Positions 1-64,000 of a stretch of 64,000 nt of DNA are shown in pieces. The DNA comes from Gammaproteobacteria bacterium (GTDB taxonomy: Bacteria; Pseudomonadota; Gammaproteobacteria; JBCCGL01). Under the pieces are notes generated by a model. That model saw only the letters and a list, made by a program, of their open reading frames with translations, ran no database searches and was not told the DNA's origin. Where the stretch lies: positions 3,136,001 through 3,200,000 of the forward strand of contig OZ255836.1 in NCBI GenBank assembly GCA_965277715.1. The letters are read 5' to 3'. How positions within the stretch are numbered: position 1 is the stretch's first letter; each line of letters begins with the position of its first letter. The position numbers and the translations under genes were made by a program.

Positions 1-139
1 ATTAGATGAGCGCCTCAAAGGCGCCATAAAACCATGAGCTGCCCATGGGCAGCCAACTTACACTCCAAGCTTCATTGATACCACACACTGGAAATACGCT
101 CCTTATTCACGTTTATTTCGCATTGGAATAAACTGAAAC

Positions 140-168
140 TTGCATTTTACCCATTCCCCTATTAGGCT
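140..168 (+). promoter_or_regulatory. putative sigma70 promoter of the leuA leader
   Basis: TTGCAT (140-145), 17-nt spacer, TAGGCT (163-168). Confidence 0.4.
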
Positions 169-204
169 TTGCTTTATGGGCATTTTTATTACACGACTTA
201 GTTA

Positions 205-238
205 GCCCGCACGGCGTAGGCCGTGCGGGTTGTTTTGT
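205..238 (+). terminator. GC-rich hairpin with T-rich tail in the leuA leader (possible attenuator)
   Basis: GCCCGCACGGC-gtag-GCCGTGCGGGT followed by TGTTTTGT. Confidence 0.45.
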
Positions 239-355
239 CGTTGTTTATTTTGTTGCTTTGATGATTGTGCCCACTATGAAAAAACTACCTTTCCCCTGCT
301 TCCCTGCCTCTTTCTGGCGTGCGCCTGTGCGGTTGTTACCTGCACGACTTAGTAA

Positions 356-2149
<1,794 letters not shown>

Positions 2150-2196
2150 TAAGCCCGTTACCCTAAATTAACTTAACCCCCAGAGATTTTCTCATC

Positions 2197-3627
2197 ATGC
2201 AAAACCACCTTCAGTTTTATATTAACGGTGAATGGGTTAACCCATTGACGCCCGCCAGTATCGACGTTATCAACCCGGCTACTGAGCAGGTATTTGCGCA
2301 AATCAGTGCGGGCAGCAGTGACGATATTGACCGGGCAGTAACGGCTGCCCGTGCCGCTTTCGCAGATTATTCACAGTGGAGTGTCGCGCAGCGCCTGGAA
2401 TTGCTGGAAAACATCCTCGCCATCTACCAGGATCGCAGCGACGATATCGCCGACGCTATGTCACAGGAAATGGGCGCCCCTATGCACCTGGCGCGGGGTG
2501 CACAATCGCGGCTTGGTGCAGACCATATTAAAAGCGCCATCAAGGCGCTCCGTGGCTTTACTTTTGAAACCATTGAGGGTGATATGATTCTGCGCCACGA
2601 GCCTATTGGGGTTTGCGGCATGATCACCCCGTGGAACTGGCCGATGAATCAAATGGCGGTAAAAGTACTGCCCGCGCTGGCGGCAGGCTGCACCATGGTG
2701 CTCAAGCCCAGTGAGGAAGCGCCTATCAACGCCATTGTTTTTACTGAGATACTCCACCAGGCGGGAGTTCCCGCTGGTGTGTTTAATCTGGTCAATGGTT
2801 ACGGCCCGGTTGTCGGGGAGGCTATGTCTTCACACCCCGATATCGATATGATGACCTTTACCGGTTCCACCCGTGGTGGTATCGCCGTGGCCCAGGCAGC
2901 CGCTGGTACCGTCAAACGCGTCGCACAGGAACTGGGGGGCAAGTCGGCCAACATTATTCTCGATGATGCAGACATTACCAATGCAGTCACCCAGGGTGTT
3001 CACTATTGCATGGGTAACAGTGGCCAGTCGTGCAACGCACCCAGCCGTATGTTGGTGCCCAATAAATTTATGGATGTCGCCATCGATGCAGCACGCGCCG
3101 CCGCGCAAAGTATCGCGCTTGGTGACCCGGCTGCTGAGGGCAATCATCTTGGGCCGGTGGTCAACCACACACAGTTTGAAAAAATCCAGGGGCTGATTCA
3201 GCAGGGCATCGATGAGGGCGCCACTCTGATTGCCGGTGGCACTGGCCGCCCGGATAATATCACCACCGGCTATTACGTTAAGCCGACGGTCTTTGCGCAT
3301 GTCAATAACGCCATGACCATCGCCCGCGAGGAAATCTTCGGCCCGGTTATCACCCTGATTGGCTACGACACAGACGAACAGGCCATCGACATCGCCAACG
3401 ATACCCAATACGGGTTGTCAGGTTATGTCAGCTCCGGAGATATGGAACACGCCAAAGAAGTTGCGCGGAAAATACGTGCCGGACAGGTCGCTATCAACTA
3501 CCGGGGAGGCACTACAGACTCGCCATTTGGGGGGTATAAACAGTCCGGTAATGGCCGGGAAAAAGGCCGCTTTGGCCTACTTGAATTTCTCGAACTAAAA
3601 GCGATTACAGGTTCGGTGGTGGGTTAA
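2197..3627 (+). CDS. aldehyde dehydrogenase family protein
   Basis: ITPWNWP, LKPSE, FTGST, QELGGKS, GQSC catalytic Cys, EEIFGPV, PFGGYKQSG. Confidence 0.93.
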   Translation: MQNHLQFYINGEWVNPLTPASIDVINPATEQVFAQISAGSSDDIDRAVTAARAAFADYSQWSVAQRLELLENILAIYQDRSDDIADAMSQEMGAPMHLARGAQSRLGADHIKSAIKALRGFTFETIEGDMILRHEPIGVCGMITPWNWPMNQMAVKVLPALAAGCTMVLKPSEEAPINAIVFTEILHQAGVPAGVFNLVNGYGPVVGEAMSSHPDIDMMTFTGSTRGGIAVAQAAAGTVKRVAQELGGKSANIILDDADITNAVTQGVHYCMGNSGQSCNAPSRMLVPNKFMDVAIDAARAAAQSIALGDPAAEGNHLGPVVNHTQFEKIQGLIQQGIDEGATLIAGGTGRPDNITTGYYVKPTVFAHVNNAMTIAREEIFGPVITLIGYDTDEQAIDIANDTQYGLSGYVSSGDMEHAKEVARKIRAGQVAINYRGGTTDSPFGGYKQSGNGREKGRFGLLEFLELKAITGSVVG

Positions 3628-3659
3628 TACTGGCAGGCTCAAGTATCCGTTGAATAGAT

Positions 3660-3684
3660 TATCGCCACTGAGATAGTGGCGATA
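3660..3684. terminator. hairpin between convergent aldehyde dehydrogenase and mnmE
   Basis: TATCGCCACT-gagat-AGTGGCGATA. Confidence 0.45.
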
Positions 3685-3755
3685 CGCTCTCGTCCCTCTG
3701 AGTGAGTTTCCGCGACAACCAATACGACGTTTGTGGAATAGAATGGAGCTGTCAT

Positions 3756-5096
3756 TTATTTGCCGATACAAAAACTGGAAAAAATCTCTCCCAACAAATC
3801 ATCGCTGGTGTAATCCCCGGTGATGTTTTGCAATGACTGCTGAGCTAAATTAAAGTCCTCTGCGGCCAGTTCGGGAAACGTTTTTTGTGAAAGGTTTAAT
3901 AGCCCATCGGCAATGTGTTTTTCGGCGCGCTGCAAGGCGTCGAGGTGACGGCGCCTGGCGATAAACGGGCTTTCGACAAGATGAGAAAATCCACTGATCT
4001 GTTTCAGGTGGTTTTTAAGTAAATCAATGCCTTCTCCGGTCTTGGCGCTGAGGTAAATACAGGCACTGTTGTCAGCGTACTCAATCCGCGCAGTTTGTTG
4101 TTGCAAGTCAATTTTATTGACCACGGTGTCGTGGGGCACATTCAAAAGCTCAGCCGGTATACTTGCCGCTTCATCACCCGACTGACACAGATACAGCACA
4201 CGATCTGCCTTTTGGATTTCGGCCTGCGCCCGGCGAATACCTTCGCGTTCTATCGGGTCACCACTATCACGCAAACCAGCGGTATCGATAACCGTAACCG
4301 GCAAACCATCGATTTGAATATGCTCGCGCAATACGTCCCGGGTGGTGCCGGCAATATCGGTGATAATCGCCGCATCGTGCCCCACAAGTCGATTGAGCAG
4401 GCTCGATTTACCCACATTGGGGGCACCACTGATAACCAGGGCGATGCCCTCCTGAAGCAGGCGACCCTGTTCGGCAATCGCAGTGGTTTCGCGCAAGGTT
4501 GTTTGCAGTTGTTGAACGCGCTGGTGCAGCGCATTGTCGGCCAGAAAATCGACATCTTCTTCTGAAAAATCCAATGCGGCCTCGATATACACACGCACCG
4601 CAATGAGTTGCTCAATCAATACTTGCGCACGCCGGGAGAAATCACCCGCCAGCGAGCGAACCGCCGCACGCGCCGCCGCCTGGCTGCGCGCCTCAATCAA
4701 ATCGATAACCGACTCGGCCTGCGCCAGGTCAAGCTTGCCATTGAGGAATGCGCGCTCGGTAAATTCACCGGGCCTCGCCAATCTCGCACCCAAGGAAACA
4801 CAGCGTTCAAGTAGACCCGACAGTACTACGGGCGAACCATGCCCCTGTAGTTCGAGTACGTCTTCGCCCGTGTAACTCTGGGGTGATGGGTAGAATAAAA
4901 CGATACCCTGATCGAGTATCTCACCTGCCATGCCACGGAAATTCGCATAGCCCGCCTGCCGGGGAGAGGGGAGAGGGTGGCCGCTGATAGCCTGTGCAAT
5001 GGGTTTGGCCAGGGAGCCACTGACGCGCACGATACCAATACCGCCACGCCCCGGTGCCGTGCCAACAGCGGCGATGGTTTCACTATCAGAGACCAT
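3756..5096 (-). CDS. mnmE: tRNA modification GTPase MnmE (TrmE)
   Basis: GAPNVGKSS, GTTRD, DTAG, NKID, C-terminal FSSFCIGK. Confidence 0.97.
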   Translation of the reverse strand: MVSDSETIAAVGTAPGRGGIGIVRVSGSLAKPIAQAISGHPLPSPRQAGYANFRGMAGEILDQGIVLFYPSPQSYTGEDVLELQGHGSPVVLSGLLERCVSLGARLARPGEFTERAFLNGKLDLAQAESVIDLIEARSQAAARAAVRSLAGDFSRRAQVLIEQLIAVRVYIEAALDFSEEDVDFLADNALHQRVQQLQTTLRETTAIAEQGRLLQEGIALVISGAPNVGKSSLLNRLVGHDAAIITDIAGTTRDVLREHIQIDGLPVTVIDTAGLRDSGDPIEREGIRRAQAEIQKADRVLYLCQSGDEAASIPAELLNVPHDTVVNKIDLQQQTARIEYADNSACIYLSAKTGEGIDLLKNHLKQISGFSHLVESPFIARRRHLDALQRAEKHIADGLLNLSQKTFPELAAEDFNLAQQSLQNITGDYTSDDLLGEIFSSFCIGK

Positions 5097-5111
5097 CGCG
5101 TTGTTCAGTGT

Positions 5112-6791
5112 TTACTTTTTTGTGCCTTCTGCCAGCACATGTCGGGTAATGTAGTACTGTTGTGCAATCGACAAGGTGTTGTTGGCGACCCAGTAAAGCA
5201 CCAGCCCCGCCGGGAAAAATGCAAAGAAGATGGTGAATACAAAAGGCATCGCCATAAAAATTTTTGCCTGAATCGGGTCTACTGGCGCAGGGTTGAGTTT
5301 TTGCTGAATCAACATGGTCGCGCCCATGATCAGCGGCAAGACATAATATGGGTCTTTGATCGCCAGATCCTCAATCCAGAGAATAAAGGGTGCCTGGCGC
5401 AATTCAACACTTTCCAATAGCATCCAGTACAAGGCAATAAATACTGGAATCTGAACCAAAATTGGCAGGCAGCCCCCCAGTGGATTGACCTTTTCCTTTT
5501 TATACATCTCCATCGTAGCCTGGCCCATCTTTGTACGGTCATCGCCAAAACGGTCTTTCAGGGCTTGTAGCTGCGGTTGCAGTTTGCGCATACGCGCCAT
5601 TGAGCGATAGCTGATTTCAGATAATTTATAAAACACCAGTTTAATTGCCAATGTCACGATCAGGATTGCCCAACCCCAGTTGCCAACGTAGCTGTGAATC
5701 CATTTTAAAAATACAAAAAGTGGTTCAGCAATAATCGATAGAAAACCATAGTCAACCGTGAGATTGAGGTTATCGGCCACCTTGGCCAGATCATCCTGAA
5801 TTTTTGGCCCGGCGTATAGCGTGCTGGTAAAACGCCCACTTTCACCCGCAGGCACCGTGAGCGCACTTGAGTAAAGTCCCAGAATAAAACGGTTTTTATC
5901 GGCGAGCGCCCTGGTGTAGTAGGTGTTGTTTTCGTCTGCGGCGGGCGCCCATGCGGCGAGAAAATAATGTTGAATAATTGCTGCCCAACCACCTGTAATT
6001 TTCCGTTTCAGGTTTGTTTCCAGCATATCGTCAAAGTTGATTTTCTCGTAACGGTTTTCTTCACTGCTGATCACACCACCAATATAGGCCTGGGTACCAA
6101 ACATCGACCCGCCTTCATCGGTAATGCCTTTGCGCTGTAGCTGCCGGTATTGGTTGCCAACCCATGCTGTTTCACGGTTATTCTGGATATGGTATTCGAT
6201 ATCGATAACGTGGGTGCCGGACCGAAATACAAAGGTTTTGGTGACCTCAACACCGTCTTCACGCCAGAGCATCGGCACACGCAGTACATCCTGATCCGCT
6301 TCAAGCTGGTACTCACTCTGCGCCACCTGGTACACCGTATGGTGAGTCGGCACCGGACTCTCTTTAGATTGCAGGCCGGACTGGGCAATAAAAAATGTTT
6401 CCGGTGAATCGCTCATCAGCAAAAAGGGGGTATCCGGCTGTTCAATCGATACCGGGTATTTATTCAGCTTAACCTCAAGAACATTGCCGCCTTTGCTGCT
6501 CAACACAACATCGATAGTATCGGTTGATACCCTTACCAGCGACCCACCGGTTGCGCCGTTGTCCTCGACGCTGCTGGGATTTAGTGCTGCACTGGTATCT
6601 GTGCCACCCAATTCTGCCTCGGGCACATCGTCACTGCGGTTGTTGCTATCGGTCGACAGTGTATCGCCGCTTTGCTGCATTGTTTGCGCAGGTGCCTGTG
6701 CCATTGGCGCATAATCGATCTGCCACTGTTGCCAGAGAATCAGCAAAACAAAGCCGAGCGCGGCGAAAAGAAACAGGCGTTGATTATCCAT
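5112..6791 (-). CDS. yidC: membrane protein insertase YidC
   Basis: MDNQRL start, VDYG, GNWGWAI, NPLGGCLP, PAGLVLYW; canonical gene order. Confidence 0.97.
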   Translation of the reverse strand: MDNQRLFLFAALGFVLLILWQQWQIDYAPMAQAPAQTMQQSGDTLSTDSNNRSDDVPEAELGGTDTSAALNPSSVEDNGATGGSLVRVSTDTIDVVLSSKGGNVLEVKLNKYPVSIEQPDTPFLLMSDSPETFFIAQSGLQSKESPVPTHHTVYQVAQSEYQLEADQDVLRVPMLWREDGVEVTKTFVFRSGTHVIDIEYHIQNNRETAWVGNQYRQLQRKGITDEGGSMFGTQAYIGGVISSEENRYEKINFDDMLETNLKRKITGGWAAIIQHYFLAAWAPAADENNTYYTRALADKNRFILGLYSSALTVPAGESGRFTSTLYAGPKIQDDLAKVADNLNLTVDYGFLSIIAEPLFVFLKWIHSYVGNWGWAILIVTLAIKLVFYKLSEISYRSMARMRKLQPQLQALKDRFGDDRTKMGQATMEMYKKEKVNPLGGCLPILVQIPVFIALYWMLLESVELRQAPFILWIEDLAIKDPYYVLPLIMGATMLIQQKLNPAPVDPIQAKIFMAMPFVFTIFFAFFPAGLVLYWVANNTLSIAQQYYITRHVLAEGTKK

Positions 6792-6797
6792 CGGTTA

Positions 6798-7106
6798 TTA
6801 TTGCTCTTGGGTTATGGCGTTTTTGTTAGTGTGCTGGCGTGAGTTGTTTTTAATCTGACGATCTGTTGAATCTTCGGGCACGGGGTCATAACCAGCGGCA
6901 GCAAACGGGTGGCATCGACAAATCCTACTACCGGCGAGACACCCCCCTTTCAACACACCGTGAATATGCACCGCTTCCAGTGCATATTCAGAGCAGCTTG
7001 GCACAAACCGGCAGCTCGGTGGAAAAAATGGGCTGATCAGATAGCGATAAGCTCGAATCAGGGTGATTACCAGGGTAGCCACTGGGCTGGTTATTATCGT
7101 GTGCAT
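6798..7106 (-). CDS. yidD: membrane protein insertion efficiency factor YidD
   Basis: YRYLISP, CRFVPSCSEYA, RICRCHPF, GYDPVP; start 7106 (alternative 7127). Confidence 0.9.
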   Translation of the reverse strand: MHTIITSPVATLVITLIRAYRYLISPFFPPSCRFVPSCSEYALEAVHIHGVLKGGCLAGSRICRCHPFAAAGYDPVPEDSTDRQIKNNSRQHTNKNAITQEQ

Positions 7107-7468
7107 TTTCTGTTCAGTTTCAACCACATTTCATCGAGATTACGTTGAAGCGTGTAGGTGTTAACAGACTGTATTCCGCGCCTTACCAACACAATAATAT
7201 CGATGCCGGTCAGGGTGTGTTGATGCCTTCTGAAACTTTCCCTGACAGCGCGTTTGACCCGGTTCCTGTCGACGGCACGTTTGAGGTGTTTTTTGGCAAT
7301 CGCCAACCCCAACCTGGGTACATCACCCTCACTGCATCTACCCAACAACAATAAATGTTGATTGGTGACACTGCTACTTTTAGCAAATACGCGCCGGTAA
7401 TCCCTCGATTCGGTCAATCGACACCGACGGGGGAAAGTAAAACACCGCGAGGCGCACTCAGTATTCAG
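7094..7468 (-). CDS. rnpA: ribonuclease P protein component (start uncertain)
   Basis: FPRRCRL, RLGLAIAKK, AVDRNRVKR (RNR motif); start may be CTG 7468 or a GTG inside rpmH (7525/7537/7546). Confidence 0.9.
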   Translation of the reverse strand: MNTECASRCFTFPRRCRLTESRDYRRVFAKSSSVTNQHLLLLGRCSEGDVPRLGLAIAKKHLKRAVDRNRVKRAVRESFRRHQHTLTGIDIIVLVRRGIQSVNTYTLQRNLDEMWLKLNRKCTR

Positions 7469-7505
7469 TTTGGTATCAGGTTTGAGGCAAACACTGCGCC
7501 CGGAA

Positions 7506-7640
7506 TTAAGCGCTGAGGCGTGCACGGCCTTTGGCACGGCGCGCACGGATTATCGCCTGCCCCGATTTGGTCGCCATGCGCGCACGAAAACCATGATTAC
7601 GTTTGCGTTTAAGCACGCTGGGCTGGAAAGTTCTTTTCAT
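7506..7640 (-). CDS. rpmH: 50S ribosomal protein L34 (below the ORF-track cutoff)
   Basis: manual translation [44 protein letters not shown]. Confidence 0.97.
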
Positions 7641-7770
7641 GACCGATCTCGGATAGTGCTAGCCTGAAACAGGCCAGCAAAAGATTAAAAGCGCGAAATA
7701 ATACCAAAAAATTTGTATATACGTCAATCTGTAAACGATTTTCCGTTGCGCCACCTGGCTGGAAAAAGCT

Positions 7771-7791
7771 TGTGGATAAGGTTTATAAACA
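7771..7791. promoter_or_regulatory. DnaA boxes upstream of dnaA
   Basis: perfect TGTGGATAA at 7771-7779; near-match TTATAAACA at 7783-7791. Confidence 0.75.
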
Positions 7792-7918
7792 GGTATACAC
7801 TTTTGTTACTTTTTTGCAAACCCGCAGCGAATACTGCAGCTGTAGATATTTCTGGGGAAACCATTGTGAAATACCAACAATTTACTTGTCGCCTTTATCT
7901 TCGGGAACCTGGCCCACT

Positions 7919-9286
7919 GTGAGCGCTACTGTCTGGAATCGCTGTTTAAAACAACTGGAAAATGAGCTATCTGAACAACAGCTCAATACCTGGATTCGCC
8001 CGCTCCAAGCCAGCCTGGAAAACGACAACCTGCATTTATTTGCGCCCAATCGCTTTGTGCTCGACTGGGTGCGTGATAACTTTTACGAGCACATTCGCAA
8101 TATTCTCACCAACCTGGAAGGATACCCACCAATTACGGTATCGCTGGAAATTGGCACGCACTCTCCCAGAGTAAACACTGGGGTAAATGCCGTAGCAGAA
8201 CCCGCTGCGGATTACAAGGTATCCTCTGCACGCGAGAATCCAAACAAGCTAACCACCCAGGCAGTACCACATAACCTAAACCGCCTGTTTACGTTTGATA
8301 CCTTTGTCGAAGGCAAATCGAATCAGCTTGGCCGTGCCGCTTCATCGCAGGTTGCCGTTAACCCCGGTACCGCCTACAACCCTTTATTTATCTACGGTGG
8401 AGTGGGCTTAGGCAAAACCCACTTAATGCACGCCGTTGGCAACAGGATGCTGGAAAGTAACCCACAGGCACGCATTCGCTATTTACACTCGGAGCGCTTT
8501 GTCGCTGAAATGGTTAAGGCTTTGCAACGCAACACCATTAATGATTTCAAACGCCACTACCGCTCACTCAATGCTTTATTGATCGACGATATTCAGTTTT
8601 TTGCCGGTAAGGAACGTTCACAGGAAGAGTTTTTCCACACGTTCAATGCATTGCTTGAGGGCAGCCAGCAAATTATTCTCACCTGTGATCGTTATCCCAA
8701 GGAAATTGTTGGGTTGGAAGAGCGCTTAAAATCCCGTTTTGGCTGGGGCTTAACCGTGTGTATCGAACCACCTGAGCTGGAAACCCGCGTTGCTATTTTA
8801 CAAAGCAAAGCAGAGCAGGCGAAGGTTTCACTGCCCAGTGAGGTGGCCTTTTTTATGGCCAAACGAATACGTTCAAATGTACGTGAGCTGGAAGGGGCGC
8901 TGCGACGGGTAATGGCTAACTCCCATTTTACCGGGACACCGATCACGCTCGATTTTGCCCGCGAGGCACTGCGCGACCTATTAGCCGTACAGGACAAACT
9001 GGTTACCATAGAAAATATCCAAAAAACCGTGGCCGAGTACTTCAAAATTCGCGTCAGCGATCTACACTCGAAACGTCGCACACGTTCAATTACACGACCA
9101 AGACAGATAGCCATGTGTTTATCCAAAGAATTAACCAGTCATAGCCTGCCTGAAATTGGTGAGGAATTTGGCGGGAGGGACCACACTACGGTGCTCCACG
9201 CCTGTCGTAAAGTTAACGAGTTGCGTGAATCTGACACCCGAATTAATGAAGATTACATGAATTTAAACCGAACACTATCCAGCTAA
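7919..9286 (+). CDS. dnaA: chromosomal replication initiator DnaA
   Basis: [43 protein letters not shown]; likely GTG start at 7919 ([10 protein letters not shown]). Confidence 0.98.
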
Positions 9287-9509
9287 CAGGCAACAATATA
9301 GCTAATATGTGTGTAATGGTGGGATAAACCTGTGAATAAGCAGTACACTTAAACTTATCCACAATTCAAACACAGGCTTCTGTATTTTAGTCCACTGTTA
9401 TTGGTTCACTTTTTACATTTTAACTTATTGATTTATAAGTATAAAATAGTTAACCCCGGAATTAACAGGACTAGTAGTAATAATAATTAGGTTTATAGGT
9501 ATATAAATA
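9287..9509. other. replication origin oriC (dnaA-dnaN intergenic region)
   Basis: TGTGAATAA 9331-9339, TTATCCACA 9355-9363, IHF-consensus TAACTTATTGATT 9421-9433, AT-rich tract with CTA-GTA-GTA-ATA-ATA at 9471-9485. Confidence 0.8.
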
Positions 9510-10610
9510 ATGAAATTAAGCATACAGCGAGAAGCCTTTCTCAAACCTCTGTTACAGACGGTAGGCGCTGTTGAACGCCGTCAAACACTGCCTGCGTTAG
9601 GCCACTTTCTATTGTCTGCCAGAGATGGGTTGTTGCTAATAACAGCGACTGATTTGGAAATTGAGCTATTTGCCAAAACGGCTGCACATATTCAAGAAGA
9701 GGGAGAAACCACTGTTCCCGCCCGTAAATTAGTCGATATTTGTCGATCACTTCCCGAAGGGGCTGAAATCAACTTTACCTCAACGGGTGATAAAGCGGTA
9801 CTCAGTGCGGGAAAGAGCCGTTTTACCTTGTCGACGCTACCCGTTAGCGAGTTTCCCTCACTCGACGACTTTGGTATTGCCAATGGTTTTGATATTGCCC
9901 AATCCCAGTTACAAAAGGCGATTAATAAAACAGCATTCTCAATGGCACAACAAGACGTTCGCTATTATTTGAACGGCTTATTATTTGAGGTATCAAACGA
10001 ACAGTTACGCTGTGTCGCAACAGATGGCCATCGTTTATCGTTGAGCACGGTAAAGACTGATACAGGGATCGATCAAACAACACAGGTGATTGTGCCACGA
10101 AAGGGGGTTAACGAATTATCCCGTCTATTGAGTGATACGGATGAAGCAGCCGAGTTTCAGCTTTCTGGTAATCATATACGCGTCAATCTACCCGAGGTAC
10201 GCTTTACCTCGAAGCTGATTGATGGGAAATTTCCCGATTACTACCGCGTACTTCCCGAGGGCAATGACAAAACAGTTATTGCCGACCGTGAATTGTTACG
10301 CCAGTCTTTGTCACGTGCTGCAATTTTATCGAATGAAAAGTATAAAGGCGTTCGGTTGAGCATTGCCGATAACCTTATGAATATAAAAACACATAACCCT
10401 GACCACGAAGAGGCAGAGGATGAGCTTTCCGTTGAGTATCAGGGCGAGTCTTTTGAAGTAGGCTTTAATGTTGTGTACTTACTGGACATTCTCAACACAT
10501 TGGAAGGTAATACAATAAAAATCAACTTGCGCGACTCAAACAGTTCCTGCCTGGCAACGGAAGTGGGTTCAGATGACTTTCGCTATGTTGTCATGCCCAT
10601 GCGTTTATAG
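9510..10610 (+). CDS. dnaN: DNA polymerase III beta clamp
   Basis: ATDLEIEL, QQDVRYYLNG, VATDGHRL, C-terminal YVVMPMRL. Confidence 0.98.
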   Translation: MKLSIQREAFLKPLLQTVGAVERRQTLPALGHFLLSARDGLLLITATDLEIELFAKTAAHIQEEGETTVPARKLVDICRSLPEGAEINFTSTGDKAVLSAGKSRFTLSTLPVSEFPSLDDFGIANGFDIAQSQLQKAINKTAFSMAQQDVRYYLNGLLFEVSNEQLRCVATDGHRLSLSTVKTDTGIDQTTQVIVPRKGVNELSRLLSDTDEAAEFQLSGNHIRVNLPEVRFTSKLIDGKFPDYYRVLPEGNDKTVIADRELLRQSLSRAAILSNEKYKGVRLSIADNLMNIKTHNPDHEEAEDELSVEYQGESFEVGFNVVYLLDILNTLEGNTIKINLRDSNSSCLATEVGSDDFRYVVMPMRL

Positions 10611-10619
10611 GGCAATGCG

Positions 10620-11702
10620 GTGCAATTCACCCGGATTAATTTCCGGAATACACGCATTGTAGAAAGCGCCAGTATTGAACCGGGTGCAGGGTTTAACTAT
10701 TTTGTCGGCGATAATGGCGCAGGGAAAACCAGCTTATTAGAAGGTATTCATATACTTTCCACAGGTAGTTCTTTTAGAACCCGAAAACCGGCTAATTTAA
10801 TCCGCTATGAACAAGCTACACTGCAATCATTTGCAGAATTCATTTATCGCTATGACGAAAAACCCCACACTATAGGTGTAGAGCGCGCCCGTAACGGTAC
10901 AACGCAGGCAAAAATTGACCGTGCACATACGCATCGCCTGGCTGATCTAACACAAACTATACCTATATTGGCTTTACACCCTGAGATACACCAGCTAATT
11001 AATGGCAGCCCGCTATTGCGCCGAAAATTGATAGATTGGGGTGTGTTTCACGTGGAACCAGATTTTATCGCTACATGGCGGGAATACAAACGGTTGTTAG
11101 AACAGCGTAATGCCGCGTTAAAACAAGCAGCAGATAACGCGACAATAAGTGTTTGGGATAAAGGCCTAGCAGAGGCGGGAGAACGTTTACACGGTTATCG
11201 CGCAAGTTACTTATCTGAATTGACGCCCTTTTTACGATGTCTTTTGGCTAAAGTAGAGTGGGGCGCTGATATGGTGTTGTCAATACGTGCTGGCTGGAAC
11301 GAACAAATACCTTTAATCGATGAGTTGAGTAATGCGTTGCCAAGGGATCGTTTGTATCGTTCAACCAGTCCCGGCCCACACAGGGCGGAGCTTGTTATTA
11401 AAGAAAAGGGGAATGAAATTCGCCATGTATTCTCCCGTGGCCAGCAAAAGCTATTTATTTACTTATTGAAAATAGCGCAGGCTAACCACTTGTGCCAAGT
11501 GCGCAATATTCATAGTGTGTTTCTCTGTGATGATTTACCCGCAGAACTTGATGAAAATAAACGTAAACTTATCAGTAATGAATTACTTTCCTCCGGTTAT
11601 CAGGTCTTTGCTACCAGCGTTAACACATTAACCACAGAATTTGAGTCATTGGAAAGCCGGGTGTTTCACGTGGAACACGGTCATGTTCGTCAGGTGTTAT
11701 AA
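10620..11702 (+). CDS. recF: DNA replication/repair protein RecF
   Basis: GDNGAGKTSLLE, GPHRAEL, SRGQQK, DDLPAELD. Confidence 0.96.
   Translation: MQFTRINFRNTRIVESASIEPGAGFNYFVGDNGAGKTSLLEGIHILSTGSSFRTRKPANLIRYEQATLQSFAEFIYRYDEKPHTIGVERARNGTTQAKIDRAHTHRLADLTQTIPILALHPEIHQLINGSPLLRRKLIDWGVFHVEPDFIATWREYKRLLEQRNAALKQAADNATISVWDKGLAEAGERLHGYRASYLSELTPFLRCLLAKVEWGADMVLSIRAGWNEQIPLIDELSNALPRDRLYRSTSPGPHRAELVIKEKGNEIRHVFSRGQQKLFIYLLKIAQANHLCQVRNIHSVFLCDDLPAELDENKRKLISNELLSSGYQVFATSVNTLTTEFESLESRVFHVEHGHVRQVL
11044..11059. other. parS centromere site 1 (inside recF)
   Basis: TGTTTCACGTGGAACC, 1 mismatch to the TGTTYCACGTGRAACA consensus. Confidence 0.85.
11662..11677. other. parS centromere site 2 (inside recF)
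   Basis: TGTTTCACGTGGAACA, consensus match. Confidence 0.9.
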
Positions 11703-11715
11703 TCGCGCCACTTAA

Positions 11716-14139
<2,424 letters not shown>

Positions 14140-14245
14140 GCTAATCGCCCTAATTTACCTGGCTGATACTAATGAATTAGCGTGTTGTTTTAAATAACTG
14201 ACTAATGTAATTAAAATCACGAAAACAAACCAATATAGAAACCGA

Positions 14246-16276
14246 GTGGAAAATATTGTAAAAAAACTCCCGGACTTTGCTGGATTTGATGCAACACGCG
14301 TCAATCTGCAACTTGACGCAATGCTTGCACAACAGCGTGAAAAACTACAAAAGCTTGAAATTGTAGTATCGCCCAATTGGGAAAATACAATGGATGTGTT
14401 ACAGACAATGGATGATGAGATGGATTATTTTTGGTCACCGGTACGCCACCTCAACGCTGTGATGAATAATCAAGCCCTTCGCACTGCCTATAATGAAGGT
14501 CTGGCAAAACTCAGTGCCTGGTATACTGACCTTGGCCAAAATGAATTGCTGTATCAAAATGTTTTAAGCATACGTGAAAGCGAGCAATTTACAGCTTTAA
14601 ACCCTGTACAACAAAAAATCATCGACAATGCACTGCGCGATTTTAAATTGAGTGGTGTCTCATTGCAGGGACAGCAAAAAGCCCGTTACAAAGCGATATC
14701 ATTGCGTCTTAGTGCGCTCAAATCGACCTTTGAGGAAAACCTGCTCGACTGCAGTAATGCCTGGAAAAAACCAGTTATGCAGATTGATGAGTTGGCTGGG
14801 TTACCCGATAGCGCGTTAAGAATGGCAGAGCAATACGCACGCGATAACGAACAGGATGAAGGCTGGATGCTGGGCCTGGAATTCCCACTTTACTACGCGG
14901 TATTAAGTTATGCAGATGATCGTGCACTGCGTAAAACGCTATATACCGCCTACAATACGAGTGCATCAGATCAGGGACCGCACGATAAAAAATGGCAAAA
15001 TGATGCAATCATCGAAGAAATCCTCGCTTTACGTCACGAAAAAGCACAAATTCTCGATTTTGATCACTATCCGCGATTATCGACAGAGACCAAAATGGTG
15101 GATGGTCCAGAGGCAGTGATTAACTTCTTAGAGCAGTTGCTTGAAAAATCTAAACCACAGGCGGAGCAGGAGTTTTCACAGCTATGTGCTTTTGCCCGCG
15201 AACTGGATGGCCTGCCAACCCTTGAAGCCTGGGATATTGCCTATTACAGCGAAAAACAAAAGCAGGCCCTATACGCCTTTTCCGATGAAGACCTGAAGCC
15301 CTATTTTTCTGCTGAACAAGTGATTTTGGGTATGTTTGAGGTAGTCAAACGTTTATACGGTATCAATATCACGGTTATTGACGGTGTATCTGTATGGCAC
15401 CCGGATGTGCGTTATTTTGAAATTACAGATAGTGATGGTCAGTTGCGTGGTGGTTTTTACCTGGATATGTACGCCCGTGCTAAAAAGCGCGGCGGTGCCT
15501 GGATGGATGAATGCGTCACTCGCTGCAAAACAACACTATACCTGCAAATACCCATAGCCTATCTAACGTGTAACCTCAGCCCACCGGTCGGTGGTTTACC
15601 TTCACTGCTGACTCACGATGAAGTGATTACACTATTTCACGAATTTGGCCATGGTCTGCACCATATGCTAACGCTCGTCGACTATCCCGCTGTGGCGGGG
15701 ATTAACGGTGTGGAGTGGGATGCAGTTGAACTACCCAGCCAGTTTATGGAAAATTGGTGTTGGCAGCGTGAATCACTGGATATAATCAGCGCGCATTACC
15801 AAACAGGGGAGAAAATTCCCGATGTATTATTAGCGCGTGCGCAACGCGCAAAAAACTACCAATCGGCGATGCAAATGGTCAGGCAAATTGAGTTATCACT
15901 ATTTGATATACGCGTGCACTTAAGTGCAGCAGACGCTGAAAAGCGCTCAGTGCAGGCCGTGCTGGATGAAGTGAGAGCAGAAGTTGCGGTGGTTGTACCC
16001 CCTGCATTCAACCGCTTTCAAAATAGCTTTTCGCATATTTTTGCAGGGGGATATGCGGCGGGTTATTTTAGCTATAAATGGGCTGAAGTGTTATCGGCAG
16101 ATGCATTTTCGCGCTTTGAAGAAGAAGGTATTTTTAACCGGAAAACCGGGGGCGATTTTATGCGCACAGTATTGCAACAAGGGGGAATAAAACCCGCTGG
16201 GGAGCTGTTTGCTGAGTTTCGTGGGCGACCACCGGAAATCGATGCGCTACTGCGTCATTCAGGGTTGGCGGCATGA
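14246..16276 (+). CDS. prlC: oligopeptidase A (M3 family)
   Basis: HEFGHGLHH, WDAVELPSQFMENW, FSHIFAGGYAAGYFSYKWAE. Confidence 0.95.
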   Translation: MENIVKKLPDFAGFDATRVNLQLDAMLAQQREKLQKLEIVVSPNWENTMDVLQTMDDEMDYFWSPVRHLNAVMNNQALRTAYNEGLAKLSAWYTDLGQNELLYQNVLSIRESEQFTALNPVQQKIIDNALRDFKLSGVSLQGQQKARYKAISLRLSALKSTFEENLLDCSNAWKKPVMQIDELAGLPDSALRMAEQYARDNEQDEGWMLGLEFPLYYAVLSYADDRALRKTLYTAYNTSASDQGPHDKKWQNDAIIEEILALRHEKAQILDFDHYPRLSTETKMVDGPEAVINFLEQLLEKSKPQAEQEFSQLCAFARELDGLPTLEAWDIAYYSEKQKQALYAFSDEDLKPYFSAEQVILGMFEVVKRLYGINITVIDGVSVWHPDVRYFEITDSDGQLRGGFYLDMYARAKKRGGAWMDECVTRCKTTLYLQIPIAYLTCNLSPPVGGLPSLLTHDEVITLFHEFGHGLHHMLTLVDYPAVAGINGVEWDAVELPSQFMENWCWQRESLDIISAHYQTGEKIPDVLLARAQRAKNYQSAMQMVRQIELSLFDIRVHLSAADAEKRSVQAVLDEVRAEVAVVVPPAFNRFQNSFSHIFAGGYAAGYFSYKWAEVLSADAFSRFEEEGIFNRKTGGDFMRTVLQQGGIKPAGELFAEFRGRPPEIDALLRHSGLAA

Positions 16277-17049
16277 CAGCCCGCTACCTAATATTACTTG
16301 GTGTATTGTTGCTATCGTCGACGGTGTACGCAGATGTAAGGTATGTAGATGATACCCTGTATCTCGGTTTTTACGACAATCAAAGCGGTAGCGGCAAGCA
16401 ATTTTCCTCGGTGCCCAGTGGCACTGTACTGGAGTTACTGCAATCGGGATCGGATTACTCGCTGGTGCGCACAGAAAGAGGCACGGAAGGGTGGGTGAAA
16501 ACCAAATACCTGGTCAGTGAGCCGCCTGCCTCGGTGCGTATCAAAACCCTGGAACAAGTGGCTGAACGCGCCGATGCACTGACAGGCGAAGTGGAAACGC
16601 TGACTCAGGAGAATGTCAGTTTGCGTGAGCAACTTGAATCCCTGGCAGAGCAGTTAAGTGTTGAACAAAGCGAAGCTGAAAAGAAAAATACAGCGACAAA
16701 ACTGCAGAACAGTGTCGATCAGCGAGAGCTTGATGCGTTGAAAACCGCCGTTAATGAAGCAATGCGGGCATTAAAAAATGTGGCTGAAGAACAGACTAAA
16801 GCAGCAAACCAAGCAGCACAGGCCACTATAGCGGAATCAGAACCAGCGGCACCCGCTATAGAATCCAGCCTCACGATGGAGGAGTTAACGATGGAAATCG
16901 CCTGGCAACATATTGTGCACTATCTGCGATCAATCAATTTTCTGAACTATAGCTTAATTGCTGTGGCCGCATTTATTGGGTTTTTACTCGGTATGTTGTT
17001 CCTGGATCGGCGTATCAGGCACCAACATGGTGGCTATCGTCCTTGGTAG
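16273..17049 (+). CDS. SH3-domain protein with coiled coil and C-terminal membrane anchor (TIGR04211-like)
   Basis: signal peptide, RYVDDTLY..SGTVLELL..VRTERGTEGWV, coiled coil, terminal TM helix. Confidence 0.75.
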   Translation: MTARYLILLGVLLLSSTVYADVRYVDDTLYLGFYDNQSGSGKQFSSVPSGTVLELLQSGSDYSLVRTERGTEGWVKTKYLVSEPPASVRIKTLEQVAERADALTGEVETLTQENVSLREQLESLAEQLSVEQSEAEKKNTATKLQNSVDQRELDALKTAVNEAMRALKNVAEEQTKAANQAAQATIAESEPAAPAIESSLTMEELTMEIAWQHIVHYLRSINFLNYSLIAVAAFIGFLLGMLFLDRRIRHQHGGYRPW

Positions 17050-17080
17050 TGGGGTATCTATCCCGTAGCGACAAGCGCTG

Positions 17081-18544
17081 ATGAAATACAAAGATCTACG
17101 CGATTTTATCGCTAAGCTGGAAGCTGATGGTGAGTTGCATCGGGTCACACACTGTGTTGATCCCCACCTGGAAATGACAGAAATCTGTGACCGCACATTG
17201 CGTGCAAGTGGACCGGCACTTTTATTTGAAAACCCCAGAGGTCACAATATACCCGTACTGGGTAACCTGTTTGGCACACCGCGACGGGTCGCCATGGGAA
17301 TGGGTGAGGATAGCGTTGAATCACTGCGTGAAATTGGCAGGCTACTGGCCTTTTTAAAGGAACCCGATCCACCAAAAGGACTAAAAGAAGCCTGGAAGGC
17401 GCTACCTGTGTTTAAAAAAGTAGTGGATATGGTGCCAAAAGTGGTGAATAAAGCCGCATGTCAGCACACCGTTATCCAGGGAGACGATATCGATCTGGGT
17501 AGCTACCCCATTCAGACGTGTTGGCCAGGCGATGCCGGGCCACTGATTACCTGGGGGTTGGTTATCACCAAAGGTCCCAATAAATCCCGGCAGAATATGG
17601 GTATCTACCGACAACAGGTGATTGGCAAAAACAAAGTGATTATGCGTTGGTTGGCACACCGTGGTGGCGCACTCGACTTCCGTGATTGGCAGCAACGGCA
17701 TCCGAACAAACCTTTTCCAGTGGCGGTGGTGTTGGGCGCTGATCCCGCAACAATTCTGGCTGCGGTAACACCTGTGCCCGATAGTTTGCCAGAACACGCG
17801 TTTGCCGGTTTGCTACGCGGCGAACGCACCCGTCTGGTAAAGTGCAAAAACGCTGAACTGATGGTGCCTGCCTCGGCAGAAATTGTGCTCGAAGGGGTGC
17901 TACATCCTAATGAAACCGCACAGGAGGGGCCATTTGGTGATCACACCGGTTACTACAATGAGGTGGAAACCTTTCCGGTATTTACCGTTGAAACCATCAC
18001 CCAGCGCCAACAACCTATTTACCACTCTACCTACACGGGCAGGCCGCCCGATGAACCGGCAATTTTGGGTGTGGCTTTAAACGAAGTATTTGTGCCAATA
18101 CTGTGCAAGCAATTTCCTGAAATTATCGATTTTTACCTACCACCAGAAGGATGCTCTTACCGGGTCGCGGTGGTGAGTATGAAAAAACAATACGCCGGGC
18201 ACGCCAAGCGGGTAATGATGGGTGTGTGGTCATTTTTACGCCAGTTTATGTACACTAAGTTTATTATTGTCGTCGACGATGATATTAATCCACGCGATTG
18301 GCACGATGTAATCTGGGCCATGTCGACCCGCATGGATCCGGTGCGTGATTGTACGATGGTTGAAAACACACCAATTGACTACCTCGATTTTGCCTCGCCG
18401 GTTCCGGGGCTTGGCTCAAAAATAGGATTTGATGCCACGAATAAATTTCCGGGTGAAACGCACCGCGAATGGGGCAGGCCGATTGTGATGAGTGATGCAG
18501 TGAAAGCGCGTGTCGATAGTATGTGGGGGGAGCTGGGTATTTAA
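17081..18544 (+). CDS. ubiD: 4-hydroxy-3-polyprenylbenzoate decarboxylase UbiD
   Basis: [40 protein letters not shown]. Confidence 0.96.
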
Positions 18545-18726
18545 TTTTTCTGCTGTGCAGATTTGGAAAATACGGTGCAAACAAAAACCAATATTCCCGC
18601 GATCATGGTTGATCAGATGACACCGTTTACAAACCCTGCCAGGTAAAGGCAAAAGTAGTTGCACTTGCCGCCGATCCCATAAATACGTCTGTTTATCCCC
18701 TTATCATCATAAGTACCTAAACATCC

Positions 18727-19323
18727 ATGGTACAAAACGTTATGAATTTCAAAAGTCATGGATTTACCTTAGTTGAATTAATGATCACAGTCGCCTTGAG
18801 TGCGATTGTGTTGAGCTTCGCTGTACCCTCAATGTCGTATCTGATACGCAGTAATTCCGTGATTGCCGTCAATAATAACTTGGTTGGCGATATTCGATAT
18901 GCCCGCAGCGAGGCGATCAAGCGCAATGCGGCGGTAACGGTTTGCGTCGCTAACAACAACTTTAACAATTGTGTACTCGACAGTAATAACTGGAGTGGCG
19001 GCTGGGTTGTGGTGGTCGAGAGTGTGGCACGCAACGGCAATCTGGAGGCAGGAGAGACGATACTGCGTATGACGAGCGGTATCGATGATAGTATTGATGT
19101 TCGCAGCTCAAACGCCACTGGCAATAACCTCGTGGGTGGTTTGAGTTTTGGTGGAGATGGTTTTCCGGTGATTCCCGATGATGGTGCTGCGCCTGTCGGT
19201 GAATTTTTGTTATGCGTTGATAATAAAACGCTCTATTCGAGTAGGATAGAGGTCAATGCTACGGGGCGGCTACGCTCTGCTGGAAGCACCGCTGATTGCA
19301 CCAGTGGTGGGAGTGGTTCGTAA
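18727..19323 (+). CDS. fimT: type IV minor pilin FimT/FimU (GspH family)
   Basis: GFTLVELMIT prepilin motif, YARSEAIKRN, WSGGWVV. Confidence 0.85.
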   Translation: MVQNVMNFKSHGFTLVELMITVALSAIVLSFAVPSMSYLIRSNSVIAVNNNLVGDIRYARSEAIKRNAAVTVCVANNNFNNCVLDSNNWSGGWVVVVESVARNGNLEAGETILRMTSGIDDSIDVRSSNATGNNLVGGLSFGGDGFPVIPDDGAAPVGEFLLCVDNKTLYSSRIEVNATGRLRSAGSTADCTSGGSGS

Positions 19324-19781
19324 TGGCTTGTTCGACTGTAAATGCCGCCTTCGCCAGCCGTGGTGTAACGCTTATTGAAGTTATGGTAACGCTGTTTATC
19401 GTCTCTATCGGCTTGTTGGGTGTGGCCGGCTTGCAGTCCACCAGCATCGCCTCCGGCTACACCGCCACGCAACGCTCACTGGTAAATTTTCATGCTGCCG
19501 ATCTCGCCGAGCGTATGCGCGCCAACCGTGACGCGATCATAAGTTATGGTGGCGCCGGTGCCGACAATGACTGCACCGCATCTTGTACCGCCGCGCAAAT
19601 GGCGGCGCTGGATGTTTATGAGTGGCGCGAGGCGCTACGTGCATCACTGGGCGTGAGTGTTACGGGTACTACGATAGTGGTGAATAATGCCGAAACGCCC
19701 GCCGATGTGACTATTACGATAAATTGGCAGGATCGCAAGGAAGACAATACTCAAACACTAACACTCAATTTGCAAATCTAA
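19323..19781 (+). CDS. pilV: type IV pilus modification protein PilV
   Basis: GVTLIEVMV, GLLGVAGLQ, DLAERMRAN; ATG overlaps the fimT stop. Confidence 0.9.
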   Translation: MACSTVNAAFASRGVTLIEVMVTLFIVSIGLLGVAGLQSTSIASGYTATQRSLVNFHAADLAERMRANRDAIISYGGAGADNDCTASCTAAQMAALDVYEWREALRASLGVSVTGTTIVVNNAETPADVTITINWQDRKEDNTQTLTLNLQI

Positions 19782-19784
19782 CGT

Positions 19785-20807
19785 ATGTTTTCACCACTAC
19801 TAACCGTACCCAAATACCCTCGATTGCGTGCGGCTTCTTTGCAGGCTAACAACCAGGCTGGCATCAGTTTGATTGAAATTATGATCTCGTTGGTTATCGG
19901 CCTGATCGTTATCGGTGGGATATTCACGTTGCTTACCAGTAGTCGGATTTCCTATAGCGTCAACCAGGATCAAGCGTATATGTTGGATGCTGGTCGTTTT
20001 GCCTTACATGTTTTAAATCGTGATTTGCGTCAGGCCGGTGGTTATGGTCGATCCAGTTCGGGTAAGGACATCACTGGCGTGTTGCCTGCCGTCACCGGCG
20101 ACTGCGCTGTAGATTTTTACGCCGACTTCGACCACCCCGTTTTTGGCTTTGACCAGGAAACGCCGTTCGGTAGCACTTGTATAAGCGCGGATAACCATCG
20201 GGACAATACTGACATACTGGTTGTCCGCTACGCCAACCCGTCGGCGGTAGCGGATGATGCCACGCTTGCAAATACTATCTATGTTCAAGGTTATCTGAGT
20301 CAGCTCCAGATTTTCGTTGGTGGCAATCCAAGTGCAGTTCCGACTATTCACCCAAATAATAACTTCCCCTTGAGGGCGCACGTCTACTACGTGCACAACG
20401 ATACCGAACCGGGTGATGGTATACCCTCGCTGCGGCGCATCGCCCTGACCACAGGCAGTGGTGGCGCGGCGAAGATGATCGATGAAACGCTGGCCAGTGG
20501 GATAGAGAATTTCCAGGTGCAATACGGTGTTAACAACTGCACTGGAGCCGACTGCGGTAAAGCTATCAACCGTTACGTCGATGCAGGGGAGAGTATGGCA
20601 GCGAGCACGGCGTTGTTTGATGCGCAAAATATTCAAACGGTGCGCGTGTGGGTTTTGGCGCGCTCCGAGGGTAGGTTGTCGGGTGTGGATACCAGTGGCA
20701 CGTATAGCATGGGGGGCAACGATATAGTAATAGCCAATGATGGTTTTCGTCGGCAGCTTTTTTCCGGAGTTTTTTTACTGCGCAACCTGAGTGCTAGTGG
20801 GGGGTAA
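19785..20807 (+). CDS. pilW: type IV pilus assembly protein PilW
   Basis: GISLIEIMISL, GRFAL..DLRQAG, GIENFQVQYG, VRVWVLARS. Confidence 0.9.
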   Translation: MFSPLLTVPKYPRLRAASLQANNQAGISLIEIMISLVIGLIVIGGIFTLLTSSRISYSVNQDQAYMLDAGRFALHVLNRDLRQAGGYGRSSSGKDITGVLPAVTGDCAVDFYADFDHPVFGFDQETPFGSTCISADNHRDNTDILVVRYANPSAVADDATLANTIYVQGYLSQLQIFVGGNPSAVPTIHPNNNFPLRAHVYYVHNDTEPGDGIPSLRRIALTTGSGGAAKMIDETLASGIENFQVQYGVNNCTGADCGKAINRYVDAGESMAASTALFDAQNIQTVRVWVLARSEGRLSGVDTSGTYSMGGNDIVIANDGFRRQLFSGVFLLRNLSASGG

Positions 20808-20815
20808 TCGACGCT

Positions 20816-21373
20816 ATGTCTTGCATAACAACATATAATCTGGATTCCAGGGCCAGGCGGCAAGAGGGCGTAGCCCTGGTTGTGGCGATGGTCGTATTGC
20901 TGGTGATGACGCTGCTCGGGGTCTCTGCAGTCAATGTAACCTCGCTGGAGCTGCGTGTCGTCGGCAATACACAAAACCGTAATATCGTCGCACAAACCGC
21001 CGATTCGGTTATCGACCAAATACTCTTCACCACCGACAACAATGAAGATAGAGCCAATTTGGCCGCCAATTATGATGTTGCTAGCCTTGATAATGGTACG
21101 CAAAAATCACAGCTAAGAATCAATCAGTCGAATAATGGCAACCTCGTCAAAACAACATCCATGGTGCTGTATGTTGATGGCACCGAAATGTATAACGAAC
21201 CCTCAGCGCCAAAACCTATTGATTGCCCCGGCTCGTCGCTGAGTTTTTCCTGCATCGGGTATGAAATACGTATGACTGTCACTCATGAGAAATCCAACGC
21301 TTCGGCGACCTATGTGCAAGGGTTGGTGAAAACCGGCCCTAAGCTTGAGAAGGGTAGAATTCTCCAAGAGTAG
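20816..21373 (+). CDS. pilX: type IV pilus assembly protein PilX
   Basis: QEGVALVVAMVVLLVMTLLG (no E5), ELRVVGN. Confidence 0.85.
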   Translation: MSCITTYNLDSRARRQEGVALVVAMVVLLVMTLLGVSAVNVTSLELRVVGNTQNRNIVAQTADSVIDQILFTTDNNEDRANLAANYDVASLDNGTQKSQLRINQSNNGNLVKTTSMVLYVDGTEMYNEPSAPKPIDCPGSSLSFSCIGYEIRMTVTHEKSNASATYVQGLVKTGPKLEKGRILQE

Positions 21374-21404
21374 TCTTTTGAGTTATATGGTGGGTCTTAA
21401 TATT

Positions 21405-24362
21405 ATGTTGAATATTTCTGTGTATAACGAATGCTCTAAGGGTATCCTTAAAAATGCGCTTAAACTAAGGATGATACTAACCGGTGCGCTGTGCGGAATT
21501 TTGGCAAGTACGTCGGCGCTTGCCGAAGATATCGAAATTTACCTGCCCGAGGTGAAGCCCAATTTGCTGTTGGTGCTGGATAATTCTCTGGCCAGTCAGG
21601 GTACGAATCTACTGGAGCGCTTTGCTAATCTCAATGTAGGCTTGAGCTTTATTCAGGGTACAGGCATTGCGCAAAATAGCGTCGATATTGATGCCGCTGG
21701 TGGCCGACCACTGTTACTCAGTAAAATAGGCAATGTCCCTAGTGATAGCGGTCACCCGCTGGATGCGGCATTGCTCGCCGCACACACATACCTTAATGGT
21801 GATGGCGAACCAACACATACCTGCCAGCAAACACAAGTAGTGTTGGTTAGCGATGCATTACCTTCTGGTTCTGGTGAGCAACTGTCATCGTTTGGGCCAG
21901 CCGGATCGGAGACAAGCTGTAGCGACAACGGTTGTCTGGACGAAATTGCTGCTGCAATGCCAAGCGGGGTACACGTTGCCACCATTGGCTTTGGTGTCGA
22001 CCTTTCGTCACTTGATGATGCAGGGGAAGGTGGTAGCCGATATTTTCAGGTCAGTGATACCGATGGCCTGATTGCCAGGATTTCCCAATTACTCGAAGCC
22101 AATAACAGCTCCGTCGCCAACAATAATGTGAGTGGGTTTACCAGTGCGGCGGTATCGAATAATTCGCTCAACGCGGCCAGAGATAGAAATTTTATTTATT
22201 TTGGTCAGTTTATCCCTGCTATTACGCCTCGTTGGGAGGGGAATATAAAAAAGTATAGAGTGGCATTCAATAACGGTGAACCGATTATCAGTGGTGACAC
22301 TGAACCACCGACAAACATAGTCAGCAGTACCGGGCAATTTATTGACAGCGCGAAGAGTTATTGGGGAGCTTCTGGTCGTCCTGCGGATGGCAATAACATA
22401 TTGATGGGTGGTGCACGCGCATTGCTTGACGCAGAGAGGCGTGATTCTGGTCGTATGAGCACAGATGTCGCTACATTCCCTGGTACGGAGGTTATACGGG
22501 ATATCCGTGTGCCAAATATCTCGGAGAATAATATTTTTGATGTAGGAAATAATCAGATAACGTCAAGTTATTTTGGTCTCCCAAGTGAGGCAACGGGCAC
22601 CGACCCAAGCGATGTTCCGGAACGAAATCAGTTGATACGCTGGGTGCTCGGTTTTGATGAATTTGATGAAGACAGCGATCCCGCTACAACAGAGCGTCGC
22701 TCTTATAGCGACGCGCTGCATTCACAACCAGTAGTAGTGAGCGTTGATACAAGTGATATAGAGACGCAGAACGATATTCGGCAGATGTTATTATTCACCA
22801 CCACTGACGGTTATTTCCATATACTCAGAGAGAGCAACGGAAAGGAACACTTCGCTTATATACCGGAGGAAGTGCTCGGCATACAAAAAATATTGGCTGA
22901 TAACCACCCTTACACCCGGCGACCGTATGGTCTGGACGGATCAATTACCCCCTTGATTGAGGAGAGGATTCAAGAATCGGGGGCCACTGTAGGCGATATA
23001 GGGGTAATAAATAGTCAGGCTGAGCGCTTCGAGGTATATTTTGGTATGCGGCGAGGTGGTAGGAACTACTACGCTCTTGATCTGTCTTTTGAGAGTGACA
23101 ATATAGTGGAAGGTGAGGATGCCGAAAATGTCTGGTTGCCCTGGAAAATTGTGGAGGGGAATGTTGTGGCTGGGATTCGCGTTGATGGATTCGGCAGGGG
23201 CGCGGAACCTGCGCCCATTACGACGCAACCATACGCTGAACTAGGACAAACCTGGTCGCAGCCCAGCGTGGCGGTAGTCAATATTTCTGGTGAGCGGAAG
23301 GTGCTTATAGTCGTCGGTGGTGGCTACGATCCAGATCAGGATGACGCCACCGCTCGTCAGGTCGATGACAGTGGCCGTGCTATTTACTTTATTAATGTCA
23401 ACACCGGTGTGCGGGAATGGTGGGCGGGTCATCCGGACTCGGCGCATGGCACCAGTAGCGGCCCGAATTTGCCGCTCGAAAATATGCAGTACAGTATTCC
23501 CTCGCAGGTAGCGGTTTATGATATTGATGGTGATGGCTTTTCAGATCGGCTGTACGTTGGCGATATGGGTGGTCAGCTTTGGCGCTTCGATATCAACAAT
23601 GGCAACCCGGCTGACACCCTGGTAACCGGTGGTGTCATTGCCTCACTGGCGGGCAGTTCAGCGACCGATGCCCGGCGCTTTTACTACCCACCGGATGTCG
23701 CACGGGTGGCTCGTCCCTCGGGTTCCTTTCTCGCCGTTACCATCGGTTCTGGTTACCGCGCCCATCCCCTGGATAAGACGATTCAGGATCGGATTTATAT
23801 GATACGGGACCCAGATGTCTTCAGTGCTCCGGCCAACTATACGGCGCTAACCGAGTCTGATTTATTCGACGCGACCGCCAATACAGTTGGTCAGGGCAGT
23901 GACCAGTCGGCACAGTTGGCGCTGCTGGAGGCGGCTGGAGGCTGGTATATCAAGCTTGATGCGGGTGAAAAAATGCTATCCTCACCACTGATTTTGGGTG
24001 GTGCGGTCATTGCGACAACTTTTCAGCCCACCACAGGCAGTGACACAGCTCCCTGTACTACACCTATCGAGAATGTGGCCTCCACCTACACCGTCGACCT
24101 AAGCAACGCTACACCTAGATTCAACTTCGACAATATCGGTTCTGAACTTGATCTCACCAAGGCTGACCGCAAGAAAAAACTGGGTGATAATATCGGTATT
24201 CCTGCTGCACCGGCGTATCTTATAACAACGCTTGCCTCAGGCAGTACCTCGGCGACTGATGGGACTGCGCATTCCGCCGCCGCATTGCTCCTCGGCAATC
24301 AGACAGGCCAAGACCCAACCGAAAACCGGCCGATAAAAACGTATTGGTACGAAGATAATTGA
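21405..24362 (+). CDS. pilY1: type IV pilus adhesin PilY1/PilC
   Basis: [61 protein letters not shown] Ca-loop; start uncertain (21387/21405/21471). Confidence 0.9.
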
Positions 24363-24372
24363 GCGAGTAAAA

Positions 24373-24828
24373 ATGATTAAGCAGACGGTAAAACCGACAA
24401 TAAATAGAAATACCTGTGGCTTTAGCTTAATTGAATTGATGATTGTAGTCGCAATTATCGGAATATTGGCGGCTATCGTTTACCCTTCTTATTCATCGTA
24501 TGTTCAACGGGCCAGCCGCGAAGAAGCCTGGACTAATCTGCTTAAAATAGTCGACAGGCAAGAACGTTATTTTTTGCAGAACAATAATTACGCAAATACG
24601 ACGCAGCTAGCGTACGTTGCGACAGAAGGCACGCCCAACTATAGCTATAGTATTGAAGACCTTGTTACTGACGCTGGATCGAGCGGCGCCTTTACCGCAG
24701 TTGCTACAGTGATAACAGGTAGCCCCCAAGCAGGTGATGCTGACTGCCAGTATATATCCATTGATAGCAATGGTGTGCAAATGGGTGGGACAGGCGCTGA
24801 TACAGCCGTTCGAGACAACTGTTGGTAA
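24373..24828 (+). CDS. pilE: type IV minor pilin PilE
   Basis: [30 protein letters not shown], terminal C...CW. Confidence 0.9.
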
Positions 24829-25677
24829 ATGAAGCTACTCCGTTACGGTGAAAAAGGTAATGAGAAGCCTGGTTTACTTGATGCCAATGGCACTATCCGC
24901 GATTTATCTGCACATATCGATGATATTGATGGTACAACGCTTGGCCTGGAGTCGATAGCACGTATCAAGGGTTTGGACAGTAATAGCCTGCCTATTGTCG
25001 AAGGCTCACCGCGTATCGGAGCCTGTATTGCCAAACCGGGAAAGTTTCTGGGTATTGGTCTCAACTTTTCCGACCACGCGCAGGAAATTAAGGCCCCGGT
25101 TCCGGATGAACCCATTCTTTTCTACAAGGCCGATACCAGCATCTCCGGGGCGTATGATGATGTTATTCACCCCAAAGGCGCGACCAGGCTGGACTGGGAA
25201 GTTGAAATAGCCCTGGTTGTTGGCAGCATCGCCCGCTATGTGGAAGAAGCGCGGGCCGCCGACTATATTGCCGGTTATTGTATCGTCAATGATGTATCGG
25301 AGCGCGCTTTTCAAATTCAACGCGGCGGTGGCCAGTGGGGTAAGGGGAAAGGTTTTGATTCGTTCGGCCCAACCGGGCCGTGGTTAGTAACCCCGGATGA
25401 AATCGACAATGTGCAAAACCTGGGCATGTGGCTGGATGTCAATGGCGAGCGGATGCAAACGGGCAATACCAATACCATGATTTTTAGTTGTCAGTTTTTG
25501 TTGAGCTACCTAAGCCATTACATGACGCTGATGCCGGGCGATATTATCACTACAGGTACACCCCCAGGTGTTGCGCTGGGCCGCCGCCCCCACCCCTGGT
25601 TGCAACCCGGCGATGTAATGACACTGGGTATTGATGGTCTGGGGCAGCAAAGACAAAGCGTCGTCGCTTTCGAATAA
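24829..25677 (+). CDS. fumarylacetoacetate hydrolase family protein
   Basis: MKLLRYG..EKPG, GIGLNF, DWEVE, NDVSER, GKGFD, TGTPPGV. Confidence 0.9.
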   Translation: MKLLRYGEKGNEKPGLLDANGTIRDLSAHIDDIDGTTLGLESIARIKGLDSNSLPIVEGSPRIGACIAKPGKFLGIGLNFSDHAQEIKAPVPDEPILFYKADTSISGAYDDVIHPKGATRLDWEVEIALVVGSIARYVEEARAADYIAGYCIVNDVSERAFQIQRGGGQWGKGKGFDSFGPTGPWLVTPDEIDNVQNLGMWLDVNGERMQTGNTNTMIFSCQFLLSYLSHYMTLMPGDIITTGTPPGVALGRRPHPWLQPGDVMTLGIDGLGQQRQSVVAFE

Positions 25678-25894
25678 GTGCTTCAGCCTAATAATCCGTC
25701 GGGTCAATATAAAATAAAATTTTTATTACAAAACCTACGGCTGTTTCAATAGTTTCCCATTGCGTTAACGATAGTCATTTGCGAGCATTGCGCCCCCTGG
25801 CTTACCACCTCGGGCTGCTCTTTTATGGGTGTCCTGTGGCTGGTTACGCGCCAGCCTTTGTAACCCTAAATTTAAGGGTAACCGGAACCAAGCC

Positions 25895-26536
25895 ATGGCA
25901 TATGACTACCTACGCAACCCCCAGGCAATCGAAGACCGCTCGTTTGAGATGATTCGTGCCTGCACCGATTTACGTGGTTTCGATCCACAGCAGGCACAGG
26001 TGGCCATGCGCGTGGTGCACACCTGTGGCCTGCCCGATGTCACGCAACACCTGCGCTTTACCGGTAATGCGGTGCCCGCCGGGTGCGCTGCGCTGGCGGC
26101 GGGCAATGTGGTGTTATGTGATGTCGAGATGATTGTGCGTGGTATTAGCCAGCGCTTTATCGACAACCCGGTGCAGTGTTATTTGAATGCCGATGATATA
26201 GCACAAAAAGTCACCCACAGCGGTCAAACGCGCAGCATGGCCGCGTTAGACTACTGGCAGAGCCAGTTGGGTGGTGCAATTGCTGTGATTGGCAATGCAC
26301 CAACGGCGCTGTTTCGCCTCCTGGAAATACTGCATGCGGGTGCGGCAAAGCCCGCCCTGGTGGTGGCCGTACCGGTCGGGTTTGTCGGTGCGGCGGAGTC
26401 CAAACAGGCACTGTGGGAGACGTGCGAAACCTTGGGACTGGAAGCCATTACACTGCTCGGCAGGCAGGGTGGCAGCGCGATTGCCAGCGCGGTGATTAAT
26501 GCGCTGGGGCGTATGAATAAGGGCGTATTCTTTTAA
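25895..26536 (+). CDS. cobH: precorrin-8X methylmutase CobH/CbiC
   Basis: YLRNPQAIEDRSF, TRSMAA, IGNAPTALF, PVGFVGAAESK. Confidence 0.93.
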   Translation: MAYDYLRNPQAIEDRSFEMIRACTDLRGFDPQQAQVAMRVVHTCGLPDVTQHLRFTGNAVPAGCAALAAGNVVLCDVEMIVRGISQRFIDNPVQCYLNADDIAQKVTHSGQTRSMAALDYWQSQLGGAIAVIGNAPTALFRLLEILHAGAAKPALVVAVPVGFVGAAESKQALWETCETLGLEAITLLGRQGGSAIASAVINALGRMNKGVFF

Positions 26537-26562
26537 GCTGACCACCGCCGCCCCAAATCTTA

Positions 26563-27801
26563 ATGAACCAATCGATCGACATTATCAGTCTCGGCACCGA
26601 TTTGCAGGTGCCGACCAGCGCATATGCTGCGCTACAGCGTGCTGAGCTGGTTATCGGTGCACCGCGTCACCTGGCGGCAGTGGATTGTGGCAGTGCCAAA
26701 ACGGTCGCTTACCCGTCGCCGATAGACGATTTATTTGATGTCATTGCCCACACCGAGGCGACATACATTGCTGTACTGGCCTCGGGTGATGCGTTATTTT
26801 TTGGTATCGGCAGTTGGCTGTTGCGCCACTATGATCCCGCTACACTGCACTTTCATGCCAACACCACCAGCGTACAGGCCGCCTGTGCGCGGCTGGGTAA
26901 ACCCTGGCAGGGTGTGCACTTCCTCAGCTTGCATGGTCGCCCTATCAGTCGTTTGCGTGCCGTATTGGCCGCCGGTAAATCACTGGCGGTGTTGACCGAC
27001 ACACACAATACACCGGGGGCCGTTGCGCGTGAGCTGGTAGCCTGTGGCTACCCGGTATCTGATGTGCACGTATGTGAATCGTTGGGTACGAAAGCAGAGC
27101 GGGTACGCACATTTTCCGCTGATGAACTTGGCCAGGATCGTGGCCAGGATGGGCAGGCATTCCACCCGTTGAATCTATTACTTATCGACGTGTGTGGCGC
27201 GGGAGGTGTACTGCCGGTATTCCCCGGTATCAGCGATGCACTGTTCGCCGCCAACGGTGACACCCAATTTACCAAGCGTGAAGTGCGTCTTGCTGCACTC
27301 AGCCGGTTAGCACTGGCGTCGGGTGAAACCGGCTGGGATATCGGTGCGGGCAGTGGTGGCATTGCCATTGAATGGGCGCGCTGGGCACCACAGGCGCAGG
27401 TGTTCGCGCTGGAGCGGGATACGGCGCGCTGCCGCTGTTTTGAAAACAACCAGGCGCGTTTTGGTGACCACGGTAACCTGTCGCTCACCCACGGCGAAGC
27501 GCCTGGTGCACTCACCACCCTGCCAGACCCGGATGCCATATACCTCGGTGGCAGTGGTGGCCAGCTCGCCACCCTGCTGCACTATAGCTGGCAGCGTCTG
27601 CGCCCTGGTGGGCGGCTGGTGGTTGCGGCGGTTACCCTGGAGGCCCGTGCTGAATTACACCGCTGGGATTGGCCCGCTCCGGTCGATTTTAGCGAGATTG
27701 CCGTCAGCCATGCCGCCCCACTGGGTCGCCAAACCACCCTGCGTGCCCAGCTACCTGTATTATTAGCCAGCACAGTAAAACCCCTGGTTGACCCTTTATG
27801 A
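26563..27801 (+). CDS. cobL: bifunctional precorrin-6Y methyltransferase CbiE/CbiT (CobL)
   Basis: LASGDALFFGIG, SLHGR, TKREVR, WDIGAGSG. Confidence 0.9.
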   Translation: MNQSIDIISLGTDLQVPTSAYAALQRAELVIGAPRHLAAVDCGSAKTVAYPSPIDDLFDVIAHTEATYIAVLASGDALFFGIGSWLLRHYDPATLHFHANTTSVQAACARLGKPWQGVHFLSLHGRPISRLRAVLAAGKSLAVLTDTHNTPGAVARELVACGYPVSDVHVCESLGTKAERVRTFSADELGQDRGQDGQAFHPLNLLLIDVCGAGGVLPVFPGISDALFAANGDTQFTKREVRLAALSRLALASGETGWDIGAGSGGIAIEWARWAPQAQVFALERDTARCRCFENNQARFGDHGNLSLTHGEAPGALTTLPDPDAIYLGGSGGQLATLLHYSWQRLRPGGRLVVAAVTLEARAELHRWDWPAPVDFSEIAVSHAAPLGRQTTLRAQLPVLLASTVKPLVDPL

Positions 27802-28508
27802 ATAGATCTAGCCCCGGTATTTTCTACGGCATCGGTGTCGGTCCTGGTGATCCGGAATTGTTAACGCTAAAAGCTGTGCGCCTGATCGATGCAGCCGATT
27901 TAGTGGTTTACCCCTCGACCTTTGAAAAAGAATCCACCGCACGGGCCATTGCCGCCACACATATTCGCCCGGAACAGCGTGAACTGGCAATCTGCCTGCC
28001 GATGCAACAAGCTGACCGCGACAGCACAGAGGCCATCTACCGCGAATCGGCGGAGACTATCGCCAGCGCTTTAAACCGGGGTGCCAACGCCGTATTTTTA
28101 TGCCTCGGTGATCCGCTGCTATACGGCTCATTTGTTTACCTATACGATATTTTGAAAGCGATACATATTTGTGAGGTCGTGCCCGGCATCACCTCAGTGA
28201 GTGCCGCCAGCGCCGCCAGCCTTAGCCCGTTAACGCGGCTCAACCAGACTCTGCTGATACTGCCCGCCTTTACCAGTGATGCGGCCTTGAGTGATGCACT
28301 CCAGCAACACGACAGCGTGGTCATTATGAAAGTGGGGCGCCAGCGGCACCGCATAGCGGGCCTGATCACGGCGGCAGGGCGGTGCACAGATGCCGTCTAC
28401 ATTGAGCACGCCACCATGCAGGATCAGTGTATTGTCCCGGATATAAGTGCTTTACCCGCTGGGCCAGGCTCGTACTTTTCGCTGTTTCTCGTCACCAGAA
28501 ATCCATGA
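27798..28508 (+). CDS. cobI: precorrin-2 C20-methyltransferase CobI/CbiL
   Basis: GIGVGPGDPELLTLKA, LGDPLLYGSF, VPGITS. Confidence 0.92.
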   Translation: MNRSSPGIFYGIGVGPGDPELLTLKAVRLIDAADLVVYPSTFEKESTARAIAATHIRPEQRELAICLPMQQADRDSTEAIYRESAETIASALNRGANAVFLCLGDPLLYGSFVYLYDILKAIHICEVVPGITSVSAASAASLSPLTRLNQTLLILPAFTSDAALSDALQQHDSVVIMKVGRQRHRIAGLITAAGRCTDAVYIEHATMQDQCIVPDISALPAGPGSYFSLFLVTRNP

Positions 28509-29290
28509 ACGATACGCTGATCACGCTGGTTAGTCTCACCGAGACGGGTTGTCGACTTGGCGAGCGCCTGGCCAGTGCGATCAGCGCTGAGCACCTGCAC
28601 AAGCCCCAGCCCTTCGCCGATACCGTGCGCAGTCGCTACCAGGCGGGTCAGCGTTTGGTTTTTATTACGGCCACTGGCATTGCTGTGCGCACACTGGCGC
28701 CCGTGTTGCAAAATAAAATATCAGACCCACCCGTTCTGGTGCTCGATGAGCACGGCCAGTTTGTTATCCCGCTCCTGTCTGGCCACGAAGGGGGGGCTAA
28801 TGAGTGGGCGCGGCATGTCGCCGGGTTGCTTGGTGCGCAATGTGTTATCACCTCTGCGCAACGCTATACACACCCGCTGTATGTCGCGGGTATTGGTTGT
28901 GATCGCGGCTGTCCGGTAGAGGAAATCGCAGCCCTTGTCGATGACACGCTGCATAATCACCCGGCCAGCCCCGGTATTGAGGCGATAAGCCTGGCGGCCA
29001 GTATTGATATAAAGATTGACGAGGTCGGCCTGTGTGATTGGGCGGCCCGCTGCGCTGAACCTGCCCGTTTTTACTCCGCCGACTATCTCCTCAATTACAC
29101 GGAGCGACTCAGCGAAACATCACAATATGTTTTCGACGCTGTCGGTTGTTACGGTGTTGCTGAAGCGGCGGCACTGGCTGGGGCCGAGGCTTTATCGGGT
29201 GGTGCGGCAGAACTGATTATCCACAAACATAAAAGCGCCCGAGCCACGTTTGCGCTGGCACGCGCCTACCGTCCATCGGAACCCGACTAA
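28505..29290 (+). CDS. cbiG: cobalamin biosynthesis protein CbiG
   Basis: ATGIAVR, DPPVLVLDE, LLSGHEGGAN, GIGCDRG, GVAEAAAL. Confidence 0.9.
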   Translation: MNDTLITLVSLTETGCRLGERLASAISAEHLHKPQPFADTVRSRYQAGQRLVFITATGIAVRTLAPVLQNKISDPPVLVLDEHGQFVIPLLSGHEGGANEWARHVAGLLGAQCVITSAQRYTHPLYVAGIGCDRGCPVEEIAALVDDTLHNHPASPGIEAISLAASIDIKIDEVGLCDWAARCAEPARFYSADYLLNYTERLSETSQYVFDAVGCYGVAEAAALAGAEALSGGAAELIIHKHKSARATFALARAYRPSEPD

Positions 29291-30039
29291 TGCACAAACT
29301 CTTTATTATTGGCACCGGCCCCGGCACCCCGGAACTGCTTGTGCCCGCTGCAAAAACCGCGTTGCAACACTGCACTGATCTGGTCGCCTATTCATTGTAC
29401 CTGGAACTGCTAGGCCCACTTATCGCGGGTAAAACCTGCCATGACAGCCCATTGGGTGAAGAAGTGGCGCGGGCGCGGTTATCTCTGGAAATCGCCGCCA
29501 GTGGAAATACCACGGCGCTCGTTTCCAGCGGGGATGCGGGTATCTATGCTATGGCTACCGTTGTCTTTGAACTGCTGGCGTCCGATAGTGAAAAGCGCTG
29601 GTCGATGGTGGATGTTGAAGTTATTCCCGGTATTTCGGCTATGCAGCTCGCCGCCGCCCGTGTGGGTGCGCCGCTGGGGCATGACTTTTGTACTATCTCT
29701 CTGTCTGATCTTCTGACTCCCTGGGGGGTGATTGAAAAACGCCTGCACGCGGCGGCGGCAGGGGATTTTGTTGTGTCGTTTTATAATCCGGTTTCGCGGC
29801 GGCGTAGCTGGCAGCTGAATGCAGCGCGGGATATATTGCTGGCACAGCGTGGTGGGGATACACCGGTTGTTGTGGCGCGCAATTTGGGCCGGGAGACGGA
29901 GGCGATTGGGGTTATTACTTTGGCGCAGTTGGACGCCAAAGATGTCGATATGCTGACGTTGGTGATGGTGGGGAATAGTGAAACGCGTTATGCGGGGGGG
30001 TGGGTTTATACGCCTCGGGGGTATGCAGGGAAGAGTTAG
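29290..30039 (+). CDS. cobJ: precorrin-3B C17-methyltransferase CobJ/CbiH
   Basis: SSGDAGIYAMA, GAPLGHDF, ISLSDLLTPW, YTPRGY. Confidence 0.93.
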   Translation: MHKLFIIGTGPGTPELLVPAAKTALQHCTDLVAYSLYLELLGPLIAGKTCHDSPLGEEVARARLSLEIAASGNTTALVSSGDAGIYAMATVVFELLASDSEKRWSMVDVEVIPGISAMQLAAARVGAPLGHDFCTISLSDLLTPWGVIEKRLHAAAAGDFVVSFYNPVSRRRSWQLNAARDILLAQRGGDTPVVVARNLGRETEAIGVITLAQLDAKDVDMLTLVMVGNSETRYAGGWVYTPRGYAGKS

Positions 30040-30114
30040 AGGTGAATGTGGAGTTTCGCTCGCGGTGTTTTGGTGGTTTTCTTTGCGCTTTGCAGAGCGA
30101 GCGAGTTACTTTAA

Positions 30115-30192
30115 GGTAATCCAACATTCTCCACGATAGCAAAAGTAACAAAAGCTTTAGGCTTTAAGTTATCTGTTCAATTATCAACATGA
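30115..30192 (+). pseudogene. 3' remnant of an HI1420-like addiction-module antidote (HTH) gene
   Basis: translates GNPTFSTIAKVTKALGFKLSVQLST*, the characteristic C-terminus of this family; preceded by an in-frame stop. Confidence 0.6.
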
Positions 30193-30200
30193 AACAAATT

Positions 30201-30248
30201 TTCTAACAAAGTGTTGCACTGGATAAACCGGTGAACACGGCGTTATAG
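30201..30248 (+). mobile_element. attC-like integron cassette recombination site (short)
   Basis: TTCTAAC-aaagt-GTTGCAC-tggataaaccg-GTGAAC-acggc-GTTATAG: R''/L''/L'/R' geometry with one extra base in L''. Confidence 0.6.
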
Positions 30249-30410
30249 GGCCTGAGTTCGCTGGAAACCCCAGAGTATGCCGAAATACTAGAGGTTTTCA
30301 GATGATTCGAGTCGATGCCCTTTATGATTCGGTTGTTTTTAATGGCAATACAGTAGGTTATAGGTGTTCAGGTGGGTAGCGTTGGGGCACTAATGACTGC
30401 CTGTTATTGA

Positions 30411-31982
30411 TTAATGCCTGAAGTGGCGCATACCCGTAAATACCATTGCCATGTTGTGTTCGTTAGCGGCGGCGATGACTTCGTTATCTCGCATTGACCC
30501 GCCGGGTTGAATGACGGCTTTAATGCCCACTTCGGCGGCGCTGTCGATGCCGTCGCGAAACGGGAAGAATGCATCGGATGCCATGACGGATCCTTCGACT
30601 GTCAGGTTTTCATCGGCTGCTTTGATGGCGGCGATACGCGCCGAGTAAACCCGGCTCATTTGCCCGGCACCGACGCCGATGGTTTGTAGGTCGCGGCAGT
30701 AGACGATGGCGTTGGATTTGACGAATTTGGCGACGCGCCAGGCAAATAATAGATCAGATAGTTCGGCTGCCTCTGGCTGGCGTTCACTGACTACGCGCAG
30801 TTTGTCCGCTTCAATGGTGCCGATGTCACGATCCTGTATTAATAATCCACCGTTGATACGTTTGAAGTCGAGCGCTGGCTGAGGGGGCTGCCATTGGCCA
30901 CAGTCGAGCACGCGTATGTTGTCTTTGTCGGCCAGGACGGTTTGCGCCTGGGGGGAAATGCCTGGCGCGATGATGACTTCGACAAACTGCTGCGTGACGA
31001 TCGCAGCGGCGGTGTCGGCATCCAGTGGGCGGTTAAAGGCGATGATGCCACCAAAGGCGGAGGTTGGATCGGTTTGGAATGCACGCTGGTAGGCGTCTGC
31101 CAAGGTGCCAGCCACTGCGACACCGCAGGGGTTGGCGTGTTTGACGATGACGCACGCCATCTGTTCAAATTGCTTGACGCACTCAAGTGCCGCATCGGTG
31201 TCGGCGACGTTGTTGTATGAAAGGGCTTTTCCTTGAATTTGCCGGGCGCTGGAAACACAGGCTTCGCCTACATTTTTTTCACGGTAGAAGGCGGCGTGTT
31301 GGTGTGGGTTTTCGCCGTAGCGCATGTCTTGCAGTTTATCGAATTGCATGCTCAGTGTGCGCGGAAAGTGCTCATGCTGACCCTCATCGCTGATCGCACC
31401 GAGATGGTTGGCGATCATGCCGTCATAGTGGGCGGTGTGCTCAAAGGCTTTTACCGCTAGAGTAAAGCGCAGTGTCAGTGGCAACCCCTGCGGCTGTTTC
31501 AGGCCGGTTAATACTGTGTGGTAATCCGCAGGGGAGGTCACCACGGTGACATCGCGGTGGTTTTTTGCCGCTGCCCGCAGCATACCAGGGCCGCCAATGT
31601 CGATATTTTCTATGGCATCTTCCAGTGTGCAGTCAACGCGGGCCACGGTGTCGGCAAAGGGGTACAGGTTGACCACGACCATATCGATGGGGGCGATGCC
31701 GTGCTTTTGCATTACGGCATCATCGACGCCGCGCCGACCCAAAATGCCACCGTGGATTTTCGGGTGCAGGGTTTTAACGCGGCCACTCATCATCTCAGGA
31801 AAGCCGGTATAGTCGGCGACTTCGGTGACGGCGATACCGTTCGCTGCCAGTAAGCTGGCGGTGCCGCCGGTGGAGAGGATATCAATGCCCAGTGTTGCCA
31901 GCTCGCGGGCAAATTCAACAATCCCGGATTTGTCAGATACGCTGATCAGCGCACGGTTAACCTGCACAGGTGAATCACTCAT
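30411..31982 (-). CDS. purH: bifunctional AICAR formyltransferase/IMP cyclohydrolase
   Basis: [42 protein letters not shown]. Confidence 0.98.
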
Positions 31983-32377
31983 AAGTGCTCATATCCCCAA
32001 AAAGGTGAAATTATAACCGACTGGGCAGACGTTACACCTCGTCAATCATCGCTTGTCAGGTATTCCCGCTGATTTAACCCGGAGGTTACTATCCCTGCAC
32101 ACAAAGGTGAAAATGCCTGATTCTGGTAATAAAAGGGCGTAACAATAGCCTCTGGGCTAAACCAGTGGGAATGGCTGATTGCCTGTAAGAAAGGTAAAGC
32201 CGTGTGCTAAACTTTGCCTTCAGGTTTTAGTCTTAGCGCCCGCTAAACTGTCTTTTCCCGTACCCTGAAAGATGATGTTATCCAGTAGCTAATACGCTGT
32301 GTTGGTTTACTGTGCCACATTGATGTAATCCCAATCGCGTACTGTCGCGATAACTATTGAACCTGATAATCACACTG

Positions 32378-34138
32378 ATGCCAGCTATTTTTAACCACCC
32401 TTTGCTACGCCGTTTTTTCCCTTTTATGGTGTGGCTGCCCACGATGAGTCGCGCCGAGCTGCGTTGTGATGTTACCGCCGGATTAACCGGTGCCATTATT
32501 GTGCTGCCGCAGGGGGTCGCCTTTGCGACGATTGCCGGTATGCCGCCGGAATACGGGTTGTATGCGGGGATGGTGCCCGCCATTATCGCGGCATTTTTTG
32601 GCTCTTCACGGCATTTGGTTTCCGGGCCGACGACGGCCGCATCAATTGTGATGTTCTCTTCGCTCAGTGTGTTAGCCACACCGGGCACTATCGATTATGT
32701 CTCGCTGGCACTGACGCTGACCTTTATGGTTGGGGTGATCGAGCTGGTGCTCGGTTTTGCGCGGATGGGTGCGCTGGTGAATTTTATTTCCCACTCGGTC
32801 ATTGTCGGCTTTACCGCTGGGGCGGCGATACTGATTGCCAGTAAGCAGTTGAAAAATTTCTTTGGTGTGGAGATTCCACGCGGCGGGCACTTGCACGATA
32901 TTGCTGTCAGTTTCTACCAGCAAATAGGGGATATTAATCTCTATGTGACCGCAACGGGTATGGTGACGCTGTTCTCTGGGTTGGCTATCAGGCGATGGCT
33001 GCCACGCGTTCCTTTTATGATCGGTGCGATGGTTGTGGGCAGTGTGTTTGCGGCATTGTTGGGGCTGATCTTTGGTCACGATGTTACGGGAATTAAAACG
33101 GTGGGCGCCCTACCCAATTCACTGCCCCCACTGACGTCACCGAACCTTAATCTCGATGTGATCCGTGAGTTGGCACCAGTGGCATTGGCGATGACATTGT
33201 TTGCGTTGACCGAGGCAGTGTCGATTGGTCGTTCACTGGCGGCGCGCTCGGGCCACCGCATCGATGGTAATCAGGAGTTCTTCGGTCAGGGCTTGTCGAA
33301 TGTGGCGGGCAGTTTTTTTGGTGGTTATGTGGCCACCGGGTCATTTAATCGCAGTGGTTTAAATTTTCAGGCGGGCGCGAAAACGCCGCTGGCGGCGATA
33401 CTCGCCGGGTTTTTGTTGATGATTATCGTGCTGTTGGTCGCGCCCCTGGCGGCCTATTTGCCGAATGCCGCGATGGCGGGGATTTTATTTTTGGTCGCCT
33501 GGGGGTTGATCGATTTTAAAGAGATAAGGCATATTTTACACAGCACCCATAAGGATACCTCGGTGATGGCGGTGACATTTTTTGGCGCGCTCTTTCTGGA
33601 GCTTGAGGTGGCGATACTCGCCGGGGTGATGTTGTCATTGGTGCTGTATTTGATGCGGGTGTCAAAACCGGCGATTTTGCCACTGGCGCCAGACCCTGCG
33701 CAGCCAAAACACGCGCTCTCCAGCGATGAAACCCTGGCGCAATGTCCGCAGTTACGCATTTTGCGTATCGATGGCTCGCCCTTTTTTGGCAATGTGAATT
33801 ACATACAGGAAGAGATGGAGCGTATCGATGCGGCACGGCCTGAGCAAAAGCATTTGGCGGTGATTTCTGAGGGGATTAATTTTGCCGATATATCAGGCTG
33901 CGATGCGCTGGAGAGCGAAGCGCTCAAACGCCGCGCCAACGGCGGCGATTTTTATATGATTAATGTCAAGCCCAAGCTGTGGGCGCCGCTGGCCAAAACC
34001 GGCGCATTACAGACTATTGGTGTCGATCATATCTTTAGTTCAAAGAAAGCCGCTATCGCCGCCATTTATAAAAAACTGGATCGCAGTATTTGCAGTACTT
34101 GCGAGGCCAGGATCTTTAAGGAGTGTAAGGGCTTGTAG
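32378..34138 (+). CDS. SulP family anion transporter with STAS domain
   Basis: PQGVAFATIAG, GSSRHLVSGP, TGSFNRS, RIDGSPFFG, C-terminal CxxCxxRIFxEC. Confidence 0.9.
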   Translation: MPAIFNHPLLRRFFPFMVWLPTMSRAELRCDVTAGLTGAIIVLPQGVAFATIAGMPPEYGLYAGMVPAIIAAFFGSSRHLVSGPTTAASIVMFSSLSVLATPGTIDYVSLALTLTFMVGVIELVLGFARMGALVNFISHSVIVGFTAGAAILIASKQLKNFFGVEIPRGGHLHDIAVSFYQQIGDINLYVTATGMVTLFSGLAIRRWLPRVPFMIGAMVVGSVFAALLGLIFGHDVTGIKTVGALPNSLPPLTSPNLNLDVIRELAPVALAMTLFALTEAVSIGRSLAARSGHRIDGNQEFFGQGLSNVAGSFFGGYVATGSFNRSGLNFQAGAKTPLAAILAGFLLMIIVLLVAPLAAYLPNAAMAGILFLVAWGLIDFKEIRHILHSTHKDTSVMAVTFFGALFLELEVAILAGVMLSLVLYLMRVSKPAILPLAPDPAQPKHALSSDETLAQCPQLRILRIDGSPFFGNVNYIQEEMERIDAARPEQKHLAVISEGINFADISGCDALESEALKRRANGGDFYMINVKPKLWAPLAKTGALQTIGVDHIFSSKKAAIAAIYKKLDRSICSTCEARIFKECKGL

Positions 34139-34156
34139 GGTAGGCCAACTGCCGGA

Positions 34157-34792
34157 CTAAACTAGGCAACTTACCCCGGTGCCGCCCAGCCCACAGTAGC
34201 CCATAGGGTTTTTTGCCAGGTATTGCTGGTGGTATTCTTCGGCGTAATAGAAAGTGGGTGCGTCGATAATCTCGGTGGTTACTGTGTTGTATCCCGCTTC
34301 GCGAATGGCTTTCTGGTAGTGTGTTTTCGATGCCTCGGCGGCGGTTTTTTGCGCTGCGTTGGTAGTGTAAATACCCGAGCGGTATTGTGTACCCCGGTCG
34401 TTGCCCTGGCGCATACCTTGTGTTGGGTCGTGCGATTCCCAAAACACTTTTAACAGTTGGGTGTAGCTAATCTGCTCCGGATCGAATACCACCTGAACCA
34501 CTTCGTTGTGACCGGTCATCCCGGTACAGACTTCATCGTACGTTGGGTTGGGCGTTGAGCCTGCCGCATAACCTACGGCGGTGGAGTGCACACCGGGCAG
34601 TTGCCAGAATTTGCGCTCGGCACCCCAGAAACAACCGAGACCAAAAAGTGCGATTTGCAGCGTATCGGCAAACGGCCCGGCCAGCGAATGACCGTTGACG
34701 TAGTGCCTGGCCGGGACAGGCATGGGCTGATCCCGTCCTGGCAATGCGCTTGATGCGCTTGGCATATCAGTTTTTTTACCGAAAAACCCCAT
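34157..34792 (-). CDS. msrA: peptide-methionine (S)-S-oxide reductase MsrA
   Basis: [28 protein letters not shown]. Confidence 0.96.
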
Positions 34793-34898
34793 TGGACTAC
34801 CACCTGTATTGTGTGTTTTGGATTGCTTGGCTGTGAGCCTGTATTGCCCGAATAGGGCAGACACGAAAGGCCTGCCCCTGTGAAGTTTTCCGGGCCAA

Positions 34899-35483
34899 TT
34901 ACTGGCGAATGCCCTCGATAATCAATTCAACGCTGACATCGCCAACCCAGTCAGGCATACCAAAATCAGATGCTTTGATGGTTATGTAGCCTTCAAAGCC
35001 ACTGCGGTAACCACCCCAGGGGTCTTTTCCCTCACCAATCTGCCTGGTGGCAATGCTGACTTCTTTTGTCACACCGTGCATGGACAGATTGCCTTTGAGC
35101 GTATCGCCATCGGCACCGGCCTGGTAGCCGGTGCTTGTAAAGGTGATTGTGGGGTATTTAGCCACATCAAGGAAGTCCGCGCTGCGCAGGTGTTTGTCGC
35201 GTTCAGCATGATTGGTATCGATGCTTGCCGCGTTGATAACAACGCTGATTTTTGAATCCTCCGGGTTGTCGGGATCGTGGCTGAACTTACCATCAAAATC
35301 GTTGAATCTGCCGACATTGTAAGAATAGCCGAGGTGGCTCGCTTTGAAGGTGATAAAGGCGTGCTGTCCTTTTTTGTCGATGATGTAATCGGCGGCGATT
35401 GCTTGGGTGGTGATTGCCTGGGCGGATATCAGCAGGCCTGCGCCAACCAGCGTACCGAGTAATTGTTTTACTTTCATTGTCAT
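34899..35483 (-). CDS. yceI: YceI family periplasmic protein
   Basis: signal peptide, [38 protein letters not shown]. Confidence 0.9.
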
Positions 35484-35507
35484 GACTCCACTGTGGTGAT
35501 GATTGTG

Positions 35508-36059
35508 TTACTTGGGTAAGGCCATGCCCAGCATCCTGCGAAGGGTGTGGTCTTTGTTTATAAAATGGTGCTTCAATGCGGCGGCGGCGTGTAGTACCAC
35601 CAACCCGATTAGTGTGTAGGCGAGGTATTCGTGAAACATCCCGGCTATATCTTCCTGCTGTGGAATGCTGGTGATGGTGGCCGCCACGTCAAACCAGTTG
35701 AATACTGAAATGCTGGAACCATCGGCGGTGGAGATCAGATAGCCACTGATTACGATCATTGTCATTAGACAATACAGACCAAGGTGGGCGAGTGTTGCGC
35801 CAATATGTTCAAAGCGCGATGTGCCTGCCAGCGGTTCGGGGCTTGGGTTAATCCATTTCCAGATTATCCGGATGCATAACAACATCGCCAATAGTATACC
35901 AACGCTTTTGTGGATAAAGGGCAGGGTTTTGTAGAGCGAGTCGTAGTAAGTCAGTTCGACCATGTACCAGCCCAGTGAAAACAGGCCAATAATGACCAGT
36001 GCCATTATCCAGTGCAGTAAAACGGCAACAATGCCAAATCGGTCATGGGTGTTAAACAT
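35508..36059 (-). CDS. cytochrome b561 (YceJ-like)
   Basis: LLHW, HKSVG, HLGLY, LHAAAALKHH..D.TLRRM; adjacent to yceI. Confidence 0.9.
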   Translation of the reverse strand: MFNTHDRFGIVAVLLHWIMALVIIGLFSLGWYMVELTYYDSLYKTLPFIHKSVGILLAMLLCIRIIWKWINPSPEPLAGTSRFEHIGATLAHLGLYCLMTMIVISGYLISTADGSSISVFNWFDVAATITSIPQQEDIAGMFHEYLAYTLIGLVVLHAAAALKHHFINKDHTLRRMLGMALPK

Positions 36060-36360
36060 TTTAGTTTTTCACAGCGTGCGCGCTATATATAGAAGACCTC
36101 AGACGTGTGGACACGATCAAAAGTTCCTGGCAAAAGTACTTAGCAGTTTATTGTATCGGCTTTTAATGGGGTGTTAGCTTATAAAAAGACAGGGGCACCC
36201 CAAGAGGCATGGATAGGTTATTTATAGCAAATAGTAGGGTTTCGACTATATTTTGTCTCAATGCTTATATTTATTAAGAGGTGAGACAGAAAGATAAATT
36301 CAGTGGAGTGCTATTGCTTTCGCTCCAGCGGCAGGCACTTTAATTTTATGAGGTTCCGAT

Positions 36361-37377
36361 ATGTTTGAGTACAACTTAACGGCAAAGCGAATACCTGTGT
36401 GGTTGATTGCGATTCAGTTTCTGATCGGTGTATTGCTGATAATAGTGGGGTTTATGCGTCCGGTTTCAGCAGTACAGCCAAAGTGTTTGTATGTCTCCTC
36501 TTACCACCAGGGTTACGCCTGGTCTGATGGGGTGGAGCGCGGTCTGCGCCAAACATTGGATGGGCGTTGTGAGTTGCGTCAATTTGATATGGATACCAAG
36601 CGCAAAAAATCCATTTATGATAAGAGGCAGGCGTCTAACCAGGCGCGTGAAATTATCGAATCATGGCGTCCGGATGTGGTGATCACCTCGGACGACAACG
36701 CGGCAAAATTCCTGATTTTGCCCTATTATAAAGATAACGATATGCCTTTTGTCTTTAGCGGTATCAACTGGTCTATCAAGGAATATAAGCTACCCTTCTC
36801 AAATACCACCGGCATTATAGAGGTGGCGCCGATAGAGCCTATGTTGGCGCGGGCCGCGAAAATTTCAGGTGGTGTTCGGGCGGTGTACCTCGGCGCGAAA
36901 ACGCTCACTGAGGAGAAAAATTTTACACGTGTCAGGGGTGCGGCTGATACGCTCGGTTTTGATATTACCGCCGTACTGGTATCGACTATGCAACAATGGA
37001 TTGATGCCTATCGAAATGAAAGTCACATCGATTTTGTCATTATGGGCAGCAGTTCGGGTATTGATGACTGGGATGAAACGGTTGTTGTTAATGCGATTCA
37101 GGATATCCCATCAAAGCTTACTGTAACCAATCATGTGTGGATGATGCCGTTTACGATGCTGGGGTATACAAAAGTACCTGAAGAGCACGGTGATTGGGCG
37201 GGTAAAGCGGCACTGGCGATTCTCTCTGGCACCCGGCCAAATCAGATACCCGTTGCCACCAATCGAAAGTGGGATTTGTGGGTAAACGATGTATTGATCA
37301 CATCCAGTAATGTTGAATTGGAGCGATCCTTATATAGGAAAGCAAAGAAGTATAAATCAGAGGTACCGGTTGACTAA
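36361..37377 (+). CDS. periplasmic ABC-type substrate-binding-like protein
   Basis: LYVSSYHQGYAWS, MDTKR, PDVVITSDDNA, PFVFSGINW, PEEHG..AG. Confidence 0.75.
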   Translation: MFEYNLTAKRIPVWLIAIQFLIGVLLIIVGFMRPVSAVQPKCLYVSSYHQGYAWSDGVERGLRQTLDGRCELRQFDMDTKRKKSIYDKRQASNQAREIIESWRPDVVITSDDNAAKFLILPYYKDNDMPFVFSGINWSIKEYKLPFSNTTGIIEVAPIEPMLARAAKISGGVRAVYLGAKTLTEEKNFTRVRGAADTLGFDITAVLVSTMQQWIDAYRNESHIDFVIMGSSSGIDDWDETVVVNAIQDIPSKLTVTNHVWMMPFTMLGYTKVPEEHGDWAGKAALAILSGTRPNQIPVATNRKWDLWVNDVLITSSNVELERSLYRKAKKYKSEVPVD

Positions 37378-40156
37378 AAAATCACATAAGGTTTTTACCA
37401 TCAGTCAAACGGCGGCAGTCGCTGTGGTTTGTATGTTTATTTTGTTGATAAATGGTGTATTGACAGTATTTTTGCAGCGTGTGTATAACCAGCAGGATTT
37501 TGAAGAAGATGCACAGGCGCTATACCAGAATGTCAGCCATATTGTTGGTACGAGTGAGGGCGTCATCTCCACGCTGACAGGCGTTCACCAAACCAATGAA
37601 CAATTGGAGCGCTCTGAACTCGCGGCGATTACGCAGCAGCTATTTGAAACCTACCCGTTTATTTCCCAAATTGTAAAATTTCAAATTGTATACCTGGAGG
37701 AGCGCGATGAGTTTGAAGTATCGATGGCTTCACAGGGATATTACAACTTTCACATTAGAGCGATGAACGGCGCATCGGGAGCGTTTATTCCCCAGGAGAT
37801 CGCCGATCAGTATGCACCGGTAACGCATGTCGAGCCAAATGATCCGCTTGCTGCACGCATTGTCGGTGTGGATTTGTTCGCGCAAAATGAATTTGTTGAG
37901 ACCTTGGATGAAGCGATTGAAACAAACTCAGCAGCACTGATGATTCGACCTGGTTACCTGGGTGGTGATTTTACCTTATCTGTCGTCCGTCCAACGTATT
38001 TTGGCCACTATGTGCCCGGTAATGTTGCCGATCGTATAAGCCAGTTGGAAGGTGGTTTTATCGCTATCACCAATATGCAGACAGTTATCGAGCCGCTGGT
38101 TAAGGTAATGGGTTTTTCCGCTATGGATATCAGGCTGGGTACACCGGCAAAACAGGGTGTTATTAACACCCTTGTCTATCAATTTGCACAGCAATCAGCA
38201 ACACAATACCCGCAGTTAACACTGTTTGCCCCGTTTAAATGGCAGACGATGCTGCCGGTTGGGGAGCGTTTTCTCACGGTCAGTATTGAGCGTGGTTTTA
38301 GGTTGTCCAGTCTTCAGCTGGTTATTCTATGGCTTGTTATCGGTGTGACACTATCGCTGCAATGGGTCTTGATACGGGCCTGGTTCACGTGGCGAACATC
38401 GGAAATAGAGAGCTCTATTGCCAAGGAAACGGTGTACCGGGAGCGCGAACGTGCCGAAGTAACGCTGCAATCGATCGGTGATGCGGTAATTACAACAGAC
38501 CATAATGACCGCATTGTCTACTTAAACCCCATTGCTGAAAAGATGACCGGCAGCGCGCTAAGTGATGTGCGCGATAATTTGCTCAATGATGTCGTGGTGT
38601 TATACAGCGAAGAGCAGGGGGGAACGGTCTGTATGGCAGGTAAAATGGGTGATATGGAAACAACCAACCAGACGGATTACCTATTGCAGGGGAGTGATGA
38701 TACGTCAACGGCGGTAAAAGTGTCGTTGTCGCCACTGCACAACAGTCAATCAGAAATTATCGGGAAAGTGATAGTATTGCACGATATGAGTACCGTTAGG
38801 GAGTTGACCAATCAGCTTTCCTACCAGGCGACACATGACCCACTCACCGGGATAGCCAACCGGCGTTTTTTTGAAGAAAAACTGACACAGCTGATTAACC
38901 TGTCAGCGCAAAACGGCAGTGTACATGCGCTTTGTTACATTGATCTGGATCAGTTTAAATTAGTCAATGACACCTGTGGGCATACAGCGGGTGATGAGCT
39001 ACTGATTCAGCTCACGGGGCTGTTTAAGCAGCAAATCCGGGAGAATGACACTCTGGCACGGCTGGGTGGTGATGAGTTTGGTTTATTGTTGGAAAGTTGT
39101 GATACCTCACTTGCCGATGATTTGGCGCACCGTATCCGCTCTGCCCTGCATGCATTCTCCTTCAATTATAAAGATAAGGTATTTAATGTCAGAGCAAGTA
39201 TTGGTGTCGTGGAAATATCCAGGCAAAGTGGCGAGTTGGCCAATGTCCTGAGTGCGGCTGATATCGCCTGTTATTCCGCCAAGGATGCCGGTCGTGACGA
39301 AGTGCGTATCTACAATCCCAGTGATAAAGATACCATTTCCCGGCAAGGCGAGATGCGTTGGTTACCTTTTGTTCAATCGGCGTTGGCGAATGATGATTTT
39401 GTACTCTTTTTGCAGCCTATTGTGGCGTTGAGGGGGCGCAGTGAAAGTACCCGCTACGAAGTGTTATTGAGGATGGTGAGTGAAACGGGTGAGCTGATCC
39501 TGCCCGGTAAGTTTATTCCCGCCGCAGAGCGCTATGGGTTAATGAAAGAAATCGATCACTGGGTAATTGAGCACACGATAAAACGGCTGGGTACACACCT
39601 GGGCAGTGATGCCAATGCATCGCCACAAGTACAATTTTCCATTAATTTATCCGGTCAGTCGATTACAGATTTAAAGATTATCGATCATATCAACCAGGCA
39701 CTTGAGCGATACGCCGTGAACCCGGCGCTTGTGTGTTTTGAGATTACTGAAACAGCGGCGATTACCAATCTATCAGTCGCCGTTGAACTGATTAACACCT
39801 TAAAGGCGACCGGTTGCTGTTTCTCACTCGACGACTTTGGGACGGGTTTGAGTTCCTTTGCTTATCTGAAGCGTTTGCCCATTGATTATCTAAAAATCGA
39901 TGGCCAGTTTGTCAAAGGTATTGTCGATAGCCAATTTGATCAGGCGATGATCAAGTCAATGTGTGAAATTGCCAAGGTGTTTAATATAAAAATTATCGCT
40001 GAGCTGGTTGATAACCTGGAGGTAGCAAAAAAACTTGAAGCAGTGGGGGTGGATTTTGCACAAGGGTATTACTATGGATACCCCAGCCCGGCAGACGAGG
40101 TTTTACAACTTATCGAAACAGCAGGCTCGCCCCACTCAAAATCAGCAGGCCACTGA
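37370..40156 (+). CDS. membrane-anchored CHASE-like/PAS/GGDEF/EAL c-di-GMP enzyme
   Basis: two TM helices, TLQSIGDAVITTD PAS, RLGGDEF, EVLLR, FEITET, LDDFGTG; TTG start overlapping the upstream stop. Confidence 0.9.
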   Translation: MTKKSHKVFTISQTAAVAVVCMFILLINGVLTVFLQRVYNQQDFEEDAQALYQNVSHIVGTSEGVISTLTGVHQTNEQLERSELAAITQQLFETYPFISQIVKFQIVYLEERDEFEVSMASQGYYNFHIRAMNGASGAFIPQEIADQYAPVTHVEPNDPLAARIVGVDLFAQNEFVETLDEAIETNSAALMIRPGYLGGDFTLSVVRPTYFGHYVPGNVADRISQLEGGFIAITNMQTVIEPLVKVMGFSAMDIRLGTPAKQGVINTLVYQFAQQSATQYPQLTLFAPFKWQTMLPVGERFLTVSIERGFRLSSLQLVILWLVIGVTLSLQWVLIRAWFTWRTSEIESSIAKETVYRERERAEVTLQSIGDAVITTDHNDRIVYLNPIAEKMTGSALSDVRDNLLNDVVVLYSEEQGGTVCMAGKMGDMETTNQTDYLLQGSDDTSTAVKVSLSPLHNSQSEIIGKVIVLHDMSTVRELTNQLSYQATHDPLTGIANRRFFEEKLTQLINLSAQNGSVHALCYIDLDQFKLVNDTCGHTAGDELLIQLTGLFKQQIRENDTLARLGGDEFGLLLESCDTSLADDLAHRIRSALHAFSFNYKDKVFNVRASIGVVEISRQSGELANVLSAADIACYSAKDAGRDEVRIYNPSDKDTISRQGEMRWLPFVQSALANDDFVLFLQPIVALRGRSESTRYEVLLRMVSETGELILPGKFIPAAERYGLMKEIDHWVIEHTIKRLGTHLGSDANASPQVQFSINLSGQSITDLKIIDHINQALERYAVNPALVCFEITETAAITNLSVAVELINTLKATGCCFSLDDFGTGLSSFAYLKRLPIDYLKIDGQFVKGIVDSQFDQAMIKSMCEIAKVFNIKIIAELVDNLEVAKKLEAVGVDFAQGYYYGYPSPADEVLQLIETAGSPHSKSAGH

Positions 40157-40829
40157 TCAACCGTTTGTAGCTTAGCGATGAAATGCTGAGGTGCATCCTG
40201 CCACCGATATACAGGCCCAAACCGGCAATCGGTAAAAGCCACAGCAGTTCTATTGCCTCTTTACTCAGATAAAACCCTGCCAACAGAAACCCCGCGATGC
40301 GCAGACTGCCATCGACCACAAAATACGCCGCAAATGTAGGACGAAATGCCTCTTTTGTCAGCCCCCGGAACAGAAAATAGGTGACATAAAATGGCCCACC
40401 TGTACCGAACACCGTGCCCACACTGCCGCCCAGAAACCCAGAGGGGATTGCATACAGCCGGGATCCTTTATGGGTCGCTGCGGGCAGGAGTTGATAGATG
40501 GCAAAAGCAATAACAAATCCACCGAGGAGTTTCAGTAATAGCCCTGCATCGACCGTGTGTAGAACGAACAGCCCCAGCAGCACACCGACGAGGGTAAAGG
40601 GCAGCAATACCGCCAGCTCCCCCCATGCGATATGTTGGCGGTTATTGATTCCCTGAGACAGTGAGCCAAGGTAATCCATTAACACAACAATAGGCACAAC
40701 AGCCTCAAGAGGGTAGTTAAAAACCAGCAGAGGCACAGTAATCAGTGCAGAACCGAAACCGGCTATCCCTCGGACAAAGTAGGCGAAAAGCACCACCAGA
40801 AAAGGCAACACTGCACTGAGAAATTCCAT
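40110..40829 (-). CDS. sulfite exporter TauE/SafE family protein
   Basis: VRGIAGFGSALI, GTVFGTGGP, hydrophobic multi-TM protein. Confidence 0.85.
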   Translation of the reverse strand: MEFLSAVLPFLVVLFAYFVRGIAGFGSALITVPLLVFNYPLEAVVPIVVLMDYLGSLSQGINNRQHIAWGELAVLLPFTLVGVLLGLFVLHTVDAGLLLKLLGGFVIAFAIYQLLPAATHKGSRLYAIPSGFLGGSVGTVFGTGGPFYVTYFLFRGLTKEAFRPTFAAYFVVDGSLRIAGFLLAGFYLSKEAIELLWLLPIAGLGLYIGGRMHLSISSLSYKRLISGLLILSGASLLFR

Positions 40830-40998
40830 AATCCACCTGTTGTCATAAACGATTACAAGTGGCTGATTCTACCTGGGGAAAACGAATCAAAGAAGCTATA
40901 TCTTATTGAAAATATTAGAAATTATGCCATATAAATGGCGTCAAATTAATAGCGTACAGCACAATAATTTGACGCTTTATCTGTTTATTTTTACGATA

Positions 40999-41042
40999 CA
41001 GGCACTTCCGGGCGTCAATTAATTAACGCCTGGAAGTGCCTG
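40999..41042. terminator. long hairpin downstream of the FAH-family gene
   Basis: CAGGCACTTCCGGGCGT ... ACGCCTGGAAGTGCCTG. Confidence 0.5.
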
Positions 41043-41062
41043 CCGGGTACGGGTAATACTGC

Positions 41063-41833
41063 CTAACCGGGAAACGGATTGCCCAACACACCGAGCCCTT
41101 CAATAATCACCTCGACAACAGCATTTTCCGGCATCCCCCGTGCACCTACCGAAGTGCCACAGGCGATAACGTCACCGGGCAATAACAGCATATCCCGTGA
41201 GATTGCACTGACGATCTGGCGGGGTGAAAAAATCATATCGGCAACCGGGTAGTCCTGTAGTGTTTCACCGTTAACCTTGGCGATAACGCGTGCTTCGTCC
41301 GGGTTGAAATTATCGACAATCATCGGCCCCACGGCACCGAAAGTAGGGCAGCTCTTGGCGCGTGTCCACTGTGTGAATGAGGCGTCGGCGCGCAACCAGC
41401 CACGCGCTGTCAGGTCGTTTACGCAGGTATAACCAAAAATATAATCATCGACACGCTGTTCGTCGACCTGATAACAGCGCTGCCCGATAACCACGCCCAA
41501 CTCTGCTTCAAAGACCACATCGCCATCATAGCCCGCTGGCCTGAGAACAGTGCCACCTGCGGGTAACAAGCAGCTACTGGTTTTAGTGAAATATAAAGGG
41601 TGGGCCGGTATATCGAGTTTTTCCTTCTCTGCGCGTTCGTAAAAATTATTCCACAGCGCAATAAAGTTTTTGGGTGAAACAGGGGTTAATAACCGCACGG
41701 CCTCCAGCGGCACTTCATCATCTGTTGATACCGGCGAGGAAAACAGATTGCCACGGAATATTTCAATAGTAGTGCCTTGCAGTTGACCTATACGTATTTT
41801 ATCTTCGTGCTCAAAACGAACCCAGTTAGCCAT
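41063..41833 (-). CDS. fumarylacetoacetate hydrolase family protein
   Basis: ALWNNF, FEAELGVVIG, GYTCVNDLTA, WTRAKS, GDVIACGTS. Confidence 0.9.
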   Translation of the reverse strand: MANWVRFEHEDKIRIGQLQGTTIEIFRGNLFSSPVSTDDEVPLEAVRLLTPVSPKNFIALWNNFYERAEKEKLDIPAHPLYFTKTSSCLLPAGGTVLRPAGYDGDVVFEAELGVVIGQRCYQVDEQRVDDYIFGYTCVNDLTARGWLRADASFTQWTRAKSCPTFGAVGPMIVDNFNPDEARVIAKVNGETLQDYPVADMIFSPRQIVSAISRDMLLLPGDVIACGTSVGARGMPENAVVEVIIEGLGVLGNPFPG

Positions 41834-42000
41834 ATCGACTCCTAAACAGTTGGTGTTTCAGGGGGTGTCAAGCTAAACAATTATTGTGAGGTCTGTCGAT
41901 AGTTTTCAGTGTATTTTTCCTACATTGTGCATTCTTTCTGTTTATCCACGGAGGTTGACCCTATAATGCGCGCCCTTTGCACGCTTTAGAGATAAACCCG

Positions 42001-43815
42001 GTGACCGACAAACTTCGTAACATCGCCATTATCGCGCATGTTGACCATGGCAAAACCACGTTGGTCGATCAGCTACTGCAGCAATCCGGCACGCTGGATA
42101 TGCGCACCACCCCTACCGAACGGATTATGGATTCCAATGATCTGGAGCGTGAGCGCGGCATCACTATTTTGTCCAAGAATACCTCGATTGTGTGGAATGA
42201 CTACCGCATCAATATTGTCGACACGCCCGGCCATGCCGACTTTGGCGGTGAGGTTGAGCGCGTTTTATCGATGGTCGATTCAGTATTGTTGTTAGTCGAT
42301 GCGGTTGAAGGGCCGATGCCACAAACCCGCTTTGTCACGCAAAAAGCCTTTGCGATGGGTTTTAAACCAATCGTGGTGATCAACAAGATTGATCGCGATG
42401 GCGCCCGCCCGGATTGGGTACTGGACCAAACCTTTGATCTGTTTGACAGGCTCGGTGCCAGTGATCAGCAACTCGACTTTCCCGTGGTGTACGCGTCGGC
42501 AATTAACGGTTATACAGGCCTGCATAGTAGTATCCGGGACGGTGATATGACGGCGTTATTGCAAACGATTGTCGATAGCGTGTCACCACCGCAAGTGGAT
42601 ACTGACGGCGCGTTTCGTATGCAGGTGTCCACGCTCGATTACAACAGCTATGTTGGTGTGATCGGCATTGGCCGCATTCAGCGCGGTATATTAAAGCCCA
42701 ACACACAGATCAAGTTGGTCAATCGCGAAGGCACGGTGCGCAGTGCGCGCATACTCCAGGTGCTGGGTTTCAAAGGTCTGGAGCGTATTGATGTCACCGA
42801 GGCTCGCGCTGGGGATATTGTCGCCATCACCGGTATCGACCCGCTGGACATCTCCGATACCCTGTGTGATCCCAGTGCTGTTGAGGCATTGCCTGCGCTC
42901 AGTGTCGATGAGCCGACGATCAGTATGACATTTCAACCCAATACCTCACCCTTTGCCGGTAAAGAGGGCAAATATGTCACCAGCCGCAATATTTGGGACC
43001 GTCTACAGCAAGAGCTAAAGCACAATGTGGCCTTGCGTGTCGAACAGGTTGGTGCAGAGAGCTACCGGGTTTCAGGCCGTGGCGAACTGCATTTGTCTGT
43101 ACTTATCGAAAACATGCGCCGTGAAGGTTATGAGCTGGCGGTTGGTCGGCCACAGGTGATTGTGCACGGTGAAAATGAAAACCGTACCGAGCCTTATGAA
43201 CAACTCACTGTCGACGTTGAAGATCAGTACCAGGGAGCAGTGATGGAAGCACTGGGTGCGCGCCGGGGGGAGTTGAAAGATATGGTGCCTGACGGTAAAG
43301 GCCGGGTGCGGCTGGACTATATGATGCCGGCGCGTGGCTTGATTGGCTTTCGTACCGAATTTCTAACGATGACTTCCGGTACGGGGTTGTTGTACAACGT
43401 CTTTGATCACTATGGTCCCTACCTGCCGGTACGCCTGGGCCAGCGCATTAATGGGGTTTTGGTGTCAATGGCGCAGGGTAAGGCACTGGGCTATGCACTG
43501 TTTAATCTACAGGAGCGTGGCAAGCTAATGATTGGCCACGGTCAGGCCGTTTACGAGGGTCTGGTGATCGGCATCCATGCGCGTAGCAATGATTTGGTGG
43601 TTAACCCATTAAAGGGCAAACAGCTCAACAATATCCGCGCTGCCGGTACGGATGAGAATATTATTCTCACCCCGCCGCTACGCTTTTCGCTGGAACAGGC
43701 GCTGGAATTTATCGATGACGACGAATTGGTCGAGGTCACACCGGTTGCGATTCGCATCCGCAAAAGACAACTCAAAGAGCACGAGCGCAAACGCACTGCC
43801 CGGCAAGTCGGGTAG
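42001..43815 (+). CDS. typA: translational GTPase TypA/BipA
   Basis: [47 protein letters not shown]. Confidence 0.98.
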
Positions 43816-43821
43816 CCGCGT

Positions 43822-43851
43822 GAAAACGGGCTTTCCTAAAGCCCGCTTTTC
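43822..43851. terminator. bidirectional intrinsic terminator between typA and gloA
   Basis: GAAAA-CGGGCTTT-cct-AAAGCCCG-CTTTTC. Confidence 0.7.
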
Positions 43852-43894
43852 CTCACAGGCCCGCCGCACAATGGATGGCGGGCAACGGCTGCCA

Positions 43895-44311
43895 CTACCA
43901 GCTTCCGGTATTGCCCATGCTCGCCCACGGCTCTTGTGATGGCAGTGGCTCGTCGGCCTGCAACAGCTCAATCGATATACCGCTGGGGTCTTTGACAAAC
44001 GCCATGCGGCCATCCCGTGGTGGGTAGAGAATAGTGACGCCACCTGCCTGTAACGTTTGGCATGTCGCGTAAATATCGTCCACTTGAAAAGCGAGGTGGC
44101 CAAAATTATCGCCGTCACTGTAGCTGCGCTCGTCATGGTTTTTGGTTAGCTCGATCTCCGGCTCGCCCTCCTCAGTGGCAAGGTAGTAGAGGCTGAAAGC
44201 ATCCTCCGGGTAATGGTTTTCGCGAACCAGTTTTAAACCGAGCAGTTCGGTATAAAATTTCAATGACGCCTCAACGTCGCGAACGCGGATCATGGCGTGT
44301 AAGTATTTCAT
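43895..44311 (-). CDS. gloA: lactoylglutathione lyase (VOC family)
   Basis: LHAMIRV, IELTKN, FGHLAF, PPRDGRMAFVKDP. Confidence 0.85.
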   Translation of the reverse strand: MKYLHAMIRVRDVEASLKFYTELLGLKLVRENHYPEDAFSLYYLATEEGEPEIELTKNHDERSYSDGDNFGHLAFQVDDIYATCQTLQAGGVTILYPPRDGRMAFVKDPSGISIELLQADEPLPSQEPWASMGNTGSW

Positions 44312-44371
44312 ATTGTTTTTCTCTCAAATTAGCCCAACGCCGCTGTCACTTGCGCAAAACAGAGCACGGCA

Positions 44372-45364
44372 TTAACCCTGTTCCAACAATGCGCGCAAAT
44401 CGATCACCGCTGCATTGGCGCTGGAAATATAAGACGCCATCACCAACGAATGATTAGCTACCAGTGAGAAACCACTACCATTTAAAATCATGGGGCTCCA
44501 GATGGTTTCTTGCGTGGATTCCAGCTCACGAATAATCTGTTTCAGGCTAACCAGTGCATTTTTCTTTTCCAGTACTTCCTTAAAATCGATTTCGATGGCT
44601 TTGAGAAAATGGATAAGTGCCCATGCAGCACCGCGCACTTCATAAAACACATCGTCGATTTCTGACCAGGGGGTTTTTACTTCCATTTGCTGAGGGGTGG
44701 CTGTCGATTGTGTGGCACTGGTATCACCCGCCAGGTCAATATTGATACGCACCTGGCCGACACTGGCGCTCAGGCGCTGTGCCATTGACCCCAGGCGCTT
44801 TTCAACCAGGGCCAGCCAGTCGCGCAAATTGTCGGCGCGTGCGTAAAATTGTGCATCCTGCTGTTCACTGTCCGCCAGGCGGTTCAGATAGCGCTGTAAT
44901 GCAACAATACCCGTTCGGTACTCGCCTTCGGTGGCCGGGAAAAACCAGGATTTGTTGTCGAAGTTAAACTGCGGCTCGCCCTTGGATAAATCTTTGTCTT
45001 CAACGGATTGGGATTGGGAGCGGCTAATATCATTGCGTAGTGCACGCGCCAGATCACGAATCTGGGTCAGTACGCCGAACTCCCAATTGGGGATATTGTC
45101 CAGAAACACACTGGGCGGTGTGGCATCGTTGCTCAGGTAACCGCCGGGCTTGTCGAGCATTCGCCGGGCAACTTCGATCAGTGTTGCGGTAGTTGCGTAG
45201 CCGGTCACCACCTGCTGCCCACTAACAGCAGCGGATTGCGCGGTTATATCGGCGACCACAAAAGTGGGCGGTTCACGGCTCCACCACCCACCTAATACAA
45301 AAAATACCAGTGCGATTACCAGTGTGGTGATGGCTATAACACGACCAGTGGCAAACTTTTCCAC
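44372..45364 (-). CDS. DUF2333 family protein
   Basis: KPGGYLSND, LDNIPNWEFGVL, SRSQSQS, FYARADNL, ANHSLVMASYIS. Confidence 0.85.
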   Translation of the reverse strand: MEKFATGRVIAITTLVIALVFFVLGGWWSREPPTFVVADITAQSAAVSGQQVVTGYATTATLIEVARRMLDKPGGYLSNDATPPSVFLDNIPNWEFGVLTQIRDLARALRNDISRSQSQSVEDKDLSKGEPQFNFDNKSWFFPATEGEYRTGIVALQRYLNRLADSEQQDAQFYARADNLRDWLALVEKRLGSMAQRLSASVGQVRINIDLAGDTSATQSTATPQQMEVKTPWSEIDDVFYEVRGAAWALIHFLKAIEIDFKEVLEKKNALVSLKQIIRELESTQETIWSPMILNGSGFSLVANHSLVMASYISSANAAVIDLRALLEQG

Positions 45365-45513
45365 GTGTTGCTTCTCCTCCGGTTAAATGCTTCAGTATAA
45401 GGGGTTTCACTGTATCGACAGATGGGTAAATTGCAACACCTTTCCCCTTTCTAAGAAATTGCGGGTTAGCTAATCGCTTATACGTTACAATTTAAGTAAT
45501 TTAACGAAGCTAT

Positions 45514-47691
45514 ATGACAATGAAAGCGATTAAATGGGTATTAATTGGACTGCTTGGGCTCGTCATTCTGGCGTTTATTGTCGTTGGTATTCTACTGCTG
45601 GCCATTGATCGGGGTGAGTACAAACAGGAAATTATCGAACAGGTTGAAACCCATACAGGGCGGGCGCTAACAATTGGTGGTAACCTCGATATATCGTTGT
45701 TTCCGTGGATTGGTATCAGCATCAGCGAACTGTCGATAGCCAATGCCCAGGGCTTTGGTGACGACCCCTTTGTCCAGGCCAAGGCCGCCAACGTCAAAAT
45801 TGAACTACTGCCATTGCTGCGCCGGGAACTGCGCGTTGATACTATTCAGCTTGTCGGTGTCGCATTGGATTTACAGCGCAATTCACAGGGTAGCAATAAC
45901 TGGGACGATTTAACCAAAAGTGGCGGCAATTCCACTGGCAATACATCATCATCGACGCCCAGTGCTGAAAATTCACCCCTCGCCGCGCTGGCAATTGGCG
46001 GTGTCGAAATCAGCGACTCAAAAGTCCGCTGGCGAGATCAGCAACAGGGCACCGATGCAATGTTGCAGCAATTTAACCTGAGTATCGGTCAGGTTAAATT
46101 ACACGAATCCTTTCCCTTATCCCTGTCTTTTACCTTCAATGAAGTCAGCAGTGCACTCAGTGCAGAAATGCGTGTCACCAGTGATGTAACCATTGATATA
46201 CAACAACAAAAATATCAATTGGCTGCGTTGGCATTTAACGCCGAAGTGCGGGGTGCAAGTTTGCCGGAGTCTGGTGTGTTAACTACCCTGTCAGCGAACG
46301 TTCTGGCGGATCTTGTTCAACAAACCATTGTCGTGAGTGGTTTAGACAGCTCACTGGCCGGTATTCCTGTTACGGGTGAGGTGCTTGTTGAGCGACTGAA
46401 CACGTCACCGGGTGTCTCGGGCAAATTGAATGTTTCAAAAGTTGATATTGCATCACTTATGCAACAATTTGCTATTGAGATACCTGAAACAGCGAGTAGC
46501 GATGTGCTCAAGTCCGCCGATGCACAACTGGCTTTCGCCGCTGACCCAAAAGCGCTGAGTGTTGACATTCTGGCCGCACATATCGATACGACCAGTTTGC
46601 AGGGGAAATTGAATGTCGCGCTGGGTAAAATACCCGATATTCGCTTTTCTTTGTCAATCGACAGTATCAACCTCGACCATTACTTACCGCCACCTGCCGC
46701 TACGCCAGTGGCGACGAATGAAGCCAGTGCAGCGAAAGACACAGCGGATCTGCCGATTGGTTTGCCACTGGCTGTACTCAAGGCACAAAACCTGACGGGC
46801 AAAGTATCGGTTGACCAGCTAACAGCGGCAAATATCAGGATGAGTGAGGTGCAGGTGCCGTTGTCTGTTCGCGATGGCGTGGCAACACTGAATGACCTCA
46901 GCGCCAAACTGTACCGGGGCACAGTGGATGTCAATGCGCGCATCGATGCCAGTGGCTCACAAACCCGGCCACCGTCGATGTCCGCCAAAGCCAATTTATT
47001 CGGTGTTCAGATTGGCCCGCTACTCAATGACCTTCAAGGTGATGGTGTACTTTCCGGGGCGGGTGATGTCCGCCTGGATTTGAGCACGCGAGGTGAAACC
47101 CCGCGTGCCCTGAAAGCGGCACTCAACGGTGATGTAGCGATGAACCTGCGTGACGGTGCCATTGATGGCATCAACATCGCCCAATCGCTGCGCAATGCAA
47201 AAGCCAGGCTAACCGGGCAGACAGTGGCGGACGATGACGCCCCGCTGTCCACTGACTTTTCCCAGTTGAGTGTCAGTGGAAAAATTAAAAAAGGTGTTTT
47301 GCACAGTGATGACCTGGATATGCGTTCACCCCTGTTGCGCGTCAGTGGCAAAGGCAGTGTTGATTTGAATCGCGAGTATGTCGATTACAAAGTGCGTGTA
47401 CTGGTTACCGATGACAAAACCGGGCAGGGCGGTAAATCCTATGCCGAACTTGCCGGTCTCAAACTATCGGTGCCCATACGGGGTTATTTTGACGACCTGG
47501 GCAGCGACTTTTCCGGTGCTGTTTTAGCGGCGATAAAACAAAACGCCAAAGATGAAATTAATGAAAAACTCGATAAAATAAAAGCTGAGCAGGAACAAGC
47601 GGTTAAAGCAAAAATCGAAGAAAAGAAAGAAGAAGTTAAAGAAAAGGCGAAGGATAAGTTAAAGAATAAGCTCAAAAGTTTATTCGATTAA
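45514..47691 (+). CDS. asmA: AsmA family protein
   Basis: TGRALTIGG, SLFPWIG, LLPLL, NNWDDL, DGAIDGINIA, TDF; upstream of mutY. Confidence 0.88.
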   Translation: MTMKAIKWVLIGLLGLVILAFIVVGILLLAIDRGEYKQEIIEQVETHTGRALTIGGNLDISLFPWIGISISELSIANAQGFGDDPFVQAKAANVKIELLPLLRRELRVDTIQLVGVALDLQRNSQGSNNWDDLTKSGGNSTGNTSSSTPSAENSPLAALAIGGVEISDSKVRWRDQQQGTDAMLQQFNLSIGQVKLHESFPLSLSFTFNEVSSALSAEMRVTSDVTIDIQQQKYQLAALAFNAEVRGASLPESGVLTTLSANVLADLVQQTIVVSGLDSSLAGIPVTGEVLVERLNTSPGVSGKLNVSKVDIASLMQQFAIEIPETASSDVLKSADAQLAFAADPKALSVDILAAHIDTTSLQGKLNVALGKIPDIRFSLSIDSINLDHYLPPPAATPVATNEASAAKDTADLPIGLPLAVLKAQNLTGKVSVDQLTAANIRMSEVQVPLSVRDGVATLNDLSAKLYRGTVDVNARIDASGSQTRPPSMSAKANLFGVQIGPLLNDLQGDGVLSGAGDVRLDLSTRGETPRALKAALNGDVAMNLRDGAIDGINIAQSLRNAKARLTGQTVADDDAPLSTDFSQLSVSGKIKKGVLHSDDLDMRSPLLRVSGKGSVDLNREYVDYKVRVLVTDDKTGQGGKSYAELAGLKLSVPIRGYFDDLGSDFSGAVLAAIKQNAKDEINEKLDKIKAEQEQAVKAKIEEKKEEVKEKAKDKLKNKLKSLFD

Positions 47692-47735
47692 TCAGGTCTA
47701 TACAATTGGCTAATCGTTACCTTTCATAGCTTGTA

Positions 47736-48797
47736 ATGTCGTCATTCGATTTTGCACAGACGGTGCTGCATTGGTTTCAGCAGCATGGCCGCAAAGACCT
47801 GCCCTGGCAGCAAAACCCAACACCCTACCGTGTTTGGATCAGCGAAATCATGTTACAGCAAACGCAGGTCAGTACGGTGGTTGGGTACTACCAGCGCTTT
47901 ATGCAGCATTTTCCCACCTTGGCGGACCTTGCCATCGCACCTGTTGACCAGGTACTGGCACAGTGGTCTGGTCTTGGTTACTACGCCCGTGCGCGCAATC
48001 TGCATAAAGCGGCAAAAATAATTGAGCGGCAGTTTGATGGTGAACTGCCCGAGGATATTGAGCAGCTAATTGCATTGCCCGGTATTGGCCGTTCGACCGC
48101 AGGGGCTATTCTCAGCCTTGCCTGTAAACAGCGGCAAGCGATTCTGGACGGTAATGTGAAGCGTGTGTTGGCGCGTTACTTCGCTGTCGAGGGTTGGCCG
48201 GGAAATACACAGGTTGCCAAGGTGTTATGGGCACATGCCGAGCGGCTCACCCCACAGCGGCGGGTCGATCACTATACCCAGGCGATGATGGATATTGGCG
48301 CCACCCTGTGCACACGCACTAAGCCCGCGTGTGAACGTTGCCCACTACAGGCACATTGCTGTGCCTTTGGGCAAAGCCGTGTAGCTGAGTTCCCCCACCG
48401 TAAACCTAAAAAGGTACTGCCGGTTCGCCACCGACATATGTTGTTACTGGAAAACGACCGTGGGGAAGTACTATTGGAAAAACGCCCACCCAGTGGTATT
48501 TGGGGTGGTTTGTTGGGTTTGCCGGTATTTGATAATGCCAGTGACTTGGTGCGTTGGTGTGAACAGCGGTTTGGTGTGGTGGAGCATATTGCCGATTGGG
48601 CGACCGTCCGGCACACGTTTAGTCATTTTCACATGGATATTGCGCCGGTACATCTGCGCATTGTTACGCCTGTGCAAGCGGTTATGGATGCAACTGGACA
48701 GGTCTGGTATAAAGGCGGCGTGTTGCCGGGTGGGCTGGCGGCCCCGGTTTCCCGGTTATTAAATCAGTTTTTTGACGAATCGTTTAGAGGAATATGA
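47736..48797 (+). CDS. mutY: A/G-specific adenine glycosylase
   Basis: SEIMLQQTQV, GLGYYARARNLH, LPGIGRSTAGA, CTRTKPACERCPLQAHC. Confidence 0.97.
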   Translation: MSSFDFAQTVLHWFQQHGRKDLPWQQNPTPYRVWISEIMLQQTQVSTVVGYYQRFMQHFPTLADLAIAPVDQVLAQWSGLGYYARARNLHKAAKIIERQFDGELPEDIEQLIALPGIGRSTAGAILSLACKQRQAILDGNVKRVLARYFAVEGWPGNTQVAKVLWAHAERLTPQRRVDHYTQAMMDIGATLCTRTKPACERCPLQAHCCAFGQSRVAEFPHRKPKKVLPVRHRHMLLLENDRGEVLLEKRPPSGIWGGLLGLPVFDNASDLVRWCEQRFGVVEHIADWATVRHTFSHFHMDIAPVHLRIVTPVQAVMDATGQVWYKGGVLPGGLAAPVSRLLNQFFDESFRGI

Positions 48798-48800
48798 GAT

Positions 48801-49067
48801 ATGGCGCGAATGGTGAATTGCGTGAAGTTGGGGGTTGAGTCAGAAGGCTTGGAGCGGCCCACTTACCCTGGTGAACTGGGTAAAAAAATCTACCTGAATG
48901 TATCCAAAGAGGCCTGGACGGGATGGATTCGCCATCAGACTATGTTAATCAACGAATACCGATTAACCCCTGTCGACCCACAGGCACGCAAGTTTTTGGA
49001 AGAGGAGATGGAGAAGTACTTTTTCGGTGAGGGTTCAAGCGTACCGGATGCGTTTGTGCCGCAGTAG
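48801..49067 (+). CDS. yggX: Fe(II) trafficking / oxidative damage protection protein YggX
   Basis: [26 protein letters not shown]. Confidence 0.95.
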
Positions 49068-49094
49068 ATAGTTCGGTTAAATGCTCACAGCCGC

Positions 49095-49123
49095 TTGACT
49101 CATTGCAGCTCAGCGGCTTTAAT
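49095..49123 (+). promoter_or_regulatory. sigma70 promoter of tRNA-Phe
   Basis: TTGACT, 17 nt, TTTAAT, then GC-rich discriminator ACGCGC. Confidence 0.65.
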
Positions 49124-49173
49124 ACGCGCTCTTTTGAAACAGCGGTTTTTGTCGCTGCATTGATAATAGTAAT

Positions 49174-49249
49174 GGCCAGGTAGCTCAGTCGGTAGAGCAG
49201 GGGACTGAAAATCCCCGTGTCGGCAGTTCGATTCTGTCCCTGGCCACCA
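49174..49249 (+). tRNA. tRNA-Phe (GAA)
   Basis: 76-nt cloverleaf GGCCAGG...CTGAAAA...GTTCGATT...CCTGGCCACCA. Confidence 0.97.
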
Positions 49250-49309
49250 CCCTCTCCTTAAATTAAACGATCTGCTTTGGCTTTAGTGTTGAACCTGGCA
49301 CGAACTGCA

Positions 49310-49408
49310 GCAGTTAGATTATTCGGCGCGTCCTTGCGCCTCATCCTACGGGTTCGCTATCGCTTATGAAGATTTGCTCCGTGCAAATCTTTCTGTCCCT
49401 GGCCACCA
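49310..49408 (+). repeat. second copy of the tRNA-Phe 3' end (att-like) interrupted by a 70-nt hairpin element
   Basis: GCAGTTAGATT (49310-49320), insert 49321-49390, TTCTGTCCCTGGCCACCA (49391-49408, identical to 49232-49249). Confidence 0.8.
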
Positions 49409-49656
49409 TTACCCTCTCAGAAATGATCCATTGAGCCTGAATTGGAGATAGAGGAACGACTAAGATTCAGTTTTTCAGTCTTGTCCGCTGTGGTGTTCAT
49501 TAACAACACTTAAAAGAGAGCTTCAACGATCCTTCAAGCACTCTCGTCACTCTATCTGGGGTTTTGGGTAAAATTAATAATTAGAACACCACCCTCAATT
49601 CTTGCTAATATCTCTTAATATTCTTAGTACAAATGAATTCTATACTGGATCAATTC

Positions 49657-50631
49657 ATGGCACTTGCCGACCAATTAAAAGCTTTGCTTCAGTCGCACTC
49701 CGAAGGCGACGATGCACAGTTTTATTCGATAGCAATGCAGCTAGCAGCACATGAGGCTAAAGTGGGCCATGGAAAGTTGGCAAAAGAGCTTAGAGAACTC
49801 ATAGATCAAGCCAAAAGCGTATCATCGTATAATAAAAAGCCGGTACTCATCACACGGCCAAGAGGTGAGCTATCTGAACTCCTCTCGGCTAGTTATCCCA
49901 AGCTAAATTTGAGCGATATTGTATTATCCGCAGAAATTGAGGAAAGGTTAAATCGGCTAGTCAAAGAACACCGGGAGATTCGCAATTTACGGAGCTATGG
50001 ATTGTCTCCTCGACGGAGAATTTTATTAGTTGGCCCTCCTGGTACTGGCAAAACCCTCACTGCATCGACAATCGCTGGAGAGTTGGGGTTACCACTGTTC
50101 ACTGTTCGGCTTGATAGCCTTATTACTAAATTCATGGGGGAAACTGCCTCAAAACTACGATTGGTCTTTGATGCGATCGCCCAAACGCGAGGCGTCTATT
50201 TATTTGATGAGTTTGATAGCATTGGTTCTCAAAGAGGTCTAGCAAATGACGTCGGTGAGATTCGCAGGGTACTAAACAGCTTCCTTCAAATGGTTGAACA
50301 AGATTCATCCGATAGCATTATCTTTGCTGCAACTAATCATATAGAAATTTTGGATCATGCTCTTTTTAGACGCTTTGATGACATCATTGATTACGAGCTT
50401 CCCGAAAAAACTGAAATAGTTTTAGCGTTTAAATCAAAATTAGCTAGTTCCAAAGTCTCACGGATTGAATGGCAGAAGCTTGCTTTATTGAGTGATGGAT
50501 TGAGTTTTGCTGATATTACCCATGTCTGTGAAGATGCGATTAAGAACGTAATAATAAATAGAAAACCGTCTGTGACTACAGCTGAGCTAGTTAAGTCTAT
50601 TAGCGATAGAAAACGTATTCGGAAAAATTAG
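49657..50631 (+). CDS. AAA+ ATPase, IetA-like
   Basis: QLAAHEAK.GH, GPPGTGKT, LITKFMGET, FDEFDSIG, NDVGEIRRVLNS, ALFRRFDD. Confidence 0.88.
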   Translation: MALADQLKALLQSHSEGDDAQFYSIAMQLAAHEAKVGHGKLAKELRELIDQAKSVSSYNKKPVLITRPRGELSELLSASYPKLNLSDIVLSAEIEERLNRLVKEHREIRNLRSYGLSPRRRILLVGPPGTGKTLTASTIAGELGLPLFTVRLDSLITKFMGETASKLRLVFDAIAQTRGVYLFDEFDSIGSQRGLANDVGEIRRVLNSFLQMVEQDSSDSIIFAATNHIEILDHALFRRFDDIIDYELPEKTEIVLAFKSKLASSKVSRIEWQKLALLSDGLSFADITHVCEDAIKNVIINRKPSVTTAELVKSISDRKRIRKN

Positions 50632-53138
50632 TGTCTGAACCTCCTGAAGGCAAGTTACGGCATCTAATCGTTAATGGATTTCATGAATCAAGCGAATACT
50701 CTTCGCCAAATTCTGGCCGCCCTCCAGGTTTTAGAACACCGAGAAGAGACAGAGAAGCTCATTCACAGCGACTTACCGAGCAGTTGCAATACGCACAAGC
50801 TCGCGAGGTGGAAATAGTTAGGCAACAACGCGCAATTGGGCTAGATGCAGGAAATGGAATTTACATTAAATTTGAGAGTGATCCAGGTTTCGAGCTCAAA
50901 TTTAAAAGTTTAGAATTTACAACAAGTGGCATTGAGCTGTGTTCGGTAAAACGAATTGGCACTACTGGCACTACTACAGCTACGGTATTTGTCCCAGAAG
51001 GAAAATTAGACCACTTTCTAAAACGGATAACTAAATACAAAGAAGAGGATACAAAACCGAGAACTGAAGAAGGAATCTCCAAGGCTTGTCATAAAGATTT
51101 AGTCGAGAGTATAGGCAATATACGGCTGGCATCTCTAGAAGCGCTTTGGACTGACGACCCTGCCCTTTTCCCTCAAGCCGACGAACCTATTTGGTGGGAA
51201 ATTTGGCTAAGAGACAACGAAACGCTTGACTACGAAGGGCTCGCTCGTGAGCACCTCAATCAAATGGAACTCACTGTATCTCCTGACTCTATCAAGTTTA
51301 TTGACAGAACAATCATTCTGGTAAATGGCTCAAAAACTCAATTAACCAACTCTATACTTCTCTTGGGGTTCATAGCAGAAGTTCGAAAAGCTAAGGAAAA
51401 TGCTTCCTTCTTTCTTGGGCTTGACCGAAAAGAACAAAACGAATGGGTCACAGATTTAGTTGAACGAACAACGCCACCCGGCCCAAATCCACCATCAGTT
51501 TGCATTATGGATACCGGCGTGAACTGCTTACATCCATTATTAGCTATTTGTAGTTCAGATGATGATATGCATACGTATAGTCCTGAATGGGGAACGGATG
51601 ATCGATTCGGCCATGGCACCCAAATGGCTGGCCTCGCCACTTATGGCGACCTGACAAATTGCCTCGGCCATACAGACGAAGTAAGCATTTCTGGCATATT
51701 GGAATCTGCAAAGATAATCCCCTCACCTCGCTTTTCTCATGAAAAGCACCTATATGGCGCTATTATTCGCGAAAGTGTAGCGCGAGTGGAGGTCGGAGGA
51801 CGACGGTTGCGAACTTTTTGCCTGGCTGTTACAGCCGATGATGCCCGAGACAGGGGTAAACCATCTTCCTGGTCTGCCTCAATTGATGCGATTAGTTCTG
51901 GATATGAAGATGAGCAGCGTCGGTTATTTATACTTTCTGCGGGAAATACTGATCCTGGCGGTCGTGCTGATTATCCATGTAGCAATTTCACTGATGAAGT
52001 GCATGATCCAGGTCAATCGTGGAATTCACTGACTGTAGGTGCTTACACAGATAAAGATAATCTCGATACTGAAAAATACCCAGGGTGGACACCTATCGCG
52101 CCAAGAGGAGATATTGCTCCCTCTAGCTGCACCTCCATGCAATGGGCGAAAGCATGGCCAATCAAGCCAGAAATAGTTCTTGAAGGTGGCAATATGGGGA
52201 AAAACCCTGCTGACGGTTCTGCTGATTATATTGATGACAACCTACAACTATTGACTACTGGTCATCAACCTTTACTTGATCGTCAGATAGTTTCTTTTGG
52301 CGACACCAGTGCTGCTGCCGCTCTTGCTGCAAAGCATTCTTGCGACCTTCAAGCAACTTATCCTGAATTTTGGCCTGAGACTATAAAGGCATTATTTGTC
52401 CATTCTGCTGAGTGGACAGAAGCAATGAAAGAGAGATTCGATTTAAAGAAACAAAAGGGGTATCGACAACTTCTGAAATACTGCGGCTATGGGGTTCCTA
52501 ACTTTGAAAAGCTTGCTTGGAGTACAAAAAGCTCGCTATGTATAGTGAGTCAAGAAATGTTACAACCTTACCAGCGAATCGGTTCTAAAAAACCCTCAAC
52601 CCGAGACATCAACATCTACATGCTACCTTGGCCGGATGAAGTTTTAGCAAATATCCCAGAAGACACGCCTGTCGAAATGAAAGTAACCCTTTCATATTTT
52701 ATAGAACCAAATCCTGGTGCACGAGGATGGTCGACAAAGTATCAATACGCCTCGCATGGCCTTAGATTTCAGGTTAGACGACCTCTAGAAAGCCTTGATT
52801 CATTCAAGGCACGCATAAATCAGAAAGCTAGAGATGAAGAACTGGGAAGATATACAACTACTGCTGACTCAGGCAAATGGCAATTAGGTGAAAAGCTACG
52901 AACGCTAGGGTCGATTCACAGTGACACCTGGACTGGCAATGCCCTAGAGCTAATCCAGAGAAAGAACCTCGCTATCTACCCTGTGGGGGGGTGGTGGAAG
53001 GAGCGAATTAAAGCGGACAGGTGGCATAAATCAGCTCGATATGCGCTTATAGTATCGCTGAGTACACCCACCTTAGAAACAGATATGTACACACCTATAG
53101 CTCAGCAGATTGAGAATCGAGTTGGTATTGAAGTGTAA
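50631..53138 (+). CDS. S8 subtilisin-like serine peptidase, IetS-like
   Basis: IMDTGV, GHGTQMAG, SAGN, IKPEIV, DTSAAA; WWEIWL, YASHGLRF, IYPVGGWWK; translationally coupled to the ATPase. Confidence 0.88.
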   Translation: MSEPPEGKLRHLIVNGFHESSEYSSPNSGRPPGFRTPRRDREAHSQRLTEQLQYAQAREVEIVRQQRAIGLDAGNGIYIKFESDPGFELKFKSLEFTTSGIELCSVKRIGTTGTTTATVFVPEGKLDHFLKRITKYKEEDTKPRTEEGISKACHKDLVESIGNIRLASLEALWTDDPALFPQADEPIWWEIWLRDNETLDYEGLAREHLNQMELTVSPDSIKFIDRTIILVNGSKTQLTNSILLLGFIAEVRKAKENASFFLGLDRKEQNEWVTDLVERTTPPGPNPPSVCIMDTGVNCLHPLLAICSSDDDMHTYSPEWGTDDRFGHGTQMAGLATYGDLTNCLGHTDEVSISGILESAKIIPSPRFSHEKHLYGAIIRESVARVEVGGRRLRTFCLAVTADDARDRGKPSSWSASIDAISSGYEDEQRRLFILSAGNTDPGGRADYPCSNFTDEVHDPGQSWNSLTVGAYTDKDNLDTEKYPGWTPIAPRGDIAPSSCTSMQWAKAWPIKPEIVLEGGNMGKNPADGSADYIDDNLQLLTTGHQPLLDRQIVSFGDTSAAAALAAKHSCDLQATYPEFWPETIKALFVHSAEWTEAMKERFDLKKQKGYRQLLKYCGYGVPNFEKLAWSTKSSLCIVSQEMLQPYQRIGSKKPSTRDINIYMLPWPDEVLANIPEDTPVEMKVTLSYFIEPNPGARGWSTKYQYASHGLRFQVRRPLESLDSFKARINQKARDEELGRYTTTADSGKWQLGEKLRTLGSIHSDTWTGNALELIQRKNLAIYPVGGWWKERIKADRWHKSARYALIVSLSTPTLETDMYTPIAQQIENRVGIEV

Positions 53139-53376
53139 AAACGTGAAAGTGATCGCTAATATGTTTGGCTATAGCTGTGTCAGCAGCCTTTCTCCGGCGA
53201 TTGATGGGATAAAACGGAGCTTATCTGATAGAAGTCTGAAGGATATGTATGAATAGGCTTATGCTCGGTTGAATATAATTAGATATGGTTGCCCCTTTTC
53301 CTCTTTTTTGATTGTATGCCAATGGTGGTTGATTTGATTGCGTCACTTGCCGTATCCAAGGAAGGTTTAAAAACCA

Positions 53377-53661
53377 TCAACTCCCACGAATGAACTCAAT
53401 AACAGCACGCGTAACGACATCAGTTGTTGCTGTTCCGCCAAGATCAGGCGTATGCAAAGCAGGGTTTGCAGTCGTTCGCTCAATAGCCTGCATCAGCATT
53501 TCAGATGCTGTTGCCTCGCCCAGGTGTTCCAGCATCAAGACCGCTGTCCAAAAGGTCCCGATAGGGTTTGCAATCCCCTTGCCGGTAATATCAAAGGCAG
53601 AACCGTGAATCGGCTCGAACATTGAAGGAAATTGTCGCTCTGGGTTCAGGTTTGCGGTGTG
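53377..53661 (-). pseudogene. 3' fragment of a tartrate/isopropylmalate dehydrogenase gene
   Basis: TANLNPERQFPSMFEPIHGSAFDITGKGIANP...TPDLGG; 5' part replaced by an AAGGGGGTCAG junction. Confidence 0.85.
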
Positions 53662-53675
53662 CAAGCAAGGGGGTC

Positions 53676-53903
53676 AGCAAGGGGGTCAGGCTTATTATTC
53701 ACCATACAACGACTAATACGGATAAAAACAGTGATTTCCAGCAATGAAGTATAGAAAATAACTGCCTTGACCCCTTTTTCCTTATGTAAATAGCAAGGGG
53801 GTCAGGCTTATTATTCACCATACAACGACTAATACGGATAAAAACAGTGATTTCCAGCAATGAAGTATAGAAAATAACTGCCTTGACCCCTTTTTCCTTA
53901 TGT
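53676..53903. mobile_element. two tandem ~112-bp MITE-like units with imperfect terminal inverted repeats
   Basis: AAGGGGGTCAGGCTTATT...AATAACTGCCTTGACCCCTT; copies start at 53676 and 53792. Confidence 0.65.
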
Positions 53904-54951
53904 CATAAATCGCTACTTCGTTGTCGTCTATATCCCGGTTTAACAGCCGTGTGTTCGAGTTTTCTGCATCACCGAGAACGACCTCACCCTCGCCCACTGT
54001 TCCCAGGGTTTTGGTTTTGCTGTGTTGATTGTCATTGCTGTAGTCCAGGCTGACGGTTTGTCCTAGCCCCACACTCGCCGAGGTTGAGCGCGCTTCTACT
54101 GTGTTGTTCAGGCTGCCCACTTCCAGGGTATTGGTAACTAGCGTCAGTTGTTGGTTGTCATTACCGTCTTCATCCACGGCGGCTATCGTTGCCCCTCGCA
54201 ATGTCGTCGCTTCCGCCACAGTGATGTCGACTGTTTCACCCAGCAATTGGGTGTCTACGGTGTTTTTGATCACCGATCGCGCCCTGGCGTTGCTTAGCCC
54301 CGCTGAGTTGATGCCACTGCTGCTAAACCCGGCACTGAACCCCTGGGATTGACTGCGGTCTTTGGTGCTGTTTTGCACCGAGGCCACATGCAGGGTTTGG
54401 GTGTTCAGGCTCAGGGTGTCGCCCGCCGCTACATCCGCCCCTTTAATCTGCGTGGTATCTCTTGTGGTGATCGTGATGTTATTGGCCAACAGGGAGGCGT
54501 TGGTTTGCGTGATCTCACGGCGGCTGCTACTGGCGCTGTCACTGCTCAGGTTGACACCACCCCCACTGCCCCCGTACAGATCGATCGAGATATTGACGTT
54601 TCTATGCTCGGTGCTGGTTTCCCGCGTTGAAAGATCCTGGGAGGCGAGGATGTTTAAGTCCTGACTGTCGATGGTGATACCTTCACCGGCTTGCAGGTGG
54701 CTACCCTGTATCGTGGCGGTGTTGTTGGCATTGATGGTAATCGTATTACCCGCACTCAACGTCGAGGCCACTGAACGCTGCTGGGCTTCACTCAGTTGTT
54801 CTTCCAGCACATCCAGATCAATTTCAAGGCCCGCGTTAAAGCCGTAGGTGCCGCTGCTCGCCGCTGCCTTGGCCAAATGTGCGGTGGTGCCGACACACAG
54901 GCAAGCCAATAGAACAATCAACAGGTTATGACAAACAAGAGAAAGACGCAT
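53900..54951 (-). pseudogene. truncated toxin cassette 4 (signal peptide + hemagglutinin repeats, no toxin tip)
   Basis: near-identical to the first ~351 aa of the two complete toxins; homology stops at VAIYDI at the TGACCCC-T junction. Confidence 0.85.
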
Positions 54952-55113
54952 AAACAGAGTGTAACGATTGGTGAGTATTTGGCGAGTAGTTTTTCTTTTC
55001 GGTGGGAATTTACAAATATCGTTAGCGCGACCAGTGGGCCAAGTTTATCAACCGATCAATATAATACTTGCCTCTAATTTTTCTTTTGAATGCAATTAAA
55101 TATACCTGACCCC
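54952..55113 (-). repeat. conserved ~160-bp toxin leader, copy 4
   Basis: near-identical to 59243-59404, 59757-59918 and 63248-63409; begins GGGGTCAGGTATATTTAATTGC on the minus strand; partial fifth copy at 55221-55312. Confidence 0.9.
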
Positions 55114-55392
55114 TTTTGTTGCTTCTTGACCTCTTTTATTGCTTCTATGAGATGATGTACCAGATTGAAAGTCAGTTGAATAGTGAATAACTGGCCTGAC
55201 CCCTTTTTTCTTTTTTTGCTTTAGCGCGACCAGTGGGCCAAGTTTATCAACCGATCAATATAATACTTGCCCCTAATTTTTCTTTTGAATGTAATTAAAT
55301 ATACCTGACCCCTTTTATTGCTTCTATGAGATGATGTACCAGATTGAAAGTCAGTTGGATAGTGAATAACTGGCCTGACCCCTTTTATTTTT

Positions 55393-55593
55393 ATCCTGGC
55401 GAAACACGGTTCTGGGCATCGGGAGAACTCCAAGCGATTGGCTTGGCGTCACAGGATAACCAAAAACAGATTAAATGTTTACGAAAACTTATTTCAGCAC
55501 TTTCTCAGATACCGCGTTTTTACTGGGTGGCTGGGGTATTCAAACCTATAACGGGAAGTGCTGAAATACTTACAGCTTAAGGAAGTGCCATTC
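55393..55593 (-). mobile_element. probable left end of an IS4-family element
   Basis: terminal IR GAATGGCACTTCCTTAAG (55576-55593), internal inverted repeat, GGAG plus ATG start (MPRTVFRQD) cut at a motif junction. Confidence 0.55.
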
Positions 55594-55611
55594 ATACCTG
55601 ACCCCTTTTAT

Positions 55612-55812
55612 TGTGTGGGTAATCGACCGGGGCGTATTGAACCAAGAGTGGTTAAACGAAGACCCAAACCATATCCTTTATTGATGCAGCCAAGGGACGT
55701 GGCCAGAAGTGTTGTTAAAAAATATGGCCATCCCAAAAAACAGAAATAGGTCATTTACAATGAAAGTACTTCCATATTTTTCATGTACTTAGAGCTTAAG
55801 GAAGTGCCATTC
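55612..55812 (+). mobile_element. right end of an IS4-family element (transposase C-terminus + IR)
   Basis: VGNRPGRIEPRVVKRRPKPYPLL...GHPKKQK*, IR CTTAAGGAAGTGCCATTC 55795-55812. Confidence 0.75.
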
Positions 55813-55862
55813 TGGCCTGACCCCTTTTTTCTTCCTTTTTTCTCTTAACGCGACTGAATTGG

Positions 55863-56156
55863 CTAACTGTTCTGCCGCAAAGAGGTATGAATTTCAGCTA
55901 CTGTTTCCCACGAAGAAAACGGTGAATCGGGATTTTCATTAAATGGTTTCAACTGATGGGAAAAACCCTCTGAGACTCGACTGGATGTCCACATAGAAAG
56001 TTTTTCCCTGTCTGAACCGAATTCGTCATTCATTAGCACTCGCTCTAACACAAGGTATAATTCTCGATATGGACTAGATTCGTCGCACCAATTTAATCTT
56101 TTCGCGTTATCCAACAACCAACGTAAACGTTCTTTAATGGATTGGTTAATACTCAT
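55863..56156 (-). CDS. putative immunity protein for toxin B
   Basis: 97 aa, AT-rich, start overlaps the toxin stop codon. Confidence 0.7.
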   Translation of the reverse strand: MSINQSIKERLRWLLDNAKRLNWCDESSPYRELYLVLERVLMNDEFGSDREKLSMWTSSRVSEGFSHQLKPFNENPDSPFSSWETVAEIHTSLRQNS

Positions 56157-59100
56157 TATGGTTGACTCAATGTCTCGCCCAACGTAACCGGAGGATTAGT
56201 ACCGTAAGTAGTTCCGCCAGGAGCAAATGTTTGCCATCCTTGACCAGGCAACGGGTTCAAACCTGTCCAATTTTGGGGTGCAACAACACCTTCAAGCACA
56301 TGAACAGGCTGGTTAACAGTCCCGACATTCAAGTACGTAGCAGGATTATTTGGAGGCAATGCCAGGTTATCAACAACTTGGCTCGGCACTTGCCCTGCTG
56401 TTCCGGGTGTTAAGAACTGCCCTGATGCAGGATTTGTGGAACCACCAGAATAAATTCCAAATATCTCTCCAGGTTGAGCCTGACGAATATAAATAGGGCC
56501 ATCAAAGGACTCAACAATACCACTGATATTACCTTCGGGGACTCCTGTTTGGCGTAGGTAATCCGCCGCCTGATCTGGGGTAACTTCATATCTTGGTGTT
56601 GGCGCTTCCGGAGCATTAGGCGGATTAACTAGTGTACCGTTTACATGGCCACCATTAGGAAACTCTATACGGGCAATTTGCCTCTCTGACTCACCAGGCA
56701 GATCCACATCACGACTTGGCGCAACATCCCCACCTACTCTACCACGCCCCGTAACCAAATCAACCGCCCTGTCCTTAACATCCTCCGGGATAATCTTCGC
56801 TACCTTGTTTATTACCGCCGTCTCTGCCGCCCATAAACCCAGGCTAACCGCTCCATCAACAAACACACTCTGGTCTCCCTGATGGCTTTCTGTCGTGAAT
56901 GAATCCAATACACGCTGGCCTTGGACACTTGTATAATCACCAAACAACGTCACCGCACCATCCACTGCCTGAGCCGCCGCCAGGCCCGTTAATGCCGCCG
57001 TCCCTACCGGTGCCGCACAACCCACCACCGTCGTACACAGTGGCGATGTCGCTATCGTTGCCCCTGCACCAACAACTGTGCCCACAGTGCCAATCCCTGC
57101 ATTGATCGCTCCCCCCGTTCTGTGGATTATTTCCCCATTTGCATCAACACCGTCTTGTACTCTGTCACCCAAACCGTATTCAAACTGATCAGCCGGCACC
57201 ACGCTCCCCAACATACCCTCTAGCGTCGCCCCCTGGGATTGCAGTTCTTCGCCCAACGCCTGCAAGGTTGCCAGTTGTTCGTAGTGCGCATCATCTTCTG
57301 GCACACCTTGCGCGCAATTCACCGCTGCACACGCAACAGCATCCAGCTGCGCCCTCATCGTTTGTTGTTCTTCTGCACTTAAATCTGCACGCGCACTGAT
57401 GTTGGCTCGCGCCTGTACCAGCGTTTGTGCTTCTCTTGTATGGAATTGGCGGTTGTTCACTACCGCGTTACCCACTGCGTTCGCACGTACCGTGCCCTGC
57501 GTAACCGCATTGCTTGTTATCAACGTCTCCCTAAATTCCGTACCCCCGGTACTATCAAGATCGCCGCCTGCCGCCTGGTTTAAACGCCCTGATAACTGTT
57601 CGCCAAACGCATCCGCCACCACTTCCTGACCTGCATCATTTGCCTCCCCTTCCTGCAACGTCCGGTTTTCGATTAATTCATGCCCTAAGGTCGTGAGTAA
57701 ATCCGTTTTACTTTCCCCGTTTGCATCAACAAATAGGTCACCGTATTGATCATGGCTTTCATCCGCTACCGTGCCACCTCTTCTGTCCAGAAGAAGGTTA
57801 TCCCCCAGTGACGCACTCGTTGTCGTTGTGCCGTCGTACAGGTTGATCTCACTCAGCGAGACACCAAACTTTTCCTGTGCCAGGTGACCTACTTCAACCA
57901 TTCCCTGAGCGTACAACTCACCATCACCACTGAGGAGTTTCTCCAATATTGCGGCATTCTCCGGGTTGCGTAGCAGGTCATTTTTCAGTTGCGTGCCCAC
58001 TGTGTTGTTTTGCGCGACTTCAAAGAAATCGAGCAGGTTCAGGGCATCGTTTTCCGATAAGGTCTCGGCGGCACGGGCAAGATCTTGACCCAATTCCGCA
58101 CTATCAACAAAGTCGTTTCTAATCCCTTCCCGACCTGCTTCTGTCAACAACCGCGTATCCAACGACCCACTCAACCCCTGGTGCGATTCAATGTCATAAA
58201 TCGCCACTTCGTTGTCGTCTATATCCCGGTTTAACAGCCGTGTGTTCGAGTTTTCTGCATCACCGAGAACGACCTCACCCTCGCCCACTGTTCCCAGGGT
58301 TTTGGTTTTGCTGTGTTGATTGTCATTGCTGTAGTCCAGGCTGACGGTCTGCCCAACACCCACACTCGCCGAGGTCGAGCGCGCTTCTACTGTGTTGTTC
58401 AGGCTGCCCACTTCCAGGGTGTTGGTAACTAGCGTCAGTTGTTGGTTGTCATTACCGTCTTCATCCACGGCGGCTATCGTTGCCCCTCGCAATGTCGTCG
58501 CTTCCGCCACGGTGATGTCGACTGTTTCACCCAGCAATTGGGTGTCTACGGTGTTTTTGATCACCGATCGCGCCCTGGCATTGCTTAGCCCCGCTGAGTT
58601 GATGCCACTGCTGCTAAACCCGGCACTGAACCCCTGGGATTGACTGCGGTCTTTGGTGCTGTTTTGCACCGAGGCCACATGCAGGGTTTGGGTGTTCAGG
58701 CTCAGGGTGTCGCCCGCCGCTACATCCGCCCCTTTGATCTGCGTGGTATCTCTTGTGTTTATCGTAATGTTATTGGCCAACAGGGAGGCGTTGGTTTGTG
58801 TGATCTCACGGCGGCTGCTACTGGCGCTGTCACTGCTCAGGTTGACACCACCCCCACTGCCCCCGTACAGATCAATGGCAATATTGACATTTCTATGCTC
58901 GGTGCTGGTTTCCCGGGTCGAGAGGTCTTGGGAGGCGAGGACGTTTAAATCCTGACTGTCGATGGTGATACCTTCACCGGCTTGCAGGTGACTGCCCTGC
59001 ACTGTAGCGGTGTTGTTGGCATTGATAGTAATCGTGTTACCCGCACTCAACGTCGAGGCCACTGAACGCTGCTGGGCTTCACTCAGTTGTTCTTCCAGTA

Positions 59101-59242
59101 CATCCAGGTCAATTTCAAGGCCTGCGTTAAAGCCGTAAGTGCCGCTGCTCGCCGCTGCCTTGCCCAAATGTGTGGCGGTGCCGACACACAGGCAAGCCAA
59201 TAAAACAATCAACAGGTTATGACAAACAAGAGAAAGACGCAT
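56156..59242 (-). CDS. polymorphic toxin B: signal peptide, hemagglutinin repeats, degenerate peptidase-like region, TNT-like C-terminal domain
   Basis: FHA-2-like repeats, LDTRLL, VVNNRQFH, ACAAVNCAQGVP, C-terminal GQFLTP/LALPP/VLEGVVAPQ/PGQGWQ. Confidence 0.8.
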   Translation of the reverse strand: MRLSLVCHNLLIVLLACLCVGTATHLGKAAASSGTYGFNAGLEIDLDVLEEQLSEAQQRSVASTLSAGNTITINANNTATVQGSHLQAGEGITIDSQDLNVLASQDLSTRETSTEHRNVNIAIDLYGGSGGGVNLSSDSASSSRREITQTNASLLANNITINTRDTTQIKGADVAAGDTLSLNTQTLHVASVQNSTKDRSQSQGFSAGFSSSGINSAGLSNARARSVIKNTVDTQLLGETVDITVAEATTLRGATIAAVDEDGNDNQQLTLVTNTLEVGSLNNTVEARSTSASVGVGQTVSLDYSNDNQHSKTKTLGTVGEGEVVLGDAENSNTRLLNRDIDDNEVAIYDIESHQGLSGSLDTRLLTEAGREGIRNDFVDSAELGQDLARAAETLSENDALNLLDFFEVAQNNTVGTQLKNDLLRNPENAAILEKLLSGDGELYAQGMVEVGHLAQEKFGVSLSEINLYDGTTTTSASLGDNLLLDRRGGTVADESHDQYGDLFVDANGESKTDLLTTLGHELIENRTLQEGEANDAGQEVVADAFGEQLSGRLNQAAGGDLDSTGGTEFRETLITSNAVTQGTVRANAVGNAVVNNRQFHTREAQTLVQARANISARADLSAEEQQTMRAQLDAVACAAVNCAQGVPEDDAHYEQLATLQALGEELQSQGATLEGMLGSVVPADQFEYGLGDRVQDGVDANGEIIHRTGGAINAGIGTVGTVVGAGATIATSPLCTTVVGCAAPVGTAALTGLAAAQAVDGAVTLFGDYTSVQGQRVLDSFTTESHQGDQSVFVDGAVSLGLWAAETAVINKVAKIIPEDVKDRAVDLVTGRGRVGGDVAPSRDVDLPGESERQIARIEFPNGGHVNGTLVNPPNAPEAPTPRYEVTPDQAADYLRQTGVPEGNISGIVESFDGPIYIRQAQPGEIFGIYSGGSTNPASGQFLTPGTAGQVPSQVVDNLALPPNNPATYLNVGTVNQPVHVLEGVVAPQNWTGLNPLPGQGWQTFAPGGTTYGTNPPVTLGETLSQP

Positions 59243-59404
59243 AAACAGAGTGTAACGATTGGTGAGTATTTGGCGAGTAGTTTTTCTTTTCGGTAGGAAT
59301 TTACAAATATCGTTAGCGCGACCAGTGGGCCAAGTTTATCAACCGATCAATATAATACTTGCCCTTAATTTTTCTTTTGAATGCAATTAAATATACCTGA
59401 CCCC
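59243..59404 (-). repeat. conserved toxin leader, copy 3
   Basis: near-identical to the other three leaders. Confidence 0.9.
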
Positions 59405-59490
59405 TTTTATTGCTTCTATGAGATGATGTACCAGATTGAAAGTCAGTTGAATAGTGAATAACTGACCTGACCCCTTTTTTCCTTTTTTTT

Positions 59491-59756
59491 CCGGCTTGCA
59501 GGTGACTGCCCTGCACTGTAGCGGTGTTGTTGGCATTGATGGTAATCGTGTTACCCGCACTCAACGTCGAGGCGACTGAACGCTGCTGGGCTTCACTCAG
59601 TTGTTCTTCCAGTACATCCAGGTCAATTTCAAGACCTGCGTTAAAACCGTAAGTGCCGCTGCTCGCCGCTGCCTTGCCCAAATGTGCGGCGGTGCCGACA
59701 CACAGGCAAGCCAATAGAACAATCAACAGGTTATGACAAACAAGAGAAAGACGCAT
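59491..59756 (-). pseudogene. truncated toxin cassette 2 (first ~88 codons only)
   Basis: same N-terminus, ends at GSHLQAG at the TGACCCC-T junction (59468-59490). Confidence 0.85.
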
Positions 59757-59918
59757 AAACAGAGTGTAACGATTGGTGAGTATTTGGCGAGTAGTTTTTC
59801 TTTTCGGTGGGAATTTACAAATATCGTTAGCGCGACCAGTGGGCCAAGTTTATCAACCGATCAATATAATACTTGCCTCTAATTTTTCTTTTGAATGCAA
59901 TTAAATATACCTGACCCC
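59757..59918 (-). repeat. conserved toxin leader, copy 2
   Basis: near-identical to the other three leaders. Confidence 0.9.
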
Positions 59919-60041
59919 TTTTGTTAAGGAAGTGCCATTCTGCCTTGACCTCTTTTTTTGAATAGTGAATAACTGGCCTGACCCCTTTTCTTTGCTTGAC
60001 TCTTCTACTTCTACTTTTTTCCGTTTAATGTGGAACGTTGG

Positions 60042-60356
60042 TCAAAGGTCTCTTTCTTCAAAATGATCAGACATCGTTTTCAGATAATCCATGCAAGCAT
60101 TAAAATCAGGTTGGAAATCAGCAGTGGTTCTAACTTCACCTTTGTCACTCAAAACTAAAGCAGACTTACGTAAACTGGCATTTTTTGGAATCTCGATCTC
60201 TGGATTTCGGAAAAACATCCACGCTCGCCCATGATTCAAACATTTACTTTGAAGCAGCGCCTGCCCTTCTTTTAGAAAAAACGACCACTCAATTGCTCCA
60301 GCATTTACAGCAAGTGAAACAATTTCTTCATACGTTAATTTTGAATTTTTCATCAT
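60042..60356 (-). CDS. putative immunity protein for toxin A
   Basis: 104 aa, AT-rich, ATGA overlap with the toxin stop; AWMFFRN motif reminiscent of Imm35/YrhB-like proteins. Confidence 0.7.
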   Translation of the reverse strand: MMKNSKLTYEEIVSLAVNAGAIEWSFFLKEGQALLQSKCLNHGRAWMFFRNPEIEIPKNASLRKSALVLSDKGEVRTTADFQPDFNACMDYLKTMSDHFEERDL

Positions 60357-63247
60357 GGATAACCCGGTATCACAGTCAAATTAGGTTGTAAGTCAACGAT
60401 ACTACCCAACTGAGGATCAACATAATGGACCGTACCACCCCTGTTCACGCCAACAATCACATGCTCAACGCCACCACTTTGTTGAATACGGACCACAGCC
60501 ACTGCACCATCACCTTGCCCTAAAAGAGTGTTGGTAACACTTGACGGCGTAGTAGCTCTACTAAACCCCCATGGTGCTGATGGAAGCAAATCATTTGGAG
60601 TGCCATAGCCAGCGGATGGTGCAGCAACTGCGTTTGGGTTTCTTCCTGTTAAGCGATCAACAGTAGCATTTACACCTGCACTTGCGCCATCAACATAATG
60701 CGGATTCACACCAGCTAGTTCAGGAAACTCATCGGTCATTGGCCGTGTACTGCCGTAAATTCTATCAACAGCACTGCCACAACGTCCACCCGCACAACTA
60801 TTTGTAGCTACTCCACTTGCAGCATTACCCGCCTCAACCTCAACCTCAACATCCGTACCCGTATCCGCAGTATTACTTACATTTTGATCATTCCCTAGAC
60901 CATCCACTTGAGCAACCTGACCATCACCCTCAAGATTAGTGCTACTATTATCCCTCGGTATATCTAGATCCGGTCCATTTGGAGCATCTGGACCATCACC
61001 CAATCCCCTCAATACACGGTCCAGCTTACCCAATCCCACTATACCTGCAAGGTATGCCCCGTAATTCTCACCCTCTTCAAACGAACCCGATAAACCACCA
61101 TTATCCAGTGTGGCAATCTCTTCCATTGCTTCATTTATTTCTTTACCAGCATTGTCTAAGCTTGTCCTTATCTGTTCCTTTTCTTCTTCCGTAACCGGGC
61201 TGCCCTCATAGATCTCGTGCAAGCGATTTAACGCACCACCCAGTTCGCTTACTACCCGTTCTGCCTCCTCTGGGTCTTCTATTAATTCGTTGATTTGATC
61301 AACTAGCGCAACCACATCTTCTATTGTCTGCTCAACCGCACCTGATGCCATTCCCAACATTTCTGCTGCACCTTGGACTGCGCTGACTGTGTAATAGAAC
61401 TGATTCGTCACCATCTCACAAGACCTTCCATCGCACGCTTCAAGATCCTCTCGCTGTTCCGCTTCCTGGGTGGGTGTCAGACGGTTATCACCCTCATCTT
61501 TATCCAATCCTTCAAACTCTGCATTGTTTTCAGCTACACGCTCACTCGTTTCAGTCCCTACACGGTTATTCTCGCTCGCCAACCCTCCTTCGTAACCATT
61601 TACCTCCAGCGCAAACTCCGTGTATTCCGCCAGGTTTTCACCGTAATTGTCCGCATAGCTTTCATTGTCCTGCGTATTATCAAGGTCTACTTCTTCCGAT
61701 TGCCTGTCTATCGCATGTGAGGTCTCGTGGCCCGCTGTGGTGATTAGTTCTTCGGTATTCTCTATGTGTTGATCATTGATATACGCATGACCCGTTTCAT
61801 CTGAGTAGTAACCTTGCACCGCCTCACCGTCCCGGCCTGCCACATCAGTATTGACTAGCCTGTTTTCGTGGCTTTCGTAGCCCAGCTCGGCCATCACCGA
61901 TGAGGTAATCTGGTTGAGCAGTTGTTCTTTCTCTGCCGGGTTTAGATTCGGGTTTTGCAGTGCATTGGCCAATGCAGGGGTGTTGGCTATTTCAGTCTTT
62001 ACCGCCTCGTAGGTGCGATGGGCTTTATCTGTTTCACTGAAAAAGTCTTCAACTCCTACGCGCTCTGTCGTGGCGATCAGTTCGATGGTATTGACGATCA
62101 TTTCCGATTTAAGAATATCCTCGGCAATCGCCGTTCTTCCTCTTTCTGTCAACAACCGCGTATCCAACGACCCACTCAACCCCTGGTGCGATTCAATGTC
62201 ATAAATCGCTACTTCGTTGTCGTCTATATCCCGGTTTAACAGCCGTGTGTTCGAGTTTTCTGCATCACCGAGAACGATTTCACCCTCGCCCACTGTTCCC
62301 AGGGTTTTGGTTTTGCTGTGTTGATTGTCATTGCTGTAGTCCAGGCTGACGGTCTGCCCAACACCCACACTCGCCGAGGTCGAGCGCGCTTCTACTGTGT
62401 TGTTCAGGCTGCCCACTTCCAGGGTGTTGGTAACTAGCGTCAGTTGTTGGTTGTCATTACCGTCTTCATCCACGGCAGCTATCGTTGCCCCTCGCAATGT
62501 CGTCGCTTCCGCCACGGTGATGTCGACTGTTTCACCCAGCAATTGGGTGTCTACGGTGTTTTTGATCACCGACCGCGCCCTGGCGTTGCTTAGCCCCGCT
62601 GAGTTGATGCCACTGCTGCTAAACCCCGCACTAGCCCCCTGGGATTGACTGCGGTCTTTGGTGCTGTTTTGCACCGAGGCCACATGCAGGGTTTGGGTGT
62701 TCAGGCTCAGGGTGTCGCCCGCCGCTATATCCGCACCTTTGATCTGCGTGGTATCTCTTGTGTTTATCGTAATGTTATTGGCCAGCAGGGAGGCGTTGGT
62801 TTGCGTGATCTCACGGCGGCTGCTACTGGCGCTGTCACTGCTCAGGTTGACACCACCCCCACTGCCCCCGTACAGGTCGATCGAGATATTGACGTTTCTA
62901 TGCTCAGTGCTGGTTTCCCGCGTTGAAAGATCCTGGGAGGCGAGGACGTTTAAGTCCTGACTGTCGATGGTGATACCTTCACCGGCTTGCAGGTGGCTAC
63001 CCTGTATCGTGGCGGTGTTGTTGGCATTGATGGTAATCGTGTTACCTGCACTCAATGTCGAGGCCACTGAACGCTGCTGGGCTTCACTCAGTTGTTCTTC
63101 CAGTACATCCAGGTCAATTTCAAGACCTGCGTTAAAACCGTAAGTGCCGCTGCTCGCCGCTGCCTTGCCCAAATGTGCGGCGGTGCCGACACACAGGCAA
63201 GCCAATAGAACAATCAACAGGTTATGACAAACAAGAGAAAGACGCAT
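60353..63247 (-). CDS. polymorphic toxin A: signal peptide, hemagglutinin repeats, HExxH domain, papain-like (Tox-PL) tip
   Basis: FHA-2-like repeats, LDTRLL, GHETSH, C-terminal GVNP...DRLTG...EHV...GTVHYVDPQLG. Confidence 0.8.
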   Translation of the reverse strand: MRLSLVCHNLLIVLLACLCVGTAAHLGKAAASSGTYGFNAGLEIDLDVLEEQLSEAQQRSVASTLSAGNTITINANNTATIQGSHLQAGEGITIDSQDLNVLASQDLSTRETSTEHRNVNISIDLYGGSGGGVNLSSDSASSSRREITQTNASLLANNITINTRDTTQIKGADIAAGDTLSLNTQTLHVASVQNSTKDRSQSQGASAGFSSSGINSAGLSNARARSVIKNTVDTQLLGETVDITVAEATTLRGATIAAVDEDGNDNQQLTLVTNTLEVGSLNNTVEARSTSASVGVGQTVSLDYSNDNQHSKTKTLGTVGEGEIVLGDAENSNTRLLNRDIDDNEVAIYDIESHQGLSGSLDTRLLTERGRTAIAEDILKSEMIVNTIELIATTERVGVEDFFSETDKAHRTYEAVKTEIANTPALANALQNPNLNPAEKEQLLNQITSSVMAELGYESHENRLVNTDVAGRDGEAVQGYYSDETGHAYINDQHIENTEELITTAGHETSHAIDRQSEEVDLDNTQDNESYADNYGENLAEYTEFALEVNGYEGGLASENNRVGTETSERVAENNAEFEGLDKDEGDNRLTPTQEAEQREDLEACDGRSCEMVTNQFYYTVSAVQGAAEMLGMASGAVEQTIEDVVALVDQINELIEDPEEAERVVSELGGALNRLHEIYEGSPVTEEEKEQIRTSLDNAGKEINEAMEEIATLDNGGLSGSFEEGENYGAYLAGIVGLGKLDRVLRGLGDGPDAPNGPDLDIPRDNSSTNLEGDGQVAQVDGLGNDQNVSNTADTGTDVEVEVEAGNAASGVATNSCAGGRCGSAVDRIYGSTRPMTDEFPELAGVNPHYVDGASAGVNATVDRLTGRNPNAVAAPSAGYGTPNDLLPSAPWGFSRATTPSSVTNTLLGQGDGAVAVVRIQQSGGVEHVIVGVNRGGTVHYVDPQLGSIVDLQPNLTVIPGYP

Positions 63248-63409
63248 AAACAGAGTGTAACGATTGGTGAGTATTTGGCGAGTAGTTTTTCTTTTCGGTA
63301 GGAATTTACAAATATCGTTAGCGCGACCAGTGGGCCAAGTTTATCAACCGATCAATATAATACTTGCCCCTAATTTTTCTTTTGAATGCAATTAAATATA
63401 CCTGACCCC
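63248..63409 (-). repeat. conserved toxin leader, copy 1
   Basis: near-identical to the other three leaders. Confidence 0.9.
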
Positions 63410-63493
63410 TTTTGTTAAGGAAGTGCCATTCTGCCTTGACCTCTTTTTTTTAATAGTGAATAACTGGCCTGACCCCTTTTTGGACCCCTTTTT

Positions 63494-64000
63494 GATTATG
63501 TGACGCTCATCAATGATATCGATGGAGGGCGAGTATTGGATGTAGTGAAAGTGAAAGATCGCACCCAGGCAGCGTGTGAGGAGGCGTTGGAGGTTGCGCT
63601 GACGGATAACCAGCGAGAACAGGTGAAAGCTGTCGCTATTGATAGGTGGCCTGCGTTCATTAATGCCGTTGAGGTAAAACTGTCAGACAGTGCGATTGTT
63701 CACGACCGTTTTCCTATTAGCCAACACCTGAATAAGGCGGTGGATCAGGTCCGTCGTGACGAACATAGAGACCTTTTGTCACAGGGTGATACTCGATTGA
63801 AAAAGAGTCGTTATCACTGGTTAAAAAATGAAGAAAATTTGTCTAACAAAGCAGCCGAGCACTTTGAGTCACTCAAGCATGATCAGTTATTGACAGCCCG
63901 AGCCTGGGCGATAAAAGAACTGTTTCGTGATTTTTGGACGTATAAGACAGCGGGTTGGGCAAAGCGTTTCTTTAGCGCATGGTATGCGTGGGCAATTCGG
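63494..64000 (+). mobile_element. 5'-truncated ISL3-family transposase (runs off the window)
   Basis: manual translation DYVTLINDIDGGRVLDV...VKAVAIDRWPAF...IVHDRFPISQHLNKAVDQVRRDE...LKKSRYHWLKN...TARAWAIKE; begins directly after GACCCCTTTTT. Confidence 0.85.

Follow-up and report, generated by a model that had tools for sequence, protein, structure and literature searches.

Probable TIRYT-type transposon ends among polymorphic toxin cassettes in a gammaproteobacterial genome

What is the short motif, TGACCCC followed by a run of T, that recurs between toxin genes near one end of a 64-kb stretch of gammaproteobacterial DNA (the whole stretch analysed, hereafter the window), and does it mark the joints of a dedicated cassette system? 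A pattern search of the window finds it on the plus strand at 53768, 53884, 55107, 55197, 55306, 55376, 55599, 55818, 59398, 59468, 59912, 59979, 63403 and 63470, and inverted at 53670, 53682 and 53798, with variants TGACCTC at 55127, 59946 and 63437 and GGACCCC at 63482; the 14 exact, four variant and three inverted copies of the original prediction are thus all where it had placed them. The window holds 20 exact copies in total, 17 of them within 53670–63476, while shuffling all 64 kb 100 times gave a mean of 7.68 and never reached 20 (0/100). The copies outside the region (1531, 6882 and 44786) lie in coding sequence, with no adjoining T or A run or repeat end. Read on the minus strand, the motif is (A)n-GGGGTCA(G/A)G: an A-rich run precedes and (G/A)G follows in 18/18 copies or variants, as had been predicted for the opening of each minus-strand segment. 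The 21 motif copies reduce to about 13 independent junctions, many being duplicates.

The motif was expected at boundaries between unrelated pieces, and its toxin–immunity, toxin-fragment, IS4, ISL3 and dehydrogenase neighbours are confirmed; every junction in the array sets a precise TIR edge against an arbitrary break. The rightmost piece is an ISL3-family transposase fragment (63494–64000, plus strand; Pfam DDE_Tnp_ISL3, E 2e-37, profile positions 16–178 of 240; also NCBIfam transpos_ISL3), whose 5′ side is cut by the first motif copy and which leaves the window. The pieces that follow lie on the minus strand. A 12-nt partial end (63482–63493), consisting of an A-run and GGGGTCC, is a ‘stutter’ copy of the neighbouring end, the solo TIRYT-type end ‘B’ (63452–63481), whose body, reduced to 14 nt, matches the end adjoining a gene with Y1_Tnp and DnaA_C domains in a metagenome contig (L134) and which has a duplicate at 59957–59989. 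Next come the motif, 4 nt and an exact 18-nt IS4-subgroup inverted repeat, ‘C’ (63414–63451; duplicate at 59923–59956), and an ‘A’ segment (63248–63413), in which a motif-led TIR-like end is joined to the upstream region of toxin 2 and promoter-like hexamers occur at 63386–63357. Polymorphic toxin 2 (60353–63247, 964 aa) has a signal-like N-terminus, a haemagglutinin repeat and a variable C-terminus, and is followed by putative immunity gene 2 (60042–60356, 104 aa, no family), so designated from its position and its overlap with the toxin stop.

Beyond this cassette, a second A segment (59757–59922) leads into a toxin 5′ fragment (59491–59756) comprising the first 265 coding nucleotides, broken against an A-run, the motif and a B end (59409–59490) with a 53-nt body and duplicates at 55317–55386 and 55138–55220. 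A third A segment (59243–59408) stands upstream of polymorphic toxin 1 (56156–59242, 1028 aa) and putative immunity gene 1 (55863–56156, 97 aa, no family). Two motif-led IS4-type end fragments come next, one of about 208 nt belonging to ‘C’ (55610–55828), with the transposase C-terminus on the plus strand, and a diverged one of about 212 nt (55387–55609, family D9). They are succeeded by an A segment that stops after 96 nt and has no toxin gene (55221–55316), a 20-nt partial end with the TGACCTC variant (55118–55137), a fifth A segment (54952–55117) and a toxin 5′ fragment of about 1050 nt (53900–54951) broken against the miniature element ‘D’. The latter (53676–53899, unstranded, family D8) consists of two tandem copies of 112 nt, 100% identical and 116 nt apart; both inverted ends open with the motif, and on folding only the tips pair. 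Its outer edge (53660–53687, plus strand), which includes a 12-nt stutter copy, is joined to a broken isocitrate/isopropylmalate dehydrogenase gene, represented by a C-terminal fragment (53377–53659, minus strand; Pfam Iso_dh, E 6.3e-18, profile positions 262–346 of 348); in one contig of run X4 this gene runs on beyond 53659. The claim that no copy lies inside toxin coding regions holds for toxin-homologous coding sequence, which contains none in the window; the mechanical ORF 53815–54951, though, extends from the truncated toxin into one motif copy.

A precedent for the motif exists. The available excerpts of the published accounts of TIRYT genes, or TIRtrons (Di Nocera et al. 2013; Quentin et al. 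2018; PMC3733652, PMC6006769), describe flanking TIRs with a conserved tip GGGGWSAS (GGGG[AT][CG]A[CG]), present as single repeats, dimers or clusters, and characterize TIRYTs as Y1 HUH transposases (TnpAY1 subclass 2.1), often with a DnaA-like C-terminal helix-turn-helix. GGGGTCAG fits GGGGWSAS exactly, and GGGGTCAA, GAGGTCAA and GGGGTCC each deviate at one position. Judged from its sequence, TGACCCC-T(n) is the outer tip of the TIRs of TIRYT elements and their miniature derivatives. As far as these excerpts go, the likeness extends to the occurrence of repeats singly, as dimers and in clusters and to a distribution over PVC phyla and Proteobacteria, and would also take in inverted repeats around a long Y1 HUH protein that has an HTH (Bac_DnaA_C) at its C-terminus. 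The array was originally presented as a candidate new system, which it is not, because the TIRYT element family was named in 2013. The same excerpts lack several features found or presumed here: the fusion of ends with truncated genes, end-led segments that vary in length, stutter copies, the presence of several near-identical paralogues per genome and the link to toxin cassettes. By these excerpts, the precise-edge, arbitrary-break junctions and the 5′-anchored toxin copies are apparently undescribed in print. The literature searched contains no experimental demonstration of TIRYT activity.

The REP/REPIN repeats with their RAYT (TnpA-REP) proteins are similar in that the gene of a Y1 HUH protein lies between short repeats of its own, that non-autonomous doublets exist, and that the repeats form clusters and serve as targets for IS elements. 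They differ in the GTAG/CGTC tag, absent here, and in the single-copy RAYT gene, the TIRYT gene being multi-copy. A 67-nt element from Halioglobus folds into a hairpin (z −6.6); two window units (z −0.94 and −0.36) fold no better than shuffled sequences. Membership in this family is not supported, the window units having neither a GTAG/CGTC-tagged palindrome nor a stable hairpin.

Where, then, is the enzyme? The Y1_Tnp gene flanked by the motif that the original prediction proposed to look for is missing from the window, which holds just 3′ stubs of 12–17 codons of TIRYT genes, but such genes do exist in other genomes. A Y1 query gave seven matches at E<=1e-27 in three genomes, and five of the seven (L135, L136, L140, L142 and L144; ORFs of 283–338 aa) are bracketed by inverted GGGGTCAG-led repeats at most about 100 nt away on either side; L137 has a repeat on one side and L143 none. 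Pfam Y1_Tnp was passed by all six ORFs scanned (L135, L136, L137, L140, L142 and L144). The fit of the motif to TIRYT ends, together with this bracketing, supports the enzyme guess of the original prediction, which had linked such ends to RAYT-like Y1 HUH transposases. The B end pattern was found in one metagenome contig (L134), where the end abuts the stop codon of a gene with Y1_Tnp (E 1.2e-8) and Bac_DnaA_C (E 9e-11). On the plus strand, the 53-nt body of B reads as the last 12–17 codons of a TIRYT-like gene, closing with MMYQIESQLNSE and a stop. It resembles the C-terminal residues of L134/P0025 and of P0053, although the search pattern imposed the final five codons of this match. Protein cluster P0053 (322 aa, PF01797 and PF08299; 44% identical over 165 aa to an end-flanked Y1 protein of Pontiella) has five full-length members, distinct from one another, and one 135-aa fragment on a contig of 4,294,796 nt, which we presume, from its length being equal to that recorded for the contig of toxin 2 rather than from sequence, to be the contig of the window. 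Multi-copy TIRYT genes are therefore very probably present elsewhere in the same genome, and any enzyme would act in trans.

Four motif copies in the window adjoin IS4-subgroup ends, which raises the question of whether the motif is simply the target of an IS4-subgroup DDE transposase and its 11-bp duplication, the array being an IS4 graveyard in which no HUH enzyme takes part. The IS4 repeat of 18 nt stands 4–5 nt from the motif at 32 loci in many phyla, and GGGGTCA precedes it at 27 of these, the flanking GG having been left unspecified in the search. The complete IS4-type copies (n=7) are flanked by direct 11-bp repeats GGGTCAGNNNN that are identical in four and near-identical in two; in one they are inverted. 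Such complete copies measure 1570–1591 bp, encode a transposase matching NCBIfam IS4_1 and DDE_Tnp_1 and have -AATR ends. These properties agree with the -AATR ends and 10–13-bp duplications listed for the IS4 subgroup (De Palmenaer et al. 2008, Table 1; PMC2266710), some elements of which show an apparent insertion specificity termed spectacular (PMC2266710). They belong to complete relatives elsewhere, whereas the window has fragments: the 18-nt repeat twice and the two pieces of about 208 and 212 nt. The piece of about 208 nt shares 16 of 24 residues with the tail of the L011 IS4 transposase (E 6e-8). Further motif-flanked IS4 ends with other flanks occur at loose contig ends in runs X5, X7 and X1.

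We regard the graveyard reading as very unlikely all the same. Fourteen of the 18 minus-strand copies lead into A, B, D or stubs rather than the IS4 repeat, Y1_Tnp genes are bracketed by the motif with no IS4 present, and the A-run of the junctions falls outside the 11-bp duplication; nor can target duplication yield miniature elements with the motif inverted at both ends. The owner of the motif is rather the TIRYT end, the IS4 element being a secondary invader, and IS4-subgroup elements insert specifically 11–12 nt inside TIRYT-type ends.

The toxin cassettes bear on whether the array is dedicated to their assembly. Toxin 2 matches Pfam Fil_haemagg_2 (E 1.2e-14) and, below the cutoff, Gln_amidase; C-terminal domains vary among its homologues, and the function of genes 1 and 2 is presumably immunity. 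Toxin 1 with its A segment has the first 1270 nt in common with cassette 2 at 96.8% identity. The five A-led toxin copies have their first base in common, upstream of the start codon, and extend for 96, 432, 1218 and at least 1270 nt. In classical CdiA-CT/Rhs-CT orphans, toxin/immunity modules are likewise tandem, with a common conserved region and variable C-termini; the window copies, in contrast, keep the 5′ end and are cut at the 3′ end, each bounded by transposon ends. The pattern of 5′-truncated modules with the common pretoxin region only is seen in none of the five copies. In contrast to classical orphans, the cassettes bring along a start codon and an upstream region of their own, and in this the claim of complete expression cassettes is supported.

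It could follow that a trans-acting Y1 HUH enzyme assembles and reshuffles toxin expression cassettes under selection, in the manner of an integron. Each of the five toxin copies opens precisely with an end and retains the promoter-like region and start codon, both full cassettes stop 35–55 nt beyond the immunity gene against another end, a multi-copy candidate enzyme family exists, and in a contig of run X5 toxin 2 is fused at 61485 to 29 nt that resemble an end, perhaps another variant of the junctions. Integron cassette arrays have a short site at every cassette boundary and co-oriented units, and the array shares both features. Nevertheless, most segments are debris (stubs of 14–212 nt, a lone promoter, broken toxins), many junctions merely duplicate others, and the toxin copies differ by 2–4%, so the events are not recent. 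The public-run contigs show no circular cassettes and no altered order, and integrase-like logic is not seen either. Among 400 sampled genomes, no toxin homologue has such ends, the sole match lacking them. Also unlike integrons, the cassettes contain the upstream region, and a GTTRRRY core is lacking. Membership in the integrons proper is not supported, the motif forming no attC-like palindrome and the scanned ORFs adjoining the array encoding no integrase or recombinase; the wider notion of a dedicated, integron-like system we hold to be unlikely.

A parallel in Pontiella weighs further against dedication to toxins. Its genome has 60 motif sites against 10 control sites, and 37 of the 60 have a neighbour within 5 kb (random mean 5.8). 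Its end-led segments measure 123 and 508 nt, 430 nt (four times) and 4.5 kb, stutter copies are present too, and the architecture of precise end and arbitrary break is the same as in the window. The content, however, is not toxins but a recombinase/ParB unit and intergenic DNA, contrary to the predicted toxin-dedicated system. One Resolvase+Recombinase protein and two ParB_N proteins are encoded in the 4.6 kb that separate a pair of inverted ends, as though a large serine recombinase element used these ends for attachment. We give this reading next to no probability. The second Pontiella copy has no right end, five other genomes with the motif next to IS4 have no homologue at E<=1e-10, and the five other genomes with relatives of the recombinase show no such ends in the flanks examined. 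A large serine recombinase element is largely refuted, since the ends do not bound every recombinase copy.

That the repeat-rich array is an assembly artefact is suggested by the short-read contigs of public runs, which break at every repeat, none spanning the region. Contigs of X5 and X7 nevertheless bridge several junctions with 0 differences (e.g. 55798–58168 and 59958–61542), confirming local stretches, not the order of the whole array. The contig of the window is 4.29 Mb long, and motif junctions recur in the independent Pontiella isolate genome; an artefact is extremely unlikely.

We consider it probable that TIRYT ends, their miniature derivatives and IS4 fragments have collected among the toxin cassettes as a by-product of transposition, with no dedicated cassette assembly. 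The variable island would have gathered solo ends (A, B and D), including 3′ TIRYT stubs, among haemagglutinin-repeat toxin cassettes, and would also have taken up the two tandem copies of miniature D and IS4-subgroup DDE fragments. The transposase, presumably supplied in trans by several near-identical genes elsewhere in the genome, would nick the outer edge of an end, and the end bound by it might then be joined to any available 3′ end, with a replication fork or a preceding round of limited strand-displacement synthesis as possible settings. Such nicking and rejoining would give rise to duplications led by an end, to deletions and to stutter copies, and recombination between homologous copies of the conserved 5′ 1.27 kb of the toxin genes may also have shaped the array. 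Most junctions of the window could, however, have arisen without special chemistry, by an insertion and a later deletion between co-oriented ends. No target duplication is seen around the miniature elements, and the motif is not enriched in three of five other genomes with the IS4 element, which speaks against the TIRYT explanation. The fusions of ends with broken genes offer a hint of the mechanism by which these elements move DNA. One precise and one variable end, with adjacent genes carried along, are also features of IS91/ISCR, ISEcp1 and one-ended Tn3 transposition; the enzymes there are Y2 HUH or DDE, and rolling-circle intermediates are not shown here.

The length of the A-run is variable, which the TIRYT explanation leaves unaccounted for. 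An IetAS defence pair lies beside the variable island (53.6–63.5 kb).

The window contains 20 copies of TGACCCC, with 17 of them falling within 53670-63476; shuffled versions of the window contained 7.68 copies on average, and none of 100 shuffles reached 20. The remaining three copies are part of ordinary coding sequence. Read on the minus strand, all 18 copies or variants follow a single pattern, in which an A-run is followed by GGGGTCA (or a one-letter variant of it) and then by G/A-G. The original prediction took this motif for the delimiter of an integron-like system assembling toxin cassettes. Every motif coordinate it listed is correct, and its description of the pieces between the copies agrees with the annotation of ORFs and families. 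These pieces include two haemagglutinin-repeat toxins of 1028 and 964 aa (56156-59242 and 60353-63247, both on the minus strand), with a small ORF after each (the putative immunity genes at 55863-56156 and 60042-60356), along with toxin 5′ fragments, end fragments of the IS4 family, a fragment of an ISL3 transposase and an Iso_dh gene remnant comprising the last 85 codons. No known RNA family was found in 52000-64000.

What does the motif belong to? We find that it leads the terminal inverted repeats of TIRYT elements, which encode Y1 HUH transposases. A metagenome scan with a pattern for B, one of the sequence bodies following the motif, returned one contig, L134, on which a B-type end directly adjoins the stop codon of a gene whose product has a Y1_Tnp domain (E 1.2e-8) and a Bac_DnaA_C domain (E 9e-11). 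A search of five genomes with this protein gave matches at 11 places, seven of them at E<=1e-27. Five of the seven are ORFs of 283-338 aa with inverted GGGGTCAG-led repeats on both sides, one has the repeat on one side, and one contains an internal stop and has no repeat; Pfam Y1_Tnp is passed by all six that give an ORF, the stop-containing match giving none. The four weak matches are not bracketed by ends. In the available text of Di Nocera et al. 2013 (PMC3733652), such genes are named TIRYTs and the units TIRtrons, with a common end motif GGGGWSAS and with repeats occurring singly, in dimers and in clusters. The accessible portion of Quentin et al. 2018 (PMC6006769) assigns TIRYTs to subclass 2.1 of TnpAY1; their C-termini are of the Bac_DnaA_C/HTH type, and the consensus given is GGGG[AT][CG]A[CG]. 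A literature search for ‘TIRYT’ yielded only these two papers, neither of which reports activity in the portions available, and a search combining the motif string with ‘transposase’ gave nothing relevant among the matches listed. The link to HUH enzymes, which the original prediction had raised, is thus borne out by the bracketed Y1_Tnp genes in other genomes and by the published end consensus; the claim of a new system fails, as the element family is already in print.

No Y1_Tnp gene lies within the window itself. The plus-strand translation of the 53-nt form of body B (B53) ends ...MMYQIESQLNSE*, and the L134 protein (cluster P0025) ends ...VMERIEVDLNSE; the last five codons of the B53 match were fixed by the search pattern, and only the residues before them count. 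In the public sequencing run X7, the loose end of a contig extends the window's B53 reading frame upstream. A protein search with the L134 ORF recovered 7529 relatives at E<=1e-10, both domains being present in 117 of the 120 matches listed. Among the relatives listed is P0053, a protein of 322 aa ending ...KEVMHQIENQLNSK, whose cluster comprises five distinct full-length proteins plus a fragment of 135 aa, every one of them encoded on a single contig. We infer that this contig is the one carrying toxin 2, which would give the genome at least five near-identical TIRYT genes. Such a multi-copy pattern looks like that of an active insertion sequence, not of a domesticated single-copy gene.

Each end consists of the motif, four or five variable bases and one of four bodies. 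Body A is the start of the toxin upstream region (five copies); B (GTTATTCACTATTCAAC...) is also present in five copies, which keep 14 or 53 nt; C is an 18-nt repeat, GAATGGCACTTCCTTAAG, found twice alone and twice with ~210 nt of IS interior; and D is a miniature element of 112 nt whose two ends carry the motif in inverted orientation and which occurs as a tandem pair. The blocks B14-C18-A and B53-A are duplicated within the array, occurring two and three times, respectively. We count about 13 independent junctions, and in every one of them a precise edge on the motif side faces an arbitrary break on the other. Toxin coding sequence is broken off after 265 or about 1050 nt, the toxin upstream region after 96 nt, B after 14 or 53 nt, and the IS after 18, ~208 or ~212 nt; other breaks lie 35-55 nt beyond an immunity gene and within the ISL3 and dehydrogenase genes. 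Neither an A-run nor the motif is present at the position of the 265-nt break in the intact toxin copies. The five A-led copies share their starting base, with common stretches of 96, 432, 1218 and 1270 nt at 96-99% identity; having the same start and different lengths, they are therefore 5′-anchored and cut at the 3′ side. Classical orphan modules have the opposite arrangement, being anchored the other way.

Breakage at motif-like pseudo-sites was considered, and the alignments were suggestive, but the best 8-mer matches after five breaks reached 5, 6, 3, 4 and 4 of 8 positions, which is not clearly above the scores of any 28-nt stretch, and we make no claim for such sites. A role of the motif as a bidirectional terminator or hairpin target was likewise rejected: the window units fold no better than shuffles, and the region has 9 terminator-like sites against 12.1 expected, none of them at the motif. 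Each A segment contains a promoter-like pair, TTCAAA-18-TATTAT, on the minus strand (63357-63386, 59866-59895, 59352-59381, 55260-55289 and 55061-55090). We treat these hexamers as a lead, because promoter-like sites are no commoner in the region than by chance (13 against 12.4). A degenerate second end-like stretch (GGGGCAAG...) contains the second hexamer of the pair, and the toxin upstream region may itself be built from end repeats.

The ends are also the homing site of an IS4-type element. A scan for GGTCA-N5-repeat with one genome per species gave 32 loci in Gammaproteobacteria, Kiritimatiellota, Verrucomicrobiota, Planctomycetota and others; the two unspecified upstream bases are GG in 27 of the 32, and many loci have an A-run. 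Complete copies of the element are present at seven loci, four with identical 11-bp direct repeats GGGTCAGNNNN at both ends, two with near-identical repeats and one with inverted repeats. These repeats, along with the upstream GG, indicate that the element inserts at a fixed place beside the motif. Its protein (494 aa) belongs to DDE_Tnp_1 / NCBIfam IS4_1, and its size, -AATR ends and 10-13-bp duplication match the IS4 subgroup in Table 1 of PMC2266710, the available text of which ascribes ‘spectacular apparent insertion specificity’ to some members. Contigs from the window's own organism in the public runs carry more copies of the IS4 end, with direct GGGTCAAGCC flanks or with other flanks after the T-run. 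In at least four phyla, this IS of 1570-1591 bp occupies the same position, 11-12 nt inside a TIRYT-type end, and is accompanied by an 11-bp duplication GGGTCAGNNNN (L002, L003, L005, L009 and L011, and the 32 scan loci). At the Pontiella loci L067 and L070 it interrupts a 227-nt miniature element. IS homing to TIRYT ends is not mentioned in the available parts of the papers cited. Could the motif be wholly a target duplication of the IS4 element? The duplications flanking complete copies invite this minor rival reading, but a target duplication cannot give the inverted motifs at both ends of miniature elements (D in the window, the 227-nt element in Pontiella, a 67-nt element in Halioglobus), the A-run present at every junction lies outside the 11-bp duplication, and body types besides the IS4 repeat exist at the motif.

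The same architecture recurs in the Pontiella genome, where AWGGGGTCAG has 60 copies against 10 for the reversed control; for 37 of the 60, another copy lies within 5 kb, compared with a mean of 5.8 and a maximum of 22 over 2000 random placements. Among five other genomes, motif enrichment was clear in one (22 against 3) and absent in three. Co-oriented arrays in Pontiella contain end-led segments of 123 and 508 nt followed by a continuing copy, a 21-nt end stub and, at the outer edge, nested stutter copies 7-16 nt long that resemble the ones found in the window at 63482-63493 and 53660-53687. At L063 (2496-4215), four perfect tandem 430-nt copies each start with an A-run and a motif-led end; the last has no closing end and passes into unique DNA that lies upstream of a BCCT transporter gene. 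L095 (962-5564) and L133 (2590-7116) each contain a 4.5-kb unit with a TIRYT-type end at its start and genes for a large serine recombinase and two ParB_N proteins, the copies being 96.8% identical with a common starting end. A 4.6-kb stretch between two ends had prompted the idea that the ends are attachment sites of the serine recombinase; this was rejected, the second copy, at L133, stopping at an arbitrary point without a right end. The 227-nt miniature element of Pontiella, with the motif inverted at both ends, is present in six copies. In a Halioglobus MAG (L121 1495-1570, and L125), 67-nt elements with the motif inverted at both ends fold into a hairpin that is almost perfect (-20 kcal/mol, z -6.6) and represent a REPIN-like version of this end family. 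The idea of dedicated cassette assembly in the original prediction fails as well: the arrays are not toxin-specific, those in Pontiella carrying non-toxin DNA, most units in the window are debris, and no circular or reordered forms were seen.

What could generate junctions that are precise on one side and arbitrary on the other? We tentatively suggest, as a possible but rather doubtful mechanism, that TIRYT ends act as active one-ended mobilisers, a single end being nicked and its 5′ end rejoined to a free 3′ end, with end-led copying or moving of adjacent DNA. By analogy with general HUH chemistry, the TIRYT probably nicks the outer edge of an end and stays linked to the 5′ end, which, once strand-displacement synthesis has proceeded for some distance or a fork is reached, it would join to whichever 3′ end is available. 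Stutter copies would result from brief synthesis and end-led tandem duplications from more extended synthesis, and joining to a distant 3′ end would produce deletions and juxtapositions such as that of the 265-nt toxin fragment with B. The Pontiella tandem arrays without a closing end favour nick-and-rejoin over unequal crossing-over between pre-existing ends. For the junctions of the window, insertion followed by deletion between co-oriented ends is a fair alternative, and homologous recombination in the 1.27-kb conserved 5′ region of the toxins surely contributes too. No target duplication was found for the miniature elements, and its absence would suit a single-strand mechanism.

One-ended mobilisation, if real, would give a transposase family that has hardly been studied a new way of capturing genes, one conserved from Gammaproteobacteria to Kiritimatiellota, and would explain the 5′-anchored toxin copies; the DNA captured here would be a toxin-immunity cassette with promoter-like hexamers inside end-derived sequence. 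The window supplies testable substrates (an end with a sharp outer edge, ~13 independent junctions of ends to arbitrary DNA, and stutter copies); a multi-copy enzyme is probably encoded in the same genome, and the architecture recurs in a distant phylum. Should the ends move neighbouring DNA, they would add a route for duplicating and shuffling toxin-immunity and other genes and help to explain the spread of repeats by RAYT-like enzymes. Should they not, the annotation would still be useful, the striking ‘delimiter’ at toxin-island junctions being transposon debris, and the homing of an IS4-type element to TIRYT ends would stand even without mobilisation.

The public runs consist of short contigs breaking at repeats, none of which spans the array, and bins without depth (e.g. 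54005-54405) carry no weight. Sponge-metagenome runs cover small shares only (0.13-0.19), mostly repeats and conserved parts, and we draw no conclusion on habitat from the runs. A single contig of run X5 has an end with its T-run, as a 29-nt stretch finishing at 53895, fused to toxin 2 sequence at 61485, and contigs of runs X7 and X1 start or diverge at 61485 too; the X5 join may represent one more junction of an end with a toxin, or a variant toxin located elsewhere in the genome or in the population. In the sponge-metagenome run X4, the dehydrogenase gene runs on in one contig beyond 53659, the point at which the window sequence changes to the end of element D, and an uninterrupted copy or allele of this gene therefore exists.

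Both toxins belong to a family of ‘hemagglutinin repeat-containing’ proteins of 640-1650 aa with a conserved N-terminus of ~400 aa and varied C-terminal domains. They have a signal-like start and no TPS domain match, and hence are not typical CdiA proteins. A search with the toxin N-terminus in 400 sampled genomes gave one match, at 35% identity, without ends beside it. Among 277 genomes of one family, GyrB identity did not exceed 69%, which places the organism outside that family. Directly upstream of the array, at 49633-53138 on the plus strand, an AAA ATPase (332 aa) and a subtilase (835 aa) match the PADLOC models of IetA (E 2.3e-78) and IetS (E 3e-34), so that an IetAS-type defence pair borders the toxin island. 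The array region is best described as a variable island accumulating mobile-element ends beside this pair. At 5112-14139, the window carries yidC, an ORF in the dnaA position whose C-terminus matches a DnaA-like domain, and gyrB; because of this gene order and a turn of the GC skew near 8-10 kb, we place the replication origin next to the window. The array lies ~45-55 kb from the origin, and nearly all of its ends are in one orientation.

Follow-up and report, generated by a model that had tools for sequence, protein, structure and literature searches.

A tandem array of orphan-like TpsA/CdiA-type toxin cassettes, each with its own ATG and hydrophobic head, in a gammaproteobacterial genome

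A 64-kb stretch of gammaproteobacterial DNA (hereafter the window) contains a tandem array of four gene copies matching the last ~900 residues of full-length TpsA/CdiA-like two-partner-secretion exoproteins (2100-2850 aa). On balance, and with modest confidence, we regard the array as a set of displaced or amplified orphan toxin/immunity cassettes of a TpsA/CdiA-like polymorphic toxin, furnished with a homology arm of unusual length. In contact-dependent inhibition systems, orphan modules are regarded as silent stores of toxin ends that lack start codons. The copies in the window each carry an ATG and a hydrophobic head, and a preliminary description had proposed that every cassette may be independently expressed and exported by means of this head.

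Anatomy of the array and descent of the shared block

As first described, the four copies share a leader, a head and a hemagglutinin-repeat block; the ORF listing placed all of them on the minus strand, with all four ORFs opening with MRLSLVCHNLLIVLLACLCVG..AAASSGTYGFNAG (Table 1). The array had been said to start at 54868, a position that falls inside copy 1; its real extent is approximately 53676-63493. Copy 4 consists of the head (codons 1-27), the hemagglutinin-repeat block (codons 28-368), a middle region with an HExxH motif (HETSH at 507) and a C-terminal papain-fold-like toxin candidate. The first 368 codons of copy 2 are as in copy 4, and both its middle region (HELIE at 521) and its C-terminal domain differ. 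The near-identity of the two complete genes up to LDTRLLTE was borne out, with 36 differing codons, 30 of them synonymous and 6 nonsynonymous. So was their divergence past this point, where identity drops to 23% over ~190 aa and no similarity is seen thereafter. A small ORF lies directly downstream of each whole copy. The possibility that copies 1 and 3 are short genes was rejected, MITE insertions interrupting both (at ~codon 351 and ~codon 90, respectively); the MITE-like insertion in copy 3 continues directly into the leader of copy 2.

Table 1. Features of the array and its surroundings (positions in the window)
Feature	Position	Strand	Basis
Two tandem identical 112-nt MITEs (family D6), GGGGTCA-type inverted ends, truncating copy 1	53676..53903	.	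repeat scan
Copy 1, head + repeat block to ~codon 351 (ORF 53815-54951, 378 aa; ATG at 54951)	53899..54951	-	cut by MITE
Candidate immunity protein, 97-aa ORF, ATG overlapping copy 2 stop	55863..56156	-	position only
Copy 2, whole, 1028 aa (ATG at 59242)	56156..59242	-	ORF, Pfam, comparison with copy 4
Copy 3, head + ~62 codons of repeat block (ORF 59313-59756, 147 aa; ATG at 59756)	59490..59756	-	cut by MITE-like insertion
Candidate immunity protein, 104-aa ORF, overlapping copy 4 stop	60042..60356	-	position, complex model
Copy 4, whole, 964 aa (ATG at 63247)	60353..63247	-	Pfam, tblastn, TpsA alignment
27-codon hydrophobic head of copy 4, MRLSLVCHNLLIVLLACLCVGTAAHLG	63167..63247	-	composition, hydropathy
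Same head, other copies	59162-59242, 59676-59756, 54871-54951	-	shared sequence
Unique ~70-nt leader, MITE-like repeat to ATG, holding TCGCCA-16-TACACT	63248..63317	-	sequence comparison
MITE-like repeat (family D5), AAGGGGTCAGG motifs and promoter-like TTCAAA-18-TATTAT	63318..63493	-	repeat/promoter scan
5'-truncated ISL3-family transposase gene, abutting the array's upstream end	63500..64000	+	NF033550 model positions 142-305 of 370

Pfam analysis of the four ORFs returned PF13332 as the sole match (aa 55-205, E 1e-14 to 1e-15); the TPS domain PF05860 was absent and DUF1020 (PF06255) was not among the matches. Likewise, tblastn with four TpsB proteins and six TpsA N-terminal 1600-aa pieces detected neither TpsB nor a TPS domain in the 64 kb, in agreement with the preliminary description, and the window holds no full-length gene of the family; a truncated ISL3 gene adjoins the array. 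Among the longer homologues, 50 of 54 possess PF05860, with identity to the shared block reaching 55%. Copy 4 aligned with residues 1638-2382 of the 2532-aa TpsA P0001 (49% identity over 754 aa), and the alignment of the short copies to the 2532-aa protein starts at ~residue 15. Homology begins at AAASSGTYGFN, a motif that, together with a helical lead-in, is conserved inside the full-length proteins. Truncated homologues in other lineages begin at this same motif (among them P0057, P0083, P0086, P0146, P0075 and a Campylobacter concisus group), as does a Sulfurimonas orphan lying behind a full tpsBA-immunity locus, which reads in frame ..TAKAAASSASYG and has no start codon.

Thus, the copies have the hemagglutinin-type beta-helix repeats of a full TpsA/CdiA exoprotein, and the TPS domain and adjacent TpsB of such a locus are missing from the window. 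They show the homology confined to the 3' part from a conserved motif, and the immunity gene, of an orphan cdiA-CT/cdiI-type cassette, and depart from the start-less state of the latter by having an ATG in all four copies. The cassette unit would comprise the last hemagglutinin-repeat block from the AAASSGTYGFN boundary, a variable pretoxin/toxin part of ~600-660 residues and a small immunity gene.

Toxin ends, exchange between copies and a longer parent-type copy

The tail of copy 4 matched PF15644 with an E value of 1.3e-4 and 23.5 bits, the cut-off being 24.1 bits. For the C-terminus of copy 2, only weak TNT-like leads were obtained (PF14021, E 0.14; Atlas lead, 0.92). Family searches with the 104-aa ORF downstream of copy 4 found no family. 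When this ORF was modelled in complex with residues 800-964 of copy 4, the pair scored 0.83 against 0.01 for the best of three controls; among reference pairs, 51 of 78 solved complexes and 2 of 108 mismatched ones attained the mark applied. Contacts agreed by at least 85% between runs and the pLDDT of the partner was at least 89. The modelling thus supports a predicted toxin-immunity pairing for copy 4.

Copies 2 and 4 differ in clusters, 13 differences falling in one 81-nt window where 2.9 are expected (permutation p 0.0003), and site patterns among the copies are mosaic, which points to gene conversion. The copies have thus exchanged sequence mutually or with further homologues, and the 1.1-kb near-identical block would act as a homology arm. 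The surroundings are rich in mobile-element sequences: 16 MITE motifs occur in the window, all of them inside 53.6-63.5 kb, equivalents of the 63318-63493 repeat lie upstream of all copies, a fragment of an Iso_dh gene flanks the array and IS-like scraps are found between units. Tandem multiplication probably took place among the MITE-like repeats, and MITEs would later have cut two of the copies.

The preliminary description held that a full-length cdiA beyond the 64 kb, along with no predicted signal peptide and no transcription, would speak for silent orphans. A contig from run X1, from the same organism, fits the block to 63167 and then presents KTTAVAAQIA in frame before KAAASSG (hand translation). 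KTTAVAAQIA is authentic TpsA sequence, 8 of its 10 residues being common with P0005, and the homology break relative to this parent-type contig lies at 63167/63168. The final 58 letters of a 1477-letter contig of run X4 fit 63110-63167. A longer, parent-type copy exists, since contigs from runs of the same organism show TpsA sequence ahead of the block; it could be another orphan, or come from a co-occurring strain. On the 4,294,796-bp contig that contains the window, a full-length parent was not found: block searches at the "near" and "longer" lengths yielded no protein of this contig beyond the window's own, and the best 120 of 6745 TPS-domain matches included none from it. The expectation was borne out in part, by the longer copy in the organism's sequencing runs.

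The source organism is linked to sponge metagenome runs. The junction between head and block is bridged by contigs from such runs in two other studies (X4, piece 63110-63404; X5, piece 63110-63294), indicating that the fusion is old and has been kept. This persistence in other populations bears on the idea that the copies are plain decaying relics, devoid of any present role, of a tpsBA locus wrecked by IS/MITE activity. Such a history would be in keeping with the truncation of two copies, with the debris at the ends of the array and between units, and with the lack of TpsB and TPS domain in tblastn searches of the window. It fits poorly with two ORFs of ~1000 codons free of stops, differing codons that are mainly synonymous, a toxin-immunity interface modelled with high confidence and the retained junction, and we judge it improbable.

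Leader, ATG and hydrophobic head

The "~160-bp leader" of the preliminary description is present upstream of the copies and turned out to be composite, being made of the MITE-like repeat with its AAGGGGTCAGG motifs and of ~70 nt unique to the copies. A 52-nt leader pattern occurs exactly four times in the window, each time preceding a copy (0 expected), and the 88 nt upstream of the ATG show 0-1 differences among copies. Direct reading confirmed the weak promoter-like TCGCCA-16-TACACT ending 6 nt before the ATG; its score of 8/12 lies under the scan threshold of 9/12. As also reported, no Shine-Dalgarno match precedes the ATG, yet few genes in the window possess one. In all four copies the reading frame begins with the ATG, and in-frame stops lie 32 codons upstream.

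The head has an arginine at position 2, a 19-residue stretch with a mean Kyte-Doolittle hydropathy of 2.0-2.4, and small-x-small sites thereafter. T content is 40% in the head, 26% in the 88 nt ahead of the ATG and 16% in the repeat block. The LLAC sequence (C17) passes a permissive lipobox rule (a PROSITE-like pattern), and the strict pattern [LVI][ASTVI][GAS]C is absent. Judged by sequence, the head resembles a Sec or lipoprotein signal in make-up. Its junction with the block is in frame and falls on a real module boundary, and the sequence upstream of codon 27 is foreign to the TpsA family. One ancestral event may have placed the 3' third of a tpsA gene behind ~150 nt of foreign sequence, made up of the leader and the 27 codons.

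Alternatively, the copies could be internal in-frame deletions of tpsA that kept the gene's own 5' untranslated region and signal peptide and lost the TPS domain, the shaft and the coiled coil, giving a product whose export would stop in the periplasm. Such an origin would account for the presence of a genuine-looking signal and of an untranslated leader before the block, and the head precedes an AAxL-type site by 25 residues, the modal length in TpsA (18 of 67 proteins with a recognisable start motif). A profile of 57 TpsA signal peptides, however, found six of six TpsA N-termini in the examined loci (E 6e-11 to 9e-5) and left the window's head outside the best 40 of 435 N-termini. The copies contain no trace of the TPS start (LQTDG), and the leader has no similarity, by eye, to TpsB C-termini. 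We regard a deletion origin as more improbable still than decay.

Signal-like heads recur among truncated homologues. The crude ad hoc rule for Sec signals that accepts the window's head also accepted 15 of 261 short, mostly spurious ORFs; among truncated homologues it accepted 11 of 34, an enrichment. At least 10 different signal-like heads were found, at varied truncation points (e.g. P0216, P0111/P0103, P0150, P0200 and P0058). The repeat block retained by headed homologues ranges from whole down to ~100 residues, a variability that speaks against a fixed functional requirement. The orphan array of the closest relative, a Thiohalomonadaceae MAG (loci L003 and L023), belongs to the same TpsA subfamily, at 54% identity; there, an adjacent tpsB, a tpsA of 2532 aa and an immunity gene are followed by three orphans cut at query residues 16, 157 and 269. 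Each of these orphans retains a portion of the last repeat block and has a downstream ORF, and all share one common short signal-like hydrophobic head. This head corresponds to a 9-10 bp hairpin with a T-run, conserved as DNA and translated through in frame. Since its conserved residues MAL and AP form the hairpin arms, with one compensatory change, the head of the closest array is a DNA element rather than a selected peptide. In the window's head, no hairpin like that of the relative stood out.

These observations allowed weighing the proposal that the copies are working, self-contained toxins, the head acting as a Sec or lipoprotein signal to the periplasm or the outer membrane. The leader would drive transcription, possibly of a leaderless mRNA given the position of the TACACT box, and neighbours would be reached without a TPS domain through vesicles, lysis or another porter, unless the toxin waits in the periplasm, as the C-terminal half of CdiA normally does before delivery. 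The proposal draws strength from the signal features of the head and its in-frame fusion at a module boundary, from the composition switch exactly at the ATG, from two long intact ORFs with downstream partners, from the junction retained in other sponge metagenome runs, from the many different heads on truncated homologues, and from the failure of protein searches to find an intact parent on the window's contig. It is weakened by the unmet strict lipobox rule, the missing Shine-Dalgarno sequence and sub-threshold promoter match, the breakage of two of the four copies, the unfixed length of the repeat block in headed homologues, the hairpin nature of the head in the closest array, the position of related orphans behind full-length tpsBA genes and the parent-type copy in runs of the same organism. 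Furthermore, to our knowledge, no outer-membrane route exists in type Vb secretion for a TpsA without its TPS domain, which also counts against self-contained toxins. All considered, autonomous export appears possible and rather doubtful. We infer instead that the ATG and the hydrophobic head are by-products of the junction rather than a means of export. Points that count against the orphan-cassette reading are the ATG and signal-like head themselves, the two intact long ORFs, the mainly synonymous codon differences between copies 2 and 4, the old and retained fusion, the enrichment of signal-like heads on truncated homologues and the failure of the protein searches to find a full-length parent on the window's contig.

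Likeness to known orphan and exported toxins

Orphan cdiA-CT/cdiI modules lie downstream of cdiBAI in E. coli, Yersinia and Pseudomonas (Poole et al. 2011, as related in PMC9086364), and the same account describes classical orphans as lacking a start codon. Like those orphans, as far as this account goes, the copies in the window are 5'-truncated 3' ends in tandem, each with its own immunity gene, that begin at a motif of the full-length gene; the classical modules are thought to be displaced, or stored for recombination, a further likeness. However, classical orphans begin at the pretoxin motif (VENN or similar), whereas the copies studied here begin ~340 codons earlier, at AAASSGTYGFN, and so retain the whole repeat block and a middle region of ~400 residues. 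They also differ in the one identical 5' junction, with ATG and hydrophobic head, found in all four, and in the absence of a full-length gene from the 64 kb. The orphans cdiA4 and cdiA5 of Haemophilus parasuis D74 likewise retain Fil_haemagg_2 (PF13332) and lie downstream of a full-length cdiA; they are described, in PMC6211672, without a conserved export signal, unlike the copies with their signal-like head.

The preliminary description had also invoked two families of exported toxins. Its premise that secretion of Neisseria MafB depends on a signal peptide is correct according to PMC4287609, and this precedent for Sec-signal exit of a polymorphic toxin speaks for self-contained toxins. MafB proteins resemble the copies as a polymorphic toxin family with downstream CT cassettes, each with an immunity gene; initiation codons are noted for some mafB-CT cassettes, which are termed "potentially translated" (PMC4287609). 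In contrast, in that account MafB has DUF1020 and no hemagglutinin repeats, while the copies have the repeats and no DUF1020 detected by Pfam; the MafB signal is borne by the full-length gene and not by the cassettes, and the family is confined to Neisseria. The second premise, that the SitA toxins of Myxococcus are lipoproteins with FHA repeats, finds no backing in PMC5562445, whose main text contains neither hemagglutinin nor haemagglutinin. SitA is similar in having a lipobox signal directly before a polymorphic toxin and an immunity gene downstream, and its movement by outer membrane exchange dispenses with a dedicated secretion domain. SitA is known only from Myxococcales with traAB, though, and LLAC fails the strict lipobox rule.

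Under the orphan-cassette reading, the copies could provide a longer parent-type gene with alternative toxin/immunity ends, and their immunity genes could protect in their own right; the array would then play a reservoir role. In a widespread marine TpsA subfamily, the swap unit starts far upstream of the toxin, at a sharp motif, and includes the 1.1-kb homology arm, which bears on the way these toxins diversify. A more speculative notion, to which we give a limited chance, is that signal-headed, TPS-less TpsA tails are a recurrent selected architecture in several marine lineages, not debris, and that the copies in the window are an amplified family of this kind. If so, such proteins would enter the periplasm unaided and constitute either TpsB-independent toxins, released by vesicles or lysis and using the repeat block as an entry device, or a periplasmic stock of alternative warheads. 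Should some of the signal-like heads be used, a share of the genes now labelled orphan debris would encode exported proteins, and the last repeat block would function independently of two-partner secretion. Should none be used, the array would call for caution, as hairpins, T-runs and repeat ends at junctions can mimic convincing signal peptides.

Anatomy of the array and its flanks

The minus strand carries one 5′ unit in four copies (copies 1-4, hereafter the minis), each consisting of a leader, a hydrophobic, signal-peptide-like start of 27 codons (the head) and a hemagglutinin-repeat block of ~1.1 kb. The preliminary description had recognized this arrangement, which needs two corrections: its "160-bp leader" is not a single unit, being composed of a MITE-like repeat and ~70 unique nucleotides, and the array extends below the start assigned to it. 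The two whole genes, copies 2 and 4, have 368 codons in common up to LDTRLLTE; 36 of these codons differ, six at the protein level, so the near-identity followed by divergence reported earlier is accurate. Past this point, the ~190 residues that surround an HExxH-type motif (HETSH at 507 in copy 4, HELIE at 521 in copy 2) are just 23% identical, and the sequences beyond are unrelated. A Pfam scan gave PF13332, at residues 55-205, as its sole match. Also as described before, neither a TPS domain nor the transporter TpsB was found within the 64-kb window.

Features of the array, its flanks and the orphan loci of the closest relative
Feature	Position	Strand	Description
Copy 4	60353-63247	-	whole ORF, 964 aa
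Small ORF after copy 4	60042-60356	-	104 aa; overlaps copy 4 stop
Copy 3	ATG at 59756	-	broken at ~codon 90 by a MITE-like insertion running straight into the copy 2 leader
Copy 2	56156-59242	-	whole ORF, 1028 aa
Small ORF after copy 2	55863-56156	-	97 aa; overlaps copy 2 stop
Copy 1	ATG at 54951	-	broken at ~codon 351 by two identical tandem 112-nt MITEs
Helical region, copy 4	60356-62143		right after LDTRLLTE
Helical region, copy 2	56159-58138		right after LDTRLLTE
MITE pair	53676-53903		at copy 1 break; head to tail, 100% identical, GGGGTCA-type inverted ends
Transposase gene	63500-64000		ISL3 family; directly adjoins array
Dehydrogenase gene fragment	53377-53664		at downstream end of array
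ATPase and subtilase genes	49633-53138		subtilase start overlaps ATPase stop
Short ORFs	55344-55749	+	between MITE pieces
Hairpin-plus-T-run element, Thiohalomonadaceae MAG	L003:15524-15577 and 19962-20015; third copy in L023		~54 nt, measured on the two L003 copies

All 16 AAGGGGTCAGG-like motifs of the window fall within 53.6-63.5 kb. Some 140 codons are missing from the start of the transposase gene, which covers model positions 142-305 of 370, and this stretch shows very high contig depth in the sponge metagenome run X7. The dehydrogenase fragment, another broken gene beside MITEs, covers model positions 262-346 of 348: it is the isolated C-terminal part of a gene for an isocitrate/isopropylmalate dehydrogenase. 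The AAA ATPase gene (332 aa) is followed by that of an 835-aa subtilase (PF00082); GC content here is 0.43-0.45, lower than in the flanks, and together the two genes resemble a defence-type or processing module. The plus-strand ORFs (..VKRRPKPYPLLMQPRD..) look like transposase gene scraps and had no match in Pfam.

Cassette boundary and variable regions

Searches returned 54 longer homologues of 1883-3603 residues, 50 with the PF05860 TPS domain; in the shared block, identity reaches 55% for the best of them. In pairwise alignments the minis match the last third of TpsA exoproteins of two-partner secretion: residues 15-763 of copy 4 align to residues 1638-2382 of a 2532-residue TpsA, and the alignment with a 2297-residue Sedimenticola protein is similar. 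In the full-length proteins, a coiled-coil stretch and a conserved ..ANIALA..LATKT..Q.A.. segment precede the sequence AAASSGTYGFN; this lead-in was not found upstream of the minis in any frame. Many shorter homologues start within a few residues of AAASSGTYGFN, including P0057, P0083, P0086, P0146, P0075 of Vibrio sp. VB16 and a Campylobacter concisus group. In Sulfurimonas sp. CS5, whose genome is complete, a locus of tpsB, tpsA (2604 aa) and immunity gene is followed by an orphan whose frame opens ..TAKAAASSASYG, without a start codon. In the closest relative, a Thiohalomonadaceae MAG, tpsB, a 2532-aa tpsA and an immunity gene are followed by three orphans, truncated at query residues 16, 157 and 269. 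Because of these comparisons, we place the minis in the natural class of orphan cassettes of a TpsA toxin. The homologues also show a swap unit of this TpsA subfamily that begins ~340 codons ahead of the variable region. Scans with a single mini protein of collections that do not include the window's organism gave no match among genome contigs and distant relatives only among metagenome contigs.

According to reviews, orphan cdiA-CT/cdiI modules have no start codon, begin at the pretoxin motif and serve recombination (PMC9086364, PMC5422565); Haemophilus parasuis orphans are reported to keep the PF13332 domain and to have no export signal (PMC6211672). Full-text searches of the literature gave no description of signal-headed TpsA orphans, supplementary files being a place where such cases may be listed.

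Both whole minis end in a variable region followed by a small ORF. The copy 4 tail matches the papain-fold toxin family PF15644 at 23.5 bits, just under the cut-off of 24.1. For copy 2 there were TNT-like leads (PF14021, E 0.14; Atlas, 0.92), too weak for the toxin to be called a TNT. A PDB sequence search with the copy 2 tail and the whole copy 4 variable region gave nothing below E 0.1, and none of the NCBIfam families fitted the two whole proteins or the two small ORFs. AlphaFold2 single-sequence models of the two C-terminal domains (mean pLDDT 41.1 and 43.4) were too poor for fold comparison. The complex modelled from residues 800-964 of copy 4 and the 104-aa ORF scored 0.83, against 0.01 for the best of three controls; of 78 solved complexes, 51 attain the mark used for this score, as do 2 of 108 mismatched pairs. 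Contact agreement between runs was at least 85% and partner pLDDT at least 89. The model thus supports the view that copy 4 and the 104-aa ORF form a putative intact toxin-immunity pair. That the minis, two of them whole and two broken, are inert relics we regard as improbable.

The helical region following LDTRLLTE spans ~200-400 residues, carries a conserved GHExxH motif (HELIE in copy 2) and is present in most members, including the homologues P0057, P0058, P0066, P0074 and P0075. It matched no Pfam family and, within this TpsA subfamily, may act as a peptidase for release or as a domain for entry.

A parent-type copy and the origin of the head

All six array ORFs on record come from one contig of 4,294,796 bases. 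The full-length parent that the preliminary description had envisaged was not found there, since this contig contributes no other protein to the block's homologues of "near" or "longer" length and none to the best 120 of 6745 TPS-domain hits, whereas a longer copy did turn up in sequencing runs. Seven DNA runs, and no RNA run, contain the stretch: three come from the organism's own study, and four are sponge metagenome runs that belong to three other studies. Contigs of four runs were compared with window positions 60000-64000. A contig of run X1 fits the block up to 63167 and has a different sequence beyond; hand translation gives KTTAVAAQIA in frame before KAAASSG, an authentic TpsA lead-in with eight of ten residues as in the homologue P0005. 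In run X4, the last 58 letters of a 1477-letter contig fit 63110-63167. A longer, parent-type copy therefore exists in the same sequencing material, as a candidate full-length gene possibly belonging to another cell line. X1 depth is 222 in the shared block and 26 in the unique toxin part; depth is not copy number, and this hint of more block copies elsewhere was not used as evidence.

Mini and parent part inside codon 27. The leader and first 27 codons are thus of a sequence foreign to the toxin gene. Alternatively, the minis could derive from tpsA by an internal deletion that retained its own signal peptide. The length of the head fits the mode of the TpsA family, but a profile of 57 TpsA signals leaves it outside the best 40 of 435 N-termini, and we hold this origin to be most improbable. 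Contigs of X1 (62196-63347), X4 (63110-63404) and X5 (63110-63294) bridge the mini junction, which therefore formed before these populations separated. In another X1 contig the match includes the ATG and head but sets in only at 63258, 11 nt upstream of the ATG. The head is thus found in this material with a second set of neighbouring sequences as well, which may represent the gene that donated it or one more copy of the mini.

T makes up 26% of the 88 nt preceding the ATG, 40% of the head and 16% of the block, a change in composition that sets in at the ATG. No Shine-Dalgarno sequence precedes the ATG; this is weak evidence against translation because few genes of the window show one. The TACACT box of TCGCCA-16-TACACT ends 6 nt before the ATG and, if it works, the mRNA would be leaderless. 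A MITE-borne TTCAAA-18-TATTAT lies ~110 nt upstream of every copy, such matches being no commoner than in shuffled sequence. Folding of leader and head as RNA was no better than in shuffles (z -0.9). The leader bears no convincing likeness to a TpsB 3′ end. Between copies, the 88 nt before the ATG have 0-1 differing sites against ~3.4 expected at the average rate; with divergence patchy, this is not significant and was not taken as constraint.

Signal-like heads and the possible use of the minis

The head has Arg2, a 19-residue window of hydropathy 2.0-2.4 and TAA/GKA small-x-small sites. The non-canonical lipobox proposed for it, LLAC with C17, agrees with a permissive pattern and fails a strict one. 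Among the precedents invoked for export, MafB toxins do rely on a Sec signal, and start codons are present in some of the mafB-CT cassettes (PMC4287609); SitA toxins are lipoproteins (PMC5562445), and the hemagglutinin repeats also ascribed to them go unmentioned in a term search of that article.

Of the listed homologues, 62 match from a point close to their own N-terminus; counting was confined to the 34 in which 12 residues or more precede the match, the other 28 having been set aside beforehand. Some of the proteins are mutually related (P0065/P0067; P0103/P0111). In 13-14 of the 34 (two scorings) the N-terminus includes a strongly hydrophobic 13-mer. A crude signal-peptide rule is passed by 11/34, as against 15/261 short, mostly spurious ORFs and 19/95 long ORFs from the compared loci and the window, controls that are not position-matched behind a terminator. 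By eye, the signal-like heads fall into at least 10 types, at truncation points from query residue 15 to 269.

Of the head types, the one of the Thiohalomonadaceae array was examined at DNA level. There the three differently cut orphans share nothing except one short element, which heads each of them. Its arms, ATGGCGCT(G/A)C and G(C/T)AGCGCCAT, enclose a pyrimidine-rich loop and are followed by TTTTCGT, and one copy has a compensatory G-C to A-T change. Read in frame it yields MALLLLGAAPFSFAN-like "signal peptides", whose conserved residues MAL and AP are exactly the stem arms. These heads are a nucleic-acid element read through in frame, terminator-like or a junction site; in the cassette system it may serve as a terminator or as a junction/recombination site. 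Similar heads occur in the metagenome proteins P0065, P0067 and P0139. In the window's own head no hairpin of this kind is conspicuous.

That the minis are functional proteins exported by Sec or as lipoproteins, as in the delivery route distinct from CDI first put forward, seems to us rather unlikely. The differing codons of copies 2 and 4 (30 synonymous, 6 not) give a low dN/dS that might speak for selection. However, the 40 nucleotide differences between them fall in clusters, a single 81-nt window containing 13 where 2.9 would be expected (permutation p 0.0003); one run comprises five consecutive synonymous codons, and four-way site patterns among the copies are mosaic. We therefore discount the low dN/dS as proof of function, since the differences were probably imported by gene conversion from diverged homologues. 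Such a signature is what the 1.1-kb block would be expected to show if it acts as a recombination arm.

We lean, by a modest degree of belief, toward an array of orphan toxin/immunity cassettes that was amplified among MITEs, has a long homology arm and carries a fused head of foreign origin. What gives the array its interest is a cassette boundary that is both early and sharply defined, together with the question whether orphans ever put their signal-like heads to use.
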